The translations under genes and the position numbers were made by a program. Below the pieces are notes generated by a model, which was given only the letters and a program-made list of their open reading frames with translations, did not search any database and was not told the origin of the DNA. A stretch of 47,341 nucleotides of DNA from a virus, in IMG/VR virus record IMGVR_UViG_3300045450_000074, positions 1-47,341 of that record. One strand, written 5' to 3'. Within the stretch, counting starts at the first letter, position 1. Each line of letters starts with the position of its first letter. Positions 1 to 47,341 of this stretch are shown here, one piece after another.

Positions 1-127
1 AAGGCGTGATTACGATGGAGGAATATCGCACCGCCCTCCTTATCGGCCTTGAGCGCGAGGTCGAGGAATACGAGCGTCGGCTCTCCGTCCGCATCGGCGT
101 CCCGGTGACGTTAGGATGAGCGCCGCT
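1..127. repeat. 127-bp terminal overlap identical to 47215..47341 (circular-closure signature)
   Basis: Bases 1-127 (aaggcgtgattacgatgg...gatgagcgccgct) recur verbatim at 47215-47341. ORF 47007..47333 ends inside it and ORF 116.. starts inside it. Confidence 0.95.
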
Positions 128-670
128 GTGCTGCCCGATGCGCGGGCGCGTGAAATCCTTCTCGAAAACATGGCTGCAAAGCCGTGGGATGGGAAGGCGG
201 GCGGCGATTTCTGGCGCTGCGCCCTTGTTACGACGGACGAGGCGTTGGCGGCTATGGCAGCGTTTGCCAAGGAAGCCAGCCCGCCCGCGAGCGATCCCGC
301 GATTCCGGCGGGGGAGGATGGCAAGCAGGCGTTCCGTTCCGGCGCCGCTTGGGCCGTGTCATTTCAGGCCGTGCGCGGGCGTGCTCCCGATCTGAACGAC
401 GTAGACGCCGCCTTTGCCGCCGCAGCCCCCAAGGTCGCGGTCCCTGCGCGGCATTCGTGCGGGTGTGAAGCCGACCCGATCGACGGGCTGGATTACGTCT
501 GTGACCGGCATCTGCGCGAAGGTGGTTCACCACTCGCCGCAGCCCCCAAGGTCGCGAGCGAATGTCCAACATCGCCGGACGGTCGCCATCAAGTCGATAC
601 GTCGATGGAGGAAGGCCCGAACAACTGCTTTCACTGTTCCGCCAAGATGGGGACGAACGATGCACGCTGA
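116..670 (+). CDS. hypothetical Cys/His-rich protein (184 aa)
   Basis: ORF track. ATG overlaps the stop of the upstream gene (ATGA) and GC3 is high. Contains CGC..C..H and C..CFHC clusters and two copies of the PKVA-encoding repeat. Confidence 0.6.
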   Translation: MSAAVLPDARAREILLENMAAKPWDGKAGGDFWRCALVTTDEALAAMAAFAKEASPPASDPAIPAGEDGKQAFRSGAAWAVSFQAVRGRAPDLNDVDAAFAAAAPKVAVPARHSCGCEADPIDGLDYVCDRHLREGGSPLAAAPKVASECPTSPDGRHQVDTSMEEGPNNCFHCSAKMGTNDAR

Positions 671-990
671 TCTTCGCAACGCGGTCATCGCGTCCGTCCG
701 TCGCCGCGTCGAACAAGGCGACTGCCCGACCGAACCGGCCCATACCGTCGAGACGCTCGAAAACGTCATCCTTGATCTAGCCCCCAAGGTCGCGAGCGAG
801 GATCAGGCCGCCCGTGACCGCCGCATGTACGAACAAGGCCGACGCGACGAACGCGCGGGCGAACCGGAGGCTTTCGTATGACCTGCAACACCTGCAATAG
901 CTTCGGCTATCTGCTGACCGCGCCGTCCACCTGTTCGGCTGGCGGTGAGCGCGTGACCTGCCCGGTATGCTCCCCCAAGGTCGCGAGCGA
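426..990 (+). repeat. four dispersed copies of cccccaaggtcgcg(agcga)
   Basis: Copies at 426-439 (14 nt core, then diverges), 543-561, 781-799 and 972-990 (19/19 identical). Every copy is read as P-K-V-A(-S) in three consecutive ORFs that use two different genomic frames. Confidence 0.9.
660..881 (+). CDS. hypothetical protein (73 aa)
   Basis: Internal ATG of ORF 414..881 at 660, overlapping the end of the previous gene. Carries repeat copy 3. Confidence 0.5.
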   Translation: MHADLRNAVIASVRRRVEQGDCPTEPAHTVETLENVILDLAPKVASEDQAARDRRMYEQGRRDERAGEPEAFV

Positions 991-1150
991 CACCGGGGCG
1001 GGGTTGCGGGAGGCGTTGCGGTATCTCCGCGATGCTGCTGACAGCGTGTCAGACAGACTCAATACCAGCCTGTTGGACGAAGCACTCGCTAAGGCCGACG
1101 CAGCCCTAGCCACCCCCACCAATGCGACGGACGGGGCGACGGGCGCATGA
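878..1150 (+). CDS. hypothetical zinc-ribbon-like protein (90 aa)
   Basis: ORF track with ATGA overlap to the upstream gene. Has CNTC ... CPVC cysteine pairs and carries repeat copy 4. Confidence 0.6.
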   Translation: MTCNTCNSFGYLLTAPSTCSAGGERVTCPVCSPKVASDTGAGLREALRYLRDAADSVSDRLNTSLLDEALAKADAALATPTNATDGATGA

Positions 1151-1308
1151 TCGAAAACCCGCAAGCCGTCATCGCCGACCTCGCGCGGGTCAAGACGATG
1201 TTCCAAGCCCGCACGATCGCCCTCGTCCTCGGCGCCGAACCGCCATCCCCGGAGCTGTTCGCCAGCGAGACGAACAAGGACCGCAACGCCAAGGAGGAAC
1301 GGCCGTGA
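1147..1308 (+). CDS. hypothetical protein (53 aa)
   Basis: ATGA overlap with the previous stop. MIENPQAVIADLARVK... read by eye (below the track size cutoff). Confidence 0.45.
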   Translation: MIENPQAVIADLARVKTMFQARTIALVLGAEPPSPELFASETNKDRNAKEERP

Positions 1309-1466
1309 TGTTGTGCCTACTGTTTCACAAATGGACGCGCTGGCGGACTATCCGCGCTGGCGAGCTGAAAAAGGACGGCAAGGTCGCCGGCTTCTACGTT
1401 CAACAGCAACGCCAGTGCGGCCGATGCCGAAAGATCGAGTTGCGCCTTGAGGATGCGCTCCCATGA
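1308..1466 (+). CDS. small protein with FHKW motif and CGRC pair (52 aa), DUF1660-like
   Basis: In frame with ORF 1122..1466. AAGGAGGA RBS at 1291-1298. Sequence MLCLLFHKWTRW... Confidence 0.5.
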   Translation: MLCLLFHKWTRWRTIRAGELKKDGKVAGFYVQQQRQCGRCRKIELRLEDALP

Positions 1467-1603
1467 GCCGCGAGACGAAATGCCGGAATTGCGCCGGCAA
1501 GGGCGTAATCAAGATCAAGGGCGGTCCCGGCTGGTGCGGCTGCACCGTCTGCCGCGGCACCGGCAAGGTTCCCGCGCTCACCAAGGCGAGCCGCCGAGCA
1601 TGA
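1463..1603 (+). CDS. DnaJ-type zinc-finger mini-protein (46 aa)
   Basis: ATGA overlap. Two CxxCxGxG motifs (CRNCAGKG, CTVCRGTG) read by eye. Confidence 0.6.
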   Translation: MSRETKCRNCAGKGVIKIKGGPGWCGCTVCRGTGKVPALTKASRRA

Positions 1604-1785
1604 GCCGGGCAACCCCGCAAGCGCGCGAGCTGCTTGCCGCCGCGATCCAGGCCGGCGGCCCCGAGTGGCGCAACGCCGCGGATTCGGTCCGCTCGGGAAG
1701 TTGGGGTAACGTGTGGACCGCCGCCGCGCTGGTGGCGATCGACAAGGCACTCAGGACCGAACCGGACAGCGACGATGACACCTGA
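1600..1785 (+). CDS. hypothetical protein (61 aa)
   Basis: ATGA overlap. In frame with ORF 1447..1785. Confidence 0.5.
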   Translation: MSRATPQARELLAAAIQAGGPEWRNAADSVRSGSWGNVWTAAALVAIDKALRTEPDSDDDT

Positions 1786-2362
1786 AAAGAAGAAGGCGCA
1801 GACCGCCGGCCTCAAGCGCGGCGGATCGCGCAACCCGGCCAAGCTCACCGAATTCGAGCGCGCGTTCTGCCTCCACTATTGCGGGGCGGCCCTCGGCGTC
1901 GGCTCTCGCGCCGCGCAGCTCGCCGGCTACAACGGGAGCGCCCCGGCCAACTTCAAGCGCTACGCCTATGAGGTCCTCCAACGGCCGCGCGTCGTGGCCG
2001 AGATCGAGCGGCTCCGGGCGGCGCGGGTCGAGCGCCTCTCGATCACGGCCGACGAGGTCCTCCTCGACCTCGTGGCGATCCGCGACAAGGCCCGCCTCCT
2101 CCCCGCCACGAGCGCGAACCTAAAGGTCGAGTTGTCGGCGGTCGAGAAGATCGGCGACCACGTCGGCGTGGCGGCGTTCCGCAAGCAACTCGGCTTGGGC
2201 GGACCGGGCGGCGGGCCTATAGAGATCGCGGACGCCGAATGGCTGGCGACCGCTACGGACGAGGAGCTAGACCACCTTGAGCGCGCCCGCTCGATCATTG
2301 ACCGTCGCGCCGGGGTCGTATCCCCGGATTCCGACGAGGGAAGCGATACGTCGGGAGCGTGA
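1775..2362 (+). CDS. terS: terminase small subunit (Terminase_2-like)
   Basis: Internal ATG of ORF 1634..2362. The LTEFERAFCLHY...AAQLAGY...VLQRPRVVAEIERL pattern is typical of terS. Lies immediately upstream of terL. Confidence 0.8.
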   Translation: MTPEKKKAQTAGLKRGGSRNPAKLTEFERAFCLHYCGAALGVGSRAAQLAGYNGSAPANFKRYAYEVLQRPRVVAEIERLRAARVERLSITADEVLLDLVAIRDKARLLPATSANLKVELSAVEKIGDHVGVAAFRKQLGLGGPGGGPIEIADAEWLATATDEELDHLERARSIIDRRAGVVSPDSDEGSDTSGA

Positions 2363-2375
2363 GCGCCGGCAACGG

Positions 2376-4013
2376 ATGCTCGACCGCGAGCGGGTCGCAC
2401 GCGAGGGCGCGGCGATCCGCGAGCGCTGCTCGTCCCTGATCGAGTTCGTCCGCGAATTCTGGCCGGTCCTCGAACCGTCACGCGAGTTCAAGGATGGATG
2501 GGCGATCCAGGCGGTTTGCGACCACCTTGAGGCCGTGAGCGACGGCAAAATCCAATATCTGCTCATCACGATCCCGCCGGGCATGATGAAATCGCTTCTC
2601 GTCGCCGTGTTCTGGCCGGCATGGGAATGGGCGACGCGCGACGCCTCGCTCCGCTACCTCACGTCGTCGTTCTCGCGGCCGAACGTGATCCGCGACAACT
2701 CCAAGATGCGGAAGCTCGTCGAGAGCGAGAAATATCAGGCGCTGTTCCCCGAGGTGCGCCTCGATCCGACGAGCAACGCCAAGGACAAGTTCGAGAACCT
2801 CAAGACCGGCAACCGCGAGGGTCGCGCGTTTGAGAGCATGACGGGCGGGCGCGGCGACCGGGTCATTATCGACGATCCGCATTCGGTCGACTCGGCCGAG
2901 TCGGAGACGCAGCGCGAGGCGACGGTCCAGACGTTCCGCGAGGCGATCCCCGACCGCCTCAACGATCTCACGAAATCCGTGATCGTCGTGATTATGCAGC
3001 GGCTCCACGCCAAGGACGTCGCCGGCACGATCATTTCGCTCGGCCTTCCGTACGTCCACCTCAATTTGCCGATGGAATTCGAGCCGACGCGCGAGGTGAA
3101 CGGCCTCAAGGTCGACAACCGGTGCCGCACCTATGCGAACGACAATTCCCTTCTGTTCGAGGACCCGCGGACGGAGGAGGGCGAGCTGTTGTTCCCGGAG
3201 CGCTTCCCGGCGCCCGAGGTCGCGAAGCTCCGCCACGTCAAAGGCTCGTACGCATGGGCCGGGCAGTATCAGCAACGGCCGTCGGCCCGTGAGGGCGGCC
3301 TGTTCAAACGCGCATGGTTCGCGGGGAAGATCATCGCTCGCGCCGGTCTCCCGACCTCGGGCGTCAAGCGCGTGCGCGCCTGGGATTTCGCCTCGTCGAC
3401 CGAAGCGAAGGGCGATCCCGATTGGACGGCCGGCGTCCGCATGTTCCGGCACGGCACCGATTATTACATCGACAGCGTCGACCGCGACCGGCTCTCCCCC
3501 GGCAACGTGCAAGCGCTGGTCAAGACTCGAGCCGAGACCGACCCGGTCGGGACGATCGTCCGCATCCCGATCGACCCGGCTCAGGCGGGCGAATTCCAGG
3601 CGCAAAGCTACATCACCGCCCTCGCCGGCTATCCGCTCAAGGCCGAGCGTCCGGGGTCGGCCGGGAACAAGGTCGGCCGCGCGCTCCCCATGAGCATCCA
3701 GGCCGAATTCGGGCATATCTACCTCGTCAACAGCGGGCCGCCCGAGGAGGGCCTCGACGCGTGGATCGAGACGTTCCTCGACGAGCTATGCTCGTTCCCG
3801 ACCGCGGCGCACGACGACCAAGTCGACGCCGCAGCCGACGCGTTCAATGAGCTGGCTATCGGCGGCTCCCAAGAGTTCGCCTCGGCCTCCTCGGGCAAGT
3901 CGGAAATGCTCAAGACGGCGGAGCGTGACAGCCGATACGGGTTCGGCGATAACACGCCCAACACCGGGCGGGGATACGGGTCCGCGCCCTCCCGCATGCA
4001 AGGATTTCGATAG
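2376..4013 (+). CDS. terL: terminase large subunit
   Basis: ORF 2277..4013. Walker A-like PPGMMKS and Walker B DRVIIDDPH, with a C-terminal nuclease-like region with conserved Asp (AHDDQVDA). The start could instead be 2277. Confidence 0.9.
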   Translation: MLDRERVAREGAAIRERCSSLIEFVREFWPVLEPSREFKDGWAIQAVCDHLEAVSDGKIQYLLITIPPGMMKSLLVAVFWPAWEWATRDASLRYLTSSFSRPNVIRDNSKMRKLVESEKYQALFPEVRLDPTSNAKDKFENLKTGNREGRAFESMTGGRGDRVIIDDPHSVDSAESETQREATVQTFREAIPDRLNDLTKSVIVVIMQRLHAKDVAGTIISLGLPYVHLNLPMEFEPTREVNGLKVDNRCRTYANDNSLLFEDPRTEEGELLFPERFPAPEVAKLRHVKGSYAWAGQYQQRPSAREGGLFKRAWFAGKIIARAGLPTSGVKRVRAWDFASSTEAKGDPDWTAGVRMFRHGTDYYIDSVDRDRLSPGNVQALVKTRAETDPVGTIVRIPIDPAQAGEFQAQSYITALAGYPLKAERPGSAGNKVGRALPMSIQAEFGHIYLVNSGPPEEGLDAWIETFLDELCSFPTAAHDDQVDAAADAFNELAIGGSQEFASASSGKSEMLKTAERDSRYGFGDNTPNTGRGYGSAPSRMQGFR

Positions 4014-6182
4014 ATGGCTCTCCCTCCCGCGATCCGCCGCCCGCTTGAGGAGGCCGGGTTCCTCGCGCCGATCGCGCAGCCGGATCGCCTACCGACACGG
4101 CCCACCAACGAAGCGCCCGAGGCGCCGCCATCCATCGGCAACATGATTTCCCGGTCGGCCGATACGAGTTGGTTCCCGTCGAGCTATCTCAAGCTGCTCG
4201 CCGAGAACGACGACAGCGTCCTCAAGAGGGATGGCGGCGGCCTCAAGCTCTACGACGCGCTCCTCGACGACGACGTCGCATTCTCGGCGTTGCAGCAACG
4301 CCGCATGGCGATCACATCGCGCGATTGGGAGGTGACACCGGGCGACGACAAGGACCCCCGCTCCGTCAAGGCGGCGGACGAGTTCCGCGCCATGCTCAAG
4401 GAGGTCGGGTTCGACCGGGTGACGAACGGCCTCCATTACGGGGTTTGGTACGGCTACGCCATCGCCGAGGCGGTCTATTCGATCCGCGATTTCGACGGTC
4501 GGCCGATCGTGTGGCTCTCCGACCTGATCGTCCCCGATCGCCGTTGGTTTGGGTTCACGATGGAAGGCGAGTTGCGGTTCGTCACCCCGTACGCCCGCGG
4601 CCTCGACGACGAGACGCTCCCGCCGAACAAGTTTATCGTCGTCCGGACCGGCGGATCGCACGACTTCGCGTTCTACGGCCTGGGGCTGGCGCATTGGGCG
4701 TATTGGCCCATTTTCTTCAAGCGGTCGGCGCTCAAATTTTGGGCGCTCTACCTCGAAAAGTTCGGCATGCCGACCGTTGCGATCGGCTTCCCGGAGACCG
4801 AGCAGAACGATCAGGAGAAGCTCGACAAGCGCCTCGCCGCCGCGGTCGCGGTCGGGCAGGACCGGGCCGTCCTCGTCCCCGAGGAGACGCTCAAAAACGA
4901 CACGCTCAAACTGATCGAGGCCGAGCGCAGCGGCGCCGGCTCGTCCTCGTACAAGGATTTCGTCGGCACGAACGACGACGCGTTGATCCGCGTGATCCTC
5001 GGCCAGACCGGCACGTCGAAGGCGACCCCCGGCGGCCTCGGCGGCGACGGACAGGCCAAGAAGGACGAGGGGGTCAAGCGCGAGATCGTCAAGGCCGACG
5101 CCGACCTCATTTCCGACGCGATCCACAAGCTCGGCCGGTGGCTCACGACATGGAACCACGGCCCCGACGTGGCCCCGCCGAGCGTCTATCGCGTCCTCGA
5201 CGATGCCGAGGACCTCAACACCGTCGCCGAGCGTGACGTCAAGCTCAACGGGATCGGGATCAAGCGGACGGAGGACAGTATCCACGAGGTCTACGGCGAT
5301 GGGTACGAGATCGACCGTCTCAGCGAGGAGCAGAAGGCGGCCAACGCGTCGGCGCTTGCCGCGGCGAAGGCCGTTCCCGGCGCCCCAGGCGCCCGGCCGG
5401 CCGCGAACGACAACCCCCGCGCCAAGATCGCCGCGGCTCGCGCAGAGTTCGGCGTCGACGACGAGGCCCCGCTCTACGTCTATCGCCAGCTCAAGCCCGA
5501 GAGCGCCCGCGCGCTCATCGCATGGGCGGAGAGCGTCGGGATCAAGGCGACTGTCCCGGCCGCGGAAATGCACACGACGGTCCTTTACTCGAAACGGCCC
5601 GTCGATTGGTTCTCGCTCGGCGAGAGCTGGCAACCGGAGGTTACTGTTTCCAAGGGCGGGCCGCGCAAGATCGAGCGCCTCGGCGACAAGGGCGCCGTCG
5701 TCCTCCGGTTCGAGAACAGCGACATGCGCTATCGGCACGAGAGCATGGTCGAGCGCGGCGCTTCGCACGATTACGACGAGTTCCGCATTCACCTCACGCT
5801 ATCCTACGACGTGCCGGCCGACTTCGACCTCGATGCGATCGAGCCGTTCACCGGCGAGCTTAAATTCGGCCCGGAAATGTTCGAGCGGATCAAGGACAAG
5901 CCGTTCGATCCCGCCTCGCTCGACTTCGCGGCCGACGAGGAAGACGCGATCGACCGGCTCATTGCGAAGCTCGTCGAGGAGGCCGACCCCGTGTTCGCCG
6001 CCATGGGCGACGCGCTCAAGACCTCGTTGCAGGGGGTCAAGACGGTCGAGGGCGCCCGCGTCGCGATCCTTGAGGCGTTCGAGCGCATGCCAGTCGAGCG
6101 GCTCGCCGAGCTGACCGCCCTTCCCATGCTCGCCGTCCGTGCCGGCGCGCTGGCGGGGGCGGAGAACGACGTCAAAGCGTGA
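4014..6182 (+). CDS. portal protein (Mu gp29/DUF935 type) with an inserted 2H phosphoesterase-like module
   Basis: 722-aa ORF directly after terL with DUF935-like core motifs. At about nt 5466-5915 an insert carries HTTV and HLTL motifs, followed by a typical portal C-terminal tail. Confidence 0.9.
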   Translation: MALPPAIRRPLEEAGFLAPIAQPDRLPTRPTNEAPEAPPSIGNMISRSADTSWFPSSYLKLLAENDDSVLKRDGGGLKLYDALLDDDVAFSALQQRRMAITSRDWEVTPGDDKDPRSVKAADEFRAMLKEVGFDRVTNGLHYGVWYGYAIAEAVYSIRDFDGRPIVWLSDLIVPDRRWFGFTMEGELRFVTPYARGLDDETLPPNKFIVVRTGGSHDFAFYGLGLAHWAYWPIFFKRSALKFWALYLEKFGMPTVAIGFPETEQNDQEKLDKRLAAAVAVGQDRAVLVPEETLKNDTLKLIEAERSGAGSSSYKDFVGTNDDALIRVILGQTGTSKATPGGLGGDGQAKKDEGVKREIVKADADLISDAIHKLGRWLTTWNHGPDVAPPSVYRVLDDAEDLNTVAERDVKLNGIGIKRTEDSIHEVYGDGYEIDRLSEEQKAANASALAAAKAVPGAPGARPAANDNPRAKIAAARAEFGVDDEAPLYVYRQLKPESARALIAWAESVGIKATVPAAEMHTTVLYSKRPVDWFSLGESWQPEVTVSKGGPRKIERLGDKGAVVLRFENSDMRYRHESMVERGASHDYDEFRIHLTLSYDVPADFDLDAIEPFTGELKFGPEMFERIKDKPFDPASLDFAADEEDAIDRLIAKLVEEADPVFAAMGDALKTSLQGVKTVEGARVAILEAFERMPVERLAELTALPMLAVRAGALAGAENDVKA

Positions 6183-6373
6183 GGATCAGGGGCGGCACGC
6201 GCGGGCTTCTCTCCGGGATCGACGCGGGCCGGCTCGATCCGTTCGACGCCTACGTCTACGAGGAGCCGCACCTCCACTATCTCACGAGCGGAAAGCTCGC
6301 CAAGATGAAGCGCGAACAGCGGGCGCGGGAGAAGCGGCGCGCAAAGCGGCTTGCGTCCCTCCCGCCATTCTGA
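6179..6373 (+). CDS. hypothetical basic protein (64 aa)
   Basis: GTGA overlap with the portal stop. High GC3. Confidence 0.5.
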   Translation: MRIRGGTRGLLSGIDAGRLDPFDAYVYEEPHLHYLTSGKLAKMKREQRAREKRRAKRLASLPPF

Positions 6374-6427
6374 CAAACCGTCCCGGCCCGATGGTGTCCG
6401 CCCCCCGGTTCGGTCAGGCGCGTAGGG

Positions 6428-6466
6428 AAGGCCCGCCGTGGGAGCAACACGGCGGGCCTTTTCGTG
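6428..6466 (+). terminator. intrinsic terminator
   Basis: Perfect 13-bp stem, aaggcccgccgtg (6428-6440) paired with cacggcgggcctt (6448-6460). 7-nt loop, then a ttttc tail. Confidence 0.7.
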
Positions 6467-6512
6467 TCTGCGTTCCCGGCGTAACGATGTGGCCTCACCA
6501 ATGGAGGACCCT

Positions 6513-6692
6513 ATGCGCTCACCTTTCCGCTTCGCCCCGCTCGCCGCCCTCGCCCTTGCCGCATGCGGCGGCTCAGGCTCTCCGCCGCCGTATAGCAATG
6601 GCACGACGCCGGCCGGCGGGTCGTCGGGACAGCCGTCGGAGAACAATTCGAACGGATCGCCGGCAAAACAGCCGAACATGCCGGCGCAATAG
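6513..6692 (+). CDS. small lipoprotein (59 aa)
   Basis: GGAGGA RBS at 6503-6508. MRSPFRFAPLAALALAAC has a lipobox (LAAC). The mature part is Gly/Ser/Pro/Asn-rich. Confidence 0.7.
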   Translation: MRSPFRFAPLAALALAACGGSGSPPPYSNGTTPAGGSSGQPSENNSNGSPAKQPNMPAQ

Positions 6693-6920
6693 GTATTGCG
6701 CGAGGCGCGTAAGATCGGCATGGTCGAACGCGTTGACGGGGGATGCGCGACACCGCGTACCTGGGGGGCCGGCGAGTGATTCCGCCGGTTCCCTCGTCGA
6801 TATCCGGGATGACCACCACCCGCGGGTGCTTGTCAGTTACGCCCGGTGGCGCCTCGGAATAGGTACGAGGGCGGAGCGGCTCCACTGGCAACGGTGGGGC
6901 CGTTCGCGTATCCCCTCCCC

Positions 6921-8375
6921 ATGAGGTTCGACGCCACCGCCGGAGCCAAGCTCCTACCGCTCCAAATGCGGGCCGCCGACGTCGAGCGATGGCTCCTCGA
7001 CCGCGATCCCACCGCCTCGGGCGCATACGGGACGATCTCCAAGGAGGAATATGCGCGCTCGTTCACCGCCGCGCGCACCGCCGGGACCGATATTGCCGAT
7101 GACCTCTATTTCGCGTTCGTGGACGTCGTGTCCCGGTCCGGGACGGAGGACGATTTCTCCAAGCTCGTCATGCCGATCCTACGGAAAAAGGGATGGCTCG
7201 GCGGCGACGAGGGGCAGATCGCCCGACGGGTCGAGCTGATCTATGACACGAACCTCCGCCTCGCTCGCGCCGCGGGCCGGTGGGATCGCTATTGGTCGAC
7301 CCGCGCCGCGTTCCCGTACCTCCTCGCCTTCACGGCCGGCGACGAGCGCGTCCGCCATCCGCCCGAAAGCAAGCATTCCGACCACCGCGCGTGGGACGGC
7401 ATCCTCCTGCCGATCGAGCATCCGTTCTGGCGCGAATATTGGACCCCGCTCGGGTTCCGGTGCCGGTGCGGTATCCGCCAGCTCACCCGGTCGCAGTTCG
7501 CGCGCCTCAAGCGGGGCGAGACGAGCGAGAGCGATCTCGCCGCGCGCAAGGCCCGCCTGGGGCCGCCCGTGTTCCTCGCGCCCTCCCGGCCGATCGCGGC
7601 GCAGCTCGACGCCATGGTCGACGCGACGAACGCCTCGCGCATGCCGGGAATGCCGGCAGTCGATCCCGCCGAGACCGCGGCGGCCGGCCGCGCCGCCCTC
7701 TCGCGCGAGCAGCACGACGAGGTGACGGCGCGGATCACGGCGGAGCTTGACCGCGTCGGCCTCGGCGCGCCCGCCCCGCCCCCCGCGCCCGCGCCACAGC
7801 GCGCCGACGTCGAGAAGCTCGGCGGCGAGGCCCGATCCTACGTCCTCGACAAGGGGCGCAAGGCGGGCGTCGAATATCTCGTCGCGTTCGACGAGGCGAC
7901 CGGCCGGGAATATCAGCGGAGCAAGGGATCGCGATCGGCCGTCTCGTTCTCGCCCGCGCTGCTCTCCGCCATGCGGAACCCGGCGCGCTCGATCATCCTT
8001 CACCACAACCACCCCGGATCGACATCGCTCTCCGGCGTCGACGTGTTGCAGCTCAACGAGGTCGGCGCCCGCTCGATATGGGCGCACGGCCACAACGGGT
8101 CCTCATTCTACGCCGAGCGGGCCGGCGACACGCCGATCGCAAAGGCGACGTTCAACTCCATCGCCGAGCGCATCCGCGTCGAGCTGCAAGGCGCCGTCAC
8201 GGCGGGGACGATGACGGTCGACGACGCCGTCCTCATGCACAATCACCTGACGTGGCGCGTCATGAGCGACCTCGGCCTCCTGATCTATCGCGCCGAGCTG
8301 GCCGGCGCGAGCGGCGAGGCCTTCGCCCGGCATGCCGACCTGTTCCGCGCCATCATTGCAAGGCTCACCTCATGA
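6921..8375 (+). CDS. MuF/SPP1 gp7-type minor head protein fused to a C-terminal RadC-like JAB/MPN domain
   Basis: ORF 6846..8375. MuF signature GDERVRHPPE...WDGILLP...GFRCRCG, then a Pro/Ala linker, then EYLVAFDE...ILHHNHPGSTSLSGVD. The start may be GTG 6846 or ATG 6921. Confidence 0.85.
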   Translation: MRFDATAGAKLLPLQMRAADVERWLLDRDPTASGAYGTISKEEYARSFTAARTAGTDIADDLYFAFVDVVSRSGTEDDFSKLVMPILRKKGWLGGDEGQIARRVELIYDTNLRLARAAGRWDRYWSTRAAFPYLLAFTAGDERVRHPPESKHSDHRAWDGILLPIEHPFWREYWTPLGFRCRCGIRQLTRSQFARLKRGETSESDLAARKARLGPPVFLAPSRPIAAQLDAMVDATNASRMPGMPAVDPAETAAAGRAALSREQHDEVTARITAELDRVGLGAPAPPPAPAPQRADVEKLGGEARSYVLDKGRKAGVEYLVAFDEATGREYQRSKGSRSAVSFSPALLSAMRNPARSIILHHNHPGSTSLSGVDVLQLNEVGARSIWAHGHNGSSFYAERAGDTPIAKATFNSIAERIRVELQGAVTAGTMTVDDAVLMHNHLTWRVMSDLGLLIYRAELAGASGEAFARHADLFRAIIARLTS

Positions 8376-8527
8376 TTATCGACCCCCCTTCGGAGCTGGC
8401 CGGCCTCTCGGCATGGGCGCGGTTCCGCCGTGAAATGGAGCGCCTGGCCAAAGCCGATCCGGGGAACAGCGAGATCGCCGAACAGCTCAACCTTGCCCGG
8501 ACGATCGAGGCGCAGAAGCGCGGATAG
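8372..8527 (+). CDS. hypothetical protein (51 aa)
   Basis: ATGA overlap with the MuF stop. In frame with ORF 8078..8527. Confidence 0.5.
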   Translation: MIIDPPSELAGLSAWARFRREMERLAKADPGNSEIAEQLNLARTIEAQKRG

Positions 8528-8581
8528 ACGGAGAGCCGCCTCGGGGGTTATAGGTCGGCGACCAACCGCGAGGCCCCCGCT

Positions 8582-9253
8582 ATGTCTATGTCCGATTACC
8601 TCGAAAATGCGACGCTCAAGCTCCTGTTGCAGGGCATCGCGATTACCGGCCTCGCCGACAACGCCGGCTCCGCGCCATTCACCAACCTCTACCTCTCGCT
8701 CCACAGCGCAGACCCCGGCGATCCCGGCACTCAGGCGACGAACGAGATCGCATACGGCGGCTATGCGCGCGTTGCCGTCGCCCGCTCCACAGCCGGTTGG
8801 ACCGTCGTCAACAATGCGGCGAACCTCGCGGCCATCGCCAACTTCCCGCAGGGGACGAGCGGCGGCGGCGTCGCGACGCATTGGGCGCTCGGCGTCGCGG
8901 CGAGCGGCGCGACCAACGTGATGTTTAAGGGCGTGATCGGCTCGGCCGTTGGCCCGTTCACCGCGGCGACGACCGGGACGTTCACGATCCCCGGCTCCGG
9001 CCTCGTCGTCAACGATCGCGTGACGTTCCTATCCGTCCCCGGCTCGTCCCTCCCCACCGGGATCACGGAGGGCGCGCTGTATTTCGTCGCGAGCGTCTCC
9101 GGCGACGGGATCACGATCAGCACCACGCAAGGCGGATCGGCGGTTGCCATCACGGCGAGCGGTGACGGCCTCGCGTTCAAGGACGTCGGCGTCAACACCG
9201 GCGCCAACATCACGCCGCAGCTCGGCACCGGCACTACGATTACGCTGGATTAA
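8582..9253 (+). CDS. putative virion fibre-like protein (223 aa)
   Basis: ORF track. An N-terminal DYLENATLKLLL...YLSLHSADPG...GYARV pattern recurs in phage fibre-associated proteins (recollection only). Confidence 0.6.
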   Translation: MSMSDYLENATLKLLLQGIAITGLADNAGSAPFTNLYLSLHSADPGDPGTQATNEIAYGGYARVAVARSTAGWTVVNNAANLAAIANFPQGTSGGGVATHWALGVAASGATNVMFKGVIGSAVGPFTAATTGTFTIPGSGLVVNDRVTFLSVPGSSLPTGITEGALYFVASVSGDGITISTTQGGSAVAITASGDGLAFKDVGVNTGANITPQLGTGTTITLD

Positions 9254-9258
9254 TCGAC

Positions 9259-10728
9259 ATGGCGCTTCGCCGAGGGACGTTCTTCGACCTCCCGGCCGAC
9301 CTAAGCCTCGCCTTGTTCTCGTTCCCCATTTCGTCGTCGGTCATCCTGGACGGGAACGGGAAGATCGAGGGGATCAGGGACGTTATCGGCGACGGCACGC
9401 TTATTGCGCGCACCGCCGATTCGACGAAGCGCCACACCCTTGCCAAGATCAACGGGTTCGACAGCGCGTATAGCGCTGATACGAACAGCAACGGCATTCT
9501 ACTAACAGATTACTCTAAGCTCCCGGTCGGCGACGCCGAGCGTCATATGACTTGGGTTGTCGTGTCGCAGGACGGCGTCGTCGGCGGCTATCGTGGCGGC
9601 GGCCGTCAATATTGGATCGACAACCCGTTCCCCGACTATCGCCTCCGTACGAACGTGGCCGATTACACGGGAAGCGGCTCGACCAACAATAGCCAGCTCC
9701 ACGGGCTTTCTCTTAATCATCGAAACATATCGGGTGCGACTAGCCGATCGCAGATGATCGTCGACGGCTCGCAGCGGCTGGATCAACCGGTTACGCTCAA
9801 TACTTCGCTTGGGACGTACGGCATCAAGGGCGCGGAGCTGGCTTATTACACGATGAAAGGCAACACCGTGTTGCACTACATCGGCAAGCGCGCCGCAACC
9901 GTCGACGAGCAATACAAGATCGACAGCATCTGCCAGACGTACACCGGGATGACGCTCCCGGCTGGCCACCCTTACGCCTCGACGCCATGGATGGTCGACG
10001 ACGGGGCAGGGTCGGCGACGTTCGGCTCCTCGTTCACGTTCGCCATGGCGGTCGCTCAGGCGACGGCGATCATATCCGCGAACGGCGCGTCGAGCGCATC
10101 GTCGATCGCAATTGCGGCGGCCACCGCCACGAGCCGCGCCAACGGCATCGCCCAGGCGCAGACGTTGGCGATCGGCGCCGCCTCGCTCACCTTCTCCGGC
10201 GCGGGCGTGGCGCTTGCATCGGCTACGGCGGTCGCGGTCGGGTCGACCATATCCGCCGCCAGCGGCAACGGGGCAGCGCTCACCACGTCGGCCGCGGTGG
10301 CGCAGGGGATGACGATCGAGCGGCACCGCGGCGTGTCGCTCTCGTACGCCCTCGTCCGCGCCACGGCCGCCAGCATCGAGCAGGGCGTCGGCGTGGCGTA
10401 CGGCGCAGCGACGGCGATCGGATCGGCATCCTCGGCCGCCATCGCCAGCGGGTCGGGGTTCTCGCTCTCCTATGCGACGGCGGTCGGCGCCGGGGCGCTG
10501 GCTATGCGCGGCGATGGCGCGGCGATCGTCACCGCCTCGGCCACCGCCTCCGCCCGCGCGGCCGTGCGCGGCGACGGCTATTCGCTCGGCCTCTCCCGCG
10601 CGACCGCGACCGGGCCGGCGCAGTCCCGCCGCATCCCCCCGGACAGCCGCGGCGCGATCCTCTCCGACAACGCGTTCCGCTCGGCGATCCTTGCCGACAC
10701 CGGGCCGCGTCGCGTAACGGTCTCGTGA
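9259..10728 (+). CDS. putative fibre/receptor-binding protein with C-terminal Ala/Gly-rich tandem repeats (489 aa)
   Basis: ORF track. The N-terminal half has lower GC. About nine repeats of 20-21 aa lie at nt 10072-10620. Confidence 0.7.
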   Translation: MALRRGTFFDLPADLSLALFSFPISSSVILDGNGKIEGIRDVIGDGTLIARTADSTKRHTLAKINGFDSAYSADTNSNGILLTDYSKLPVGDAERHMTWVVVSQDGVVGGYRGGGRQYWIDNPFPDYRLRTNVADYTGSGSTNNSQLHGLSLNHRNISGATSRSQMIVDGSQRLDQPVTLNTSLGTYGIKGAELAYYTMKGNTVLHYIGKRAATVDEQYKIDSICQTYTGMTLPAGHPYASTPWMVDDGAGSATFGSSFTFAMAVAQATAIISANGASSASSIAIAAATATSRANGIAQAQTLAIGAASLTFSGAGVALASATAVAVGSTISAASGNGAALTTSAAVAQGMTIERHRGVSLSYALVRATAASIEQGVGVAYGAATAIGSASSAAIASGSGFSLSYATAVGAGALAMRGDGAAIVTASATASARAAVRGDGYSLGLSRATATGPAQSRRIPPDSRGAILSDNAFRSAILADTGPRRVTVS

Positions 10729-10746
10729 CACACGAAAGGGCCGACC

Positions 10747-11124
10747 ATGGCGATCCCGACGACTGCTAAGGCCCTACCGCAACCGCTCGATTCCAAGGAC
10801 GTCGTCGATTACAAGCTGACGATATCGAAGGCCGGCGTCGATACGGAGGCGTTCCCGATCCTTGAGGCCGACGAGACGGTCGCATCATGGGCGTTGAACC
10901 TCACGGTCGAGGCGATGGCCGCCGGTCTCACGATCAGCACGGCCGCCGGTAAGGAGCCGATCCTTATCGGAAACCTCGTCCTGTTCTGGCTCTCGATCGA
11001 CCCGGCCATGATCGGCAATTCGATGTTCAATGCCGGCGTTACGCTGGCGATGGAGCTGACGGTCGTCACCTCGGGCGGTCGGACGAAACAGCGCACCGCG
11101 ACGGTAAAGGTCATCGAACAATGA
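10747..11124 (+). CDS. hypothetical virion-associated protein (125 aa)
   Basis: ORF track with an RBS-like gaaaggg 8 nt upstream. Beta-rich sequence. Confidence 0.65.
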   Translation: MAIPTTAKALPQPLDSKDVVDYKLTISKAGVDTEAFPILEADETVASWALNLTVEAMAAGLTISTAAGKEPILIGNLVLFWLSIDPAMIGNSMFNAGVTLAMELTVVTSGGRTKQRTATVKVIEQ

Positions 11125-11369
11125 GCGAGCAAGCCCCCTTGTTGGGACAGGCGAACAACGGCGACCGCTCGCGCGTGTCGGTCGGCAAATTCACCGGGAT
11201 CGCCGGCATTCGGCGCCGGCCGCTCGGCCGCGAAGTCGCCTATTACGGCGAGGCGCCCTCGCGCTTCCCGGTCGCGATCACGATCGGCGACGAGGCGACG
11301 GAGGCGACCATGCGGATTGACAGCAAGGTCAACGGGTTCGCCGTCCTATGGGTGCCGGACGCCATCTAG
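11121..11369 (+). CDS. hypothetical protein (82 aa)
   Basis: ATGA overlap with the upstream gene. Last gene of the rightward block. Confidence 0.55.
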   Translation: MSEQAPLLGQANNGDRSRVSVGKFTGIAGIRRRPLGREVAYYGEAPSRFPVAITIGDEATEATMRIDSKVNGFAVLWVPDAI

Positions 11370-11672
11370 CGCCATGCCGCGCAGCTCGTGCGGCGTGAGG
11401 CCCCGGCCGGCGGTCGCCGGGGGCAGATAGCGGGGAACGATCCGGATCATCGTCTCGAGTCCGTGGCAGTGCCAGCAATCTAGCCGCTCAGGCGCCGGCT
11501 CCTTGACCTCGTCCCGCGCCCCGCAATCGCACGCCATGCACGAGACCGGCCACCGCGGGCCGACGAGCGCCGAGACGGCCGGCGGGGGCAGCGGGGCGGC
11601 CTTCGGCGACCGGACACGCTTCGCCGCCGGCTTCACCGCGAATAGGTCGGGGGCGTCGAACAGGTCGGTCAT
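11346..11672 (-). CDS. hypothetical zinc-ribbon protein (108 aa)
   Basis: Internal ATG of ORF 11346..12089, with ATGA overlap to the GNAT-like gene stop. CMACDC...CWHCH cysteine pairs. Confidence 0.5.
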   Translation of the reverse strand: MTDLFDAPDLFAVKPAAKRVRSPKAAPLPPPAVSALVGPRWPVSCMACDCGARDEVKEPAPERLDCWHCHGLETMIRIVPRYLPPATAGRGLTPHELRGMALDGVRHP

Positions 11673-12133
11673 AGGACGCGCCGCCATCGGCCTTTTGCGC
11701 GTGGATCGACCGCCGCCGGCCGCGCACGTCCAGGGCGATCCCATTCCTCGGCCGCCGTCTCGCCCATATACTCGAATCCAGCAGCGCGAAGGGATCGACC
11801 GTCCTCGTCGGGGAGCGTGTAGGTCCACGCCTCGCGATAGCCGAGCGCCTTTCCAGCCCGGCACAGCGCACCGTACAACATGGAACAGGCGGGCGCGGCG
11901 TGATCGCCGAGGCCGGGAAGGTTGGGGAGCGCGGCGCAACGCGTGATGACGAACCGGCCGGTTCCAAGCCATACCCTCGGAGGATTGCCGGCAAGCGCCG
12001 CGCCAACGCGACAGCCGTCGAGTTCGACTGCTACCGCGAACAGCGCACCATGGACCCGCGGCAAGTGACGGTGAACGTCGGACACCCATGCGCGGGCCTC
12101 ACGACCCGTGATCGGAGCGAGGCAATAGCTCAT
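11669..12133 (-). CDS. GNAT-like acetyltransferase-fold protein (154 aa)
   Basis: ORF 11669..12184 with an internal ATG at 12133 (ATGA overlap). The pattern ITRCAA...SMLYGALCRAGKALGY..TYTL..E.G.SLRAAGF...KGRW is typical of a phage GNAT-like family. Confidence 0.6.
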   Translation of the reverse strand: MSYCLAPITGREARAWVSDVHRHLPRVHGALFAVAVELDGCRVGAALAGNPPRVWLGTGRFVITRCAALPNLPGLGDHAAPACSMLYGALCRAGKALGYREAWTYTLPDEDGRSLRAAGFEYMGETAAEEWDRPGRARPAAVDPRAKGRWRRVL

Positions 12134-12312
12134 AGATCGAGCGTTCCATTCACCCATGTCGCCGGCCGCCCCGCCCGTCGCCACGCCTCAATTTCCGGCC
12201 GCGAGAGCGTGTTGACCCCGGCCCGCGCCGCCCGCGCGATGACGTGTTGAGGCGGGGGCAGGAGCGCGAACATATTGCGCGGCCGGGCGGTCGGGAAGCG
12301 CGCGAAGCTCAC
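12130..12312 (-). CDS. hypothetical protein (60 aa)
   Basis: ORF track. GTGA overlap upstream and ATGA overlap downstream. Confidence 0.45.
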   Translation of the reverse strand: MSFARFPTARPRNMFALLPPPQHVIARAARAGVNTLSRPEIEAWRRAGRPATWVNGTLDL

Positions 12313-12500
12313 GGCCGCGGATCAGCGGCGACCGGGACGCACGCGATCGTGACCCCGCCCCCGCGCGAGATCGCGTCGACGGCCTTCTCGGCGATCGTGC
12401 GCGCGGTCGCCTTGCACGAGGCCTCGTCGGCGAAGGTCGTCGGGGCGAATGAGACGCCGGTCGTGGCGATGATGACGAGGAGAAAACGGTTCATAGTCAT
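12309..12500 (-). CDS. small secreted protein (63 aa)
   Basis: AAGGA RBS. The signal-peptide-like N-terminus is MNRFLLVIIATTGVSFAPTTFA/DE. Confidence 0.6.
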   Translation of the reverse strand: MTMNRFLLVIIATTGVSFAPTTFADEASCKATARTIAEKAVDAISRGGGVTIACVPVAADPRP

Positions 12501-12512
12501 TCCTTTCGGGGC

Positions 12513-13184
12513 CTATCCCCATTGCTCCGCCATCGCCTTTGCGATGCCGGGATATGTTGTCGAGCGCTCAGACCAACGATCAGGCGACGGGCCAAGCGCA
12601 TTTTGCCCGGAGTCCGTCTGATTTCCCCACCGCTCGACCCCGGTCCCGAACAAGCCGAGTTGCGGCCGGCCGTCATCGACTAGGCGCGGTTTTGCGCGTC
12701 CAGTGGGGCGGAGATTGGCGAGTTTGCGACGCCATAAGACGGTAGCCTTGCTGGCGTCCTCGCCGAAATTAAACGGCTGAATGGTCTGCGGCAGTGCGAG
12801 GCGAGGCCTCACCTCCGTCCCGATGATCCCTTGCGGATTTTCGACCGCATAACCGGCGTCACTGCCCTCCTCGTCAACCCATTGGTCAAGCAGATCGAAT
12901 AGGAGCTTGGTCTCATGGACAGCGCGCAGGGTGGACGCGTGCCGCCCGTAAATCCTGTGGTTCCAATGCAAGCCGGCATTGTTGAGAAACGTGCAAGTCG
13001 GGTGCGCGATAACACGACGCGCACCGCGAAGCCCTCCCGCACGGATGAAGGCGAACACGTCTTCCACGATATGAGGGCCTCCCCGCCGAGCTGGCCGAAG
13101 ATCGACGGAGGTCGCCTCGTGACCGCGCACCGCGAAGGCGTCCCGCACGGCTCCGCTTTCCTCGAACAGGACAACGACCTTCAT
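12513..13184 (-). CDS. putative DNA methyltransferase (C5-cytosine-like fold, 223 aa)
   Basis: Internal ATG of ORF 12513..13634. Has LFEESG, HPTCTF (PC-like) and ENP (ENV-like) motifs and a C-terminal RS.TYPGIAKAMAEQW. Confidence 0.55.
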   Translation of the reverse strand: MKVVVLFEESGAVRDAFAVRGHEATSVDLRPARRGGPHIVEDVFAFIRAGGLRGARRVIAHPTCTFLNNAGLHWNHRIYGRHASTLRAVHETKLLFDLLDQWVDEEGSDAGYAVENPQGIIGTEVRPRLALPQTIQPFNFGEDASKATVLWRRKLANLRPTGRAKPRLVDDGRPQLGLFGTGVERWGNQTDSGQNALGPSPDRWSERSTTYPGIAKAMAEQWG

Positions 13185-13681
13185 GCACGAACCCCGGCAA
13201 GCCGCTTCGCAATCGTCAACGCCTTGCGCGCGGGGGACGGCCGGGGGAGCGTGCGCGCGGCGCGGCATAGGGCGTCGCAGCGGTTGTTCCATCGGGCGTG
13301 TTCGGAATGATCGTCGGGCTTGTGACCCGGTATCCATTGCGCGTCGACGCCGATCCGACGGTCGTCCTTGATCCGGTGGACCACGGCGACCGCCTTGGCC
13401 GCCGACGAGTGTTGCTTGCGCGTATAGGTCATGTTGATCCGGTCGACCGCATGCCTCGAATCCGAATAGACCCGGACGGTCGTCCCGGCCGGCGCGTGGC
13501 CGGCGCGCACGAGCTGATGCAACGCGTTGGCGATGGCGCGGCATTCCGCCGTGGCGCTGCACCGCAGATCGTCGCGCAGCCGGCCGGACAGCTCGATAGG
13601 GAGCTGACCCTCGACGATCGCGACCGTCGCCCAAGTCGCAACCCCGTCCTTGATCCCGGCGTCGGTATAGAGGCGGATCAC
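13181..13681 (-). CDS. RNase H (RNase HI-like, 166 aa)
   Basis: GTG start overlaps the upstream stop. Has IRLYTDAG, SATAECRAI, VYSDS and GH...N..CD motifs. Confidence 0.75.
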   Translation of the reverse strand: MIRLYTDAGIKDGVATWATVAIVEGQLPIELSGRLRDDLRCSATAECRAIANALHQLVRAGHAPAGTTVRVYSDSRHAVDRINMTYTRKQHSSAAKAVAVVHRIKDDRRIGVDAQWIPGHKPDDHSEHARWNNRCDALCRAARTLPRPSPARKALTIAKRLAGVRA

Positions 13682-14196
13682 GCGCGGCGGCCCATAGCGA
13701 GGCCGGCCATTTCGATCAGCTCGTCGAGGTTGACGACGGCCTCGCCGCCATTGGGCGAAGTGATGATCCACAGGCTGGCGCCGGTCGACGGCGTACGGCG
13801 CACCTTCCCGCCGATGCGCTGGATGGCGAGGATATAAGCCCCGATCCGCTGATCCTCCGCCACCTCGCGCGCACGCTTGATCGACGCTTGCGCCCGCTCC
13901 CGCTCCTCGCGGATGGCGTCGACCCGCGCCGCGGTCTGACGGCGGAAGGCCTCGCGCAGATGCCGGTCGACCTCCGCCTTGAAAATGGCGTCGACGTCCA
14001 TCGTGGGGCGCTCAGGTCGCCACGACGGCCGCTCCGGCTTCGCGCGCTGGCGGCCGGGAACGTCGAACAGGTCGAGGGACAGTCCGGCCGCCTCCGCGAT
14101 CCGTGTCCCTTGCGCGATCGCGTTCGACCGCTCGCCCTCGAACGTCGTCGAGCGCGCGAGGGCGAAACACCGCTCGGCCTTCTCGTGAGCGCTCAT
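13678..14196 (-). CDS. hypothetical protein with DUF2786-like N-terminus (172 aa)
   Basis: ORF track. EKAERCFALARSTTFEGERSNA resembles DUF2786. Confidence 0.55.
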   Translation of the reverse strand: MSAHEKAERCFALARSTTFEGERSNAIAQGTRIAEAAGLSLDLFDVPGRQRAKPERPSWRPERPTMDVDAIFKAEVDRHLREAFRRQTAARVDAIREERERAQASIKRAREVAEDQRIGAYILAIQRIGGKVRRTPSTGASLWIITSPNGGEAVVNLDELIEMAGLAMGRRA

Positions 14197-14351
14197 CGCA
14201 GGAGCCGCCGGAGCTGCTCGGCGCCCGCGTCGGACAGGCTCGCCGCCAGCCGGCGGAGGTCGAGATATTCCGGGAGGCGGACGACGTCGCCGCGCGCGGA
14301 GTCGGCCACCGCGTTGACCGCGTCGCGCACCTGATCGCCGAGCGAGCGCAT
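14193..14351 (-). CDS. hypothetical protein (52 aa)
   Basis: Internal ATG of ORF 14193..14447, abutting the upstream stop (TGATG). Confidence 0.4.
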   Translation of the reverse strand: MRSLGDQVRDAVNAVADSARGDVVRLPEYLDLRRLAASLSDAGAEQLRRLLR

Positions 14352-14581
14352 CAACCGATCAGCCCGAATAAGTACGCGAGGCCGAAGCCGACCGCGGCGA
14401 TCACGATCCACGCGATCAGCGCGGAGACGCAGCCGCGGACCGACCATTCGAGGACGTAGGGAGCGCCGACCGGCGGGCGTTCGCGATAGTCACGCAAGGC
14501 CGGGAGGCCGGCGTCGACCTCCGCACGCGCCTCCTCGACCGTCATATCAACGGGATATGGTCCGACGTAGCGGTCGTTCAT
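14351..14581 (-). CDS. C-terminally membrane-anchored small protein (76 aa)
   Basis: ORF track. The hydrophobic tail is ALIAWIVIAAVGFGLAYLFGLIG. Confidence 0.55.
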   Translation of the reverse strand: MNDRYVGPYPVDMTVEEARAEVDAGLPALRDYRERPPVGAPYVLEWSVRGCVSALIAWIVIAAVGFGLAYLFGLIG

Positions 14582-14763
14582 GGCAACTCCTTGCGGCGCT
14601 TGGCGCGCTCATAGTCAATGACGAGGCGCTCGTCGCCGGCATCGAGCCGGGCGGCGGCCTCGGCGGCGGCAACGGACGTGTGAGGGAGGTTCCCCCATGC
14701 GCCCGGCTTGGACAGGTTCGCCCCGGTCGAGCCGGGATAGGTCGTGACGACGTAGCGGATCAC
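14578..14763 (-). CDS. hypothetical protein (61 aa)
   Basis: ORF track. GTGA and ATGA overlaps with its neighbours. Confidence 0.45.
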   Translation of the reverse strand: MIRYVVTTYPGSTGANLSKPGAWGNLPHTSVAAAEAAARLDAGDERLVIDYERAKRRKELP

Positions 14764-14930
14764 AGGAACGACACCGCCCGGCCGTGGACGCGGCCGGTCG
14801 CGTCGAGCATCGCCTCACGGTCGAAAGCGGATTGCGCCTCGCGCGGGTCGGTCGTCGAGACCGGCTCGCGATCCCCGCGGAAACGGCGCTCGCCGTCGCG
14901 CAGGGTGCGGAGCTTCTGACCGGCCTTCAT
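14760..14930 (-). CDS. hypothetical protein (56 aa)
   Basis: Internal ATG of ORF 14760..15017, with ATGA overlap to the upstream stop. Confidence 0.4.
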   Translation of the reverse strand: MKAGQKLRTLRDGERRFRGDREPVSTTDPREAQSAFDREAMLDATGRVHGRAVSFL

Positions 14931-15298
14931 GCGATCCGCCGATAACGAAGCGTGTCGACCGGGGCATTCGCGAACGCGGCTTGAGCGCGAGCCTCGTCGG
15001 CCGTCCCGACACCCCATGCAACGCCGTCGTCATAGAGATACTCGAACAGGGCGTCGGGGTCGTGCTGATCGAGCTGATCGACCGTGAAGGAATTGTTGAG
15101 CGCGCGGAGCCGGTTTGCCTCATCGCGCGCCTTGAGCGTCGCGGACGCGAGATTGATTTCGAGCCAGCTCCACCGCCCCGCCGTCGTCGACGAATTGGCG
15201 ATCGTCCGCAACTGCCGTTGCGTCATGGTCTGAAACACCGCGCTCTTGCGAGCGGTCTCGGCTGCAATCTGCTCGTTCACGGTCGGCGCGGTCGCCAT
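14927..15298 (-). CDS. hypothetical protein (123 aa), first gene of the antisense cassette
   Basis: Internal ATG of ORF 14927..15415, preceded by a GAAGGA RBS. Confidence 0.6.
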   Translation of the reverse strand: MATAPTVNEQIAAETARKSAVFQTMTQRQLRTIANSSTTAGRWSWLEINLASATLKARDEANRLRALNNSFTVDQLDQHDPDALFEYLYDDGVAWGVGTADEARAQAAFANAPVDTLRYRRIA

Positions 15299-15457
15299 CG
15301 TCGTCAATCCTTCGCGTTGTGCGTAAGAACCATTGCGCCAGCTCGGCGCGGATCGCAAGCCACAATCTACGCGGCGTGCGTAAAAAGATGCGGCGCCCGG
15401 ATTGCTCGCGGGCATGCAGCCTTATCGCCACCTCGCGCGCGGGGTATCTCTCCGGCC
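15299..15457. promoter_or_regulatory. divergent regulatory region (antisense cassette versus head operon)
   Basis: 159-bp gap between divergent starts. Contains tgcgtaag (15319), tgcgtaaaaa (15377-15386) and the 19-mer cgcgggcatgcagccttat (15407-15425), which also occurs at 20703-20721. Confidence 0.5.
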
Positions 15458-16417
15458 ATGAGCAAACGTTGGATCGAGGCCTTTCGCATCGGCGGCAAGG
15501 CAAGTCGCGGGATCAAGCCCGAGCATTTGGCCGAGGTCGTCACCGACGATTTCGGCGCGAACCCCCGCGCGCTGTGCTTCGGCCACCCGAAGTCCGACGA
15601 CCCGGCCGCCGGCCTCATCACCGGCGCCAAGGTCGAGGGAAACTCGCTCATGGTCGAGGTGGACAAGCTCTCGCCCGAGGCGATCACGGGGATCAAGGAC
15701 GGGAAGTGGCTCAACCGCTCGGCCGCCTTTTTCGACCCGCACCACGAGGCGAACCCGCGCCCCGGCAAATGGTCGCTCCGCCACGTCGGCCTCCTCGGCG
15801 CCGCGGCGCCCGGCATCCCCGGCATGGGATCGCTGCAAAAGGCCCTCGCCTTCGACGCCGACGACGAGCTAATCACCGAAGGCGATCCGGCTGACGCCGT
15901 CATCTTCGCTGGCGCCCCGACCGAAACGCATTTCATTTTCGAGAGCAAGGAACCGACCATGGACCCGAACGACAAGAAGCCCGACGCCGCGCAGATCGAG
16001 CGCGAAAACGCCTTCGCGGCGCGGGTTCGCAACCATTTCGAGGCGAGCAACAAGAGCGCAATCAATGCTCTCGTGCTGGCCGGTAAGGTCCTCCCGGCCG
16101 AGGTCGACGGCCTCACCACCTCGTTCAACGCGCTCGACCCCGAGGGCGAGGAGCTGACGTTCGGCGCCGGTGACAATACCACCAAGGCGACCGCCGTCTC
16201 GCATCTGCTCGCGTTCATGGCGTCGGCCCTCCCGAAGCGCGTCGACGTCTCCGGCCAGCGCAAGTCGCCCGAGACCCAGTTCGACGCCAAGGGCGGCGAG
16301 ACGTCGGCCAATCCCCAGGCCGAAGCGCGCCGCCTCTCCGCCGAGGCCCGCGCGCTCATGGCCAAGGACCCCGGTCTCACGTTCGAGGCCGCGCTCGAAA
16401 CCCTCTCGGCCGACTAA
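15458..16417 (+). CDS. capsid scaffolding protein/prohead protease (P2 gpO / Mu gpI-like)
   Basis: Internal ATG of ORF 14981..16417. MSKRWIEAFRIGG...GHPKSDDPAAG...RHVGLLGAAAPGIPG resembles the gpO family layout. Position is upstream of the capsid gene. Confidence 0.75.
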   Translation: MSKRWIEAFRIGGKASRGIKPEHLAEVVTDDFGANPRALCFGHPKSDDPAAGLITGAKVEGNSLMVEVDKLSPEAITGIKDGKWLNRSAAFFDPHHEANPRPGKWSLRHVGLLGAAAPGIPGMGSLQKALAFDADDELITEGDPADAVIFAGAPTETHFIFESKEPTMDPNDKKPDAAQIERENAFAARVRNHFEASNKSAINALVLAGKVLPAEVDGLTTSFNALDPEGEELTFGAGDNTTKATAVSHLLAFMASALPKRVDVSGQRKSPETQFDAKGGETSANPQAEARRLSAEARALMAKDPGLTFEAALETLSAD

Positions 16418-16459
16418 CGGCCGCCGACCCCGCCCCTCTCTCACGTCAAGGAAACTACC

Positions 16460-16828
16460 ATGGGTCAGACGACCGGCTTCCTCACCAAGTCGCTCACCGC
16501 GACGACCGCGATCCCCGCGCGGACCATCGTCAAGTTCGGCCCGGCGGACGGGACCGGCGTCCCGGCCACCGACGCCACGGCGTTCACGGCCGGCGTGTCG
16601 AGCGATATCGACACCGCCGTCGGCGAGCGCGCCTCCGTGTTCATGAACGGCAATATCGCCGACGTGGTCTATGGCGGCACGGTCTCGCGCGGCGATGCGC
16701 TCACCGCCGACGCGTCGGGTCGCGCGGTCGCCACCACGACCACCGGCGCCCGCATCGTCGGCTTCGCCGAGGTCTCGGGCGTCGTGGGCGATATCGGGTC
16801 CGTCATCATTACCCCCGGCATCCTCTAA
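16460..16828 (+). CDS. DUF2190-type head decoration/cement protein
   Basis: ORF track with an AAGGAA RBS. Gly/Val-rich 122-aa beta protein located between scaffold and capsid genes. Confidence 0.7.
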   Translation: MGQTTGFLTKSLTATTAIPARTIVKFGPADGTGVPATDATAFTAGVSSDIDTAVGERASVFMNGNIADVVYGGTVSRGDALTADASGRAVATTTTGARIVGFAEVSGVVGDIGSVIITPGIL

Positions 16829-16861
16829 ACCCTCGCCCTCGCTCACAAGGACACGACAGCA

Positions 16862-17827
16862 ATGGCTCAGGCCCCTTTCGTCATCACTCCCGCGCTTGTC
16901 GCCATTGCGGTCGACTATTCGGGGGTCAACCGCACCGCCCGCGGCTACATCGCCGACCTCGTCGCGCCGCGCATGCGCGTCGACGCGCCGTTGTTCCGCT
17001 ACCCCCAGTACAAGCTGGAGGAGGCGTTCACCGTCTACGACAATCAGGTCGACCGCCTCGGTCGCCTGAACGAGATCGTCGAGAGCGCGACCGAGACCAC
17101 GGGCGCCACGCTCGACTATGGTCTGCTCGAAAAGGTCCCGTTCCGCGACGAGGCCGCGGCCCGCGCCGCGTCGATCCCCTTCCCGCTCAAGGCTCGCGCC
17201 GTGCGGAACGTGATCGACAAGAATCAGCTCGCCCGCGAAATCCGCGTCGCGTCCATGGTGACGACCGCCGGCAACTATGCCAGCGGCTACGTGACCGCGG
17301 TCGGCGCGACGAAGTGGTCGGACCCGTCGGTCGATATCCCGGCGATCGTGATGGATCAGATCGCGGCCATGCTGATCCCCGGCAATGTCGGCACGACCTC
17401 GCGTCGCGTGATGAACATGCTTCGCCGCCACCCCAAGATTTCGACCGCGCTTGGCGGCTCGGCGACGTCGGGTCGGATCGCGACCGAGCAGGAGGTCGCG
17501 ACCGTCCTCGGCCTCGAACGGATCATCGTCGGCAACGGGTTGAAGCAAACCACGAAGCGCGGGCAGACCGTATCGACCGGCAATATCTGGCCGGATTTCT
17601 TCGCGATCCACTACCAGGGCGCGCAGGGTCCGGACGGGACGACGCTCGACGGCGGCTCGCCCAACTTCCTCACCACGTTCCAGTGGGGCGACGTCGTCTC
17701 GGGCGAGTTGCCCTATCGGCCGGGCGAATTGGGCCTGTGGGGCGGCGTCGGCGTTCTCACCGGCGAGAGCATCGTCGAGAAGGTCGTCGCGCCGTTCGCG
17801 GGCGCGATCTTCACCGGCGTTCTCTGA
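16862..17827 (+). CDS. major capsid protein (gpE-like, HK97 fold)
   Basis: ORF track. Size (321 aa), position after the scaffold and decoration genes, and gpE-like sequence pattern. Confidence 0.85.
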   Translation: MAQAPFVITPALVAIAVDYSGVNRTARGYIADLVAPRMRVDAPLFRYPQYKLEEAFTVYDNQVDRLGRLNEIVESATETTGATLDYGLLEKVPFRDEAAARAASIPFPLKARAVRNVIDKNQLAREIRVASMVTTAGNYASGYVTAVGATKWSDPSVDIPAIVMDQIAAMLIPGNVGTTSRRVMNMLRRHPKISTALGGSATSGRIATEQEVATVLGLERIIVGNGLKQTTKRGQTVSTGNIWPDFFAIHYQGAQGPDGTTLDGGSPNFLTTFQWGDVVSGELPYRPGELGLWGGVGVLTGESIVEKVVAPFAGAIFTGVL

Positions 17828-17904
17828 CGCTACCGGAGGGCGGCCCTATGGCCGCCCCGAGGATAGCGCCAGCCGACCGGCTCCGCTCAACTCAGGAGAC
17901 CCCC

Positions 17905-18405
17905 ATGGACCGCACCCCCCTCTATGCTCAGTTCGACGGCGATGACGTCGACGGCAAGCGCTACGAGCTTGGCGAGGAGCTTTCGACCGACACCGATCCC
18001 GGCACCGTCGCCTATCTCACCACCAACGGCCGCTTCGCCGCGGTGAAGCCGGGCGACGAGGACGCGCACTCCTACGACACGTCGACGCCGACGGCGGATA
18101 TGGGCCGCCTCGCGCTGCTCGCCGAGCTTGGCGCCGGCCAGAGCGACGAGACCCTCCGCGAGGCCGTCGAGCGCAAGCGCGAGCATGACGCCGAGGAGGC
18201 CGAGGCGGACCGCAAGCGCGTTGCAGAAGCCGAGCAGAACGACCCGCTTTCGGGCAACCTCACGAAGGCGACCGACTATATCGCCACCGTCACCGACCCG
18301 GCCGAGCTGGCGACGCTCAAGGATCGCGAGACCAACGGCGCGGGCCGCAAGGGCGTGTTCGAGGCGATCGAAAAGCGCGCCGAAGCGATCAAGACGGCGG
18401 GATAA
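17905..18405 (+). CDS. hypothetical acidic protein (166 aa)
   Basis: Internal ATG of ORF 17314..18405 with a CAGGAG RBS. Confidence 0.6.
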   Translation: MDRTPLYAQFDGDDVDGKRYELGEELSTDTDPGTVAYLTTNGRFAAVKPGDEDAHSYDTSTPTADMGRLALLAELGAGQSDETLREAVERKREHDAEEAEADRKRVAEAEQNDPLSGNLTKATDYIATVTDPAELATLKDRETNGAGRKGVFEAIEKRAEAIKTAG

Positions 18406-18425
18406 GTATCTGATATCTCTCGTTT

Positions 18426-18462
18426 AAGGGGGTCGGGGCGAGCGCTTCGGCCCCCTTTTCTA
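18426..18462 (+). terminator. intrinsic terminator
   Basis: aaggggg (18426-18432) pairs with ccccctt (18451-18457), with an extended GC stem and a following T-run. Confidence 0.7.
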
Positions 18463-18477
18463 TTGAGAGGAAACGCT

Positions 18478-19107
18478 ATGCTCCGTCTCGTCATCGCAAT
18501 GCTCGCGCTCATCGCCGCTCCGGCCGCGGCTCAACAGGTCCGGCTACAGCCGCCCTACACACAGAACGCCCTTGGACAGCCGCTCAACGTCGTCCCGGTC
18601 TATTCCATCCCGTACGAGGACGGCGTCGTCCTGGCGGGCCGCGGCTATACCGTGTCGACCGCCGTCGTCTCCGTCGCCGCGGGCAATTTTTTGACGGTCG
18701 AGCTATCGAACCCGGCCGGCTCCGGCGTCAACTTCATCATGACCGCTCGCGTCTTCTCGAACAACGTGATCGGCGGGAGCGCGCCGCTCGAATATCAGCG
18801 GTTCGCGCAAGACGCCGTGTTCCCCGCCAGCGCCGCGACGACGGTCCCGATCGCCAATCGCATCGCCGGAGGGCCGGCCAGCCCCGGCACGTTCCGCTAT
18901 ACCATGGGTTCGGCCGGCCCGACCGGGACGCTATCCTCGTCCGGATTCATCCCGACCAACGGGCAGGAGAAGCGGATCAAGGATATCGTCGTCCTCGCGC
19001 CGGGGACGCGCCTCGTCTATCAGGTGTCGGGCGCGGGCGGCGGTCTGGCGGCCATGGCGCGTATCGCGGTGACGTTCCTTTACTTCACGACCCCCGTCGC
19101 CTCCTGA
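18478..19107 (+). CDS. secreted beta-rich protein (209 aa), moron
   Basis: GAGAGG RBS. The signal peptide is MLRLVIAMLALIAAPAAAQQ. Hairpins flank the gene on both sides. Confidence 0.7.
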   Translation: MLRLVIAMLALIAAPAAAQQVRLQPPYTQNALGQPLNVVPVYSIPYEDGVVLAGRGYTVSTAVVSVAAGNFLTVELSNPAGSGVNFIMTARVFSNNVIGGSAPLEYQRFAQDAVFPASAATTVPIANRIAGGPASPGTFRYTMGSAGPTGTLSSSGFIPTNGQEKRIKDIVVLAPGTRLVYQVSGAGGGLAAMARIAVTFLYFTTPVAS

Positions 19108-19129
19108 TTTCGGGGCGCCTCGCGTCGAT

Positions 19130-19162
19130 AGGGCGGTTCGGCTATGGTCGGGCCGCCCTTTC
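19130..19162 (+). terminator. possible weak terminator hairpin
   Basis: agggcgg (19130-19136) pairs with ccgccct (19153-19159), followed by a short T tail. Confidence 0.35.
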
Positions 19163-19179
19163 CATTGGAGCGCCCCGGC

Positions 19180-19683
19180 ATGCCCTATCTGTCCGTCTCC
19201 GAATATATCTCGCGGTTCGGCGAGCGCGAGACCATCCTCCTCACCAACACCACGCCGCCGAGCGCCGGTTCCGTGCCGACGTACGATAGCGTCAAGGTCG
19301 AGACCGCGATCATTGACGCGCAGGAGGTCGTCGACGGCTATGTCGGTCGCCGCTACGCAACGCCGATCGACGATGCGCCGCGGATCGTCAAAGGCTGGAT
19401 AGCCGCGCTCGCGCGCGAGACGCTCCACGTCAACACCGGCAAGACGAACGACGCCGTCGCCAAGGCGGCCGACCTCGCGCGGTCGCAGCTCCGCGAGGTG
19501 GCAAAGGGCGACATGACGCTCCCGATCGCCGAGGGACAGCCGGCGCCGACCGAGAAGGGACAGGGCTTTGCCCGGTCGAGCATGGATCGGCCGTCCACGT
19601 CGTTCACCGGCGCGGCGCTCGACGCCTTCACCGCCCCGTTCGGCATCGGCGCCGAGCCGGCTTGCTGGCGCTCAGGGACGTAA
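19180..19683 (+). CDS. head-tail connector protein (Mu gp36/DUF1320-like)
   Basis: Internal ATG of ORF 19144..19683. The pattern MPYLSVSEYISRFGERETILLTN...AIIDAQEVVDGYVGRRYATPI matches DUF1320. Confidence 0.75.
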   Translation: MPYLSVSEYISRFGERETILLTNTTPPSAGSVPTYDSVKVETAIIDAQEVVDGYVGRRYATPIDDAPRIVKGWIAALARETLHVNTGKTNDAVAKAADLARSQLREVAKGDMTLPIAEGQPAPTEKGQGFARSSMDRPSTSFTGAALDAFTAPFGIGAEPACWRSGT

Positions 19684-19686
19684 GCC

Positions 19687-20262
19687 GTGGCCGGGTTCAA
19701 GATCAATATCGAGGTTGCCGGCGTCGAGACCGCTCGGCGTATTCTCCGCAGAGTACGCGCCGCGGGCGAGGATACCGAACCGCTCTTGAAGATCGCCGGA
19801 TCAGCCATCGAAACGAGCATCCTTGAGCGATTCGACAATGAGCATGGGCCGGGCGGGGTGCCGTGGCCGAAATCGAAACGCGCTCTCGGGCTTGTTCCGA
19901 ACGCGCGAGGAAAGAAGATCGCGGGAAAGACGCTGACCGATACTTCTGACCTTCGCGACAGCATCAAGTTTGAGGTGCGGCCCGGCGAAGTCGAGATCGG
20001 CTCTGACGGCCTGAAAAAGCCTATCAAGGCCGTCGCAAATCAATTCGGCACGACCGGGAGCTATTCCAACTCTCTCGTTCGGCGTCATGCTCGCACAATC
20101 AACAGCCGGTTTGGCGTCCCGTTGCCAGATGGGCCGCAGCGCGAGAGCGTTCGCGCGCATATTCGAGCCATCCCCCCGCGCCCATTCATCGGCATTGACG
20201 AAGACGATCGACGCACGATCCGCGCGGCGTGGCGCGACCACCTGAAAGGCCTGTTTCAATGA
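19687..20262 (+). CDS. virion morphogenesis protein (Mu gpG-like)
   Basis: ORF track (GTG start). RFDNEHGPGGVPWP...ANQFG...IPPRPFIGI pattern. Confidence 0.75.
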   Translation: MAGFKINIEVAGVETARRILRRVRAAGEDTEPLLKIAGSAIETSILERFDNEHGPGGVPWPKSKRALGLVPNARGKKIAGKTLTDTSDLRDSIKFEVRPGEVEIGSDGLKKPIKAVANQFGTTGSYSNSLVRRHARTINSRFGVPLPDGPQRESVRAHIRAIPPRPFIGIDEDDRRTIRAAWRDHLKGLFQ

Positions 20263-20702
20263 GCGACGCAATCGACTTCGGGATCGACTTGGAGGACGTC
20301 CGCAAGCGGTTCCTCGGCATGGGCTATTTTCTGTCCGTCACCGATATCCAAGCGGCAAGCGAGGCGCTCTCCGACCCGGACGCGTTCGGGTTCCTCCCGC
20401 CGGCCGCGTTCGTCTCGATCGCGAGCGAGACCGCCGAGCCGAACAAGACGATCGGCGGCCACGCGCAGCGCGTCAACGTGCTGCTATCCATGCTGTTCGC
20501 GATCCCGTCGGCCCGCGCCGATCGCGAGGCCGACGACGAGGTCGAACAGGTCAAGCGCGCCGTGATCCGCATGGGCGTCGCATGGAAGCCCAAGGGCGCC
20601 GGCGCGGCGCTCGACTATTCGCGCTACGTCCTCCGCGCGACCGGCGGCGGTCTCGTGTGGGGCGAGGTCCTGTTCTCGACCTCCTACCAACTCCGCGTCT
20701 AG
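20259..20702 (+). CDS. Mu gp37/DUF1834-like head-tail joining protein
   Basis: ATGA overlap and in frame with ORF 20229..20702. Called by position and size. Confidence 0.55.
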   Translation: MSDAIDFGIDLEDVRKRFLGMGYFLSVTDIQAASEALSDPDAFGFLPPAAFVSIASETAEPNKTIGGHAQRVNVLLSMLFAIPSARADREADDEVEQVKRAVIRMGVAWKPKGAGAALDYSRYVLRATGGGLVWGEVLFSTSYQLRV

Positions 20703-20721
20703 CGCGGGCATGCAGCCTTAT
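20703..20721 (+). promoter_or_regulatory. 19-nt motif cgcgggcatgcagccttat (second copy)
   Basis: Identical to 15407-15425. Lies in the gap upstream of the tail operon (GGAGG RBS at 20726, ATG at 20742). Confidence 0.45.
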
Positions 20722-20741
20722 TCCCGGAGGGCGTCGGCCGT

Positions 20742-21170
20742 ATGGTCGCCAGCGATCGACCCCCCGAGGAGCTGACAATGGATGATCTTGAAACCGCCGC
20801 AGCCGTGGACACCGCGCCCCCCGCGACCACGTCGGCCGGCGTCGCCTTGCATGGCGAATACCCTCTCAATTCCCGGCTTCGCGCCGAGGCGATGGCAGAC
20901 GCCGACGTCACGACCGATCCCGACGGCCTCATCACGGACGAGCTGATCGCCGAGACGCGCGACCGTCTCGCCGCCGAGCGCAAGGCCGACGCCGACGCCG
21001 AGGAGGAGGCGCGCCGCGCCGAAGCCGCCGCGCCGTCGATGAAGTGGTCGGAGAAACGGCTCCGTGACGAGGCGACCCGTCTCGGGCTGACGCTCGAAAC
21101 CGATGCGAACAAGGCGGCAATCCTCGCCGCGATCCAGGCGGCCCCGCCCGTCGAAACTCAGGAGGGCTAA
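20742..21170 (+). CDS. hypothetical protein with C-terminal HeH/SAP-like motif (142 aa)
   Basis: ORF track with a GGAGG RBS 11 nt upstream. Confidence 0.55.
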   Translation: MVASDRPPEELTMDDLETAAAVDTAPPATTSAGVALHGEYPLNSRLRAEAMADADVTTDPDGLITDELIAETRDRLAAERKADADAEEEARRAEAAAPSMKWSEKRLRDEATRLGLTLETDANKAAILAAIQAAPPVETQEG

Positions 21171-21173
21171 GCG

Positions 21174-22121
21174 ATGGCCGGTGCAAACAAGGATTGGGGA
21201 TCGAAAGTCATCCTCATGAAGCTCGAAACGACGGAGGGGACCGACGCCGCGCCGGTCGTCACCGCGAACGCCCTTCGCGTCCTCAACTATCAGCCGCAGT
21301 TCATGGACGCGGATCAGAAGACGCGCCCGATCGAAAAAGCCTTTTTCGGCGCCGATCCGGTCGCCATGGCGGCGTTCAAGCGCGGCGCGACGTTCGACAT
21401 GGAAATGCACGGCGCCGGCACCGCGACGGGCCTCCCGGCATGGGCGACCATGTTGCAGCTCGCCGGGTTCGGCGCCCCGGTCGTCGGCGCGTCGAGCGTC
21501 GTAATCAGCCCGATCACGGCCGGTATCAAGTCCGGGACGCACTATGCGTGGCTCGACGACCTCCTGCTCATCGCGAGCGGCGGCCGTGCAAGCGTGTCGT
21601 TCAAGATCGAGGACGACGAGATTCCGATCTTCTCGTTCAACTATCTCGGCCGCCCGCCGACTGCTCTCGCGACGCAATCGGTCCCCGGCACGCCGACGAT
21701 TACCGGCTATGTCGACCCGGTCCTCTCGACGAGCGAGAACACGACGTTTTCCCTCGGCGGCTTTTCGCCCGGCCTTCGCCGCCTCGAAATGGCGATCAAC
21801 GGCGATTTGCAGTTCCGGTCGCTGATCGGCCCACAGGATCGCGTCAATTTCCGCAACCGCGCGCCGAGCGGGACGGTCCTCATGGAAATCCCGGACCTCA
21901 CGGCCAAGGACTATTTCGCCAACATCCGCCCCGGCACGACCATGCCGGCGCAGATCGTCCAGGGTTCGGCCGTCGGCAACATCGTGCAAATCGACATGCC
22001 GAAGCTGCAAATCTCCGGCAACGTCGAGTTCTCGGAGGAGCAAGGCAAGCTCATGGGGTCGTTCCCCGTCACCGCGCTCGCGAATGCGGGCAATGACGAA
22101 ATCGTGTTCACGACCAAGTAA
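21174..22121 (+). CDS. major tail (tube) protein, non-contractile type
   Basis: ORF track with a GGAGGG RBS. Position is immediately upstream of the chaperone pair and tape measure, and no sheath gene is present. Confidence 0.75.
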   Translation: MAGANKDWGSKVILMKLETTEGTDAAPVVTANALRVLNYQPQFMDADQKTRPIEKAFFGADPVAMAAFKRGATFDMEMHGAGTATGLPAWATMLQLAGFGAPVVGASSVVISPITAGIKSGTHYAWLDDLLLIASGGRASVSFKIEDDEIPIFSFNYLGRPPTALATQSVPGTPTITGYVDPVLSTSENTTFSLGGFSPGLRRLEMAINGDLQFRSLIGPQDRVNFRNRAPSGTVLMEIPDLTAKDYFANIRPGTTMPAQIVQGSAVGNIVQIDMPKLQISGNVEFSEEQGKLMGSFPVTALANAGNDEIVFTTK

Positions 22122-22143
22122 CGCGCTCCCGTATTGCCGACAG

Positions 22144-22180
22144 GGCCGGTCGTGGACTATCCACGGCCGGCCTTTTCTAT
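22144..22180 (+). terminator. intrinsic terminator after the tail tube gene
   Basis: 12-bp stem, ggccggtcgtgg paired with ccacggccggcc (one G-U pair). 5-nt loop, then ttttctatt. Confidence 0.7.
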
Positions 22181-22193
22181 TGGAGCTTTCCCC

Positions 22194-22649
22194 ATGTTCG
22201 ACCTGCTCTCTCGCCCGCTCGTGTTCATCCCCGTGAAGTGGAAGGGGGTCGCCGAGGGCAAGGAGGGCGAGGCCGTTCCCGTCGAGCATGCGATCGACGT
22301 CCAAGTCGAAATCCTCGATCGCGTCGAGTTCGACAAATGGATCGACATGAACCGCAAGGACGGCGACACGCCGGACGTCGACCCGGCCGGCGAGCTGGCG
22401 ATCTTCAAGACGGTCGCGAAGGGCTGGCGCAAGATCAGGATGAACGGCAGCACGGCGCAATTCACCGATGACAACATCGCCCGCATGCTCCGGTATCCGG
22501 GGTTCGTCGGCGCGTTCGGCGAGGCCTATATGGAAACGTGGGCCGGCCGGGTCGCGGTGCGGGAGGGAAACTCCGACGGCTCGCCCGCCAATGGGCCGGC
22601 GGGCGAGCCTACCGTCGAGACGCTCAAGGACAAGACGTCCCCGAGCTGA
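22194..22649 (+). CDS. tail assembly chaperone (G-like)
   Basis: Internal ATG of ORF 22134..22649. Sits before the tape measure and contains the slippery heptamer. Confidence 0.8.
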   Translation: MFDLLSRPLVFIPVKWKGVAEGKEGEAVPVEHAIDVQVEILDRVEFDKWIDMNRKDGDTPDVDPAGELAIFKTVAKGWRKIRMNGSTAQFTDDNIARMLRYPGFVGAFGEAYMETWAGRVAVREGNSDGSPANGPAGEPTVETLKDKTSPS

Positions 22650-22954
22650 CCGAGCTGGAAAAGGACTGCGCGCGGTTCGGGATCGACCCGGCCGCGTTCA
22701 ATCGCAAACGCCCCGATGAGCAGGACGCGACGCCGGTATGGCCGGACATGCTCAATTCGTTCGCCCTCTTCTGTGATGCGCCGTGGAATTGGGTGACGGT
22801 CGGCCTCGGCGGCGTTGTCCGGACCAATATCAGCCGGATTGAGCTTGAGGCTTCGGCCCGCGGCCTCAACGTCGAGTATACCCCGGCGATTTTCGCCGAC
22901 GTTCGTATTATGGAGGACGAAGCACTCAAATTTTGGAGCCGCCGCAATGGCTGA
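22194..22954 (+). CDS. tail assembly chaperone frameshift product (G-T-like, -1 PRF)
   Basis: The -1 frame is open from 22538 to 22954. G_GGA_AAC at 22565-22571 is in the correct zero-frame phase. Confidence 0.7.
22565..22571 (+). other. -1 programmed frameshift slippery heptamer G_GGA_AAC
   Basis: Zero-frame codons are GGA AAC (R-E-G-N). After a -1 slip the reading is GGG AAA, continuing into ORF 22538..22954. Confidence 0.7.
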
Positions 22955-25900
22955 TTTCGACCTCTCGGCGCGCATTTCCCTCGACGCCTCCGACGTTGTT
23001 CGCGACGGCGCCGAGGGGGAGCGCGCGATCGAGGGGATCGGCAAGGCCTCCAAGGACGCCGCGGCCGGTTCCCGACAGCTCGAGACCGCTTCGGCCGCCG
23101 CCGCGAAGGCGCAAGCGACCGCCGCGACCGCCGCGACCAACAACGCGAAGTCCCTCGTCGACCTCGCCCGACAGGAGCGCGAAGCGGCCCGCGCCGCGCT
23201 CGACGCCGCCCGCCAGCGCGCCCAGGCGGAGGCCCGCGCCACGGCGCCGGGCCGTGTCACCCTCACCCCCTCGAACCCAAGCGTTACGCTATCGCCGGGC
23301 AGCGGCACGGCGGCGCGTGATGTGCAACAGGCGACGGCGGCGAATGAAGCTCTCGCCGCGGCGATCTTGCGCGCGGAGGCGGCGGAGGCTCGATTCGAGG
23401 CGGCATCGCGCAGCTCGGCGACGGCGGTCGCGGCGGAGGCGGCCGCGCAGGATCGGCTAGGCGCGTCGCTCGGCCGCACCACGGCGGCGGCGGCCACCCT
23501 CGTCGGCGCCGAGGCGAGCGCCGCGGCCGGCGCCGAGGAGTTGGCACGCGCGCAGAACGGGGCGGCGGCGGCGGCGGAGGCCGGGGCGCAGTCGAGCGCC
23601 CGCGCCGCGTCGACCGTCGCGGCTGCTCAGACGCGGGTTCAATCCGCGACGACCGGCGCGACCCGCGCGCACAACGAAAACGCTCGGGCCGCGAACGACA
23701 ACGCCGCCGCGGCCAATCGCGCAGCGTTCGGCGCCCGCAATCTCGGGCAACAGGTCGGCGACTTCGCGACACAGGTCTCCCTCGGGGGCAGCGTCGTGCA
23801 AGCCTTCTCGGCTCAGGTCGGGCAAGCGGGCTTCGCCATGTCTGAAATGGGCGGCAAGATCGGCGCGGTCGGCCGGTTCCTCACCGGGCCTTGGGGCGTG
23901 GCGCTCACGGTCGCGTCGCTCGTGCTGGCACCGTTCGTGTCAAAACTGTTCGAGGGCGGCAACGCCGCGGAGGAACAGGCGAAGCGGCTCGATCAGGCGG
24001 CCCAGGCGGCGGACAGCTATGGGAACGTGCAGTCGATCCTTGGCAAGATCATTGATTTGCAGACCGGCAAGATCAAGACGCAGAATGTCGCGCTGATCCA
24101 GCAAATCAAGCTCCTCGCCCAAGCGAATATTCTCAAGGCGCAGAAGGAGCGCCAGACCCTACAGGACGGGGTCCGCGGCTTCGGCGAGGTGACGGGCGGC
24201 GAGACGTTCGAGGATATCGGCGGCGCGGCGGCGTCGGCGAATCCGTTGCTCAATTTCGTGAACAACGCCCTTCGCCGCGGCCAGCAGATCGGCCCGCTCA
24301 AGAAGGTCCTTGAGGACTATATCCAGCTCACCAACACGCCGGGCGTGTCGCAAACCGCGTTGGATCGCGGGCTTGTGGCGACGACGCGGGCGCTGGACGG
24401 CCTCTCGCGTGCCGGCCGCATCGGCAAGCGAGACCTGATCGACGCGAAACAGGCGGTTCTATCGCTGGCGACCAACCTCAACGACGAGGACGCGAACAAG
24501 CTCGCGCTCCGCGCCGCCAACGGTGAGCCGCTCGATCCGCTGCTCAAGCCGTACAAGGCAGACCCGAAGGCCAAGAAGCCGCCGAAACCCAAGAAGCCGA
24601 AGGTCGACACCACGACCCCGCGCGAGGCGGAGGATATCCAGCGGATCAACGAGGAGTTTGATCGAACCCCGACGCTGATCGACCGCGCGGCTCAGGCGAC
24701 CCGGAAACTCGACAAGATCATCGCCGACCTCTCCAAGCGTAAGCCGCCTGGGTTCGAGAAGCTGATCGCGGATGCGAACGCGGCAAAGGAGACGATCCAG
24801 ACCGGATTGCAGCGGCCCTATCTCGACTTCATCCGGGATCAGCAACAGGCGCTCGACGTCCAAAAGCTGCTCACCGCCGGGCGGGTTGACGAGGCGAACG
24901 CGCTCAAGACGGTCCAATCGCTACAGGCGACCATGGGGCCGCTTACCGACGCGCAGAAGGACGCGATTCTCGCGACGAACCAAGCGTTGCGCGCCGAGCA
25001 GCGTGAGCTTGACGTCGTGCGTGCCAAGAACGCGAAGTATGTCGAGGCCCTCGGCTCGATCAAGGGGATCGTCGAGGACGCGACCCAGGCGTTCGTCCGC
25101 GGGGACCTCGGGCAGCTCATTAAATCGCCGGGGAAGATCCTCGACGCGTTCCAGACGTTGCAGGGCCGCAAGCTGTTCGACGGCCTGTTTGGCGACGCAT
25201 TCCGGGACCTTGAGGATCAGGCGAACGGGACGTCGGTCGTCAAGGACGCCTCGGCGCGCATGGCGTCGGCGGTGGACAAGGCCTCGGCGTCGATCGCCAA
25301 GCTCGGCAGCGCGGCGGAGAGCGCGGCCGGCGCCGTTGCCGGAACCCCGGCGACGGGCGCGGCTGGCGGGACCACGACGAACGCCGAGGGCGATATCATC
25401 GTGACCGGCAAGCGCGACCCGATCGCGACCGCACTCGGCAGGGTCGGCGAGAAGGTCGCCGGCCTGTTCACAAACCCGGAAAACGCCGCAAGGATCGGGC
25501 AGTCGATCGGCAAATTTGCCGGTAAGGGCCTACAGGGAGCCGCTACCGGTTCCATTGTCGCCGGGGTGGGGAAGGCGCTCGGCGTGAACCTATCGCAGAC
25601 CGGTTCACAGCTCGGCGGAGCCGTTGGCGGAATATTGGGCGGGATCAAGGGCGTCACCTCCGCACTTGGGCCGCTTGGCGCCGCTCTTACCCCGGCGCTA
25701 TCGGTCCTCGGCGGTATTGTCGGAAAGCTGTTCGGTAAAACTAAGACCGCTTCGGCGGGCGTGATGATCTCCGACGGACAGGTTTCCGCGGGCGCTGCAA
25801 AGGGAACCTCCTCGCGGCTGGCTGGCGCGTCCGGCCTTGCGGGGTCGGTCTCCGACGGCATCGCTAATATTGCTCAGCAACTCGGCGCGCAGCTCACCGG

Positions 25901-26828
25901 CTCAACAAACGTAAAAATCGGCACGTACAAGGATCAAATCCGCGTCTCGACCAACGGGACACCGATCGGCGGCAAGGGGTCGTCGGGCGCGATCACGTTC
26001 AAGGACGAACAGTCGGCCGTCGAATATGCGATCAGGGATGCGATCTCCGATGGCGTGTTCGGGGGGTTGTCCGACGCCGTCGTGCGCGCGCTCAAGGGCA
26101 ACGCGGACATTGACAAGGCCGTGTCGGAGGCTCTCGGCGTCAAGGCGTTGGAGGCGCAGCTCGGCGGCACGAAGGACGCGATCAAGGCCGTCTTCGACGA
26201 GGAGGACAAATCCGCGAAGGAACGGTTGCGGCTGGCGCGGGCCTATGGTCTCGACGTCGCAGCCGTCGAGAAGCTCAACGCCGAACAGCGCACGAAGCTC
26301 GTCGACGACACGCTCAAGGCGCGGGTGGGATCGCTTTCGGAGTTCCTGAACAACCTCAAATTCGGCGACCTCGCGGAGGGGACCGCGGCCGACAAGCGGT
26401 CCGCGCTGCTCGATCAGATCAAGCAAGTCCAGAAGGATGCCGAGGCCGGCAAGGACGGCGCCGCGGATCAGCTCACCTCCCTCTATCAACAGCTCGTGAC
26501 GAACAGCCGGGACGCCTTCGGCACCGCCGGGCCGGAGTTCACGACCGATCGCAGCAACGCGCAGTCCGGCGTCGAGCGCGTGATCGCGATGGAGACGGAC
26601 CGGGTCAATCAGGCGGCCGGCATCACCGCGGCAGCGGCAGCGACGACGAGCGCGGTCCAGGCGGGCAATCAGTTGACGAGCGAGACGAATGATCTCCTCG
26701 CGCAGCAGACCGCCGAGCTTCGCGCGACGAACGCGCTCCTCGCCGGACGGATCGGCTATGGCGACAACGGCGCCGGGACCGATTATGGCATCACGGCCCG
26801 CCAGCCTAATAAGTTCGCCTTCCAGTAG
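22947..26828 (+). CDS. tape measure protein (1293 aa)
   Basis: Internal ATG of ORF 22815..26828. Ala/Gln-rich coiled coil with Gly-rich hydrophobic segments. Positioned after the chaperone pair. Confidence 0.9.
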   Translation: MADFDLSARISLDASDVVRDGAEGERAIEGIGKASKDAAAGSRQLETASAAAAKAQATAATAATNNAKSLVDLARQEREAARAALDAARQRAQAEARATAPGRVTLTPSNPSVTLSPGSGTAARDVQQATAANEALAAAILRAEAAEARFEAASRSSATAVAAEAAAQDRLGASLGRTTAAAATLVGAEASAAAGAEELARAQNGAAAAAEAGAQSSARAASTVAAAQTRVQSATTGATRAHNENARAANDNAAAANRAAFGARNLGQQVGDFATQVSLGGSVVQAFSAQVGQAGFAMSEMGGKIGAVGRFLTGPWGVALTVASLVLAPFVSKLFEGGNAAEEQAKRLDQAAQAADSYGNVQSILGKIIDLQTGKIKTQNVALIQQIKLLAQANILKAQKERQTLQDGVRGFGEVTGGETFEDIGGAAASANPLLNFVNNALRRGQQIGPLKKVLEDYIQLTNTPGVSQTALDRGLVATTRALDGLSRAGRIGKRDLIDAKQAVLSLATNLNDEDANKLALRAANGEPLDPLLKPYKADPKAKKPPKPKKPKVDTTTPREAEDIQRINEEFDRTPTLIDRAAQATRKLDKIIADLSKRKPPGFEKLIADANAAKETIQTGLQRPYLDFIRDQQQALDVQKLLTAGRVDEANALKTVQSLQATMGPLTDAQKDAILATNQALRAEQRELDVVRAKNAKYVEALGSIKGIVEDATQAFVRGDLGQLIKSPGKILDAFQTLQGRKLFDGLFGDAFRDLEDQANGTSVVKDASARMASAVDKASASIAKLGSAAESAAGAVAGTPATGAAGGTTTNAEGDIIVTGKRDPIATALGRVGEKVAGLFTNPENAARIGQSIGKFAGKGLQGAATGSIVAGVGKALGVNLSQTGSQLGGAVGGILGGIKGVTSALGPLGAALTPALSVLGGIVGKLFGKTKTASAGVMISDGQVSAGAAKGTSSRLAGASGLAGSVSDGIANIAQQLGAQLTGSTNVKIGTYKDQIRVSTNGTPIGGKGSSGAITFKDEQSAVEYAIRDAISDGVFGGLSDAVVRALKGNADIDKAVSEALGVKALEAQLGGTKDAIKAVFDEEDKSAKERLRLARAYGLDVAAVEKLNAEQRTKLVDDTLKARVGSLSEFLNNLKFGDLAEGTAADKRSALLDQIKQVQKDAEAGKDGAADQLTSLYQQLVTNSRDAFGTAGPEFTTDRSNAQSGVERVIAMETDRVNQAAGITAAAAATTSAVQAGNQLTSETNDLLAQQTAELRATNALLAGRIGYGDNGAGTDYGITARQPNKFAFQ

Positions 26829-26840
26829 GAGCCTCCCCCC

Positions 26841-29813
26841 TTGTCGACCGTCGTCCTCATTCAGGCGCAACCCCGCTTCCCTTCAACCGGCGCGGTGACG
26901 GACGTACGGCTCGCAGGGGGAGGGATGCCGGGCCGGCCGTACAACCAACTCGGCCTCATGGATTGGCGCTCGGGCATCGCCTCGCAACCGCGCTTCGCCG
27001 CGGCGATCGGCTTCGATCAAGGCGGGTTCAACGGCGGCGCGTTGCCACAGACCGGAAGCGTCCGATTCTTCCCGAGCGACAAGGCCTATCTCTCGGCGGT
27101 CGGCAACCTCCATTGGATCGGCGCGCGGATCACGATCAATATCGGCGATGACGAGGCGGCGGCGCCGAGCTATCCGCTCGCGTTCATCGGCACGGTTGCC
27201 GACGTCAAGGTCGACGGCGGCGCGCTCACGCTCACGCTGGCCGACCTCTCGCTCGACCTCGGCAAGCCGGTTTGCCCGGACACCTTCGCCGGCACAGGCG
27301 GCGCCGAGGGCGGCGACGACGCGACCGGCCGGGTCAAGCGGCGCACGTGGGGTTATGCGTTCAACGTCGAGGGCCGCCTCCTCGACAAGGCCTATTCGAT
27401 CTATGAATTCGGCGATCCCGGCCGGCCGCTCATGGGTTTCCCCATGGTCAAGGATAAGGGCCGCGAGGCGGGGTCGTATGTCGATCTCGCGTGGCAGGGG
27501 AGCGTTGCCGCCACCCTCACCGCCCTCCGCAACGCCACGGCGCCCTCCGGCGGCTGTGTGCGCGCACCGTCGATCGCCGCGGTCAAATGGTGGACGACCC
27601 CGGCCGGGCCGCTCACCGCCGATATCCAGGGCGAGGGCGCCGGCTATCCGACCACAGGTCCCGATATCGCGAGCGCGATCGTCGTCGGCGCCTCCCCGGT
27701 CATCGGCATCGGCAACAAGGCCGAGGCGAACGGCTGGCAGGGCGCCGTTTGCGGCATCCATTGCGACAGCTCGTCGGAGAGCTTCGCCGACCTCCTCGAC
27801 CGCCTCCTGATCCCGATCTCGATCGCGTGGACGCTCGGCGCCGACGGCATCCTATCGTTTCGGTTGCTGCAATGGGGCGCCGGGATCGAGACCCTCGCGG
27901 CCGACACGATCGCGCGCGACGCCACGTTCGCCCCGCTCAAGTCGCGCCGGCTCGGGTTCCAGCGCAACTATCGAGAGCATAGCGACGCCGAGATTTCCGC
28001 CGTGCTGCTCACCGCGACGGACGCCACCTATGCGGACGGGACGCCGATCGAGGCGCTCAAGCCGGCGGTGGCCGGCGCCGACGTCACCGCGGCGAACACG
28101 GCCGCCGCGATCGTCGGGCAGGGGCCGGGCGCCACCGCCGCGGGGACCGCAGTCCTCAACAATCAAATCTCCATCGGCGCCGACGGCCGGATCATCAACG
28201 CGGGCGGCGGGCAAGTCACCTATGCCGGCGTTGGCGGGAAACAGCTCGGCCTCCTCGATAATCTGTTCTTCGGGTCGCCCTATTTCCTCGAAACGTCCGG
28301 CGGGACTGGCGCGACCCTCAACGCGTTCAAGACGATCCTTGGCACGGCCAACGCGTTTCTAAATCAGGGCGCGTTCGCGACGCTCAACTCGGCCGCCTAT
28401 GGGTCGTCTCTGCTTACCGGGTTCGGCGCGCTGGCGCCGCTTGCCAACATCGCGTTCGGCTCCTCTTACCTCCTCGAATCGTCGGGCGGCGCATCGGCGA
28501 GCCTTGCCAATTTCAAAACGAATCTCGGCGTGGCGTCGTCGATCACCGGGCAGGGCGGCCTAGCGACGGCCAGCAACATCAACAACGACGGGCAACTTGC
28601 CGGGGTTATTGCAAGCCGCATAGGGCCATCGCCGGCCGACTCCAATTTTCTATCAGCCGCTCGCATGGCATGGACCGACGGCGACACGGTGCAAGCGTTC
28701 AAGCCACAGGACAAAGGCGCCAACGTAACGGAAAGTCGTATTTCCTCGGGGATAATCAACCAGGGATTTGGAGCCACGGCAAGTCGCGCAGTTGTCGATA
28801 ATTCTTTTGTCGCGCGGGGAGCAAATCTTGTTACCAATAGCGACCAAAACGCAAACATAAGTCTATACATGGCTGCCATTGTTGATGGGGCGACGTTTGA
28901 TCCCAACAACACTCTTGTTTATGCGTCTTCAATTTGGGGGACCGACACATTCGCGCTTCCCGGACGGACGAAAAACATATTTCTTCGGCAGAGCAATAGG
29001 GGTGTTAACGACGTTGCCGCTGATATTGGCATAAGGGATCAGCGGACGGGAGCGGAGCTAAGGATAACCTGTGGCCCCGGTGATAGAATTATTGGAAGCG
29101 TGTTTGTCGCTCAGCATCGATGCGACATGCAAGTTTATGTTAGCTTCATAGACGGTAGCGGCAACACGATCGTTTCTTCCCTTGGGACTACTACGACGTC
29201 GACCGACACCAACGCAAATATTTTGGCATCGCCTTATTACAGGCGACCTTTTGCTATTGGCGTGGCGCCCGCTGGTACCGCGCAATGCCGTATGATTATC
29301 CGAAAGTTCAACACCTATCCGGGTCAGTCCGACAGCTCAATTTGGATTGCCGGACCAATGCTAGAGCGAGCCGGCTCTTTGCAAGATGCGCCGTCTCCTT
29401 ACTCGGCAGGGCCAATAGCTGCGCCGTCCGAAGTTGGTTATTTAGGCGACCTAGATGCAAATAACACTCAACGTAACCAATCGGCCAGTTTTGCCGGTCA
29501 GGGTTCATTCGCCACGTTAAGCTATCTCAACCGCAGCAACGTTTCATCGTACCTCAATTACAACGCGCTTTCGCTCAATTACACGATCACAAGGCAGGAC
29601 GGGACGTCGATCGTCACGGAAAACCTCGCGATTACGCAGCTCGGTATAGCGGCCGGGTTTACAAATCAGGGCGCGCTGGCGACCAAGAACAAGGTCGGCG
29701 GCAACGACTTCGACGTGTCGTACAACGGGCAGGGCGGCCGGGTTGAACGCGACGGCAACGGCACGCGCATCTATGGCAACAACGGCCAATTGCGCGTCAA
29801 GACGGGGTTCTGA
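26841..29813 (+). CDS. tail fibre / host-specificity protein (990 aa)
   Basis: TTG start with an AGGAG RBS. Has recurring (N/G)QG.(F/L)AT motifs and a jelly-roll-like, lower-GC C-terminal part. Confidence 0.75.
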   Translation: MSTVVLIQAQPRFPSTGAVTDVRLAGGGMPGRPYNQLGLMDWRSGIASQPRFAAAIGFDQGGFNGGALPQTGSVRFFPSDKAYLSAVGNLHWIGARITINIGDDEAAAPSYPLAFIGTVADVKVDGGALTLTLADLSLDLGKPVCPDTFAGTGGAEGGDDATGRVKRRTWGYAFNVEGRLLDKAYSIYEFGDPGRPLMGFPMVKDKGREAGSYVDLAWQGSVAATLTALRNATAPSGGCVRAPSIAAVKWWTTPAGPLTADIQGEGAGYPTTGPDIASAIVVGASPVIGIGNKAEANGWQGAVCGIHCDSSSESFADLLDRLLIPISIAWTLGADGILSFRLLQWGAGIETLAADTIARDATFAPLKSRRLGFQRNYREHSDAEISAVLLTATDATYADGTPIEALKPAVAGADVTAANTAAAIVGQGPGATAAGTAVLNNQISIGADGRIINAGGGQVTYAGVGGKQLGLLDNLFFGSPYFLETSGGTGATLNAFKTILGTANAFLNQGAFATLNSAAYGSSLLTGFGALAPLANIAFGSSYLLESSGGASASLANFKTNLGVASSITGQGGLATASNINNDGQLAGVIASRIGPSPADSNFLSAARMAWTDGDTVQAFKPQDKGANVTESRISSGIINQGFGATASRAVVDNSFVARGANLVTNSDQNANISLYMAAIVDGATFDPNNTLVYASSIWGTDTFALPGRTKNIFLRQSNRGVNDVAADIGIRDQRTGAELRITCGPGDRIIGSVFVAQHRCDMQVYVSFIDGSGNTIVSSLGTTTTSTDTNANILASPYYRRPFAIGVAPAGTAQCRMIIRKFNTYPGQSDSSIWIAGPMLERAGSLQDAPSPYSAGPIAAPSEVGYLGDLDANNTQRNQSASFAGQGSFATLSYLNRSNVSSYLNYNALSLNYTITRQDGTSIVTENLAITQLGIAAGFTNQGALATKNKVGGNDFDVSYNGQGGRVERDGNGTRIYGNNGQLRVKTGF

Positions 29814-29816
29814 TCG

Positions 29817-30128
29817 GTGCTGCAAACGTGGGCGGAGGACGGCACGCCAATGCTCCGGCTGGGCGATCGCATTATGAAGTTTGCCGGCATCGCGTCGGTC
29901 GGTTGGAGCTACACGGGCGGCGCACAGTCGGGAACGATCGTTGACGGTCGGTTCACCCAATATCCAGGGTGCATCCCGATCGCCTTCGTCATCGCCGGCG
30001 CGATCGACACCCGCGGCGGCGGCGTGCGCTTTTCGTTCAACGGCAACACGCTGACTTGGTCGTATCCGATCAGCGCTTCGCAGGCGTACGCCCGCCGGGA
30101 TGCCACCTTCGTTTACGGGATATTCTGA
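29817..30128 (+). CDS. hypothetical tail-associated protein (103 aa)
   Basis: ORF track (GTG start). Lies in the lower-GC patch after the fibre gene. Confidence 0.5.
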   Translation: MLQTWAEDGTPMLRLGDRIMKFAGIASVGWSYTGGAQSGTIVDGRFTQYPGCIPIAFVIAGAIDTRGGGVRFSFNGNTLTWSYPISASQAYARRDATFVYGIF

Positions 30129-30892
30129 TGGCCGACGCTGTTGACGAAATCTACGACGAGTCGGGCCGTCTATGCGTCAGCGCTTTGATGCTAAGCTTCG
30201 TCTGCCGACGCACCGGCACCGGCACCTCTCGATCGCGGATCACCGGCAACACCGCGCCGTCGTCGTTGGAGGTCGACGTGTCCGGCATCGCGCAGCCAAT
30301 GGTCGCGATCATCATGGACGGCTATGTAGTGGCCGTCGCCGGTCGCTCCGGCAGCAATTCGCAGAACGTCAGTTTTGCGTGCTCCGCGCCGGTCGGTGTC
30401 GGGTTCACCTATTATATTTTCGATTGGACCACTGCGCTTCCAGCTTCGAATGGACTGCGGCAAATGTGGAATGAAGCCGGGCAAAAGACGTTTGACTCGA
30501 ATTTCTGGCCGATGAAAATTGTTGCGGGTCTATCGGGAGGTTCGGGCGACCAATTGAGCGCGGTGCCGGGGATCAAGTTTGCCGCGGCCTGTTCCGCACT
30601 TGGCGGTCATTCAATTCCGGGCGAAGCCGCGTGCTACGACAGCGGAAATCCTAATTTCGACGACCTCACGACCTGTAACAACATTCAAGCCCGCATTGAC
30701 GGCAAGCTCTATGGCGGGCGAACCGACAGCGGCGGCTCGCGTGTAACTGCGGGGCAAGTTTCATACGACGACGTACTCGGGTCGTATGGCAATTATTCCA
30801 GCTATCAGCAGAACGGGGGCGGGTGGGAAATCGCCAATCTCATTTTGGTTGTCGACGTCACGAGCATCCCGGTGGGCGTGACCTTCTTCTAG
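30128..30892 (+). CDS. hypothetical tail-associated protein (254 aa)
   Basis: Internal ATG of ORF 29969..30892 (TGATG junction). Lower GC. Confidence 0.6.
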   Translation: MADAVDEIYDESGRLCVSALMLSFVCRRTGTGTSRSRITGNTAPSSLEVDVSGIAQPMVAIIMDGYVVAVAGRSGSNSQNVSFACSAPVGVGFTYYIFDWTTALPASNGLRQMWNEAGQKTFDSNFWPMKIVAGLSGGSGDQLSAVPGIKFAAACSALGGHSIPGEAACYDSGNPNFDDLTTCNNIQARIDGKLYGGRTDSGGSRVTAGQVSYDDVLGSYGNYSSYQQNGGGWEIANLILVVDVTSIPVGVTFF

Positions 30893-30963
30893 CGCGCGTT
30901 GTGCGGCGGGCGGGGGTGGAATATGACACCTCCGCCAACCCGCCACACAACGGAGCGAAATCC

Positions 30964-31434
30964 ATGGCATTGCAGACCTTCGACGGCATCCCCGACGTAA
31001 ACCGGGCGATGCGCCGTTACCTCGTCCACGCGGAAACGCAGATGGGGAAAAAGAGCGCCGAGCGGAAGCTCGCTCAAGATACGTTCGACCGCCTCGAACA
31101 GCTCGCCGACAGCCCCTCGCCGGTGGACTCCATGGTCAACACCGCCGAGCTGCTCTATGCGCGCCGCAACGAGCTGGATACGGAAGGTCGCGGCCTCGCT
31201 TACGGCCTATTTTCCTACGCTTATCAGATGGGGTTCCACGGCCTCCGCGACGACAATCGCGGAATGCGGATCGCGCAGTCCATGGCGCGTGACGATGGCG
31301 AGGCTGGCGATTGGCCGGCCGCCGACACCGATCCCGGCGCCCGTCCGGAGTTCATCCGGCGCGAGGAGGAGGCCGCCCCCGCCGCCCCGCCTCCGCCGCC
31401 CGCCGCCGTCCAGCCCCCCGCGGCCGACGCGTAA
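30964..31434 (+). CDS. hypothetical protein (156 aa)
   Basis: Internal ATG of ORF 30823..31434 with a GGAG RBS. Confidence 0.6.
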   Translation: MALQTFDGIPDVNRAMRRYLVHAETQMGKKSAERKLAQDTFDRLEQLADSPSPVDSMVNTAELLYARRNELDTEGRGLAYGLFSYAYQMGFHGLRDDNRGMRIAQSMARDDGEAGDWPAADTDPGARPEFIRREEEAAPAAPPPPPAAVQPPAADA

Positions 31435-31437
31435 GCC

Positions 31438-31803
31438 ATGGCCGGCACCGTCGAACCCGGATACGCCGCATGGCTCAAGGCGCCCGCGCGCTTTGTGACG
31501 ACGACGATCGCCGGGGCGGCGGCGACGTGGGGGGACAAGGCGCTCGACAGCGAGGCCGTGTCCCCCCTCGCATACAAGGCGGATGCTCAGGCCGAGGCGA
31601 CGCGACAGGCTCAGTTCCTTGCCGGCCCGCTCGTCCGCGATCGGATCACGGTTCCCGGCCTCCGCAAGGACCTCCTCGGCAAGAACGTGACGATCTACGG
31701 CGACCGCCTCGGCTATGAGAATGGCGCGACCGTGTTCGTCTTGAACGTCGGCGAGCAGGACGGAGCGCGCATGACGACCCTTACCGTCCTCAAGAGGCTG
31801 TAG
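31438..31803 (+). CDS. hypothetical tail protein (121 aa)
   Basis: ORF track. Tightly packed with its neighbours. Confidence 0.6.
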   Translation: MAGTVEPGYAAWLKAPARFVTTTIAGAAATWGDKALDSEAVSPLAYKADAQAEATRQAQFLAGPLVRDRITVPGLRKDLLGKNVTIYGDRLGYENGATVFVLNVGEQDGARMTTLTVLKRL

Positions 31804-31804
31804 C

Positions 31805-32566
31805 ATGGCGATCATTTCGATCCATCGGCCCTATCCGCCGGTCACGATCCCCACCGCAACGCCCAACCGGCGGTTCCTCTCGCCCGACCCGAAAGAGGCG
31901 ACAGCGGCGACGGTCATTTCGTCAACGCAATACGGCGTGGACGTCGACCTCGGCGCCGACAAGCCAATCACGAGCGTGTTCGCCGGCTATACGAATTTGC
32001 CGGCCGGGTGGACGGCGCAGATCACCGTCCGGACCGCCGGCAATGTGACGACCGATATCGAGACCTTCGTCGCTCGCTCGCGCGTCTCCGGCCTCGTGCA
32101 TGTCTATGCCGGCCTCCGTAGCGGCGCCGTCACCGCGCGATATGTGTTCGTGCGGTTCAATCGGCCGAGCAACCTCGCCGACGTCGCGATCACGGTCGGG
32201 ACGGTCGCGATCGGCGCGCAGACGCTTCGCCCCACCTGGGGACAGGAGTGGGGCGCGGGCCGCTCTATATTCGACACCGGCACCGCGGATCGTCTGTTCG
32301 GCGGCGGCTTCGGGATCGACGAGGGCGCCCGCGTTCCCGGCTATGCATGGACCCTCGGCGATCTACAGCCGGCCGAGATCGACGCGCTTTACGACCTGAT
32401 CCTCCAAGTTGGACAGACGCGGTCGATCCTTGTGATCGAGGATGATGACAACACGGCCGGCCTCTACGAGCGTACACACTGGGGGTTATTCCAGAAGCTC
32501 GACACTTATGAGAGGCTTGATCCGTTGAATACGAAATGGGCGTTGCAGATTGGCGATTGGGCATGA
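31805..32566 (+). CDS. hypothetical tail protein (253 aa)
   Basis: ORF track. Confidence 0.65.
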   Translation: MAIISIHRPYPPVTIPTATPNRRFLSPDPKEATAATVISSTQYGVDVDLGADKPITSVFAGYTNLPAGWTAQITVRTAGNVTTDIETFVARSRVSGLVHVYAGLRSGAVTARYVFVRFNRPSNLADVAITVGTVAIGAQTLRPTWGQEWGAGRSIFDTGTADRLFGGGFGIDEGARVPGYAWTLGDLQPAEIDALYDLILQVGQTRSILVIEDDDNTAGLYERTHWGLFQKLDTYERLDPLNTKWALQIGDWA

Positions 32567-33132
32567 CGGAAGCACGGGTCGCAGAGACGGTCGTAAGGGC
32601 CGGGACCGCCATGTCCCCTTATCCATCGAGCTTCGGCGATAATCCGTACCTTTACGCCCTCGCCTTGGCCGCCATCCTCGCAATCGCCGTGTTCGGTCTC
32701 ATCATTGCTGGATGGATGGTACGCGAGATATGGCGGTTCCGCTTCGTCGATCATCCCCGGTCGCTGGCGTTCCTTTACCGGATAATGATCCTGCTCGCGG
32801 CGTCGGCGGCCTTTGTCCGGTCGGCGCCCGAGGTCGTCTATATGACGATCTACGGCGACCCAGGCACCGACCCGAAAACCGTCGCGGCCGTCCTCACGAT
32901 CAAACGCGCCATGGACACAATCGCACTGCCGAGCGTCGCCGGCTGGATGGCGGTTTTCGTGGCGACTTATCCGTTCGTCATCATTGCGCTTCGCGACCGC
33001 ACGACCAAGACGATTGAGGTCGACCTCGTCGCGTTGTGGCCTCGCGCGGCACGCCCCCTTCTGATATTCCTATGCGTCATGCTGATCGCTTCTCTCATGG
33101 CGATTGCCAAGGGATACGGGATCGCACGATGA
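32563..33132 (+). CDS. multi-pass membrane protein (189 aa), lysis-cassette associated
   Basis: ATGA overlap. About four hydrophobic segments. Confidence 0.6.
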   Translation: MTEARVAETVVRAGTAMSPYPSSFGDNPYLYALALAAILAIAVFGLIIAGWMVREIWRFRFVDHPRSLAFLYRIMILLAASAAFVRSAPEVVYMTIYGDPGTDPKTVAAVLTIKRAMDTIALPSVAGWMAVFVATYPFVIIALRDRTTKTIEVDLVALWPRAARPLLIFLCVMLIASLMAIAKGYGIAR

Positions 33133-33497
33133 ACGGCGCAGGGACGGCGGCGAAGGTAACGACAGCCGTCGCGCCGGGAGTGTTTGTTGCGGCGGGGATG
33201 GCGATCCCGTTGGCATCCGCCGCCATCGCCGTCGCCGCCGTTCTCCTTGTCCGGGCGCCCGTCCTCAAGCTCAAGGTTGGCGAAATATCGCTCACCCTTC
33301 TCGGCATGCTCGGGGCGTTCGTCACCGTCGTCGATCACAGCATGCCGCCGGGGACAGCATTCTGGATCGGGATCGGCTTCGGCGGCATGGGGCAAGGCCT
33401 TGTTGAGGCCGGCAAATCGTCCATGGCCGCGACGCTCAAGGACCGCCTCGGCAAGGCAATGGGCGTGATCTTCAACACGAAAGGGCCGACCGAATGA
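33129..33497 (+). CDS. holin-like membrane protein (122 aa)
   Basis: ATGA overlap. Three hydrophobic segments. Immediately upstream of the endolysin. Confidence 0.6.
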   Translation: MNGAGTAAKVTTAVAPGVFVAAGMAIPLASAAIAVAAVLLVRAPVLKLKVGEISLTLLGMLGAFVTVVDHSMPPGTAFWIGIGFGGMGQGLVEAGKSSMAATLKDRLGKAMGVIFNTKGPTE

Positions 33498-34213
33498 AGC
33501 TTCCCGAGCTGCAACAGCGCCTCAAGGACACGCGTCGATATGGTGGCGCGGTCGACGGCATCTATGGCCGCCTCACCGACGCCGGCATCCTCCTGGCGCT
33601 CACCGATGGACCGGACACCGTCGTCACCTTGGAGGACATGGCCAACGCGGCGAAGCGGATCGGCGTGCAGACGGCCGCGATCCGCGCATTCTGGAAGGTC
33701 GAGGCGAACGGCGCGGGGTTCCAAGGCGGCCGGCCGAAAATCCTCCCCGAGCCGCATCGCTTTTCCAAGAACACCGGCGGCCGGTTCGACCTGACGAACC
33801 CGACGATCTCCTATCCGAAATGGGGCGCCCGCCCGTACCCCTCGACCCAAGATGCCCGGTACGACGTCTTGCTTGCGTGGGTGCGGCTGCTCGCCGGCAA
33901 GAGCATGGACCTCGACGCGGCGTTCGCCTCGGCGAGCTACGGCGCGCCGCAGATCATGGGCGAGAACGCCGAGCTATGCGGTTACGCGGACGCCTTCGCA
34001 TTCGCCGAGGCGATGGCGAGGGACGAGGCGACACAGCTCGACGCGTTCATCGCGTTCGTCGACCACGCCGGCATTCTCCCCTCGCTTCGCTTGGTCGACC
34101 GCAGCGCGAACAGTTGGGCGCCGGTTGCGCGGCGGTACAACGGGAGCGCATATGCGGCGAACCGCTACCACGAGAAGATGGCCGCCGCTTTCGCCGCGTT
34201 CGGCGGCCGATAG
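33494..34213 (+). CDS. endolysin: peptidoglycan-binding domain plus DUF3380 N-acetylmuramidase
   Basis: ORF track. DGIYG PG-binding motif. WKVEANGAGF...PEPHRF...ASYGAPQIMGEN...RRYNGSAYAANRYHEKM matches the DUF3380 pattern. Confidence 0.85.
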   Translation: MKLPELQQRLKDTRRYGGAVDGIYGRLTDAGILLALTDGPDTVVTLEDMANAAKRIGVQTAAIRAFWKVEANGAGFQGGRPKILPEPHRFSKNTGGRFDLTNPTISYPKWGARPYPSTQDARYDVLLAWVRLLAGKSMDLDAAFASASYGAPQIMGENAELCGYADAFAFAEAMARDEATQLDAFIAFVDHAGILPSLRLVDRSANSWAPVARRYNGSAYAANRYHEKMAAAFAAFGGR

Positions 34214-34222
34214 GAGAAAACG

Positions 34223-34609
34223 ATGGCCGACTATGATCCCTATTCGAGCGCCGAGGATGCGCTACCGACCCAACTCCCGCAAATCGAGATCAACCCGAGC
34301 GCGATCCGCACCCTCCTCCTCATGCTGATCCGCGTCGTCGCAATCGTTGCGACCGCGTTCGGCTCGATCGTCGCTTTCCTCAAGACCCGCGACCTCGTCG
34401 GCTTGGTCAACTGGATCAAGAGCGAGGAATTCGTCCAAGTCCTTACCGCGCTCGGCCTCCTCGTGTCGTTCGGCTCGTCGGTATGGGTGACGCTCGCCCG
34501 CAAGTGGCGGGAGGTCTACCTCGGCCGGCACGTCAAGGACGAGATCGCGATCGTCAAGGATGCGACCCCGGCGCCGAGCGTCGAAGCGATCATCCCGCCG
34601 GCCGCCTGA
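34223..34609 (+). CDS. two-TM membrane protein (128 aa), possible holin/antiholin
   Basis: ORF track with an AGGAGA RBS. Two hydrophobic helices. Confidence 0.6.
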   Translation: MADYDPYSSAEDALPTQLPQIEINPSAIRTLLLMLIRVVAIVATAFGSIVAFLKTRDLVGLVNWIKSEEFVQVLTALGLLVSFGSSVWVTLARKWREVYLGRHVKDEIAIVKDATPAPSVEAIIPPAA

Positions 34610-34955
34610 CGCGCTGGCGGTCGAAATACCGGGCGCCGTCCGCGAGCAAGGTCTCCATATAGGCCAGCGCGGACGGCCTCCCCGCCTTGCGATCCTCGTC
34701 GACATATCCCCGCGCGATGGCAGTAAGCTCGCGCATAGCCTTCGCCGCGATCGGGTCGACACCCGAATGGCCGCCGCCCTTCCCCTCGATCCACGCGAGG
34801 ACGTAAGGCGCCAGCACCTTACCCCGCGCCATACGACGCCGCTCGTGCGCGACCCGGTGCGGGGTCGAACAGAACGTCGCGCCGCGCGTCGTCGGGAACG
34901 AGCATCCGCATTCCGCGCAGGATGCGATTTGCGGGGCATTCTTGACGCGGGGCAT
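34590..34955 (-). CDS. zinc-ribbon protein (121 aa), possible regulator
   Basis: Internal ATG of ORF 34590..35000 with a GAGGTG RBS. Has CAECGC...FCS..H. A lone minus-strand gene convergent with the lysis genes. Confidence 0.55.
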   Translation of the reverse strand: MPRVKNAPQIASCAECGCSFPTTRGATFCSTPHRVAHERRRMARGKVLAPYVLAWIEGKGGGHSGVDPIAAKAMRELTAIARGYVDEDRKAGRPSALAYMETLLADGARYFDRQRVRRPAG

Positions 34956-35068
34956 AGATGACACCTCAACCGGGTTAGTGACAATCGCGCGTAACGTCAC
35001 AACGTTCCGTTTGCAAGGATCGTGGATCGTTCTATGCCGATGCGGGCATATCGCCCCGAGGACGTTCT

Positions 35069-35524
35069 ATGCGCCGCCTGATCCTATTCGCCGCCGCCCT
35101 ATCGCTCACCGCATGCGCGACCGCGCCAAGCGCTCCGCCGGCCACCGCCGGCCCCTCCGCCACCCCGGACCGCGGCGACGCGATCCTCGCCGTTGCCGGC
35201 ACCGCCGCGGCCGTGGCTGACGCCATGGACGTCGCCCCGCCGGCCAGCGTGACGACCCGCACCACGATCGACGAGAAGGCGATCCGCATCGCGTTCAAGA
35301 CGTTCGACGCCACGCTCACCGTGATCGACGCTTTCGTCGCAACCGGGCAGATCGTGCCGGGGACGCCCCAGGCGCTAACCCTCAAGCGCGGGGTCCTCGC
35401 CACAAAGGACGCGCTCAACGCCGCCAGCGCCGCGCAGCGCGCCGGATCGGCGACGTCGTACACGGCCGCACTCGTTCGCGCGGAACAGGCGTTGACCGCC
35501 GTCCGCTCCGCCCTCGCTCGATAG
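35069..35524 (+). CDS. lipoprotein (151 aa)
   Basis: GAGGAC RBS. MRRLILFAAALSLTAC contains a lipobox. The mature part is helical and Ala-rich. Confidence 0.7.
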   Translation: MRRLILFAAALSLTACATAPSAPPATAGPSATPDRGDAILAVAGTAAAVADAMDVAPPASVTTRTTIDEKAIRIAFKTFDATLTVIDAFVATGQIVPGTPQALTLKRGVLATKDALNAASAAQRAGSATSYTAALVRAEQALTAVRSALAR

Positions 35525-35534
35525 GAGAATCACC

Positions 35535-35771
35535 TTGAACAAGTCTGCACTGATCGGCTCGATCATCGAAACGGCGAAGGCGATTGCGCCCCTCGTCCCC
35601 ATGGGCGCCCAGGGCCTTGCCGCCGGCCGCGCCGTTCTCAACCTGATCGACGAGGTCAAGGAGACCGCCGGGGCGGCCCCGGAGAAGATCGCCGAGTTCG
35701 AGGCGACGCGCGAGGAAATGGAGCGCGCGGTCAACGCGCACGCCGACCGGACGGCCGCCTCGCTCGGCTGA
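35535..35771 (+). CDS. hypothetical protein (78 aa)
   Basis: TTG start with an AGGAGA RBS 8 nt upstream. Confidence 0.5.
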   Translation: MNKSALIGSIIETAKAIAPLVPMGAQGLAAGRAVLNLIDEVKETAGAAPEKIAEFEATREEMERAVNAHADRTAASLG

Positions 35772-35779
35772 CATGAGAA

Positions 35780-35808
35780 GGGCGGGGGATCGCTCCCCCG
35801 CCCGTTTC
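35780..35808. terminator. bidirectional terminator hairpin between convergent genes
   Basis: Perfect 10-bp stem, gggcggggga (35780-35789) paired with tcccccgccc (35794-35803). 4-nt loop, then gtttc. Confidence 0.65.
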
Positions 35809-36082
35809 ACCGATCCCCAAAAAGGTCCGGCTTGTGCGCCCCCATTACAGGGGGCTTGAGAAGCTTCTCGTCGACGTCCTCGCCTGTCACCTTGCCGAGG
35901 ATGAGCTTGCACTCGAACCGCGGCTTATCGACGATCGCGACGACCTCGACCCGCTTCCAACCGTCGCTTCGGTTGTCCGGAACCTTCACCTGATCGCCGA
36001 CCGTCACCGGTGGCCCGTCGTTCGCATAGGTATAGGTCCGTTGATCCTCTGGCCGGAACCGCACCGCTACAAATTGCCGCAT
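35807..36082 (-). CDS. hypothetical protein (91-93 aa)
   Basis: ORF 35807..36088. ATG 36082 has a GAGAGGA RBS. The alternative GTG 36088 overlaps the upstream stop. Confidence 0.55.
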   Translation of the reverse strand: MRQFVAVRFRPEDQRTYTYANDGPPVTVGDQVKVPDNRSDGWKRVEVVAIVDKPRFECKLILGKVTGEDVDEKLLKPPVMGAHKPDLFGDR

Positions 36083-36084
36083 AG

Positions 36085-37161
36085 TCACTCCTCTCCCGGA
36101 AACGTGTCGTCGTCATCATCGCCGGCCGGGTCCTCGTCGATCTGCTCGTCCTCGGGCGGCGACAGCTCGGCAAGCCGCTTGCTGTTCGCCGTGAGTATGC
36201 GATCGTAAAGCGCCGGCTGCTCCTCCCGCATACGGTCGACGAACGCCGCCACACGCTCGCCGCGCTGGAAGGCGATGAGCTGATCGCGCCCGTTCTCCCG
36301 GTCGTCGGCGCCGCCCTCCAACTTGCCGACGTTCGCCAGCGCCGCGACATAGTCGTCGGTCATCTGCTCAGGCGACCGCTTGCCCTTGGGCGCGGCGGTC
36401 TCCTCGAATTGGCCCATTTGCCAGCGCGCGAGCGCCTCGCCGAAATCCTCCTCAAGGACCATGCCGCGCTTGATATAGCGGGCGAGAAACTCGGGATACT
36501 TGAGGACGAAATCCTCGCCCTCTTTCGGCGATTGCCACAGCGCGACGCCGTTCGAGCGCGGGGGCAGGAGGCACGTTAGGTCGAGCGTGTGGACGATCTC
36601 GGCCGGCGCAATCGGGACGTAGCCGATCGGGATGACCTTTTTGCGACCGCCCTCGACCACCTGTTTCGTCTTCTCGCGAGCGCGGAACGTGAAGATAAGC
36701 GGGATGCTGACTTGCTGGATACCGGCGATGAGTTTGCGGCGGCTGGCACTAGGCTTTTTCCATGCCGCCCATTCGTTGCCGCCCGACTTCGGGACCTCCT
36801 CGTCATGCCAATCCAGATAGCCGCCCTCGCCCTCATGCTCGTCGGAGAGGGAGTCGATCACGATCGCGGCGGGGTTGAGCTTGGCGACCTCGCGAATGAA
36901 TTCGATGAACATTTCGGGCTTGAACGGCGGCGACAGCTCGAAATGCCGGAAGTCGTGGCCGTTCGGGTTGCGGGGGCCGCGCAGGTACTTGAGCGCCCGG
37001 CCGCGCTCGGTATCGCCGAGGATGATATCCCCGCCCCGGACGCGCTGCATACCCTCGGCCGTGCGAAGGGCGGATTTCGTCTTGCCGCCCCCAGGCGGCC
37101 CCATGTAGCCGAGGAGGAGGGGCGGGACATAGGTCCCGAGCGCGGTCTCGCGATAGCCCAT
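36085..37161 (-). CDS. Sak4-like (AAA_24) RecA-fold recombination ATPase
   Basis: Internal ATG of ORF 36085..37323 (TAATG junction). Walker A GPPGGGKT and Walker B AAIVIDSLSD. Confidence 0.8.
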   Translation of the reverse strand: MGYRETALGTYVPPLLLGYMGPPGGGKTKSALRTAEGMQRVRGGDIILGDTERGRALKYLRGPRNPNGHDFRHFELSPPFKPEMFIEFIREVAKLNPAAIVIDSLSDEHEGEGGYLDWHDEEVPKSGGNEWAAWKKPSASRRKLIAGIQQVSIPLIFTFRAREKTKQVVEGGRKKVIPIGYVPIAPAEIVHTLDLTCLLPPRSNGVALWQSPKEGEDFVLKYPEFLARYIKRGMVLEEDFGEALARWQMGQFEETAAPKGKRSPEQMTDDYVAALANVGKLEGGADDRENGRDQLIAFQRGERVAAFVDRMREEQPALYDRILTANSKRLAELSPPEDEQIDEDPAGDDDDDTFPGEE

Positions 37162-38135
37162 TACACCGCCTCCCCGAGTTCCATCGCTTCGCGGCGCTTG
37201 TCTTCCCACACGGGGAGTTGAACGAACGCGGTCTCCTCGAACCCCGGCCACCGGCCGGCGTAGAGGCACGCGCCGAACCGCTCCATAGCGATCCGGCATT
37301 GCTTCACCGCGGACGCTTCCCAAGCCTTTTCGAGCCGCACCATTCGCGACGTGAACGGCGCCTCGGGCTTAATCATGAGGTCGGCGAATTTGATATGGCC
37401 GGGCTTGCCGAGGATCGTCCCGACCGCATGCGGATAGAGCGCCGCCTGACGATCCCACCCCATGCTTACGAGGTGACGCTCGACCTTGCCGTCGTACAGC
37501 ATGGCCGTAACCTTGGGGTCGAGGATGACGCCCAACTCCTCGCACCACACGTCCATGAGGCCGCGGACCCATACCGGCCCCGCCTGGGTCATTTCCTGAT
37601 ACAGGAACGCGACTTCGGTCTGATAGCTGGCGCCTTGGAGCGCCTCCTCGATCCGCTCGACGATGACCTCGGCCATGATCTCGGCCTCCTCGAAATCGGT
37701 CCGCTTGATCGGGACGAGGCCGTCGGCGACCGCGCGCTCCTTGAACGACTTGGCCTCCTTAGTGCGCCAATCGGCGAAATCGCCTACCGCAAAGCCCTTG
37801 CCCTTGCCGAGCGCGAGCTGGTGGACGACGTCGCCGCGCCGCGCCGCGACGGATTCGAGAATACGCTCCTCGGCGCCCTCCGGGTTGAGCTGCGAATTGT
37901 TGAACGCGAAGTCGAGCGGGGTCTCGTCCAAGAGCCGGCGCATCTGCCCTTGCGAGAGCGTGATCTCGTCGGTCTTGAGACCGCCGAAGTCGCCGCGATG
38001 ATACGCCTCGATATTCACGTCGGGGAACAGCCCCCACCGCGAGCGGTCGATCCCCGGATGCTCAGGGGCGGGCGGTTTGCGCTCGCCCGACATGCCGAAA
38101 TCGTCGTGGAATTCGGCGAGAGGTTGTTCGGTCAT
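37161..38135 (-). CDS. PD-(D/E)XK (RecB/Cas4-like) exonuclease
   Basis: Internal ATG of ORF 37161..38270 with an AAGGAG RBS. Has MDVW...ILDPKV and QAALY (QxxxY) motifs. Confidence 0.7.
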   Translation of the reverse strand: MTEQPLAEFHDDFGMSGERKPPAPEHPGIDRSRWGLFPDVNIEAYHRGDFGGLKTDEITLSQGQMRRLLDETPLDFAFNNSQLNPEGAEERILESVAARRGDVVHQLALGKGKGFAVGDFADWRTKEAKSFKERAVADGLVPIKRTDFEEAEIMAEVIVERIEEALQGASYQTEVAFLYQEMTQAGPVWVRGLMDVWCEELGVILDPKVTAMLYDGKVERHLVSMGWDRQAALYPHAVGTILGKPGHIKFADLMIKPEAPFTSRMVRLEKAWEASAVKQCRIAMERFGACLYAGRWPGFEETAFVQLPVWEDKRREAMELGEAV

Positions 38136-38136
38136 C

Positions 38137-38328
38137 TTATGCGCTCCTTGTGCGAATGGCGGACGGGCCGCCGTAATGGTCAATCGTATCGTCAATGCGA
38201 TCCGCCACGCGGCGGAGGCTGATCGCAATGGAGACGAGCGCGACGAGGTCGTCGCTCGCGCCGTCACCAATCATCGCCTTCGCGTCCGGCTCGATCATGT
38301 CGGCGGTCGCGTCGGTCAACGCGGTCAC
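38137..38328 (-). CDS. hypothetical acidic protein (63 aa)
   Basis: ORF track. GTGA overlap with the upstream stop. Confidence 0.45.
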   Translation of the reverse strand: MTALTDATADMIEPDAKAMIGDGASDDLVALVSIAISLRRVADRIDDTIDHYGGPSAIRTRSA

Positions 38329-39884
38329 TCGCCGCCGCCGAACAGGTCGCCGGCCGGCTTGGTCGTAAACTCGCGCATGGCGGTCGAGCGGCGCCGGGTC
38401 GGCTCCGCGGCCGGTTCACGCGCCAGACCGTCGCGACCCTCGACGAGCGTCGCCCGTTGTGCGGTCGCCTCGGCCGCCGATGCCGGCGACGCGGGGGCCT
38501 TAACCTCCTCCGCCTCGCCCTTCGGCCGGCGCCGCTTCGGCGGATCGAACCGCTCCGGCTCAGGCGCCCCGCGCACCGCGCCGGCTTCCATGATGATCCC
38601 GGAGCCGTCTCCCTCGCCGACGGACTCGAGCCACACCTGATACCGCTCGCCGGCCGCCAACTCCTTGACGAGCGCGAGGCCGTTCGCGTCGAGGAGCGAG
38701 CCGTCCCGGATCAGCATGACGCGCAAGGTCGGGTTGGCCGCCATCGCAAGGCGCATGGACACGCGGAGCTTTTGCGCGCCGGACGATTGCGCGAACGGCT
38801 CGCCCTCATAGACGACGATCAGGTCCTCGGCGGTCTCGCCGGGGACGACGTCGCAGATGCGGGCGAGCGACAGGCCGGGGACCGGCATTTCCGCCTCGGC
38901 GAGGGCATCGGCGCGGAGCTTGGCGCGCTCGGCCATCGCCTCCGTATATTCGCGGCTGGTCGCGCGGAGCGCCTCAAGCTCGGCGGAGAGCCGGTCGCGA
39001 GCCTCCTTGCGCTCGAACCGCGCGATCGTGGCGCGGGCCTCGGCGATCGCTGCACCGGCCGCGGTCGTGTCGATCGGCTCGTCGAGAGGGGGGAGCGCCT
39101 CAAGCGCTTCCATCGAAACGAGACCATTCGCGATGATCCGGGCGCCACTATCGCGAAGCTCGGCAATGCGCGCCTCAAGCCGCGTCACCTCGGCGTCAAT
39201 CTCACCGCAGCGGACGCGCCCCTCCTCGATCCGCGCGACCTCCGACAGGCGCCGCATTCGCTCGCGGTCAATGGCCGTATTGACCTCGGCCGCGCTGGCG
39301 AGCGTCGCCGTGAGCGCGTCGACGTCCGGCCGCTCCTCCGGGAGGTCTGTCTCGACCGGGATCGCGTCGACCCGCGCCGCCAACGCCTTGCCATCGCGGT
39401 TCACGTCACGGCGGGCGGCCGTGTCGGCCTTGTCGGCGGCGGCGAGCTGGTCGAGGTCGACCTTGAGCGGCACGAGGCGGCGAAGCTCGACGGCCTGATC
39501 CTTGGGCGTCATGCGGGCAAATTCGAGCGGGTCGAACGTCATGCGGCCGAGCAGCTCGGCGGCCTTGGTCTGACCGGCCTTGAATTCGGCGCCGTCGGCG
39601 GTCGTTACGCGGAGCTTCTCGCCGACCTCGTCGAAGTATTTTTCGACAATCAGGTCGGGCTTGCCGTCGCCGATCGTCAACCGGATCGCGGCGAAGTCGT
39701 CGCCGGTGCGGATCGGCTTGATCGGCGCAGCGTCGGCGCCGCCGAGCGCGGCCATGATGGATTCGAGGAGAGACGTTTTGCCCTCCCCGTTATTGCCGCG
39801 GACCTCGACCACGTCCGATTCCGGCGTGATATCGAGAGCGGTGACGCGCTGGAAACCTTGCGTCTGTAGGCGAATAATCCTCAT
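38325..39884 (-). CDS. SMC/SbcC/RecN-like coiled-coil ATPase (519 aa)
   Basis: Internal ATG of ORF 38325..40007 with a GAGGAA RBS. Has GNNGEGKTS Walker A, a long coiled coil, an SGAQK signature and Walker B VMLIRDG. Confidence 0.8.
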   Translation of the reverse strand: MRIIRLQTQGFQRVTALDITPESDVVEVRGNNGEGKTSLLESIMAALGGADAAPIKPIRTGDDFAAIRLTIGDGKPDLIVEKYFDEVGEKLRVTTADGAEFKAGQTKAAELLGRMTFDPLEFARMTPKDQAVELRRLVPLKVDLDQLAAADKADTAARRDVNRDGKALAARVDAIPVETDLPEERPDVDALTATLASAAEVNTAIDRERMRRLSEVARIEEGRVRCGEIDAEVTRLEARIAELRDSGARIIANGLVSMEALEALPPLDEPIDTTAAGAAIAEARATIARFERKEARDRLSAELEALRATSREYTEAMAERAKLRADALAEAEMPVPGLSLARICDVVPGETAEDLIVVYEGEPFAQSSGAQKLRVSMRLAMAANPTLRVMLIRDGSLLDANGLALVKELAAGERYQVWLESVGEGDGSGIIMEAGAVRGAPEPERFDPPKRRRPKGEAEEVKAPASPASAAEATAQRATLVEGRDGLAREPAAEPTRRRSTAMREFTTKPAGDLFGGGE

Positions 39885-39931
39885 CGTTCGTTCCTCGTGT
39901 TGGGGGCCGGCGCGATGCCGACCCCTCGGGA

Positions 39932-40159
39932 TCAATCCTCGTCCGCCGGGGGCGGGGGCGGCGCGGCCGGCGTCTCGTCGGCGGGCAGCTCGTCGGCCGG
40001 GTTCCACAGCTTAGTGCCGGACGCGAGAGCCTCCTCGACCTCCTCGCCGGTGAGCGCCTTTGCCTCGACGACGACGGCGTCGATCGCCTCCGTCTTGCTC
40101 TTGGCGCGCAACAAGACCGGCGTCGCCCGGCCCTTCATCTTCACTCGATAGACGGCCAT
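39932..40159 (-). CDS. hypothetical protein (75 aa), first gene of the leftward early operon
   Basis: Internal ATG of ORF 39932..40195, preceded by AAAGGAGGA. Confidence 0.55.
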   Translation of the reverse strand: MAVYRVKMKGRATPVLLRAKSKTEAIDAVVVEAKALTGEEVEEALASGTKLWNPADELPADETPAAPPPPPADED

Positions 40160-40312
40160 CCCGTCCTCCTTTGCATCGTTGATCGCTCGCGACATTGCGC
40201 CGCTTGCGTAAAAATCATGCGTCGGCCGACAATCTTACGCAAGCGGTTTTTACGCTAGACGCGCAATCAATCGTGCGCGATATGCGTAACCCCGACAACG
40301 TGAGGACCGCGA
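40160..40312. promoter_or_regulatory. divergent early control region with inverted repeats
   Basis: ccgcttgcgtaa (40200-40211) is the reverse complement of ttacgcaagcgg (40235-40246). gcgtaaaaa (40206-40214) is the reverse complement of tttttacgc (40247-40255). tgcgtaac lies at 40283-40290. Confidence 0.6.
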
Positions 40313-40588
40313 ATGCGACAGAACAATCCCAAGGTGGACCCGGAGTCCCCGGCGGCGAAAATCGCCGCAAAATTCGACCGGCGCGGCAACCCCCGCGCGT
40401 CTGGCCTGGCGAACGCCCTCGGCAAGACGCCGTCGACCGTGCAACGCTGGCTCGAAAAGGGCTTCATTCCCGCGGAAAACCATGGCGAAGTCGTCACCGC
40501 GGCGCGATCCAGCAAGATCACGATCAAGCCCGAGGATTTCGTCGACGCCCGCGCGTTCGAGAAGGTGAAGGCCGAGGCGTCGGCGTGA
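40313..40588 (+). CDS. Cro/YdaS-like HTH DNA-binding protein (91 aa)
   Basis: ORF track with a TGAGGA RBS. LANALGKTPSTVQRWLEKGFIP is HTH-like. Confidence 0.6.
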   Translation: MRQNNPKVDPESPAAKIAAKFDRRGNPRASGLANALGKTPSTVQRWLEKGFIPAENHGEVVTAARSSKITIKPEDFVDARAFEKVKAEASA

Positions 40589-41283
40589 CTAAGCGGCTCA
40601 ACGGCGCGGGCAAGCCGGGGCAGTATCCGCGCGATCCGTACGACTGGTACAAGGAACCGCCCGAGGCGGTCGAGGCGCTGTTCGACGCGCTCGATTTCGG
40701 CGGCGACCTGATATTCGATCCGTCATGCGGTAGCGGGAACATCCTCGACGTCGCCAAGCGGCGCGGACACCTCACGGCCGGCGCCGACGTGATCGACCGC
40801 CACGCCCGCCACCCGTTCCAGCGCGGCAATTTCCTGCTCTCCTCGCGCTTTCCCGGTCCGCACGACCGGGCGCTCTCGATCGTCAACAACCCGCCGTATA
40901 ACTACGTCGACGGAATCGCCGAGCAATTCATCCACAAGGCGTTGGCCGACGTGCCGTTCCGGCTCGCCGCGTTCCTCCTGCCGATCGAATTTGCGTGCGG
41001 GCAGGGTCGATACGAGCGCCTCTATTCCAAGCGCCCCCCGGCCTATGTCGGGTTCCTCATGCAACGGCCGAGCATGCCGCCCGGCGCCATGGTCGAGGAC
41101 CTCGGCGACGCGGCATATCGCAACGGGATGGCGGACTATGTGTGGCTCGTCTGGAAGGACGGCGGCCCCTACGCCACCCAAGCTATTTTCATGCCGCCCC
41201 CGAAGGCGCGCAAACCGGAATCGCAGCGCAGAATCAAGCGCGGATCGCTCGCCGAGCGTCTCGGCATCACCAAGAGGAATTGA
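40585..41283 (+). CDS. DNA N6-adenine methyltransferase
   Basis: GTGA overlap and in frame with ORF 40195..41283. DPSCGSG (SAM-binding) and NPPY (catalytic) motifs. Confidence 0.8.
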   Translation: MTKRLNGAGKPGQYPRDPYDWYKEPPEAVEALFDALDFGGDLIFDPSCGSGNILDVAKRRGHLTAGADVIDRHARHPFQRGNFLLSSRFPGPHDRALSIVNNPPYNYVDGIAEQFIHKALADVPFRLAAFLLPIEFACGQGRYERLYSKRPPAYVGFLMQRPSMPPGAMVEDLGDAAYRNGMADYVWLVWKDGGPYATQAIFMPPPKARKPESQRRIKRGSLAERLGITKRN

Positions 41284-41287
41284 GCAT

Positions 41288-42343
41288 ATGACCGAACCTG
41301 ACCCCCTCGACGCGCTCGCGATCGGCGTCGCCGAGGACCACAAGGCGACGAAGCGCGGGGGCAAAAAGGCTCAGGCCGCCGCCGCGGAAGCGAAGGCTGA
41401 GGCGACCGAAGCCGGATCGACCAAGGAGGAGGCCGAGGCTCTCGCGACCGTTGTCGAGGAGAAGGTCGAGGGCGCCACCGATGCGCCCGTCCCGCCCGCG
41501 CCCGGCGAGGATGCCGAGACCGTGTTCGACCGCCGGCTCGAACGCCTCGAACGGCTCGTCGAGGAGGCCGATTTCGAGACCGGCTCCGCGTTCGGCGATC
41601 TCCGCGACGTCGTCGTCGACCTGTTCAAGCATCGCCCGAAAATCTGGTCGATGATGAGCAAGAGCGAACAGCAGGACGCGCTACGCACGATCGAGGCCGC
41701 GGCGAAACGGATCATCACCAAGGTCGTCCTCGTCGTCGCCCAAGAGGACAGCGACGCTATCGAGGCGACGTTCCTCGGCAACTTCACCGTCAAGGGCGAC
41801 GCGATCGAGGCAAAGGTCAAGATCGACAGCATCGACGGCGACACGCTGCTCGACGCCTACCGCCTCGCCGGTCATCGCGTGATGATTATCAGCGCGGACG
41901 ACAAGCGGTTCATGAGCGCCCGCCGCGAGGTCGAGGTCATGGACGATCAACGCTCGCTTTTCGGCGGCGACGTCAAGGAAACGGCCGCCGCGCCGACACC
42001 GGCGCAGGACCCGAAGTCGGAGCCGAGCGACGATGACCTCGCCGACGGCGACGCCGGCCCGAGCGCGGTCGAGGCGGCGCAGGACGCGGCGACCGATGGC
42101 GACGATTGGGGCGTCTACGACAGCGGCGGCGAGGAATGGCTTGAGGCACTTCCTGGCACGGATGAAATGGACTCGTGGACCGGCAATTCCGGTAGCGCGC
42201 TCCGCATGACGCACGAGGAGGCCGCAAAGCTTGCGGACGAATACGGCGGGGGCGCGTTCGGCCCGCGCAAACTGGGGGACGACCCGGCCGCACCGGCGGA
42301 TGAGGAGAAGATGGTCGGCGATACTGGCCACCTCGACAACTGA
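41288..42343 (+). CDS. hypothetical highly acidic protein (351 aa)
   Basis: Internal ATG of ORF 40991..42343. Confidence 0.6.
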   Translation: MTEPDPLDALAIGVAEDHKATKRGGKKAQAAAAEAKAEATEAGSTKEEAEALATVVEEKVEGATDAPVPPAPGEDAETVFDRRLERLERLVEEADFETGSAFGDLRDVVVDLFKHRPKIWSMMSKSEQQDALRTIEAAAKRIITKVVLVVAQEDSDAIEATFLGNFTVKGDAIEAKVKIDSIDGDTLLDAYRLAGHRVMIISADDKRFMSARREVEVMDDQRSLFGGDVKETAAAPTPAQDPKSEPSDDDLADGDAGPSAVEAAQDAATDGDDWGVYDSGGEEWLEALPGTDEMDSWTGNSGSALRMTHEEAAKLADEYGGGAFGPRKLGDDPAAPADEEKMVGDTGHLDN

Positions 42344-42411
42344 TCGGCTCCCGGACCCCGTCGGCGCGAGCTGGCGGGGCGAGGATAGACGATCTTGAAA
42401 GGATGCTTTCC

Positions 42412-42696
42412 ATGCCATCGCATACGACTTCATTCGAGCGCATCACCGACGACGCCGCAGTCGAAATCGTCGTCGATTTCACGCTCGTTGGCGGCTCCGA
42501 AGCGAGCGGCCTTTCCGGCCCGCCCGAGCATTACGACCCCGGCGAGGCGCCGGAGTTCGTGATCGAAGGCGCTTACGTGCGCGGCACGGACGAGGAGGTC
42601 GCGCTCACGCCCGAGGAGGAGGCGGCCGTCGAGCGCGACGTTATGGAGCGCATCGCCGATTTCGAGGACCGCGACGACTATCCCGAGGATTATTGA
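42412..42696 (+). CDS. hypothetical very acidic protein (94 aa)
   Basis: ORF 42403..42696. The GAAAGGA RBS favours ATG 42412. About 28% Asp+Glu. Confidence 0.55.
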   Translation: MPSHTTSFERITDDAAVEIVVDFTLVGGSEASGLSGPPEHYDPGEAPEFVIEGAYVRGTDEEVALTPEEEAAVERDVMERIADFEDRDDYPEDY

Positions 42697-42697
42697 C

Positions 42698-43162
42698 TTG
42701 CGCGTCTCGCTCACCATCCCCGGCGCCCCCGAGGGCAAGCGCCGGCCACGGATCGACACCCGCGGCGGCTTCGCTCGCATTCACGCCACGGACGCGGATA
42801 TTAAGCGCGAGCGGCTGATCCGCCAGCTCGCCCGCGAGGCGATGGACGGGCGTCCGCCGTTCGTCGGCCCGGTTCGCGTCGACGTCGAAGCGATATTCGA
42901 GCCGCCTGTCTCATGGTCGCGCAAAAAGCGCGAGGCCGCGCTTGCCGCGTTCTGGCACACCTCCAAGCCCGACAAGGACAATGTCGAGAAGTCGATCCTC
43001 GACGGCCTCAATCCGGACCCCCGCGCCAAGCTCGCGGTCGACCGCCTCCCCTTCTGCCTCACCGACGACGCGCAAGTCGCGGCCGGTTTCACCACCAAAA
43101 GGTGGGGATCGCCCGCGCGCGTTGAGGTGACGATATCCGTACTCACACCCCGGACCGCCTGA
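42698..43162 (+). CDS. rusA: RusA Holliday-junction resolvase
   Basis: ORF track (TTG start, GAGGA RBS). IPGAPEGKRRPR...KPDKDNVEKSILDGL...DDAQV matches the RusA pattern. Confidence 0.8.
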   Translation: MRVSLTIPGAPEGKRRPRIDTRGGFARIHATDADIKRERLIRQLAREAMDGRPPFVGPVRVDVEAIFEPPVSWSRKKREAALAAFWHTSKPDKDNVEKSILDGLNPDPRAKLAVDRLPFCLTDDAQVAAGFTTKRWGSPARVEVTISVLTPRTA

Positions 43163-43166
43163 TCCA

Positions 43167-44366
43167 ATGACCGACCCCGCCCCGCTCACTCCCCCCGACA
43201 GCGATATCTCCGACTTCGGGTTCATGCCGCTCGACGTCGTGCGGTTCCGCAATAGCGACCTTGTCGCGTTCGAGCCGGCCGAGAGCATCCTCGCCGCCCT
43301 CATGCTATGGGGCGTCGCGTGGCACTCGACCCCGGCCGCCAGCCTCACCGACGACGACCGCTCGCTCGCCCAGGCGGCCGGCTTCGGTCGCGCCGTGAAG
43401 GAATGGCAACAGGTGCGAGAGGGCGCGCTCCGCGGCTTCATCAAATGCAGCGACGGCCGCCTCTATCATCCCGTCGTCGCCGAGAAGGCGAACGAGGCGT
43501 GGAAAGCGAAGCTCCGCCGGCTGTGGGCGACCCATTGCGCCGCGATCCGCAAGAGGAACGAGCGCAAGGATGATGGCCAAAAAGATGTGACACCCTCGTT
43601 CGAGGAGTGGCTTGTCGCGCGTGACGCACCCCCATTGTCACAAGCTCAACCTGCCGTGTCACGTGTGACAGACGTCAAAGTCACGCGTGACACCCCCCCA
43701 AAAAACGCTCCAAGGGACAGGGAAGGGACAGGGAAGGGACAGGGACAGGGAGAATCATATTCAAACAACAACCGTGAGTCCGCGCCGCAGCCCGCGGAAT
43801 TGCGGAAGCGCGACGTTGATCCGTTCGACGTGATGAACATCACCGACGGCCTCGCACGCCGGGCCGGCGTCCCGCATTCGCAGCCGACACACGTCGCCCG
43901 CAACCTCGACACGGTTCGCCAGTGGCACGCCGACGGGATCGACATGGCGATCGTCGAGCAGCAGATCGACCGGTTCCGCCTCGACAAGCCCGAGGACCGG
44001 GTCGCCTCCCTCCTGTTTTTCGATCAGGGGGTTCGCGCCGTCGTCGCCGGCAAGGCCGCCCGAGAGCGCGGCGGCAAGGGCAAGGACACCGGGTTCGTCT
44101 CAACGATCGCCGCGCCGCCCGTCGCGCCGCTCCGCGAGGGCGATGATCCCGACCCCCGGATCGCCACGATCCGCAGGACGTTCAACGGGAACCCCTCGTT
44201 GGCGCCGGACAAGGTCTCGCTCCGCCTCGGCGATGACGACGGGGAGCCGATGCTCATCCTCGTCGCACGGTCGGCGTACGTGAAATCTCAGCTCGACCTT
44301 GAGCCGATCCGTCACGCCGCTCGCGACGCGCTCGGCTCCGGCGTCGTCGAGGTCCGGGTCCAGTGA
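43167..44366 (+). CDS. replication initiation-associated protein (DUF1376/YdaU-like N-terminus)
   Basis: ORF track. FMPLDVVRFRNSDL...ALMLWGVAWHS...DDDRSLAQAAG pattern. Contains an internal repeat block. Confidence 0.7.
   Translation: MTDPAPLTPPDSDISDFGFMPLDVVRFRNSDLVAFEPAESILAALMLWGVAWHSTPAASLTDDDRSLAQAAGFGRAVKEWQQVREGALRGFIKCSDGRLYHPVVAEKANEAWKAKLRRLWATHCAAIRKRNERKDDGQKDVTPSFEEWLVARDAPPLSQAQPAVSRVTDVKVTRDTPPKNAPRDREGTGKGQGQGESYSNNNRESAPQPAELRKRDVDPFDVMNITDGLARRAGVPHSQPTHVARNLDTVRQWHADGIDMAIVEQQIDRFRLDKPEDRVASLLFFDQGVRAVVAGKAARERGGKGKDTGFVSTIAAPPVAPLREGDDPDPRIATIRRTFNGNPSLAPDKVSLRLGDDDGEPMLILVARSAYVKSQLDLEPIRHAARDALGSGVVEVRVQ
43587..43773 (+). repeat. putative origin of replication (iterons, tandem 11-mers, AT-rich tract)
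   Basis: gtgacaccc at 43587, gtgacgcaccccc at 43621 and gtgacaccccccc at 43687. Palindrome gtcacgcgtgac at 43680-43691. Three copies of agggacaggga at 43713-43745. AT-rich aatcatattcaaacaacaa at 43753. Confidence 0.5.
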
Positions 44367-44734
44367 CCGAACGGGTCTCCGCCCTCGTCGAGCGGCTCAA
44401 CCGCGCCAACGCCGAGCGCCTCGTCGCGATCAGCGGCGGAACCCGTCTCCACGTTCCCGGACGCCTCGCCAACGCCGGCCGGCTCACCAAGCTCCTCGGC
44501 GAGGACCTCGCGATCCTCGTCGTCCTCCATTTCGGCGACAGCCGCCTCGCCGTCCCGCTCACGCTCGACGGCCCAGGCGGACCCCGGAAACCCGTCGACC
44601 TCCGCAAGCTCAAGCGGCTCGTGGCCAAGGGCTGGTCGTCGGCGCGGATCGCTCGCGAGCTGCAATGCTCCGAACGAACCATCTACGCGAAACGTGCGGC
44701 CCTTCGCTCACGCACGTCCCGCCAACCCCGTTGA
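44363..44734 (+). CDS. Mor/C-like transcriptional activator (C-terminal HTH)
   Basis: GTGA overlap. SGGTRLHVP plus GWSSARIARELQCSERTIYAKR. Size of about 123 aa. Confidence 0.5.
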   Translation: MTERVSALVERLNRANAERLVAISGGTRLHVPGRLANAGRLTKLLGEDLAILVVLHFGDSRLAVPLTLDGPGGPRKPVDLRKLKRLVAKGWSSARIARELQCSERTIYAKRAALRSRTSRQPR

Positions 44735-44760
44735 GTGATGATTTGAGGATGGACACGACC

Positions 44761-45876
44761 ATGCAACACGACGACGACACGGCCGGACCCGGCAAAATCG
44801 AGCAAATTGGGGCCGCCAGCGCGCAAACGGTGCATTCGAGCTACACGGTTAGCCGGGAGCCTCAAACGGCGCTCAGCGGGCAGATTTCGCCGAGTCGTGA
44901 GCTTCTGATCCGCCAGCTCGAAAACGAGACGGCCGTTTTCCTCAAGGCGAAGGTCTGGAAAGCCGAGCATGGCGACACGGACTATCGGATCGCGGGGCCA
45001 AGCATGGCGCGTCTCTTGCGGGATGCGCGAAATACGATCGCCGCCAATCCAGCGCCAGACGTCGCCGCGCTCACCGTGAAGCTCGCCGACGTCGAGACGG
45101 AGCGAGATCAAGCCCGAGAGCTGGCGGATCAGGCGGACGGATATCTCCGCCGCGCCGAGATCGCGGAAGGCGAGCGCGACGAGCTGGCGTCGAAGGTGCA
45201 AGCCCTCTCCGAACCGCGCGTTTTTAACGTCGCCGGTCTCGTCGACGCGGACCTTGCCGAGCGGTACGAGAACCTTCGGTCGTCGTATGCGAATCTTGAG
45301 GCGCAGCTCGACGCGCTCAAGCACGAGCTGGCGAGCGAGATCGCAAAAGTTGCCGGCCTATGGTGCCGGGTTGAGGACGTAGAAGCCGAGCGCGACACCG
45401 CGGAGAAGCGCGCCGAGGCGTTCCGCGAGACGATCCTCGAATATGCCGGGCAGTTGACGGACGCGATCGAGCAGCGCGACGCCGCGGCGGAGAATGCGCG
45501 CCGGGAGCGCGATCGGCACGGAACCTACGACGCGGAGACGCTCGCCGCGGCTGGCGAGCAGCTCGGCCGCAACGCCCTCACGCTTGGCACGGGCATGCTC
45601 ACCGCCAGCGGAGGCGAGGCGACCCGGTATCGCGCGCATTTCGTCGAGAGCATCCTCCGCGCCGCCGGTCTCGTGTCGCAGCGCGAGCAGAAGCCGCGTT
45701 GCCGGGTCGTGACCTCGCCGCGCTTCTACAGCGAGGAGGAGCGGTTGGCGGCGGCCGGAGAGGTGTCGAAACTTGCGATCTCGCGTCACGGTAGTGGCGA
45801 CACGCTCGGCGTCCGATGCCTCGCTTACGTCGACGCCGTCGCCCAAGCGCTCGGCATGCGGAGGGCCGCGAAGTGA
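44761..45876 (+). CDS. hypothetical coiled-coil protein (371 aa)
   Basis: Internal ATG of ORF 44299..45876 with a GAGGA RBS. The start could alternatively be 44749. Confidence 0.6.
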   Translation: MQHDDDTAGPGKIEQIGAASAQTVHSSYTVSREPQTALSGQISPSRELLIRQLENETAVFLKAKVWKAEHGDTDYRIAGPSMARLLRDARNTIAANPAPDVAALTVKLADVETERDQARELADQADGYLRRAEIAEGERDELASKVQALSEPRVFNVAGLVDADLAERYENLRSSYANLEAQLDALKHELASEIAKVAGLWCRVEDVEAERDTAEKRAEAFRETILEYAGQLTDAIEQRDAAAENARRERDRHGTYDAETLAAAGEQLGRNALTLGTGMLTASGGEATRYRAHFVESILRAAGLVSQREQKPRCRVVTSPRFYSEEERLAAAGEVSKLAISRHGSGDTLGVRCLAYVDAVAQALGMRRAAK

Positions 45877-46067
45877 AGGGCCTTTCGCGCCCAATGAGGG
45901 CCAAGCTCAATCTGATCGCCAACGCGAAGGACGGTTATCGCGGCACGCACGACCGCACGTCCGACGCGCTCATCCGCCGCGGGTTCATCCGGTTCGAGCG
46001 GGTGAGCGAGCGGTCCCTTTTCCTCATGTTCCACGCGACCGACGCCGGCCGGGAGGCGCTGCGATGA
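45873..46067 (+). CDS. hypothetical protein (64 aa)
   Basis: GTGA overlap. An alternative ATG lies at 45894. Confidence 0.45.
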   Translation: MKGLSRPMRAKLNLIANAKDGYRGTHDRTSDALIRRGFIRFERVSERSLFLMFHATDAGREALR

Positions 46068-46357
46068 TCCCACCTCGCCTTGGCGCCGGTAAGACCGTTC
46101 GCCTCGACAAGATGCTCGTCCCCGTCAACATGGGGAAACCGAACGACGACGACTCCGCGGTCATGTTCGGCGCGCATCCGGAGTCGCCGATCGGGCCGAA
46201 GGTCATTGTCGGCGTCACCGGCACCAATGCGGAAGCCGGCGTCCGCGTCGCAATGATGGCGTTCCTTGATCCCGACGAGGCTATCGAGCTGGCGGCGCAA
46301 CTCCTCCTCGCCGCGTCGACGGTCGAGGAGGCGAACCGCAAGGCGCCCAGGCAATGA
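46064..46357 (+). CDS. hypothetical protein (97 aa)
   Basis: ATGA overlap. In frame with ORF 45773..46357. Confidence 0.5.
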   Translation: MIPPRLGAGKTVRLDKMLVPVNMGKPNDDDSAVMFGAHPESPIGPKVIVGVTGTNAEAGVRVAMMAFLDPDEAIELAAQLLLAASTVEEANRKAPRQ

Positions 46358-46524
46358 CCGATCGTTTCCGCCCCGACGCCGCGGTCCGCCGCGTCTCGCC
46401 GTCACCACACAATGTCCGCCCGACCGGGAGCATATTCCGCGATCACCCCCGTGCCGGCTTCAAGGCGCTTTCCGGACGCGTTCTTGGCCCGGAGGACGAC
46501 GAGGAATTGACGCGGCCCGCGTAA
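46354..46524 (+). CDS. hypothetical protein (56 aa)
   Basis: ATGA overlap. Read by eye (below the track size cutoff). Confidence 0.35.
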   Translation: MTDRFRPDAAVRRVSPSPHNVRPTGSIFRDHPRAGFKALSGRVLGPEDDEELTRPA

Positions 46525-46580
46525 AAGCGCAATGACGTGTCCGCCGGGATCACACCGGCGGACAAACCGGGAAAAGCGTC

Positions 46581-46784
46581 ATGGACTATCGCACCGGGGG
46601 CGAGATCAATCCGCCCCGAGACTTCACCCTCGCCGAGGATATCGTCTTCGGCGTCATCGTCATCGCGATCCCCCTGATCGTGCTGATCCTGCCGGCAATC
46701 TTTGCCTACGACGCGGCCGTCGGGCGTCTCAGCCGGTGGACGGTCGACCCCGACGCGCCTGAGAGCATGAGGGACCGCGCATGA
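46581..46784 (+). CDS. single-pass membrane protein (67 aa)
   Basis: ORF track. The TM segment is IVFGVIVIAIPLIVLILPAIFA. Confidence 0.55.
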   Translation: MDYRTGGEINPPRDFTLAEDIVFGVIVIAIPLIVLILPAIFAYDAAVGRLSRWTVDPDAPESMRDRA

Positions 46785-46900
46785 TCGCCGAGGTTGGCGA
46801 TTGGGTCATTGCCAACCGCTCCACGCTCTACCTGATCGGCGCAACGATCTTCGCGGTCGTCGTGGCAATCGCGGCTCTTGAGGAGAACCCGGCCCCATGA
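46781..46900 (+). CDS. tiny membrane protein (39 aa)
   Basis: ATGA overlap. LYLIGATIFAVVVAIAAL, read by eye. Confidence 0.35.
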   Translation: MIAEVGDWVIANRSTLYLIGATIFAVVVAIAALEENPAP

Positions 46901-47010
46901 ACCATATTCTCGCGCATGCGGCCATCTTGGCGATCTTCGCGATCGTCGTCGGCGCGTGCCTCTATCTCGACCTAACCAATACAGACGACGAGGAGTTTCC
47001 GATCCTATGA
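46897..47010 (+). CDS. tiny membrane protein (37 aa)
   Basis: ATGA overlap. AAILAIFAIVVGACLYL, read by eye. Confidence 0.35.
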   Translation: MNHILAHAAILAIFAIVVGACLYLDLTNTDDEEFPIL

Positions 47011-47333
47011 CAGACGAACAATTCGCGGCGCGATATGGCGCGCTAGCCCATGCCGTGCAAAGCGGCGCCGCTCAGGAACAGGCGCTCGACGACGCCGCGG
47101 TCCGCACCGGCAACCGGTCGGCCACCGGCGTGCCGCACTCGCCCAAGATGCTCCGGACCGGGATCAATATGGCCATGGTCGAGGGAGGCGCGCTCGCTCA
47201 ACTGCTCATCGGCAAAGGCGTGATTACGATGGAGGAATATCGCACCGCCCTCCTTATCGGCCTTGAGCGCGAGGTCGAGGAATACGAGCGTCGGCTCTCC
47301 GTCCGCATCGGCGTCCCGGTGACGTTAGGATGA
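47007..47333 (+). CDS. hypothetical protein (108 aa)
   Basis: Internal ATG of ORF 46878..47333 (ATGA overlap). Its 3' end is duplicated at 1-119 by the terminal overlap. Confidence 0.6.
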   Translation: MTDEQFAARYGALAHAVQSGAAQEQALDDAAVRTGNRSATGVPHSPKMLRTGINMAMVEGGALAQLLIGKGVITMEEYRTALLIGLEREVEEYERRLSVRIGVPVTLG

Positions 47334-47341
47334 GCGCCGCT
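47215..47341. repeat. second copy of the 127-bp terminal overlap
   Basis: Identical to bases 1-127. Confidence 0.95.

Follow-up and report, generated by a model that had tools for sequence, protein, structure and literature searches.

A predicted Acb1-family phosphodiesterase module inside a Mu-type phage portal protein

Organization of the portal gene and its neighbourhood

The DNA analysed here (hereafter, the window) is the whole 47,341-nucleotide IMG/VR virus record IMGVR_UViG_3300045450_000074, and all features described below lie on its plus strand. The portal is the ring that DNA passes on its way into and out of the capsid. Its gene (positions 4014 to 6182) directly follows the gene encoding the large terminase (2376 to 4013; phrog_38, E=2e-80; Terminase_6C), which places it in the late head operon. 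Two Pfam domains, Portal_Mu and Acb1, were detected in its product. The portal core (aa 78-428, positions 4245 to 5297) matches Portal_Mu (PF06074, DUF935) with E=1e-77 and is followed by an alanine/proline-rich linker (aa 432-484, positions 5307 to 5465). The linker was delimited from the structural model and the alignment, and ends in a conserved R-A-E-F-x-A-x-D sequence just upstream of the next domain. This domain, a predicted Acb1-family 2H phosphodiesterase module (aa 485-630, positions 5466 to 5903; PF23474, E=1e-34), was delimited from its profile match, its own model and relatives that lack it. The protein closes with a four-helix tail running from F638 to the last residue (positions 5925 to 6182), conserved across an alignment of 116 sequences, for which the model predicts helices at residues 643-714.

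The first-pass annotation of this DNA had described a continuous reading frame through core and insert. The 722 residues are indeed encoded in one frame without interruption, and an identical protein was found on a Logan contig that was assembled independently of the JGI contig and is circularly permuted relative to it. A search for an internal start from which a free Acb1 could be translated revealed no convincing ATG or GTG codon with a ribosome-binding site upstream of aa 485. Assignment to the Portal_Mu family is based on the profile match, the portal fold and the position after the large terminase. The AF2 model of the full-length protein (pLDDT 82.7, with low confidence at linker residues 455-466) was searched with Foldseek, and the top matches were the portals of JBD30 (E=5e-16) and Mu (E=4e-13); the Acb1 structure 7t26 was also retrieved.

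The Mu portal gp29 resembles this protein in its Pfam family, in its gene order (terminase, portal, MuF) and in having a C-terminal region beyond the core, which in Mu is absent from the virion structure. It differs in its length of 512 aa and in lacking an enzyme there. In the virion structure, the final 124 residues of Mu gp29 are missing, and the authors of that study attributed this to cleavage by protease I (PMC11915804), in agreement with the proteolytic trimming of the Mu portal during head maturation that was mentioned in the first-pass annotation. Residues 65-342 of Mu gp29 align to aa 80-372 of the portal studied here, and the missing residues of Mu therefore map to approximately aa 420 onward. 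By position, the segment made up of linker, Acb1 module and tail is the counterpart of these Mu gp29 residues not seen in mature virions.

Two other genes in the window encode proteins of head assembly. A head maturation protease of 478 aa (positions 14981 to 16417; phrog_976, E=7e-40; no Pfam match) is a candidate for cutting the C-terminal region of the portal, a role suggested by analogy with Mu. A MuF-like minor head protein with a C-terminal RadC/JAB-like region is encoded at positions 6846 to 8375, with the gene caller placing its start at 6921. It matches phrog_220 (E=5.5e-40), labelled "minor head protein and DNA pilot", matches Phage_Mu_F weakly, and gives a weak RadC match (E=0.0045) over a HHNHPGSTSLSGVD motif. 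It is a second capsid-internal protein with cargo. Scans of the window for Rfam families and tRNAs returned nothing.

Identity and conservation of the inserted module

Acb1-family enzymes, with which phages destroy the alarm nucleotides of bacterial CBASS, have a 2H fold, use metal-independent acid-base catalysis by a tetrad formed by two HxT motifs, and linearise CBASS-type cyclic di- and trinucleotides. The insert had been proposed, from its motifs, to be a 2H module nearer to Acb1 than to LigT, and both profile and structure comparisons agree. The Pfam Acb1 model matched aa 486-628 over profile positions 2-139 of 144 (119.7 bits for a cutoff of 27, E=1.1e-34), and the LigT Pfam models gave no match on this portal; standalone relatives of the module match LigT weakly. 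An AlphaFold model of the isolated domain (pLDDT 88.2) adopted a compact 2H phosphoesterase fold. Its first Foldseek match in the PDB was the Acb1 crystal structure 7t26 (E=7e-9, TM 0.74 normalised to the target), followed by the Acb1 structure 7t27 and 9q2y; the phosphodiesterase of phage BCSR5 was among the top matches, all of these ranking above LigT. The presence of an Acb1-family module inside the portal is thus confirmed at the level of sequence profile and predicted structure.

The paired HxT motifs are located as first described, with histidine codons at positions 5571 and 5790 of the window, 73 residues apart. The first, H520/T522 (MHTTVLYS, positions 5571 to 5579), aligns to H44/T46 of the Acb1 protein of phage FBB1, and the second, H593/T595 (IHLTLSY, positions 5790 to 5798), aligns to the second HxT of the same enzyme; in the model each motif begins a beta-strand. 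In the 95 homologues bearing the insert, H520 and T522 are each found in 93 sequences, H593 in all 95, and T595 in 89, with serine in its place in five more. The module is most likely a catalytically competent phosphodiesterase, with a tetrad conserved in 89 to 95 of the 95 sequences.

Among characterized proteins, Acb1 (T4 gp57B and the enzyme of Erwinia phage FBB1; PMC9117128; PF23474) is the best match in both sequence and structure. The likeness includes the 2H fold, the HxT/HxT tetrad, the tyrosine of an LYV sequence (Y488, 99% conserved, aligned to FBB1 Acb1 Y12) and a GAS-x-DY sequence before the second HxT, which reads GASHDY here and GASYDY in Acb1. Identity to T4-type and FBB1 Acb1 is nevertheless only about 24-29%. 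Acb1 also occurs on its own, with a length of about 150 aa, whereas the present domain takes up aa 485-630 within a portal of 722 aa, a difference in architecture and not in the catalytic domain. A further difference concerns the C-terminal lid segment of Acb1, a region occupied in portal-type modules by a conserved FGPE-x-FE sequence. Beyond Y12, the base-stacking and lid positions (W74, F107, W147 and E141) align unreliably; the residue numbers given in PMC9117128 are shifted relative to the sequence in the FBB1 genome. The lack of a reliable alignment for these residues, together with the module's own FGPE-x-FE motif, suggests that its substrate may differ.

To define the boundaries of the insert, 116 homologues of this portal were aligned, the insert-bearing ones being 38-74% identical overall. 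The segment at aa ~485-630 is present in 95 of them. The 21 others (503-625 aa) lack it and retain the C-terminal tail from F638, as expected for the discrete insert between core and tail postulated in the first-pass annotation, which makes this a clean insertion; these natural relatives also show that a portal without the module is viable. The longer-than-usual size of the protein, also pointed out there, holds in the same comparison: 722 aa versus 512 aa for Mu gp29 and 503-571 aa for most insert-less relatives (one has 625). Several positions of the tail, including F638, A640, I646, P659 and G674, are at least 90% conserved across the 116 sequences, and the model contains low-confidence linkers on both sides of the module. 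The conserved F-x-A motifs flanking the insert resemble a duplication or possible paired cleavage sites. They did not arise with the insertion: insert-less relatives hold both motifs adjacent to each other (for example P0107, RRRAEFDAQTS-FSAAEEE), which makes the motifs older than the insertion. The core-module architecture is represented by approximately 95 clusters at 90% identity. In bacterial genomes, the full Mu-type fusion was found in only four, all of them Sphingobium (two isolates and two metagenome-assembled genomes).

Prior description and recurrence on other virion proteins

The portal-Acb1 fusion is common and has been known computationally since 2017. The first-pass annotation was aware of no earlier account of an Acb1-like domain embedded in a portal, a statement that does not hold: fusions of 2H domains to portal and MuF domains were reported by Iyer, Burroughs, Anand, de Souza and Aravind in 2017 (PMC5512222), and Pfam and PHROGs encode the architecture. 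That paper proposes that the 2H domains degrade the nucleotides of nucleotide-activated defence, and that they are packaged and injected; among the options for those fused to portals and MuF domains it also names an RNase function, drawing a parallel to the RNase fusions of PBECR. It pre-dates the name Acb1 and gives no biochemistry. Full-text literature searches centred on Acb1 turned up no portal fusions, and the word "portal" does not occur in Hobbs et al. 2022 (PMC9117128). The protein described here, which combines a structural domain (Portal_Mu) and an effector (Acb1) in a head operon, fits what Iyer et al. call "polyvalent" proteins and is a small virion protein of this type; they describe a virion structural domain joined to an enzymatic effector in phages of the terminase-portal class.

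We then assessed the distribution of the module on other carriers. A search with its profile retrieved 3452 representatives from the library at E<=0.001. Among the best 82 of these, the carrier belongs to Phage_portal_3 in 47, Portal_Mu in 8, Phage_portal in 3 and Phage_portal_2 in 1, so that portal fusions from four Pfam families account for approximately 72%. An XkdF-type prohead protease carries the module in five of the best 82 representatives of this metagenomic library, and in others of the 82 it lies beside PBECR3 or ADP-ribosyltransferase domains. Some portals have additional cargo, for example a Zeta toxin or an FAD oxidoreductase. The module thus recurs on capsid-internal proteins, which speaks for selection of such carriers.

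Cultured phages with a Phage_portal_3 (PF06381) carrier include Pseudanabaena phage Pam3 (gp3, PDB 8hds), Pseudomonas phage phiPSA1 (gp44), Rhizobium phage RHEph04 (gp10), Synechococcus phages Ssp-JY39 and Ssp-JY40, and Sinorhizobium phage HMSP1-Susan. Their modules belong to the same Acb1 subfamily, are 33-51% identical to this module by tblastn, and are likewise joined after the portal core via a linker. They differ in that the portal is of another family and the module itself forms the C-terminal end of the protein, not followed by a tail. By BLASTP, identity of Phage_portal_3 modules to this module is 40-51% (51% for Ssp-JY40 and 40% for phiPSA1), and the portal cores share no BLASTP similarity. 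The module is not mentioned in the records of these carriers or in the Pam3 structure paper. The cryo-EM model of the Pam3 portal includes 442 of 621 residues and leaves the module out; 8hds was absent from the Foldseek matches of the isolated domain. The unbuilt module fits a flexible or a detached domain, and flexibility alone explains it equally well. Edwardsiella phage ZHS_4 has a standalone Acb1-like gene between its terminase and portal genes. The "prohead protease" labels on Acb1 matches in DSS3P8 and the Edwardsiella ZHS phages were discarded as carrier assignments, these being mislabelled short standalone Acb1-like proteins.

Possible roles of a portal-borne phosphodiesterase

Head-carried proteins that enter the cell with the DNA and act against host defence include T4 IPI*, T4 Alt, P1 DarA/DarB and MuF-toxin fusions. 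All are pre-made, as the portal module would be. They differ from it in being separate internal proteins or MuF fusions and in targeting restriction or transcription, and we know of no signal-degrading phosphodiesterase among them that has been shown to be delivered in this way. On the favoured reading, the portal could carry an Acb1-family cyclic-oligonucleotide phosphodiesterase that is co-assembled with the head, detached, retained and delivered with the DNA to the next host, a reading that we regard as plausible, if somewhat short of probable. The module sits in the flexible C-terminal region, on the side of the portal turned towards the capsid interior, a location that puts 12 copies inside every procapsid. 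It would join the procapsid together with the portal and be detached during head maturation; the freed module would remain in the head, and the pre-made enzyme would then enter the next host with the DNA and remove the alarm nucleotide before any phage gene is expressed. Packaging and injection are what we infer from the identity of the carriers. In a more specific version, which we hold to be rather unlikely, the portal would serve as the delivery vehicle, the module being freed by the head protease with or without the tail, and approximately 12 injected enzymes would erase CBASS signals and possibly the cA3 signals of type III CRISPR.

Several considerations speak against delivery. A fragment released by cleavage within the prohead might leave it, as scaffold fragments do, instead of being retained, and a domain left uncleaved and tethered to the portal would stay in the empty capsid, unable to act in the next host. 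In addition, CBASS reportedly responds late, when proheads form (10.64898/2026.03.04.709575), so that an enzyme delivered early is not obviously needed. This timing lends weight to a second reading, in which the same enzyme acts late in the producer cell and the fusion ties its synthesis, its timing and perhaps its location to head assembly, when capsid-assembly proteins and the prohead protease set off CBASS. Free portal subunits, or a C-terminal fragment expelled at maturation, would then degrade the signal. The portal gene lies in a late operon directly after the large terminase, and CBASS activation was observed only from approximately 14 min of T4 infection, driven by the prohead protease (10.64898/2026.03.04.709575). 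Moreover, standalone Acb1-like genes between terminase and portal in some phages, as in ZHS_4, indicate that late co-expression alone can be a selected trait. However, a separate late gene gives the same timing, which leaves the in-frame fusion unexplained; 12 portal copies per capsid are a poor route to much enzyme; and nearly all carriers are proteins of the capsid interior (portals of four families, a prohead protease, and polyvalent proteins of the MuF/PBECR type), which this reading likewise leaves unexplained. We therefore consider action in the producer cell possible but doubtful.

It is also conceivable, though improbable, that the targets are not CBASS signals but RNA or other nucleotides, the module acting as a Usb1-type RNase, in the healing of 2',3'-cyclic phosphate ends, or on other defence signals such as cA3 of type III CRISPR or 2'-5'-linked oligonucleotides. 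The RNase option is among those of Iyer et al. (PMC5512222), the PHROGs label for the family is "RNA ligase", and the positions of the Acb1 lid and of base stacking show no clear conservation. The portal-type modules also form their own subgroup, with 40-51% mutual identity as opposed to 24-29% to T4-type Acb1. Against these points, the Pfam Acb1 score is far above those of LigT-type models, Foldseek ranks Acb1 structures first, and a PHROGs scan of the larger genes of the window revealed no RNA ligase partner. Finally, an assembly or frameshift artefact, or a decayed and now purely structural module, is effectively refuted: the exact sequence occurs on only one contig in each of two sources, but these contigs were assembled independently, the architecture recurs in approximately 95 clusters and is common to cultured phages and Sphingobium prophages, and the catalytic residues are 94-100% conserved.

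Delivery of the enzyme with the DNA can be addressed in tractable cultured carriers, namely Pam3, phiPSA1 and the Rhizobium RHEph phages, and for Pam3 both cryo-EM maps and virion mass spectrometry exist. The concept dates back eight years and the enzyme family has been characterized, so that such work would confirm an existing idea by experiment and would not introduce a new one. If delivery is true, the portal-borne module would be the first signal-degrading anti-defence enzyme demonstrated to be injected, and the C-terminal processing of Mu-type portals, which has long been known, would gain a function. In many genomes, portal annotations hide a predicted anti-defence enzyme. Should this enzyme be active and enter with the DNA, infected cells would contain anti-CBASS activity from the first second, invisible to views of the arms race that are based on gene expression.

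An Acb1-like domain inserted in the portal protein

The portal gene (4014-6182, plus strand) is an unbroken frame of 722 codons located immediately 3' of the large terminase gene. Pfam searches assigned aa 78-428 to Portal_Mu (PF06074, E=1e-77) and aa 486-628 to Acb1 (PF23474, 119.7 bits against a curated cutoff of 27, E=1.1e-34), while the PHROGs matches were phrog_113 (portal) and phrog_755 (a 2H family labelled "RNA ligase"). The His codons of the two HxT motifs lie where the first-pass annotation had placed them, at nt 5571 (H520, MHTTVLYS) and nt 5790 (H593, IHLTLSY), 73 residues apart. Chance is conceivable for the HxT pair by itself, but would not account for the segment as a whole, given the Acb1, Portal_Mu and PHROGs profile matches.

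An AlphaFold2 model of aa 476-640 (pLDDT 88.2, pTM 0.81) was compared with the PDB using Foldseek. The best matches were the apo and product-bound structures of Erwinia phage FBB1 Acb1 (7t26 and 7t27; E=7e-9 and 1e-8, TM 0.73-0.74 normalised to target), followed by 9q2y, a phosphodiesterase from Burkholderia phage BCSR5 that was deposited under the name Acb1; other 2H enzymes, E. coli LigT among them, ranked below these. Together with the Pfam match, this ranking agrees with the earlier proposal that the insert is a 2H domain closer to Acb1 than to LigT. In the full-length model (pLDDT 82.7), the module forms a separate unit with low-confidence linkers on both sides (aa 455-466 and 636-640), the core matching the JBD30 and Mu portals and the insert matching Acb1.

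Hobbs et al. 2022 (PMC9117128) defined the HxT/HxT tetrad as the acid-base catalytic centre of Acb1 and also described a lid at the C-terminus and aromatic residues for stacking. In the alignment to FBB1 Acb1, Y488 corresponds to Y12, H520/T522 to H44/T46, H593/T595 to the second HxT and GASHDY to GASYDY. Among 95 portal-embedded homologues with 38-74% overall identity to the window protein, H520, T522, H593 and T595 are conserved in 93, 93, 95 and 89 (plus 5 with Ser), respectively. Conservation of the tetrad across such divergent proteins argues for a maintained enzymatic function, and the module is very probably an active Acb1-family phosphodiesterase. The lid and remaining stacking positions do not align confidently to FBB1, the portal type having a nearly invariant F-G-P-E-x-F-E there, so that the substrate range of the module can only be inferred.

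We searched 5.8 billion proteins and retrieved 197 homologues. Of the 120 best clusters, about 100 combine both Pfam domains (680-786 aa); a minority of homologues contain Portal_Mu only (503-625 aa, 50-66% identical over the core). In an alignment of 116 homologous portals, the segment aa ~485-630 is present in 95 and absent from 21. Because all 21 insert-less relatives retain the C-terminal helical tail, the module sits between a low-complexity linker and the normal tail of the Portal_Mu family, as expected for the discrete insert initially described; F638, A640, I646, P659, G674, R682 and other tail residues are at least 90% conserved across all 116 sequences. Mapping module presence and absence onto a neighbour-joining tree built from the portal core requires at least 13 changes. 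The module is accessory, repeatedly lost or gained, and dispensable for portal function. Repeated loss or gain is a typical pattern of anti-defence cargo. The insert is flanked by two conserved motifs, R-A-E-F-x-A-x-D at aa 476-483 (nt 5439-5462) and x-F-[SAT]-A at aa 636-640 (nt 5919-5933), found side by side in relatives without the insert. These motifs may be maturation cleavage sites.

Carriers of the module and previous descriptions

In 50,697 phage records searched by tblastn, the module was located within annotated portal genes of cultured phages, namely Synechococcus phages Ssp-JY39 and Yong-M2-251, Pseudanabaena phage Pam3, many Rhizobium phages (RHEph04/05/06 and the RHph series), Pseudomonas syringae phages phiPSA1, MR15 and psageK9, and Sinorhizobium phage HMSP1-Susan. 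Unlike the window protein, the six cultured-phage portals inspected belong to Phage_portal_3 (PF06381, 596-621 aa) and carry Acb1 at the extreme C-terminus, with no tail beyond. The modules of Ssp-JY40 and phiPSA1 are 51% and 40% identical to that of the window, whereas BLASTP detects no similarity between the portal cores; one Acb1 subfamily therefore rides on unrelated portal scaffolds. In the cryo-EM model of the Pam3 portal (8hds), 442 of 621 residues are built; the structure paper does not mention an Acb1 module, and the Foldseek matches to the model of the domain alone do not include 8hds.

When 1.84 billion cluster representatives were searched exhaustively with the module profile, 3452 matched at E<=0.001, of which 1046 reached E<=1e-30. 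Carriers among the 82 closest representatives were Phage_portal_3 (47), Portal_Mu (8), Phage_portal (3), Phage_portal_2 (1) and XkdF-type prohead protease (Peptidase_S78_2, 5), with PBECR3 and ADP-ribosyltransferase domains in three each. Five library proteins from outside the window (P0136, P0199, P0224, P0172 and P0230) bear multiple cargo or are giant: some are Phage_portal_3 proteins combining Acb1 with a Zeta toxin or with an FAD/pyridine-nucleotide oxidoreductase, and others, of 1500-1750 aa, join the Acb1 subfamily to NUDIX. Roseobacter phage DSS3P8 (gp129, 150 aa) and Edwardsiella phage vB_EpM_ZHS (ZHS_4, 199 aa, encoded between the terminase and portal genes) have standalone Acb1-like proteins, both labelled "prohead protease" in GenBank. 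Four Sphingobium genomes (two isolates and two MAGs) were the only bacterial ones in which the full Mu-type fusion was found, with Pfam confirming it; ordinary Mu-like prophages matched the portal core only. A sphingomonad-like alphaproteobacterial host is plausible for the window phage (66% G+C).

The Acb1 family was defined experimentally in 2022 from free-standing proteins only, in a study that does not mention portals (PMC9117128). 2H domains joined to portal and MuF domains had been described earlier, with a proposed role in degrading defence nucleotides, in a survey of polyvalent proteins, which were argued to be packaged and injected (Iyer et al. 2017, PMC5512222). The fusion is also contained in the precomputed Pfam annotations and in a PHROG portal profile, that of a second portal family (phrog_146), whose C-terminal part spans the Acb1 segment. 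The first-pass annotation, which knew of no description of a portal-embedded Acb1-like domain, was therefore incorrect on this point, although its observation and its reading of what the insert is are confirmed. An internal insertion of the Mu type that leaves the tail in place is at most a minor architectural variant. Our literature search found no experiment on the activity, virion presence, cleavage or delivery of a portal-fused member.

Genome organization and a second putative cargo carrier

As indicated by a perfect 127-nt terminal direct repeat (1-127 and 47215-47341), the assembly is circular and the phage genome, at 47,214 bp, is complete. The genes for the small terminase (1775-2362) and large terminase (2376-4013) precede the portal-Acb1 gene, whose stop is overlapped by a conserved 64-aa ORF (6179-6373). 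The following ~470 nt (6373-6846) contain no convincing ORF and no Rfam or tRNA match; a similar gap is seen in two related contigs (L011 and L012). A MuF-like "minor head protein and DNA pilot" (6846-8375, plus strand, gene caller start 6921, phrog_220) is followed on the same strand by a Gp80-like protein (8582-9253, PF23140, E=9e-14), resembling the fiber I protein gp80 of Ralstonia podophage GP4, and a 489-aa protein without family match (9259-10728). The latter two lie inside the head module of a phage otherwise long-tailed in appearance; to judge from its size and position, a 1337-aa protein with no family match (22815-26828) may be the tape measure. After the MuF/Gp80-like genes and before the one for the head protease, the head module is interrupted by a minus-strand island (11346-14763) encoding a Mom-like DNA modification protein (11669-12184), a DNA methyltransferase (12513-13184), an RNase H (13181-13681) and small ORFs, likely an anti-restriction island. 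Downstream lie the genes for the head maturation protease (14981-16417, phrog_976) and for the major head protein (16862-17827), and after them those for adaptor, tail and lysis functions.

An additional region of ~200 aa at the C-terminus of the MuF-like protein contains HHNHPGSTSLSGVD, a JAMM/RadC-like HxHPx6SxxD motif, with a weak RadC/JAB match (Pfam RadC E=0.0045, below cutoff). Since this gene encodes 285, 484 or 645 aa in related phages, the region looks like a second variable cargo, and the window phage therefore has two capsid-internal proteins with variable putative enzymatic cargo. This fits the presence of RadC domains among the polyvalent cargo listed in PMC5512222.

Possible site of action of the portal-fused enzyme

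Portal C-termini point into the capsid interior. Residues 65-342 of the Mu portal gp29 align to aa 80-372 of the window portal. The final 124 residues of gp29 are missing from the Mu virion structure, an absence that its authors attributed to cleavage by protease I (PMC11915804); by position, the missing part is equivalent to the linker-Acb1-tail region of the window protein (about aa 420-722). Given this orientation, the head protease and carriers that are almost all capsid-internal, the best-supported reading is that the Acb1 enzyme enters the capsid as part of the portal, in 12 copies, is probably released during maturation and then travels with the DNA into the next cell. We put this whole chain forward tentatively, with a little less than an even chance of being right.

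The main rival, that the enzyme acts in the producer cell, is rather unlikely but deserves consideration: a preprint (10.64898/2026.03.04.709575) reports that prohead protease activity triggers CBASS, and only at a late stage, and some phages carry a free Acb1-like gene adjoining the portal gene. However, it leaves the in-frame fusion to interior-facing proteins without explanation. A role directed at RNA or other nucleotides is improbable. That the fusion is an artefact is scarcely credible, an identical portal being encoded by a permuted, independently assembled Logan contig (SRR35356220_5689, 47,244 bp).

The portal fusion would be unsurprising to a specialist, yet it provides a clean hypothesis for which cultured systems are at hand.

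What the first reader, a model, noticed from the sequence alone, without database searches (positions are those of the whole stretch)
4014..8527. Two adjacent capsid-internal proteins both carry enzymatic cargo: candidate virion-delivered counter-defence
The portal (2H phosphodiesterase insert) and the MuF protein (JAB domain) are the two head components known to sit at the DNA exit vertex. Both are enlarged by enzyme domains whose known relatives act on cyclic-nucleotide or ubiquitin-like immune signalling. Between them lie a terminator-bounded lipoprotein moron and a basic 64-aa ORF.

Pre-packaged enzymes would act before any phage transcription. That would be a distinct strategy from the early-expressed soluble Acb/Apyc proteins described so far.
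Basis: inference. Interest (0 to 1): 0.8.

Follow-up and report, generated by a model that had tools for sequence, protein, structure and literature searches.

The report
Phage head proteins carrying enzyme domains
A complete 47-kb phage genome encodes a portal protein with a built-in Acb1-type enzyme (which destroys bacterial cyclic-nucleotide alarm signals) and a minor head protein with a JAB-like metalloenzyme; both fusion types, and the idea that phages ship such enzymes in the capsid, are already published, so this is a clear new example rather than a new principle.

Summary
The portal (4014-6182) is a Mu-type portal with a catalytically intact Acb1 domain (Pfam PF23474, E 1e-34). It is a clean insertion between the portal core and a conserved C-terminal tail. 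The MuF protein (6846-8375) carries a C-terminal domain with a JAMM-like motif and a JAB/MPN fold. That assignment is weak by sequence and moderate by structure.

- Fusions of 2H domains to portal or MuF, and RadC-type JAB domains in head-packaged proteins, were described in 2017 and 2022. Those papers proposed the same "packaged and injected to counter nucleotide signalling" idea.
- Portal-Acb1 is nearly universal in this phage clade and occurs in cultured phages, including Pam3, whose portal structure is solved.
- The JAB cargo is sporadic. Most relatives have a bare MuF, and others carry a zincin peptidase. The two fusions are therefore not a linked pair.
- Nothing ties this JAB domain to ubiquitin-like signalling.

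One new point: the insert lies in the portal segment that is missing from mature phage Mu and attributed there to head-protease cleavage. The domain is therefore probably released. Whether it is then injected, discarded, or mainly acts late in the producing cell is unresolved.

The parts
4014..6182 (+). Portal protein (722 aa), Mu/DUF935 type, with an internal Acb1 domain
   Evidence: Pfam Portal_Mu E 1e-77 and Acb1 E 1.1e-34. phrog_113 portal E 4.6e-73. PDB sequence matches to the portals 8rka and 9khx and to the Pam3 portal 8hds.
5421..5933 (+). Inserted module (residues ~470-640): flexible linkers plus the Acb1-type 2H phosphodiesterase domain (Pfam match 5469-5897). Catalytic H520 is at 5571-5573 and H593 at 5790-5792.
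   Evidence: The insertion boundaries come from alignment with insert-free relatives. The HxT motifs align to Acb1 7t26. The AlphaFold model has pLDDT 94-98 in the domain and low-confidence linkers. The Foldseek top hits are Acb1 7t26/7t27, with TM 0.72-0.74 on the target.
5934..6182 (+). Conserved helical C-terminal tail of the portal, homologous to the C-terminus of Mu gp29
   Evidence: It is retained in relatives with and without the insert. It maps to Mu gp29 residues ~437-512, within the 124 residues absent from the Mu virion portal.
6179..6373 (+). Conserved 64-aa ORF with a basic C-terminus, translationally coupled to the portal (GTGA overlap); function unknown
   Evidence: Gene-like GC1/2/3 of 0.68/0.49/0.86. 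Homologues sit directly after the portal in L001, L003 and L089.
6426..6470 (+). Terminator-like hairpin (15-bp stem, 7-nt loop, U-rich tail)
   Evidence: RNA fold gives -36.5 kcal/mol for 6420-6475. The consensus terminator scan did not call it.
6513..6692 (+). Candidate moron: 59-aa prolipoprotein (lipobox LAAC; 42-aa Gly/Ser/Pro/Asn-rich mature part)
   Evidence: A GGAGGA ribosome-binding site lies 5 nt upstream. Codon pattern is atypical at 0.60/0.68/0.77. There is no homologue in relatives or phage records. The same slot holds a different signal-peptide protein in L089.
6846..7745 (+). MuF / SPP1 gp7-type minor head protein domain (residues 1-300)
   Evidence: phrog_220 E 5.5e-40. Most of the 120 best homologues carry PF04233 on record. 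The N-terminus is conserved with P0122, which supports the GTG 6846 start.
7833..8375 (+). JAB/MPN-fold metalloenzyme-like cargo domain on MuF (residues ~330-509). Motifs are E343, H387-N-H389, S396, D399 and A413-H-G-H416.
   Evidence: Motif residues conserved in the family (E343, H387, S396 invariant). The AlphaFold model has pLDDT 86. PDB fold hits are JAMM1 5ld9, BubCD 9ea4 and RadC 2qlc. In BFVD the same fold occurs in many 'minor capsid proteins'. The family has 1540 cluster representatives, and 63 of 81 sampled members carry Phage_Mu_F.
8372..8527 (+). 51-aa ORF overlapping the MuF stop (ATGA). It is homologous to the C-terminal end of a cargo-free MuF in a relative.
   Evidence: tblastn gives 46% identity to L003 17132-17275, inside its 345-aa MuF gene, and to the ORF after the MuF-JAB gene in L089.
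14981..16417 (+). Head maturation protease, the candidate enzyme that would release the cargo domains
   Evidence: phrog_976 E 6.8e-40. It shows no BLASTP similarity to Mu gpI.

Best explanation
This is a complete 47.2-kb tailed-phage genome, probably of a Sphingomonadaceae host. Two of its capsid-internal head proteins serve as carriers for enzyme domains.

**Portal and Acb1**
- The portal carries a catalytically intact Acb1-family 2H phosphodiesterase.
- The domain is inserted on flexible linkers between the portal core and its C-terminal tail, on the capsid-interior end of the protein.
- Acb1 enzymes hydrolyse the cyclic di- and trinucleotide signals of CBASS.

**Proposed mechanism**
- The fusion is made late and twelve copies enter each procapsid with the portal (inferred).
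- The insert lies in the segment that in phage Mu is absent from the mature portal and attributed to head-protease cleavage.
- The phage's own head maturation protease therefore most likely detaches it, leaving a free internal protein (inferred).
- That protein can leave with the DNA and hydrolyse signals in the next cell.
- The unassembled and procapsid-bound pool also degrades signal late in the producing cell, when CBASS is reported to fire.

**MuF and the JAB-like domain**
- MuF carries a JAB/MPN-fold metalloenzyme domain of a large MuF-associated family.
- It is a swappable cargo. Sister phages have no cargo or a HExxH zincin instead.
- Its substrate is unknown.

**My probabilities**
- Domain identities: 0.9 for Acb1 and 0.7 for the JAB fold.
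- Enzyme domains physically present in procapsids: 0.75.
- Acb1 released by proteolysis: 0.55.
- Retained and injected in useful amounts: 0.35-0.4.
For: **Acb1 identity**
- Pfam Acb1 matches at 119.7 bits.
- The HxT motifs align to solved Acb1 and are conserved in 44 relatives.
- The fold matches Acb1 7t26/7t27 best.

**Insertion topology and selection**
- The insertion is clean and the tail is retained.
- 97 of 120 portal homologues down to 37% identity keep the domain, which implies selection.

**Independent fusions elsewhere**
- Acb1 is fused to unrelated portals in cultured phages: the phiPSA1 group, Rhizobium RHEph/RHph phages, Synechococcus phages, Pam3 and Vibrio PP270.
- The JAB-like domain is fused to MuF in 63 of 81 sampled family members and once to a Phage_portal_3 portal.

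**Release by proteolysis**
- The last 124 residues of Mu gp29 are absent from the virion portal, which is attributed to protease I (PMC11915804).
- The insert maps between Mu residues 433 and 437.
- A head maturation protease is encoded.

**Published reasoning and timing**
- The same reasoning for head-packaged effector fusions is in PMC5512222 and PMC9503650.
- Late, protease-triggered CBASS activation is reported in PMC12991175.
Against: - No proteomic or structural evidence shows the domains in mature virions.
- The Acb1-like domain of the Pam3 portal is not in the deposited coordinates. 8hds is absent from the fold hits although its sequence aligns at E 1e-25. It is therefore either flexible or removed.
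- The Mu cleavage may mean that the segment is discarded before DNA packaging.
- At most twelve copies per virion could be delivered.
- This phage's protease shows no BLASTP similarity to Mu gpI, so transferring the cleavage from Mu is an analogy.
- The JAB assignment fails the Pfam curated threshold, and profile searches of PDB sequences were not significant.
- Enzyme activities were not, and could not be, tested here.
Confidence: 0.55

Rival explanations
1. Producer-cell model. The portal-Acb1 fusion is selected for timing and dosage, not for delivery. The enzyme is made with the head genes, exactly when prohead protease activity switches on CBASS. It destroys the signal in the cell where it is made, either before assembly or after being clipped off. 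Nothing useful is injected.
For: - CBASS is reported to be activated late, by prohead proteases (PMC12991175).
- Newly made portal would outnumber the twelve possible incoming copies by orders of magnitude (inference).
- A stand-alone Acb1-like gene sits in the packaging module of Edwardsiella phage vB_EpM_ZHS, between terminase and portal.
- The Mu-type C-terminal segment is removed from the portal.
- The Acb1-like domain is not seen in the Pam3 virion portal model.
Against: - Co-expression does not require fusion.
- The repeated independent fusions are to proteins or protein ends that face the capsid interior: portal C-terminal regions here, MuF according to the literature. That pattern points to encapsidation as the selected trait.
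- In the material examined here, no Acb1 match lay under a gene annotated as terminase, tail or outer-capsid protein. That sample is limited and was not a systematic survey.
Confidence: 0.3
2. The 2H domain is not an anti-signalling enzyme. It would be an RNA-end-processing or RNA-repair phosphoesterase (LigT-like), or an RNase acting on host or phage RNA.
For: - LigT-type 2H enzymes are the next-best fold matches.
- PHROG 755, which matches the domain, is labelled 'RNA ligase'.
- Iyer et al. 2017 considered an RNase role for portal- or MuF-fused 2H domains.
Against: - The match is to the Acb1-specific Pfam family at E 1e-34.
- The best sequence and fold matches are experimentally characterised anti-CBASS Acb1 proteins.
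- In the parts of the window that were annotated, no hit was to an RNA ligase family apart from the 2H domain's own match to phrog_755, which is labelled 'RNA ligase'.
Confidence: 0.07
3. The MuF-borne JAB-like domain is a polymorphic toxin or effector aimed at competitor bacteria or at general host physiology. Alternatively it is a RadC-like DNA- or nucleotide-processing enzyme that helps genome ejection or protection. In either case it is not a counter to ubiquitin-like immune pathways.
For: - The cargo is polymorphic among close relatives: none, JAB-like, or HExxH zincin. That is the published pattern for MuF effector fusions.
- The nearest sequence family is RadC-like JAB.
- RadC-like JAB is predicted to lack the ubiquitin-tail groove and to process nucleic acids or nucleotides (PMC5512222).
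- The same domain occurs in giant polyvalent proteins.
Against: - The best PDB fold matches include true ubiquitin-like-protein peptidases (P. furiosus JAMM1) and the JAB module of the bacterial ubiquitination-like system BubCD. A deconjugating activity is therefore not excluded.
- The downstream ORF is conserved regardless of cargo, so it is not a dedicated immunity gene as expected for a toxin cassette.
Confidence: 0.45

Closest known systems
Acb1 anti-CBASS phosphodiesterases (T4 gp57B / phage FBB1 Acb1, PDB 7t26; Pfam PF23474)
   Same: Same Pfam family, same two HxT catalytic motifs and same 2H fold. The expected chemistry, hydrolysis of cyclic oligonucleotide signals, is also the same.
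   Different: The characterised proteins are stand-alone soluble proteins of about 140-165 aa. Here the domain is embedded inside a 722-aa portal, flanked by linkers and followed by the portal tail. Activity and substrate range are untested.
2H-portal and 2H-MuF fusions and RadC/JAB-containing polyvalent proteins (Iyer, Burroughs, Anand, de Souza & Aravind 2017, PMC5512222; Iyer et al. 2022, PMC9503650)
   Same: Same architectures, same genomic context (terminase-portal-MuF head module), and the same proposed logic of packaging into the head and injection to counter nucleotide-based defence signalling.
   Different: Those were survey-level predictions. This locus adds three things. It shows an internal-insertion topology in a Mu-type portal. 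It adds a large, mostly metagenomic clade probably of Sphingomonadaceae phages (two of its portal homologues are also in NCBI assemblies). It maps the insert to the segment missing from the mature Mu portal.
Pseudanabaena phage Pam3 portal gp3 (PDB 8hds) and portals of P. syringae phage phiPSA1 and Rhizobium RHEph/RHph phages
   Same: These are portal proteins of cultured phages with an Acb1-like domain (33-43% identity to this one).
   Different: In Pam3 and phiPSA1 the domain is at the extreme C-terminus of the portal rather than inserted. phiPSA1-group portals are annotated DUF1073, and the Pam3 portal matched this one only in the Acb1 region. The Pam3 paper does not mention the domain, and the domain is not in the coordinates.
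Phage Mu portal gp29 and its maturation
   Same: Homologous core and homologous C-terminal tail. In Mu the last 124 residues are absent from the virion portal, which is attributed to cleavage by protease I (PMC11915804).
   Different: Mu has no enzyme insert. The head protease of this phage is not detectably similar to Mu gpI.
T4 Alt / internal proteins and P1 Dar proteins (capsid-packaged, injected effectors)
   Same: The concept is the same: effectors loaded into the procapsid, processed by the head protease and ejected with the DNA. This comparison rests on my own knowledge and on the introduction of PMC5512222.
   Different: Those use short capsid-targeting sequences or dedicated partners, not covalent insertion into the portal. 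Their delivery is experimentally shown. Here it is not.

Membership tests
Acb1 (PF23474; 2H phosphoesterase superfamily) | Match to the family profile above the curated threshold | tested here: met
   119.7 bits against a cut-off of 27, E 1.1e-34, covering profile positions 2-139 of 144.
Acb1 (PF23474; 2H phosphoesterase superfamily) | Two catalytic H-x-T/S motifs | tested here: met
   H520-T-T and H593-L-T align with LHTT and PHIT of Acb1 7t26. The His and Thr positions are invariant or nearly invariant in 44 relatives.
Acb1 (PF23474; 2H phosphoesterase superfamily) | 2H fold closest to solved Acb1 structures | tested here: met
   The model has pLDDT 94-98 in the domain. The Foldseek top hits are 7t26/7t27 (E 1e-8, TM 0.72-0.74 on the target) and 9q2y, ahead of LigT.
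Acb1 (PF23474; 2H phosphoesterase superfamily) | Hydrolysis of 3'3'-cGAMP and other cyclic oligonucleotides, and rescue from CBASS | not testable with these tools
   This needs biochemistry and infection assays.
Mu-type portal (PF06074, DUF935) | Profile match and position after the large terminase | tested here: met
   E 1e-77 over 335 of 336 profile positions. The gene starts one base after the TerL stop. It is homologous to Mu gp29 along both core and tail.
MuF / SPP1 gp7 minor head protein (PF04233) | Profile match above the curated threshold | tested here: inconclusive
   The window protein scores 22.4 bits against a cut-off of 29.6. However, phrog_220 matches at E 5.5e-40, and homologues of up to 67% identity over the MuF region carry PF04233 on record.
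JAB/MPN (JAMM) metalloenzymes, including RadC-like JAB (PF04002) | JAMM metal-binding motif E...HxH...S..D | tested here: met
   E343, H387-N-H389, S396 and D399 are present. Of these, E343, H387 and S396 are invariant and H389 and D399 occur in at least 90% of 81 family members. The spacing between HxH and S is one residue shorter than I recall for RadC.
JAB/MPN (JAMM) metalloenzymes, including RadC-like JAB (PF04002) | Profile match above the curated threshold to a JAB family | tested here: not met
   RadC scores 17.2-17.4 bits against a cut-off of 22.1. Only 7 of 81 family members reach E 0.01, and no member matched any other JAB/MPN Pfam family at that threshold (RadC was the only one). 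A profile search of PDB sequences gave E 0.086 to RadC 2qlc.
JAB/MPN (JAMM) metalloenzymes, including RadC-like JAB (PF04002) | JAB/MPN fold | tested here: inconclusive
   The model has pLDDT 86. The top PDB hits are all JAB/MPN proteins (JAMM1, BubCD, RadC, AF2198) with probability up to 1.0. However, E is only 3e-3 and TM about 0.5 on the small targets. BFVD lists RadC, MPN and JAB proteins further down its ranking.
   The substrate groove was not analysed. The literature predicts that the RadC clade lacks it.
Head-packaged effector fusions / polyvalent proteins (Iyer et al. 2017) | Carrier domain (MuF or portal) plus a variable enzymatic domain, in a terminase-portal head module, with cargo that varies between relatives | tested here: met
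   Cargo variation (none, JAB-like, HExxH zincin, intein) is. The JAB-like domain also occurs on a Phage_portal_3 portal and in proteins of 1,500-6,600 aa.
Head-packaged effector fusions / polyvalent proteins (Iyer et al. 2017) | Physical presence in virions and transfer into the host | not testable with these tools
   There are no proteomic data for this phage. The Pam3 portal coordinates lack the domain.
MuF polymorphic toxins with a cognate immunity gene (Jamet et al. 2017, recalled from memory) | Cargo-specific immunity gene immediately downstream | tested here: not met
   The downstream 51-aa ORF is homologous to sequence at the end of a cargo-free MuF in L003 and follows MuF in L089 as well. 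It is therefore not cargo-specific.

The most novel reading that the evidence does not exclude
Mu-type portals have a C-terminal segment that the head protease removes. This phage clade may have turned that disposable segment into a loading dock. Any domain inserted there is carried into the procapsid in exactly twelve copies. It is then cut free by the same prohead protease whose activity is reported to trigger CBASS. The antidote, Acb1, would thus be mechanically coupled to the trigger, and the freed enzyme would be carried over into the next host as an internal protein.
Probability: 0.25. Interest if true: 0.65.

Novelty: new member of a known kind. Interest (0 to 1): 0.42.

Why it matters
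Acb1 has been studied as a free, soluble phage protein.

**Experimental opening.** No experiment that I could find has tested whether the portal-embedded forms are in virions, are cut out, or are injected. These forms are common in Sphingomonadaceae-type, rhizobial, Pseudomonas syringae and cyanobacterial phages.

**Tractable systems.** Several cultured phages carry the fusion: Pam3, the phiPSA1 group and the RHEph/RHph phages. Pam3 already has a cryo-EM structure of the whole virion.

**A concrete prediction.** The insert maps onto the segment that is lost from the mature Mu portal. This predicts a cleavage product containing Acb1, which virion proteomics could confirm or refute quickly.

**Practical relevance.**
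- It bears on how early or late phages need to neutralise cyclic-nucleotide immunity.
- It bears on annotation. These portals are usually labelled simply 'portal', and two stand-alone Acb1-like genes seen here were labelled 'prohead protease'.
- It bears on predicting host range for phages used against CBASS-bearing bacteria.

As a concept, however, it is already in the literature.

Tried and rejected
1. **Acb1 fused to prohead proteases.** Two 'prohead protease' annotations lay under Acb1 matches. They turned out to be stand-alone 150-199-aa Acb1-like genes that are misannotated, so I dropped the idea.
2. **Direct structural evidence that an Acb1 domain stays on a virion portal.** The Pam3 portal sequence aligns at E 1e-25, but 8hds is not among 150 fold matches. 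The domain is therefore not in the coordinates. The paper's text does not mention it.
3. **Homology of the head protease to Mu gpI.** I found none by BLASTP.
4. **Sequence-level placement of the JAB-like domain.**
   - Pfam is below threshold.
   - PDB phmmer and profile searches were not significant.
   - The word-indexed protein search found only three homologues. The exhaustive search found 1540.
5. **Lipoprotein homologues.** None in four related loci, in L088/L089, or in 50,697 phage records.
6. **Known RNA families in the portal-MuF gap.** Nothing credible.
7. **Sigma-70 promoters in 3500-9500.** None, and the terminator scan was at chance level.
8. **A compensating stand-alone Acb1 near a portal that lacks the insert (L088).** None within 10 kb.
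9. **Close cultured relatives by DNA.** Only short 70-87% matches, among them Sphingobium and Erythrobacter phages.
10. **Experimental work on portal-Acb1.** Literature searches found none.

Full report
**What is in the window**

The window is a complete phage genome.
- Its ends carry an exact 127-bp direct repeat, which gives a unit length of 47,214 bp.
- G+C is about 66%.
- The finding lies in the head module on the + strand.
  - The small terminase is at about 1634-2362 and the large terminase at 2277-4013.
  - The portal is at 4014-6182, followed by a 64-aa ORF at 6179-6373.
  - A candidate lipoprotein gene follows, then MuF at 6846-8375 and a 51-aa ORF at 8372-8527.
- After a reverse-strand block come a head maturation protease (14981-16417), a scaffold/cement-like protein and the major head protein.
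- Further downstream are tail genes, an endolysin and replication genes.

**The portal**

- Pfam assigns residues 78-428 to Portal_Mu (E 1e-77) and residues 486-628 to Acb1, PF23474 (E 1.1e-34, 119.7 bits against a cut-off of 27).
- The two catalytic H-x-T motifs of the 2H superfamily are present at H520 and H593. They align with those of the crystallised anti-CBASS nuclease Acb1 (7t26).
- An AlphaFold model built on 44 homologues gives pLDDT 94-98 for the domain and low confidence for the flanking linkers.
- The model's best PDB fold matches are Acb1 7t26/7t27 and the Burkholderia phage BCSR5 phosphodiesterase, ahead of LigT.
Portals 52-66% identical in the core lack precisely residues ~470-640. 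They resume with the same helical tail (DAIDRL...EGARVA.LEA...) that ends this protein.

**How common the portal fusion is**

- Among the 120 best portal homologues in 5.8 billion proteins, 97 carry Portal_Mu plus Acb1. They are mostly 690-740 aa and many lie on 40-50-kb contigs. They go down to 37% identity. The domain and its catalytic residues are thus maintained across a large clade.
- In one genome per GTDB species, only 4 of the 80 Mu-type portal loci returned by the scan carry Acb1 (tblastn over 84 loci). All four are in Sphingomonadaceae assemblies, on contigs of 31-404 kb, three of them over 140 kb and so probably prophages. This fits the weak DNA matches to Sphingobium and Erythrobacter phages.
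- Among cultured phages, Acb1 matches lie under genes annotated as portal or head protein in several groups. These are the Pseudomonas syringae phiPSA1 group, where the domain is a C-terminal fusion in a 600-aa portal, and many Rhizobium RHEph/RHph phages. They also include Synechococcus phages, Vibrio phage PP270 and Pseudanabaena phage Pam3.
- The Pam3 portal has been solved by cryo-EM (8hds). Its sequence aligns to this insert at E 1e-25.
- The paper's text does not mention the domain. The chain is also absent from the fold matches of my model. I infer that the domain is not in the deposited coordinates.

**The MuF protein**

- The N-terminal 300 residues match phrog_220, 'minor head protein and DNA pilot', at E 5.5e-40. 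Many homologues of 50-67% identity over the MuF region carry PF04233 on record, although the window protein itself falls below the Pfam cut-off.
- The C-terminal ~180 residues hit RadC-like JAB only weakly (E 0.005, below threshold).
- They do contain a JAMM-like motif, E343...H387-N-H389...S396..D399, plus a second conserved motif, A-H-G-H. E343, H387 and S396 are invariant, and H389 and D399 occur in at least 90% of 81 family members.
- An AlphaFold model (pLDDT 86) finds JAB/MPN proteins as its best PDB matches. These are Pyrococcus JAMM1, the JAB module of Citrobacter BubCD, Chlorobium RadC and AF2198. Foldseek probability is up to 1.0, but E-values are modest (3e-3 and weaker) and TM is about 0.5 on the target.
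- An exhaustive profile search finds 1540 cluster representatives of this domain.
  - Of 81 sampled, 63 carry Phage_Mu_F and one has a Phage_portal_3 portal domain.
  - Outside that sample, other representatives are giant proteins of 1,500-6,600 aa.
- In BFVD the same fold sits at the end of many 'minor capsid proteins'.
- I therefore accept 'JAB-fold metalloenzyme cargo on MuF'. I cannot place it in a functional subfamily.

**Are the two fusions a pair?**

No.
- Of the 120 best MuF homologues, 109 are 279-333 aa and have no cargo.
- Eight exceed 440 aa.
  - Two of them, the window protein and P0122, have the JAB-like domain.
  - Three I read in full have a C-terminal HEFGHH...EWFAENF zincin motif. 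Two more of similar length were not read.
  - One has an intein.
- I matched contigs by length. By that rough proxy most Acb1-portal phages have a bare MuF.
- The one sister contig with MuF-JAB (L089) has the same layout as the window: portal-Acb1, the small conserved ORF, a variable exported protein, MuF-JAB, and a small ORF.

**The space between portal and MuF**

- The 64-aa ORF is real by conservation and codon pattern. Its function is unknown.
- The lipoprotein gene most likely starts at ATG 6513.
  - It has a GGAGGA ribosome-binding site, a lipobox LAAC and a 42-aa low-complexity mature part.
  - Its codon pattern is atypical and it has no homologues.
- The slot is variable in relatives.
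  - L089 has a 130-aa signal-peptide protein.
  - L003 has a Peptidase_M14 gene and a DUF1996 gene.
  - L088 has three unknown genes.
  - L001 has nothing called.
- 'Moron' is therefore a fair description.
- Only the upstream hairpin (15 bp plus a U-rich tail) looks like a terminator.

**Mechanism**

*Shown here*
- The Acb1 domain is intact and conserved.
- It sits in the C-terminal part of the portal, between flexible linkers.
- A head maturation protease is encoded.

*From the literature*
- In phage Mu, the type member of this portal family, the last 124 residues of gp29 are absent from the virion portal. [quoted passage not shown]
- My alignment puts Mu residue 388 at residue ~413 of this portal. 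It puts the insert between Mu residues 433 and 437. The whole Acb1 module and the tail therefore lie in the segment that Mu loses.

*Inferred*
- The module enters the procapsid with the portal and is then cut free.
- From there, two outcomes are possible.
  - It may instead be lost before packaging.
- The uncleaved and unassembled pool is active in the producing cell late in infection. A recent preprint reports that prohead proteases switch on CBASS at that stage (PMC12991175).

*How I weigh it*
- Repeated independent fusion to interior-facing head proteins is evidence that encapsidation is the selected trait, so I rank the delivery model first.
- I put only about 0.35-0.4 on useful injection and about 0.3 on a purely producer-cell role.

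*The JAB-like domain*
- Its polymorphic replacement by a zincin peptidase in sister phages hints at a peptidase role.
- The literature on RadC-type JAB domains favours nucleic-acid or nucleotide substrates.
- I leave the substrate open.

**Comparison with what is known**

- Iyer et al. 2017 (PMC5512222) described fusions of 2H domains to MuF or portal (their Fig. 5B) and the RadC clade of JAB domains in polyvalent proteins of phages and mobile elements, a subset of which they infer to be packaged in the capsid. They suggested that the 2H domains degrade nucleotides made by nucleotide-activated defence systems.
- Iyer et al. 2022 (PMC9503650) state that such fusions suggest packaging into heads and injection, to counter signalling in SMODS (CBASS-type), cyclic-mononucleotide and CRISPR systems.
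- A virion ejection protein that inhibits a CBASS effector has also been reported (bioRxiv 10.1101/2025.07.23.666291).
- The claim of a strategy 'distinct from those described so far' therefore does not stand as a concept.
- It is still true that I found no experimental test of portal-borne Acb1.

**Verdict**

- The finding is a new member of a known kind.
- The useful additions are:
  - the insertion topology;
  - the size and probable host range of the clade;
  - the lack of linkage between the two cargos;
  - the mapping of the insert to the protease-removed segment of Mu-type portals, which yields a quick proteomic test.
- Interest is 0.42.

Noticed in passing
window 1-127 and 47215-47341: An exact 127-bp direct repeat at the two ends of the window. 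The contig is a complete circular or terminally redundant phage genome of 47,214 bp.
   Followed up: yes
window ~11346-14814 (- strand): The head module is split by a reverse-strand block that includes an RNase H gene (13181-13771) and a DUF2786-like protein. The protease, scaffold and major head protein genes follow only after it. The same split occurs in the related contigs L001-L004 and L089.
   Followed up: partly
window 8582-10728: Directly after MuF come a 223-aa protein matching the podophage GP4 'fiber I' protein gp80 (Pfam E 9e-14; PHROG 'head protein') and a 489-aa protein with a long Ala-rich repetitive C-terminal half and no family match. They may be head fibres or decoration proteins.
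   Followed up: no
window 6374-6845; L001 12333-13063; L003 12368-16207; L088 11878-15368; L089 2875-3887: The interval between the portal/64-aa ORF and MuF is an insertion hot spot with different content in each relative. Here it holds a lipoprotein. L089 has a 130-aa signal-peptide protein. L003 has Peptidase_M14 and DUF1996 genes. L088 has three unknown genes. L001 has no called gene.
   Followed up: partly
window 8372-8527; L003 17132-17275: The 51-aa ORF that overlaps the MuF stop codon (ATGA) is 46% identical to the last ~48 residues of the 345-aa cargo-free MuF of L003. The JAB-like domain therefore looks as if it was inserted between MuF and this segment, which then became a separate ORF.
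   Followed up: partly
PDB 8hds (Pseudanabaena phage Pam3 portal gp3), residues 456-611: A structurally characterised phage portal has an Acb1-like C-terminal domain. The text of the structure paper does not mention it, and it appears not to be modelled.
   Followed up: partly
L085 3992-4444 (Roseobacter phage DSS3P8 gp129); L086 2116-2715 (Edwardsiella phage vB_EpM_ZHS ZHS_4): Stand-alone Acb1-like genes of 150 and 199 aa are annotated 'prohead protease' in GenBank, probably wrongly. In vB_EpM_ZHS the gene sits between the terminase and portal genes.
   Followed up: yes
proteins P0304, P0171, P0309: P0304 (727 aa) combines a Phage_portal_3 portal with the same JAB-like domain, so this cargo can ride on portals as well. 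P0171 (a MuF protein) and P0309 (943 aa, carrying the JAB-like domain) each show a sub-threshold intein-splicing match (30.8 and 17.4 bits against a cut-off of 35.8).
   Followed up: no
window 6846-6965: The public (JGI) gene call for the MuF gene starts 40 codons downstream (P0121, 469 aa). Conservation of the upstream peptide AAPLAT.GPFAY with P0122 supports the GTG at 6846.
   Followed up: yes
proteins P0126, P0130, P0161 (MuF homologues in related 44-48-kb contigs): Their ~350-residue C-terminal extensions carry a gluzincin-like HEFGHH...EWFAENF motif, with weak Pfam hits to anthrax lethal factor and M3 peptidases. A different metallopeptidase-type cargo thus occupies the position held by the JAB-like domain here.
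   Followed up: partly

What the first reader, a model, noticed from the sequence alone, without database searches (positions are those of the whole stretch)
7815..8375. MuF-type head protein ends in a RadC-like JAB/MPN metalloprotease domain
The N-terminal ~300 aa match the MuF/SPP1 gp7 signature (GDERVRH, WDGILLP, GFRCRCG). After a Pro/Ala linker (GAPAPPPAPAPQ), the C-terminal ~180 aa read EYLVAFDEATG...SIILHHNHPGSTSLSGVDVLQL. This is the Glu ... H-x-H-x(6)-S-x-x-D arrangement of JAMM/MPN+ enzymes and is closest to the RadC HNHPSG motif, with one residue fewer than the canonical x7 spacer.

MuF proteins are packaged inside capsids. They are known carriers of C-terminal effector or toxin domains, often followed by a small immunity gene, and here a 51-aa ORF (8372..8527) overlaps the stop.

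A virion-delivered JAB isopeptidase could in principle reverse host ubiquitin-like conjugation defences such as CBASS Cap2 priming or Bil-type tail modification. That functional link is speculation.
Basis: partly seen in the sequence, partly recalled or inferred. Interest (0 to 1): 0.75.

Follow-up and report, generated by a model that had tools for sequence, protein, structure and literature searches.

The report
Phage head protein carrying RadC-like enzyme
A phage head protein that normally rides inside the capsid is fused to an intact but uncharacterised metal-dependent enzyme domain (a distant cousin of RadC/JAB), and wherever this domain occurs it comes with its own tiny 50-residue partner protein, which looks like an injected effector plus its keeper.

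Summary
One ORF (6921..8375; alternative starts 6846 and 6966) encodes three parts:
- a MuF minor head domain (res 23-275);
- a Pro/Ala linker (res 282-293);
- a ~190-aa C-terminal domain with E318, H362-N-H364-P, S371-x-x-D374.

These residues are nearly invariant in 125 homologues. The spacer is 6 residues, one short of canonical.

The domain belongs to a large family with no curated model (622 representative clusters). Its closest relative is RadC (hhalign 93%, E 3e-7), but it falls below Pfam's RadC cut-off. An AlphaFold model (pLDDT 97.7) finds JAMM/RadC structures first, at weak scores.

MuF+domain fusions are common (75 of 86 mid-size homologues). The domain also sits in giant DarB-like polyvalent virion proteins.

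The 51-aa downstream ORF (8372..8527) is real:
- it follows all 15 MuF-JAB loci examined;
- it is fused in frame in two proteins;
- it lies nested in the +1 frame just after the domain in all 6 polyvalent genes examined, including three cultured phages.

Best reading: a capsid-delivered hydrolase effector with a dedicated partner, probably an inhibitor. The substrate is unknown. The ubiquitin-like deconjugase idea has no specific support. This is a new variant of the MuF-effector theme.

The parts
6921..8375 (+). MuF-JAB fusion gene, 484 aa plus stop. The start is ambiguous: GTG 6846, ATG 6921, or ATG 6966 (the start of the database copy P0001).
   Evidence: Continuous ORF. P0001 is 100% identical from 6966. 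Homologues of 450-620 aa have the same two-domain layout.
6987..7745 (+). MuF (phage Mu gpF / SPP1 gp7-type) minor head protein domain, res 23-275. It includes GDERVRH (7338-7358), WDGILLP (7392-7412) and GFRCRCG (7452-7472).
   Evidence: phrog_220 E 5.5e-40. Pfam Phage_Mu_F 22.6 bits, below its cut-off. tblastn to Mu-like phage F proteins over res 28-276. Coordinates.
7764..7799 (+). Pro/Ala linker GAPAPPPAPAPQ (res 282-293) between the two domains.
   Evidence: Read directly from the sequence. Homologues are variable and Pro/Ala-rich at this point (positions 289-299).
7800..8372 (+). RadC-like JAB/MPN+ domain (res 294-484): a JAB core plus a ~75-aa helical C-terminal extension.
   Evidence: Exhaustive search: 622 representative homologues. 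AF2 model pLDDT 97.7. Foldseek finds JAMM/RadC structures first. hhalign to RadC 93%.
7872..7874 (+). E318, the putative catalytic Glu, at the N-terminal end of strand 1.
   Evidence: Conserved in 123/124 homologues. Lies at the start of strand E31-36 of the model. Falls in the Glu-rich segment (E118/E119/E121) of YicR in hhalign.
8004..8015 (+). H362-N-H364-P365, the putative metal-binding HxH, at the C-terminal end of a strand.
   Evidence: 124, 123, 123 and 124 of 125 conserved. Aligns with RadC HNHP.
8031..8042 (+). S371-x-x-D374, the JAMM Ser and the third metal ligand Asp, at the N-terminus of a helix. The spacer from H364 is 6 residues.
   Evidence: S371 125/125 and D374 123/125. Helix H84-91 of the model. 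One-residue gap relative to RadC.
8085..8093 (+). H389-G-H391, a family-specific conserved His pair in the motif AHGHxGS.
   Evidence: H389 95/125, G390 110/125, H391 106/125. Aligns near the LDH motif of RadC. Role unknown.
8244..8288 (+). H442 to Y456: conserved residues of the helical extension (H442 105/122, G452 104/122, Y456 118/122).
   Evidence: for conservation; for secondary structure. Role unknown.
8372..8527 (+). Partner micro-protein of 51 aa (MIIDPPSELAGLSAWARFRREM...). Its start overlaps the JAB stop codon (ATGA). Family motif: IDPPSPFxxxxEWxxFxxEM.
   Evidence: Present after all 15 MuF-JAB loci examined. A motif-only search returned 10 hits, all next to a JAB domain. Fused in frame in P0049 and P0126. 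Nested in the +1 frame in 6 of 6 polyvalent genes. No Pfam or PHROG family.

Best explanation
**Shown.** The gene encodes a virion minor head protein of the MuF type. A flexible Pro/Ala linker tethers its C-terminus to a catalytically intact (MPN+) JAB-superfamily domain. The domain belongs to a large family without a curated model, and that family is a distant sister of RadC. The architecture, the conserved catalytic-type residues, the family's distribution and the strict linkage to the small gene are all shown here.

**Inferred from what is established for MuF proteins (SPP1 gp7, MuF toxins, polyvalent proteins).** MuF docks on the portal, so the protein is packaged in a few copies and leaves the capsid with the DNA. 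The enzyme domain would then act in the newly infected cell as an early effector. Counter-defence or host takeover is the most likely role.

**Inferred chemistry.** Metal-dependent hydrolysis through E318, H362, H364, S371 and D374. I lean towards cleavage of a peptide or isopeptide bond in a host protein, for two reasons. Every JAB enzyme with a known activity is a peptidase. The full peptidase residue set, including the Ser, is invariant here. A nucleic-acid substrate, as predicted for the RadC clade, is not excluded.

**Inferred role of the partner.** The 51-aa protein encoded at 8372..8527 is translationally coupled to the enzyme gene. I propose it keeps the enzyme inactive in the producing cell, possibly with its invariant N-terminal I-D-P-P-S-P-F peptide acting as a pseudo-substrate. 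As a separate polypeptide it would not travel with the ejected effector.
For: **Domain identity.**
- The motif is conserved across 125 homologues.
- hhalign against RadC gives 93.2%, E 2.9e-7. Against YicR alone it gives 86%, including the Glu segment.
- Pfam RadC gives weak hits in 16 of 37 members. One family member passes the cut-off (P0025, 24.6 vs 22.1 bits).
- The AF2 model has pLDDT 97.7, with the Glu at a strand start, HxH at a strand end and Asp at a helix N-terminus. This is the RadC/JAMM layout described in PMC11981726.
- Foldseek top PDB hits are PfJAMM1, BubCD, RadC and AF2198. Viral hits include many 'minor capsid protein' models plus RadC and MPN entries.

**Virion or effector context.**
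- Gene order is small terminase, large terminase, portal, MuF.
- 75 of 86 mid-size homologues carry Phage_Mu_F.
- The same domain sits in giant DarB-like antirestriction proteins of phages PBC5, Atu_ph08 and 45A6. It also occurs with ART-PolyVal and LPD39.
- The adjacent portal carries an Acb1 anti-CBASS domain. The closest relative, L001, has the same portal fusion.
- The literature treats MuF fusions as injected effectors (PMC5512222; PMC5576092).

**Partner.**
- 15 of 15 MuF-JAB loci carry it.
- 10 of 10 motif-only hits lie next to the domain.
- Two proteins carry it as an in-frame fusion.
- It is nested in the +1 frame in 6 of 6 polyvalent genes. That frame is the better conserved one.

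**Not a head protease.** The phage has its own maturation protease (14981..16417) and major head protein.
Against: - No enzymatic activity is known for any RadC-clade protein, so the chemistry is inference.
- The structural matches to solved JAMMs are weak: best E 0.049, TM 0.35-0.50.
- The window protein is below the Pfam cut-offs for both RadC and Phage_Mu_F.
- I could not inspect model coordinates, so the metal-site geometry is unchecked.
- The extra conserved His and Tyr residues (H389, H391, H442, Y456) are unexplained. They could mean a different active-site chemistry.
- Two natural in-frame fusions of enzyme and partner sit awkwardly with an inhibitor that must stay behind.
- The AF2 model of one such fusion neither supports nor refutes docking: pTM 0.76, partner pLDDT 74-89.
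- Packaging and ejection of this protein are assumed from other MuF proteins, not shown.
Confidence: 0.55

Rival explanations
1. Ubl-deconjugating isopeptidase. The injected JAB domain would mimic Cap3 or Bil-type deubiquitinases. It would strip host ubiquitin-like conjugates, such as Cap2-primed CD-NTases or Bil-modified tail proteins, and so complement the Acb1 domain on the portal.
For: The best solved-structure matches are Ubl-processing JAMMs: PfJAMM1 5ld9/5lda and the Citrobacter BubCD ubiquitination-like operon protein. The full JAMM peptidase residue set is invariant. The neighbouring portal carries the anti-CBASS nuclease Acb1, so this phage already pre-packages an anti-CBASS activity.
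Against: Sequence affinity is to RadC, not to Ubl-processing JAMMs: Pfam JAB PF01398 has no hits and Prok-JAB matches 1 of 37 members. PADLOC defence-system JAB models match 1 of 37 at E 0.016. The RadC and toxin JAB clades are reported to lack the groove for the Ubl tail (PMC5512222; PMC3482391). The Foldseek matches are all weak, and deaminases follow closely in the list. The family's wide spread in MuF and polyvalent proteins is not tied to any Ubl system that I could test.
Confidence: 0.12
2. Nucleic-acid-processing enzyme, as predicted for RadC. The domain would act on DNA or RNA, or on a nucleotide. Possible roles are protecting or processing the incoming genome end to which MuF is bound, or destroying a host nucleic-acid defence component.
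For: RadC is the closest family. Aravind and colleagues predict nuclease or nucleic-acid processing for RadC in polyvalent proteins and for toxin JAB domains. The domain occurs in DarB-like antirestriction giants beside methylase and helicase modules. The extra conserved His cluster (H389, H391, H442) could build a second metal site, as in phosphoesterases (inference). The fold is shared with nucleotide deaminases.
Confidence: 0.25
3. Classical MuF polymorphic toxin used for bacterial competition. The C-terminal domain would be a growth-inhibiting toxin released with particles from lysogens. The small ORF would be its immunity protein, protecting the lysogen.
For: The layout matches the MuF-toxin definition: a MuF domain, a C-terminal extension of at least 100 aa, and a downstream ORF under 150 aa (PMC5576092). 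JAB domains with dedicated immunity proteins are known toxins in other polymorphic toxin families (Tox-JAB-1/2). The small ORF is strictly linked.
Against: Toxicity is untested. There is no detectable similarity to Tox-JAB-1 (1 of 37 members at E 0.017) or to DUF4329. Immunity proteins are normally not fused to, or nested inside, their toxin gene, yet both arrangements occur here. The family is common in polyvalent virion proteins of virulent-type or uncharacterised phages, where anti-host early functions are the usual reading. I did not establish a temperate lifestyle for this phage.
Confidence: 0.15
4. Assembly or processing role. The domain would be a cis-acting or capsid-internal protease. 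It might trim MuF, release Acb1 from the portal or process scaffold, with the small protein acting as an assembly chaperone. It would not be an injected effector.
For: Portal-Acb1 would need release from the portal to act in the cytoplasm, and it co-occurs with MuF-JAB here and in L001. The JAB chemistry fits site-specific cleavage.
Against: The phage has a dedicated head maturation protease (phrog_976, E 6.8e-40). The domain also occurs alone in proteins of about 200 aa and inside giant polyvalent proteins that have no portal fusion context. Other related loci showed no detectable match to this window's portal or Acb1 sequences, though divergent portals could have been missed.
Confidence: 0.05

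Closest known systems
RadC / YicR family (Pfam PF04002 RadC-like JAB domain; PDB 2qlc)
   Same: Invariant Glu at the start of strand 1. H-N-H-P at a strand end. S-x-x-D at a helix start. A later His-containing strand followed by xSFxE-like residues. hhalign 93%, E 2.9e-7. RadC is the only recurrent Pfam and NCBIfam weak hit. Like RadC, the domain is found in polyvalent proteins of mobile elements.
   Different: Below the Pfam cut-off (17.8 vs 22.1 bits). The spacer between HxH and Ser is 6 residues, not 7. AHGHxGS replaces LDHxxxG. There is an added ~75-aa helical extension with conserved H442, G452 and Y456. The N-terminal partner is MuF, not the HhH/UPF0758 N-domain. It has a dedicated 50-aa partner. 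The small DUF987 gene (yeeT) that follows E. coli yeeS is unrelated in sequence.
MuF polymorphic toxins and MuF-effector fusions (Jamet et al. 2017, PMC5576092; Zhang et al. 2012, PMC3482391; Iyer et al. 2017, PMC5512222)
   Same: An N-terminal MuF head-protein domain encoded after the portal. A C-terminal enzymatic extension. A small ORF immediately downstream. Predicted packaging into the capsid and delivery with the DNA.
   Different: The C-terminal domain is none of the toxin domains listed for MuF in the text of those papers that I could read: nucleases, ART, RelA-like, metallopeptidase, PBECR, 2H, PRTase, zeta kinase. The Ct_MAD domain of proteobacterial MuF proteins is tied to the COG2369 C-terminus and to cultured temperate phages. 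This domain gave no MuF-linked tblastn hit in 50,697 phage records, so the two are probably different. I did not run the Ct_MAD profile itself. The partner gene can be fused or nested, which is unusual for immunity genes.
Ubl-processing JAMM/MPN+ peptidases (PfJAMM1 5ld9, AF2198 1oi0, BubCD 9ea5; Cap3-type)
   Same: The E...HxH...S-x-x-D residue set and the fold. They are the top Foldseek PDB hits (probability 0.80-0.97).
   Different: Weak scores: E at least 0.049, TM 0.35 normalised to the query. Identity is 12-14%. No profile-level sequence match. No Ubl, E1 or E2 genes were identified in the window, although not every ORF was scanned.
[quoted passage not shown]
   Same: JAB-superfamily domains used as delivered effectors, each paired with a dedicated small immunity protein.
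   Different: Different delivery routes (RHS, T6SS, T7SS). No significant sequence match: Toxin-JAB1 in 1 of 37 members at E 0.017, DUF4329 in none. The immunity families differ (Imm65, Imm-NTF2-2).

Membership tests
JAB/MPN+ (JAMM) superfamily | Glu upstream, then H-x-H, then S-x-x-D catalytic/metal-binding residues in order. | tested here: met
   E318, H362/H364, S371 and D374 are present and 98-100% conserved in 125 homologues. The HxH-to-Ser spacer is 6 residues rather than 7.
JAB/MPN+ (JAMM) superfamily | JAB fold: Glu at a strand start, HxH at a strand end, Asp at the N-terminus of the following helix. | tested here: met
   The AF2 model (pLDDT 97.7) has strands E31-36 and E70-76 and helix H84-91 in those positions. 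The top PDB hits are JAMM1, BubCD, RadC and AF2198, but the scores are modest: E 0.05-0.13, TM to target 0.45-0.50.
JAB/MPN+ (JAMM) superfamily | Bound Zn and hydrolytic activity. | not testable with these tools
RadC (Pfam PF04002) | Score at or above the Pfam gathering cut-off of 22.1 bits. | tested here: not met
   The window domain scores 17.8 bits. 16 of 37 family members give only weak hits, best E 8.9e-4. One polyvalent member, P0025, passes at 24.6 bits.
RadC (Pfam PF04002) | Profile-profile homology to bona fide RadC proteins. | tested here: met
   hhalign of A1 against 22 RadC sequences: 93.2%, E 2.9e-7, 70 columns. Against YicR alone: 86%, E 5e-6.
RadC (Pfam PF04002) | HNHPSG-x3-PS-x2-D motif (7-residue spacer), the C-terminal LDH...G..SF.E.G motif, and a domain of about 120 aa. 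| tested here: not met
   Here the motif is HHNHPGSTSLSGVD with a 6-residue spacer. AHGHNGSSFYAER stands in place of LDH...SFAERG. A ~75-aa helical extension is added.
MuF / Phage_Mu_F minor head proteins | Sequence membership of the N-terminal domain. | tested here: met
   phrog_220 E 5.5e-40. tblastn to the F proteins of Mu-like phages. Pfam PF04233 scores only 22.6 vs 29.6 bits for this protein, but 75 of 86 homologues match it, best E 1.4e-26.
MuF / Phage_Mu_F minor head proteins | Position in the packaging module: terminase, then portal, then MuF. | tested here: met
   Small terminase 1634..2362, large terminase 2277..4013, portal 4014..6182, MuF 6921..8375.
MuF / Phage_Mu_F minor head proteins | Incorporation into the capsid and ejection with the DNA. 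| not testable with these tools
   Assumed from SPP1 gp7 and MuF literature.
MuF polymorphic toxin systems (Jamet 2017) | A MuF domain, a C-terminal extension of at least 100 aa, and a downstream ORF under 150 aa. | tested here: met
   The extension is about 200 aa and a 51-aa ORF overlaps the stop codon.
MuF polymorphic toxin systems (Jamet 2017) | The C-terminal domain is a recognised toxin domain. | tested here: not met
   No Pfam toxin family is matched. Toxin-JAB1 matches 1 of 37 members at E 0.017.
MuF polymorphic toxin systems (Jamet 2017) | Toxicity that is neutralised by the downstream protein. | not testable with these tools
   Needs expression experiments.
MuF polymorphic toxin systems (Jamet 2017) | Carried by a temperate phage or prophage. 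| not tested
   I did not look for an integrase or repressor. One relative sits in a Brevundimonas genome contig (L010).
Ubl-deconjugating defence-type JAB enzymes (Cap3, Bil) | Sequence similarity to JAB components of defence systems. | tested here: not met
   PADLOC gives 0 hits for the window domain. One of 37 members matches the 'JAB' model at E 0.016.
Ubl-deconjugating defence-type JAB enzymes (Cap3, Bil) | A groove that accommodates the Ubl C-terminal tail, and activity on Ubl conjugates. | not testable with these tools
   No coordinates and no assays. The literature says the RadC and toxin JAB clades lack the groove.
Polyvalent-protein domains (Iyer 2017) | Recurrence of the domain inside giant multidomain virion or conjugative proteins. 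| tested here: met
   29 of the best 150 homologues exceed 1500 aa. The domain co-occurs with ART-PolyVal and LPD39. It is in DarB-like proteins of PBC5, Atu_ph08 and 45A6. This holds for the family. The window protein itself is a simple two-domain fusion.

The most novel reading that the evidence does not exclude
[quoted passage not shown] The enzyme, tethered to MuF or embedded in a polyvalent protein, is injected and disables a host defence or host process. The micro-protein blocks its active site in the producing cell and is left behind at ejection. To keep the two as separate polypeptides, giant polyvalent genes carry the keeper as a conserved overlapping gene in the +1 frame. If this is right, the pair would give the first experimental handle on the unknown biochemistry of the whole RadC clade.
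Probability: 0.3. Interest if true: 0.78.

Novelty: new variant of a known kind. Interest (0 to 1): 0.6.

Why it matters
**RadC biochemistry.** RadC-like JAB proteins are among the most widespread bacterial and phage proteins whose biochemical activity is still unknown. Their name is acknowledged to be misleading. This family places a RadC-like active site in a setting where the biological logic is fairly clear, namely a protein packaged in the capsid and delivered with the DNA. It also pairs the domain with a dedicated micro-protein that very probably binds it. That gives concrete experiments: toxicity and neutralisation, co-purification, substrate trapping, and plating of catalytic mutants on hosts with different defence systems.

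**Annotation.** The family has 622 representative clusters at 50% identity and no Pfam, NCBIfam or functional PHROG annotation. Thousands of phage 'minor capsid proteins' are therefore under-annotated.

**Overlapping genes.** The partner ORF is nested in another frame inside giant polyvalent genes of cultured phages (PBC5, Atu_ph08, 45A6). This would be a clean, testable case of a conserved overlapping gene.

**Pre-packaged counter-defence.** The portal-Acb1 fusion next door suggests that this phage loads its capsid with at least one, and probably two, counter-defence enzymes.

Tried and rejected
**Searches that found little or nothing.**
- The word-indexed protein search with the C-terminal domain found nothing. 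With a 37-sequence profile it found only 4 proteins. The exhaustive search found 622 representatives. The indexed tool is blind to this family, so I could not get source names or contexts for most homologues.
- A single-sequence PDB search gave only a chance hit to a polyomavirus VP1. The profile found RadC 2qlc at E 0.021 over 26 residues.
I used the single protein and a degenerate DNA pattern instead.
- My first DNA pattern had the wrong spacing and found nothing. After a check on local loci the corrected pattern worked.
- P0001 is not on record in the contig look-up, so the source organism of the window is not identified. Weak nucleotide matches point to phages of sphingomonads and other alphaproteobacteria.

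**Structure prediction of the enzyme-partner pair.**
- MAFFT misaligned the separate small-ORF row, so I dropped that row.
- The natural fusion P0049 was modelled instead: pLDDT 88, pTM 0.76. Without coordinates or contacts, docking of the partner on the active site cannot be judged.

**Explanations rejected.**
- A separate gene for the C-terminal part: the ORF is continuous and the layout is conserved.
- An inactive MPN- domain: all catalytic residues are invariant.
- A head maturation protease role: a dedicated protease is present.
- Similarity of the partner to E. coli YeeT/DUF987: none.
- Identity with Tox-JAB-1 or DUF4329: no match.
- Identity with defence-system JABs: no match.

**Not done.** I did not run the published Ct_MAD profile, because reading the 118 kb HMM was too costly. 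Its non-identity is inferred only from the lack of MuF-linked hits in cultured phages.
Full report
**What is in the sequence**

The window is a phage or prophage late-gene region. The genes identified are:
- small terminase, 1634..2362;
- large terminase, 2277..4013;
- a Mu-type portal, 4014..6182;
- the gene of interest;
- fibre and adaptor-like genes;
- a head maturation protease, 14981..16417;
- a major head protein, 16862..17827.

The gene of interest is one continuous ORF (6846..8375). The last is the start of an identical 469-aa protein in the public collection (P0001). The 51-aa ORF 8372..8527 starts with an ATG that overlaps the TGA stop codon, as ATGA.

**The N-terminal half is MuF**

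- Residues 23-275 match phrog_220, 'minor head protein and DNA pilot', at E 5.5e-40.
- tblastn finds the F/gp30-type proteins of Mu-like Pseudomonas, Ralstonia and Burkholderia phages over residues 28-276.
- The Pfam Phage_Mu_F score is 22.6 bits, below the cut-off of 29.6. However, 75 of 86 mid-size homologues match that model, the best at E 1.4e-26.

**The C-terminal domain is a JAB-superfamily domain closest to RadC, in a family of its own**

*Family size and architectures.* An exhaustive phmmer search with residues 289-484 found 622 representative proteins at E up to 1e-3, and 191 at E up to 1e-10. The best 150 fall into these classes:
- 86 are 321-700 aa long, mostly with the domain at or near the C-terminus;
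- 24 are short proteins of 320 aa or less, many of them the domain on its own;
- 11 are 701-1500 aa long;
- 29 are giant proteins of more than 1500 aa.

*Conservation.* In an alignment of 125 domains the following are nearly invariant: G312, E318, D324, G328, H361-H362-N363-H364-P365, S369, S371, D374, G382, A388-H389-G390-H391-x-G393, H442, G452 and Y456. This is the Glu...HxH...S-x-x-D set of MPN+ enzymes. Six residues separate the second His from the Ser. RadC has seven, and hhalign opens a one-residue gap at that point.

*Sequence-level comparisons.*
- Pfam gives only sub-threshold RadC hits: 17.8 bits against a cut-off of 22.1 for the window, and 16 of 37 family members at E below 0.1.
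- NCBIfam likewise gives only weak RadC hits, in 18 of 37 members.
- One member inside a 2251-aa protein passes the RadC cut-off (P0025, 24.6 bits).
- Profile-profile comparison with 22 genuine RadC proteins gives 93.2% probability, E 2.9e-7, over 70 columns.
- Comparison against E. coli YicR alone gives 86% and includes the Glu segment.

*Predicted structure.* The AlphaFold model built on 37 sequences is very confident: pLDDT 97.7, pTM 0.91. Its secondary structure puts E318 at the start of a strand, HxH at the end of a strand and D374 at the N-terminus of the next helix. This is the layout described for RadC-like and JAMM domains (PMC11981726). About 75 residues of helices and one strand follow the JAB core and carry H442, G452 and Y456.

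*Structure searches.*
- Against the PDB, Foldseek puts PfJAMM1, Citrobacter BubCD, RadC 2qlc and AF2198 first, then nucleotide deaminases. All scores are weak: best E 0.049, TM 0.45-0.50 normalised to the target.
- Against predicted viral structures there are 17 hits below 1e-3. Most are 'minor capsid protein' models of 520-630 aa from uncultured siphoviruses. They are followed by 'RadC DNA repair', 'MPN domain' and tail-protease entries.

I could not read model coordinates, so the metal-site geometry is not checked.

*Conclusion on membership.* The domain belongs to the JAB superfamily and has RadC as its nearest described relative. It is not a member of RadC as Pfam defines it. It differs in spacer length, in the AHGHxGS motif and in the helical extension.

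**The small downstream ORF is a real, obligate partner**

*MuF-JAB loci.* Using the window domain as query I fetched nine viral contigs and one Brevundimonas genome locus. In all eight MuF-JAB loci among them, an ORF of 49-58 aa overlaps or abuts the stop codon. It shares the motif IDPPSPFxxxxEWxxFxxEM with the window ORF.

*Reverse test.* A degenerate DNA pattern for this motif alone, scanned over 2.9 million viral contigs, returned ten stretches. All ten lie next to a JAB-family domain. Nine follow a MuF-JAB stop codon and one lies inside a polyvalent gene. A further locus, from the contig of P0151, shows the same pair, with the small gene called independently by that project's annotation. 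That makes 15 of 15 MuF-JAB loci.

*Fusions.* Two homologues carry the small protein fused in frame after the domain: P0049 at residues 504-547 and P0126 at residues 462-480.

*Polyvalent genes.* In all six giant polyvalent genes for which I had DNA, a sequence of this small family lies in the +1 frame. It starts about 50-330 nt after the end of the JAB domain, while the main frame stays open.
- Three of the six are IMG/VR viral contigs: L007, L008 and L018.
- The other three are finished cultured phage genomes that were not used to build the profile: Sinorhizobium phage PBC5 (E 1.7e-11), Ruegeria phage 45A6 (E 1.4e-9) and Agrobacterium phage Atu_ph08 (E 2.9e-8).
- Across the six loci, the small frame aligns much better than the main frame: mean BLOSUM62 pair score 55.7 against 18.7.
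- The main-frame translation in this stretch is Arg/Gly/Pro-rich filler.

The small protein has no Pfam or PHROG family.

*What the linkage means.* I read it as evidence that the small protein binds the domain, and that it usually has to be a separate polypeptide.

*Attempt to model the pair.* An AlphaFold model of the natural fusion P0049 shows the following:
- the linker has low confidence (pLDDT 54);
- the partner has moderate confidence (pLDDT 74-89);
- the partner forms two helices preceded by the extended motif;
- pTM is 0.76.

Without contacts, this neither confirms nor refutes docking on the active site.

**How it most likely works**

*Shown.* The two-domain architecture, the intact catalytic-type residues, the family's distribution (MuF fusions, solo forms, polyvalent virion proteins) and the strict linkage with the micro-protein.

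*Inferred from established knowledge.* MuF proteins such as SPP1 gp7 are portal-associated capsid-internal proteins that leave with the DNA. MuF fusions and polyvalent proteins are widely interpreted as injected early effectors (PMC5512222; PMC5576092; PMC3482391).

*Context in this phage.* The neighbouring portal is fused to an Acb1 anti-CBASS phosphodiesterase domain (PF23474, E 1e-34). The closest relative, L001, has the same portal fusion. Fusions of 2H domains to portals were noted before.

*My best explanation.* The domain is a capsid-delivered metal-dependent hydrolase that acts early in the next host. The co-translated micro-protein keeps it in check in the producing cell.

*Chemistry.* I lean to peptide or isopeptide cleavage, because all JAB enzymes of known activity are peptidases and the Ser/Asp arrangement is retained. 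A proline-rich, uncleavable N-terminal peptide in the partner would suit a pseudo-substrate inhibitor. The RadC-clade prediction of a nucleic-acid substrate remains a serious rival. The unexplained extra His residues and the DarB-like antirestriction context favour it.

Defence-system JAB profiles do not match, and RadC-type domains are reported to lack the Ubl-tail groove.

*Other readings.*
- A classical toxin-immunity reading is possible. Fused and nested arrangements are unusual for immunity genes.
- A role as head protease is unlikely, because the phage has its own.

**Comparison with what is known, and novelty**

- MuF-effector fusions with small downstream ORFs are a known kind.
- JAB domains as delivered toxins with immunity proteins are known in other polymorphic toxin families.
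- RadC domains are known in polyvalent proteins.
- In the literature I could search, only two papers mention MuF, 'JAB domain' and phage together, and the parts of them I read do not describe this fusion.

What I did not find described:
- this particular RadC-like family, with its six-residue spacer, extra His/Tyr residues and helical extension;
- its frequent fusion to MuF;
- its dedicated partner micro-protein, including the nested +1-frame arrangement in polyvalent genes.

No curated family covers the domain or the partner.

The Ct_MAD domain of Jamet et al. is probably different. It is tied to the COG2369 C-terminus and to cultured temperate phages, whereas this domain has no MuF-linked hit in 50,697 phage records. 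I did not run their profile.

I therefore rate the finding as a new variant of a known kind.

**Caveats**

- All functional statements are inference.
- The structural matches to solved JAMMs are weak.
- The window protein is below both Pfam cut-offs.
- Packaging is assumed, not shown.
- The nested-ORF observation rests on six loci and on profile E-values plus a simple frame comparison. It is not based on expression data.

Noticed in passing
window 4014..6182 (+): The portal protein (PF06074, res 78-428, E 1e-77) is fused at its C-terminus to an Acb1 anti-CBASS 2H-phosphodiesterase domain (PF23474, res 486-628, E 1e-34). The closest related contig has the same fusion (L001 nt 436..2679, 748 aa). 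The capsid therefore seems to carry a built-in anti-CBASS enzyme. How it would be released from the portal is unclear.
   Followed up: partly
L011 (Sinorhizobium phage PBC5) nt 9611-9748; L022 (Agrobacterium phage Atu_ph08) nt 2102-2236; L023 (Ruegeria phage 45A6) nt 2216-2356; L007 nt 6626-6769; L008 nt 6656-6799; L018 (reverse strand) nt 1573-1716: Inside giant 'DarB-like antirestriction' polyvalent genes, a homologue of the 51-aa partner protein is encoded in the +1 frame just after the JAB-like domain, while the main frame stays open. This holds in 6 of 6 loci. The nested frame is the better conserved one (mean BLOSUM pair score 55.7 vs 18.7). This looks like a conserved overlapping gene. 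Programmed frameshifting is an alternative.
   Followed up: partly
P0049 res 504-547; P0126 res 462-480: Two homologues have the partner micro-protein fused in frame to the C-terminus of the JAB-like domain through a linker of about 40 aa. These are 'Rosetta-stone' fusions that support a physical interaction.
   Followed up: partly
window 6430..6692 (+): Between the portal and MuF genes there is a GC-rich hairpin followed by TTTT (about 6431-6463, terminator-like). After it comes a 59-aa ORF (ATG 6514..6692) with a good Shine-Dalgarno sequence (GGAGGA) and a lipoprotein signal (LAALALAAC-GG). This is a possible moron, for example a superinfection-exclusion lipoprotein.
   Followed up: no
P0016 (1931 aa) and P0090 (3937 aa): These two large homologues each show four separate matched stretches to the JAB-like domain. 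This suggests tandem or repeated copies of the domain within one polyvalent protein.
   Followed up: no
window 22815..26828 (+), and the GC profile at 23001-24000: A 1337-aa ORF has no Pfam or PHROG match. It spans the most GC-rich kilobase of the window (75% against about 66% elsewhere). It may be a tail, tape-measure or internal virion protein. It is unexplained.
   Followed up: no
L024 (E. coli K-12 CP4-44 prophage) nt 1809-2539: The RadC-like gene yeeS is followed directly by the small DUF987 gene yeeT, and then by the cbeA/cbtA antitoxin-toxin pair. This gene order parallels a JAB domain plus micro-protein. YeeT shows no sequence similarity to the partner family.
   Followed up: yes
BFVD hits to the model of window 7785..8372: Many 'minor capsid protein' models of 520-630 aa from uncultured gut siphoviruses and myoviruses share the whole ~190-aa fold (TM to query 0.46-0.65) at only 11-20% identity. 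MuF fusions to this fold may therefore be far more widespread than sequence searches show. I did not check whether they keep the HxH motif.
   Followed up: no
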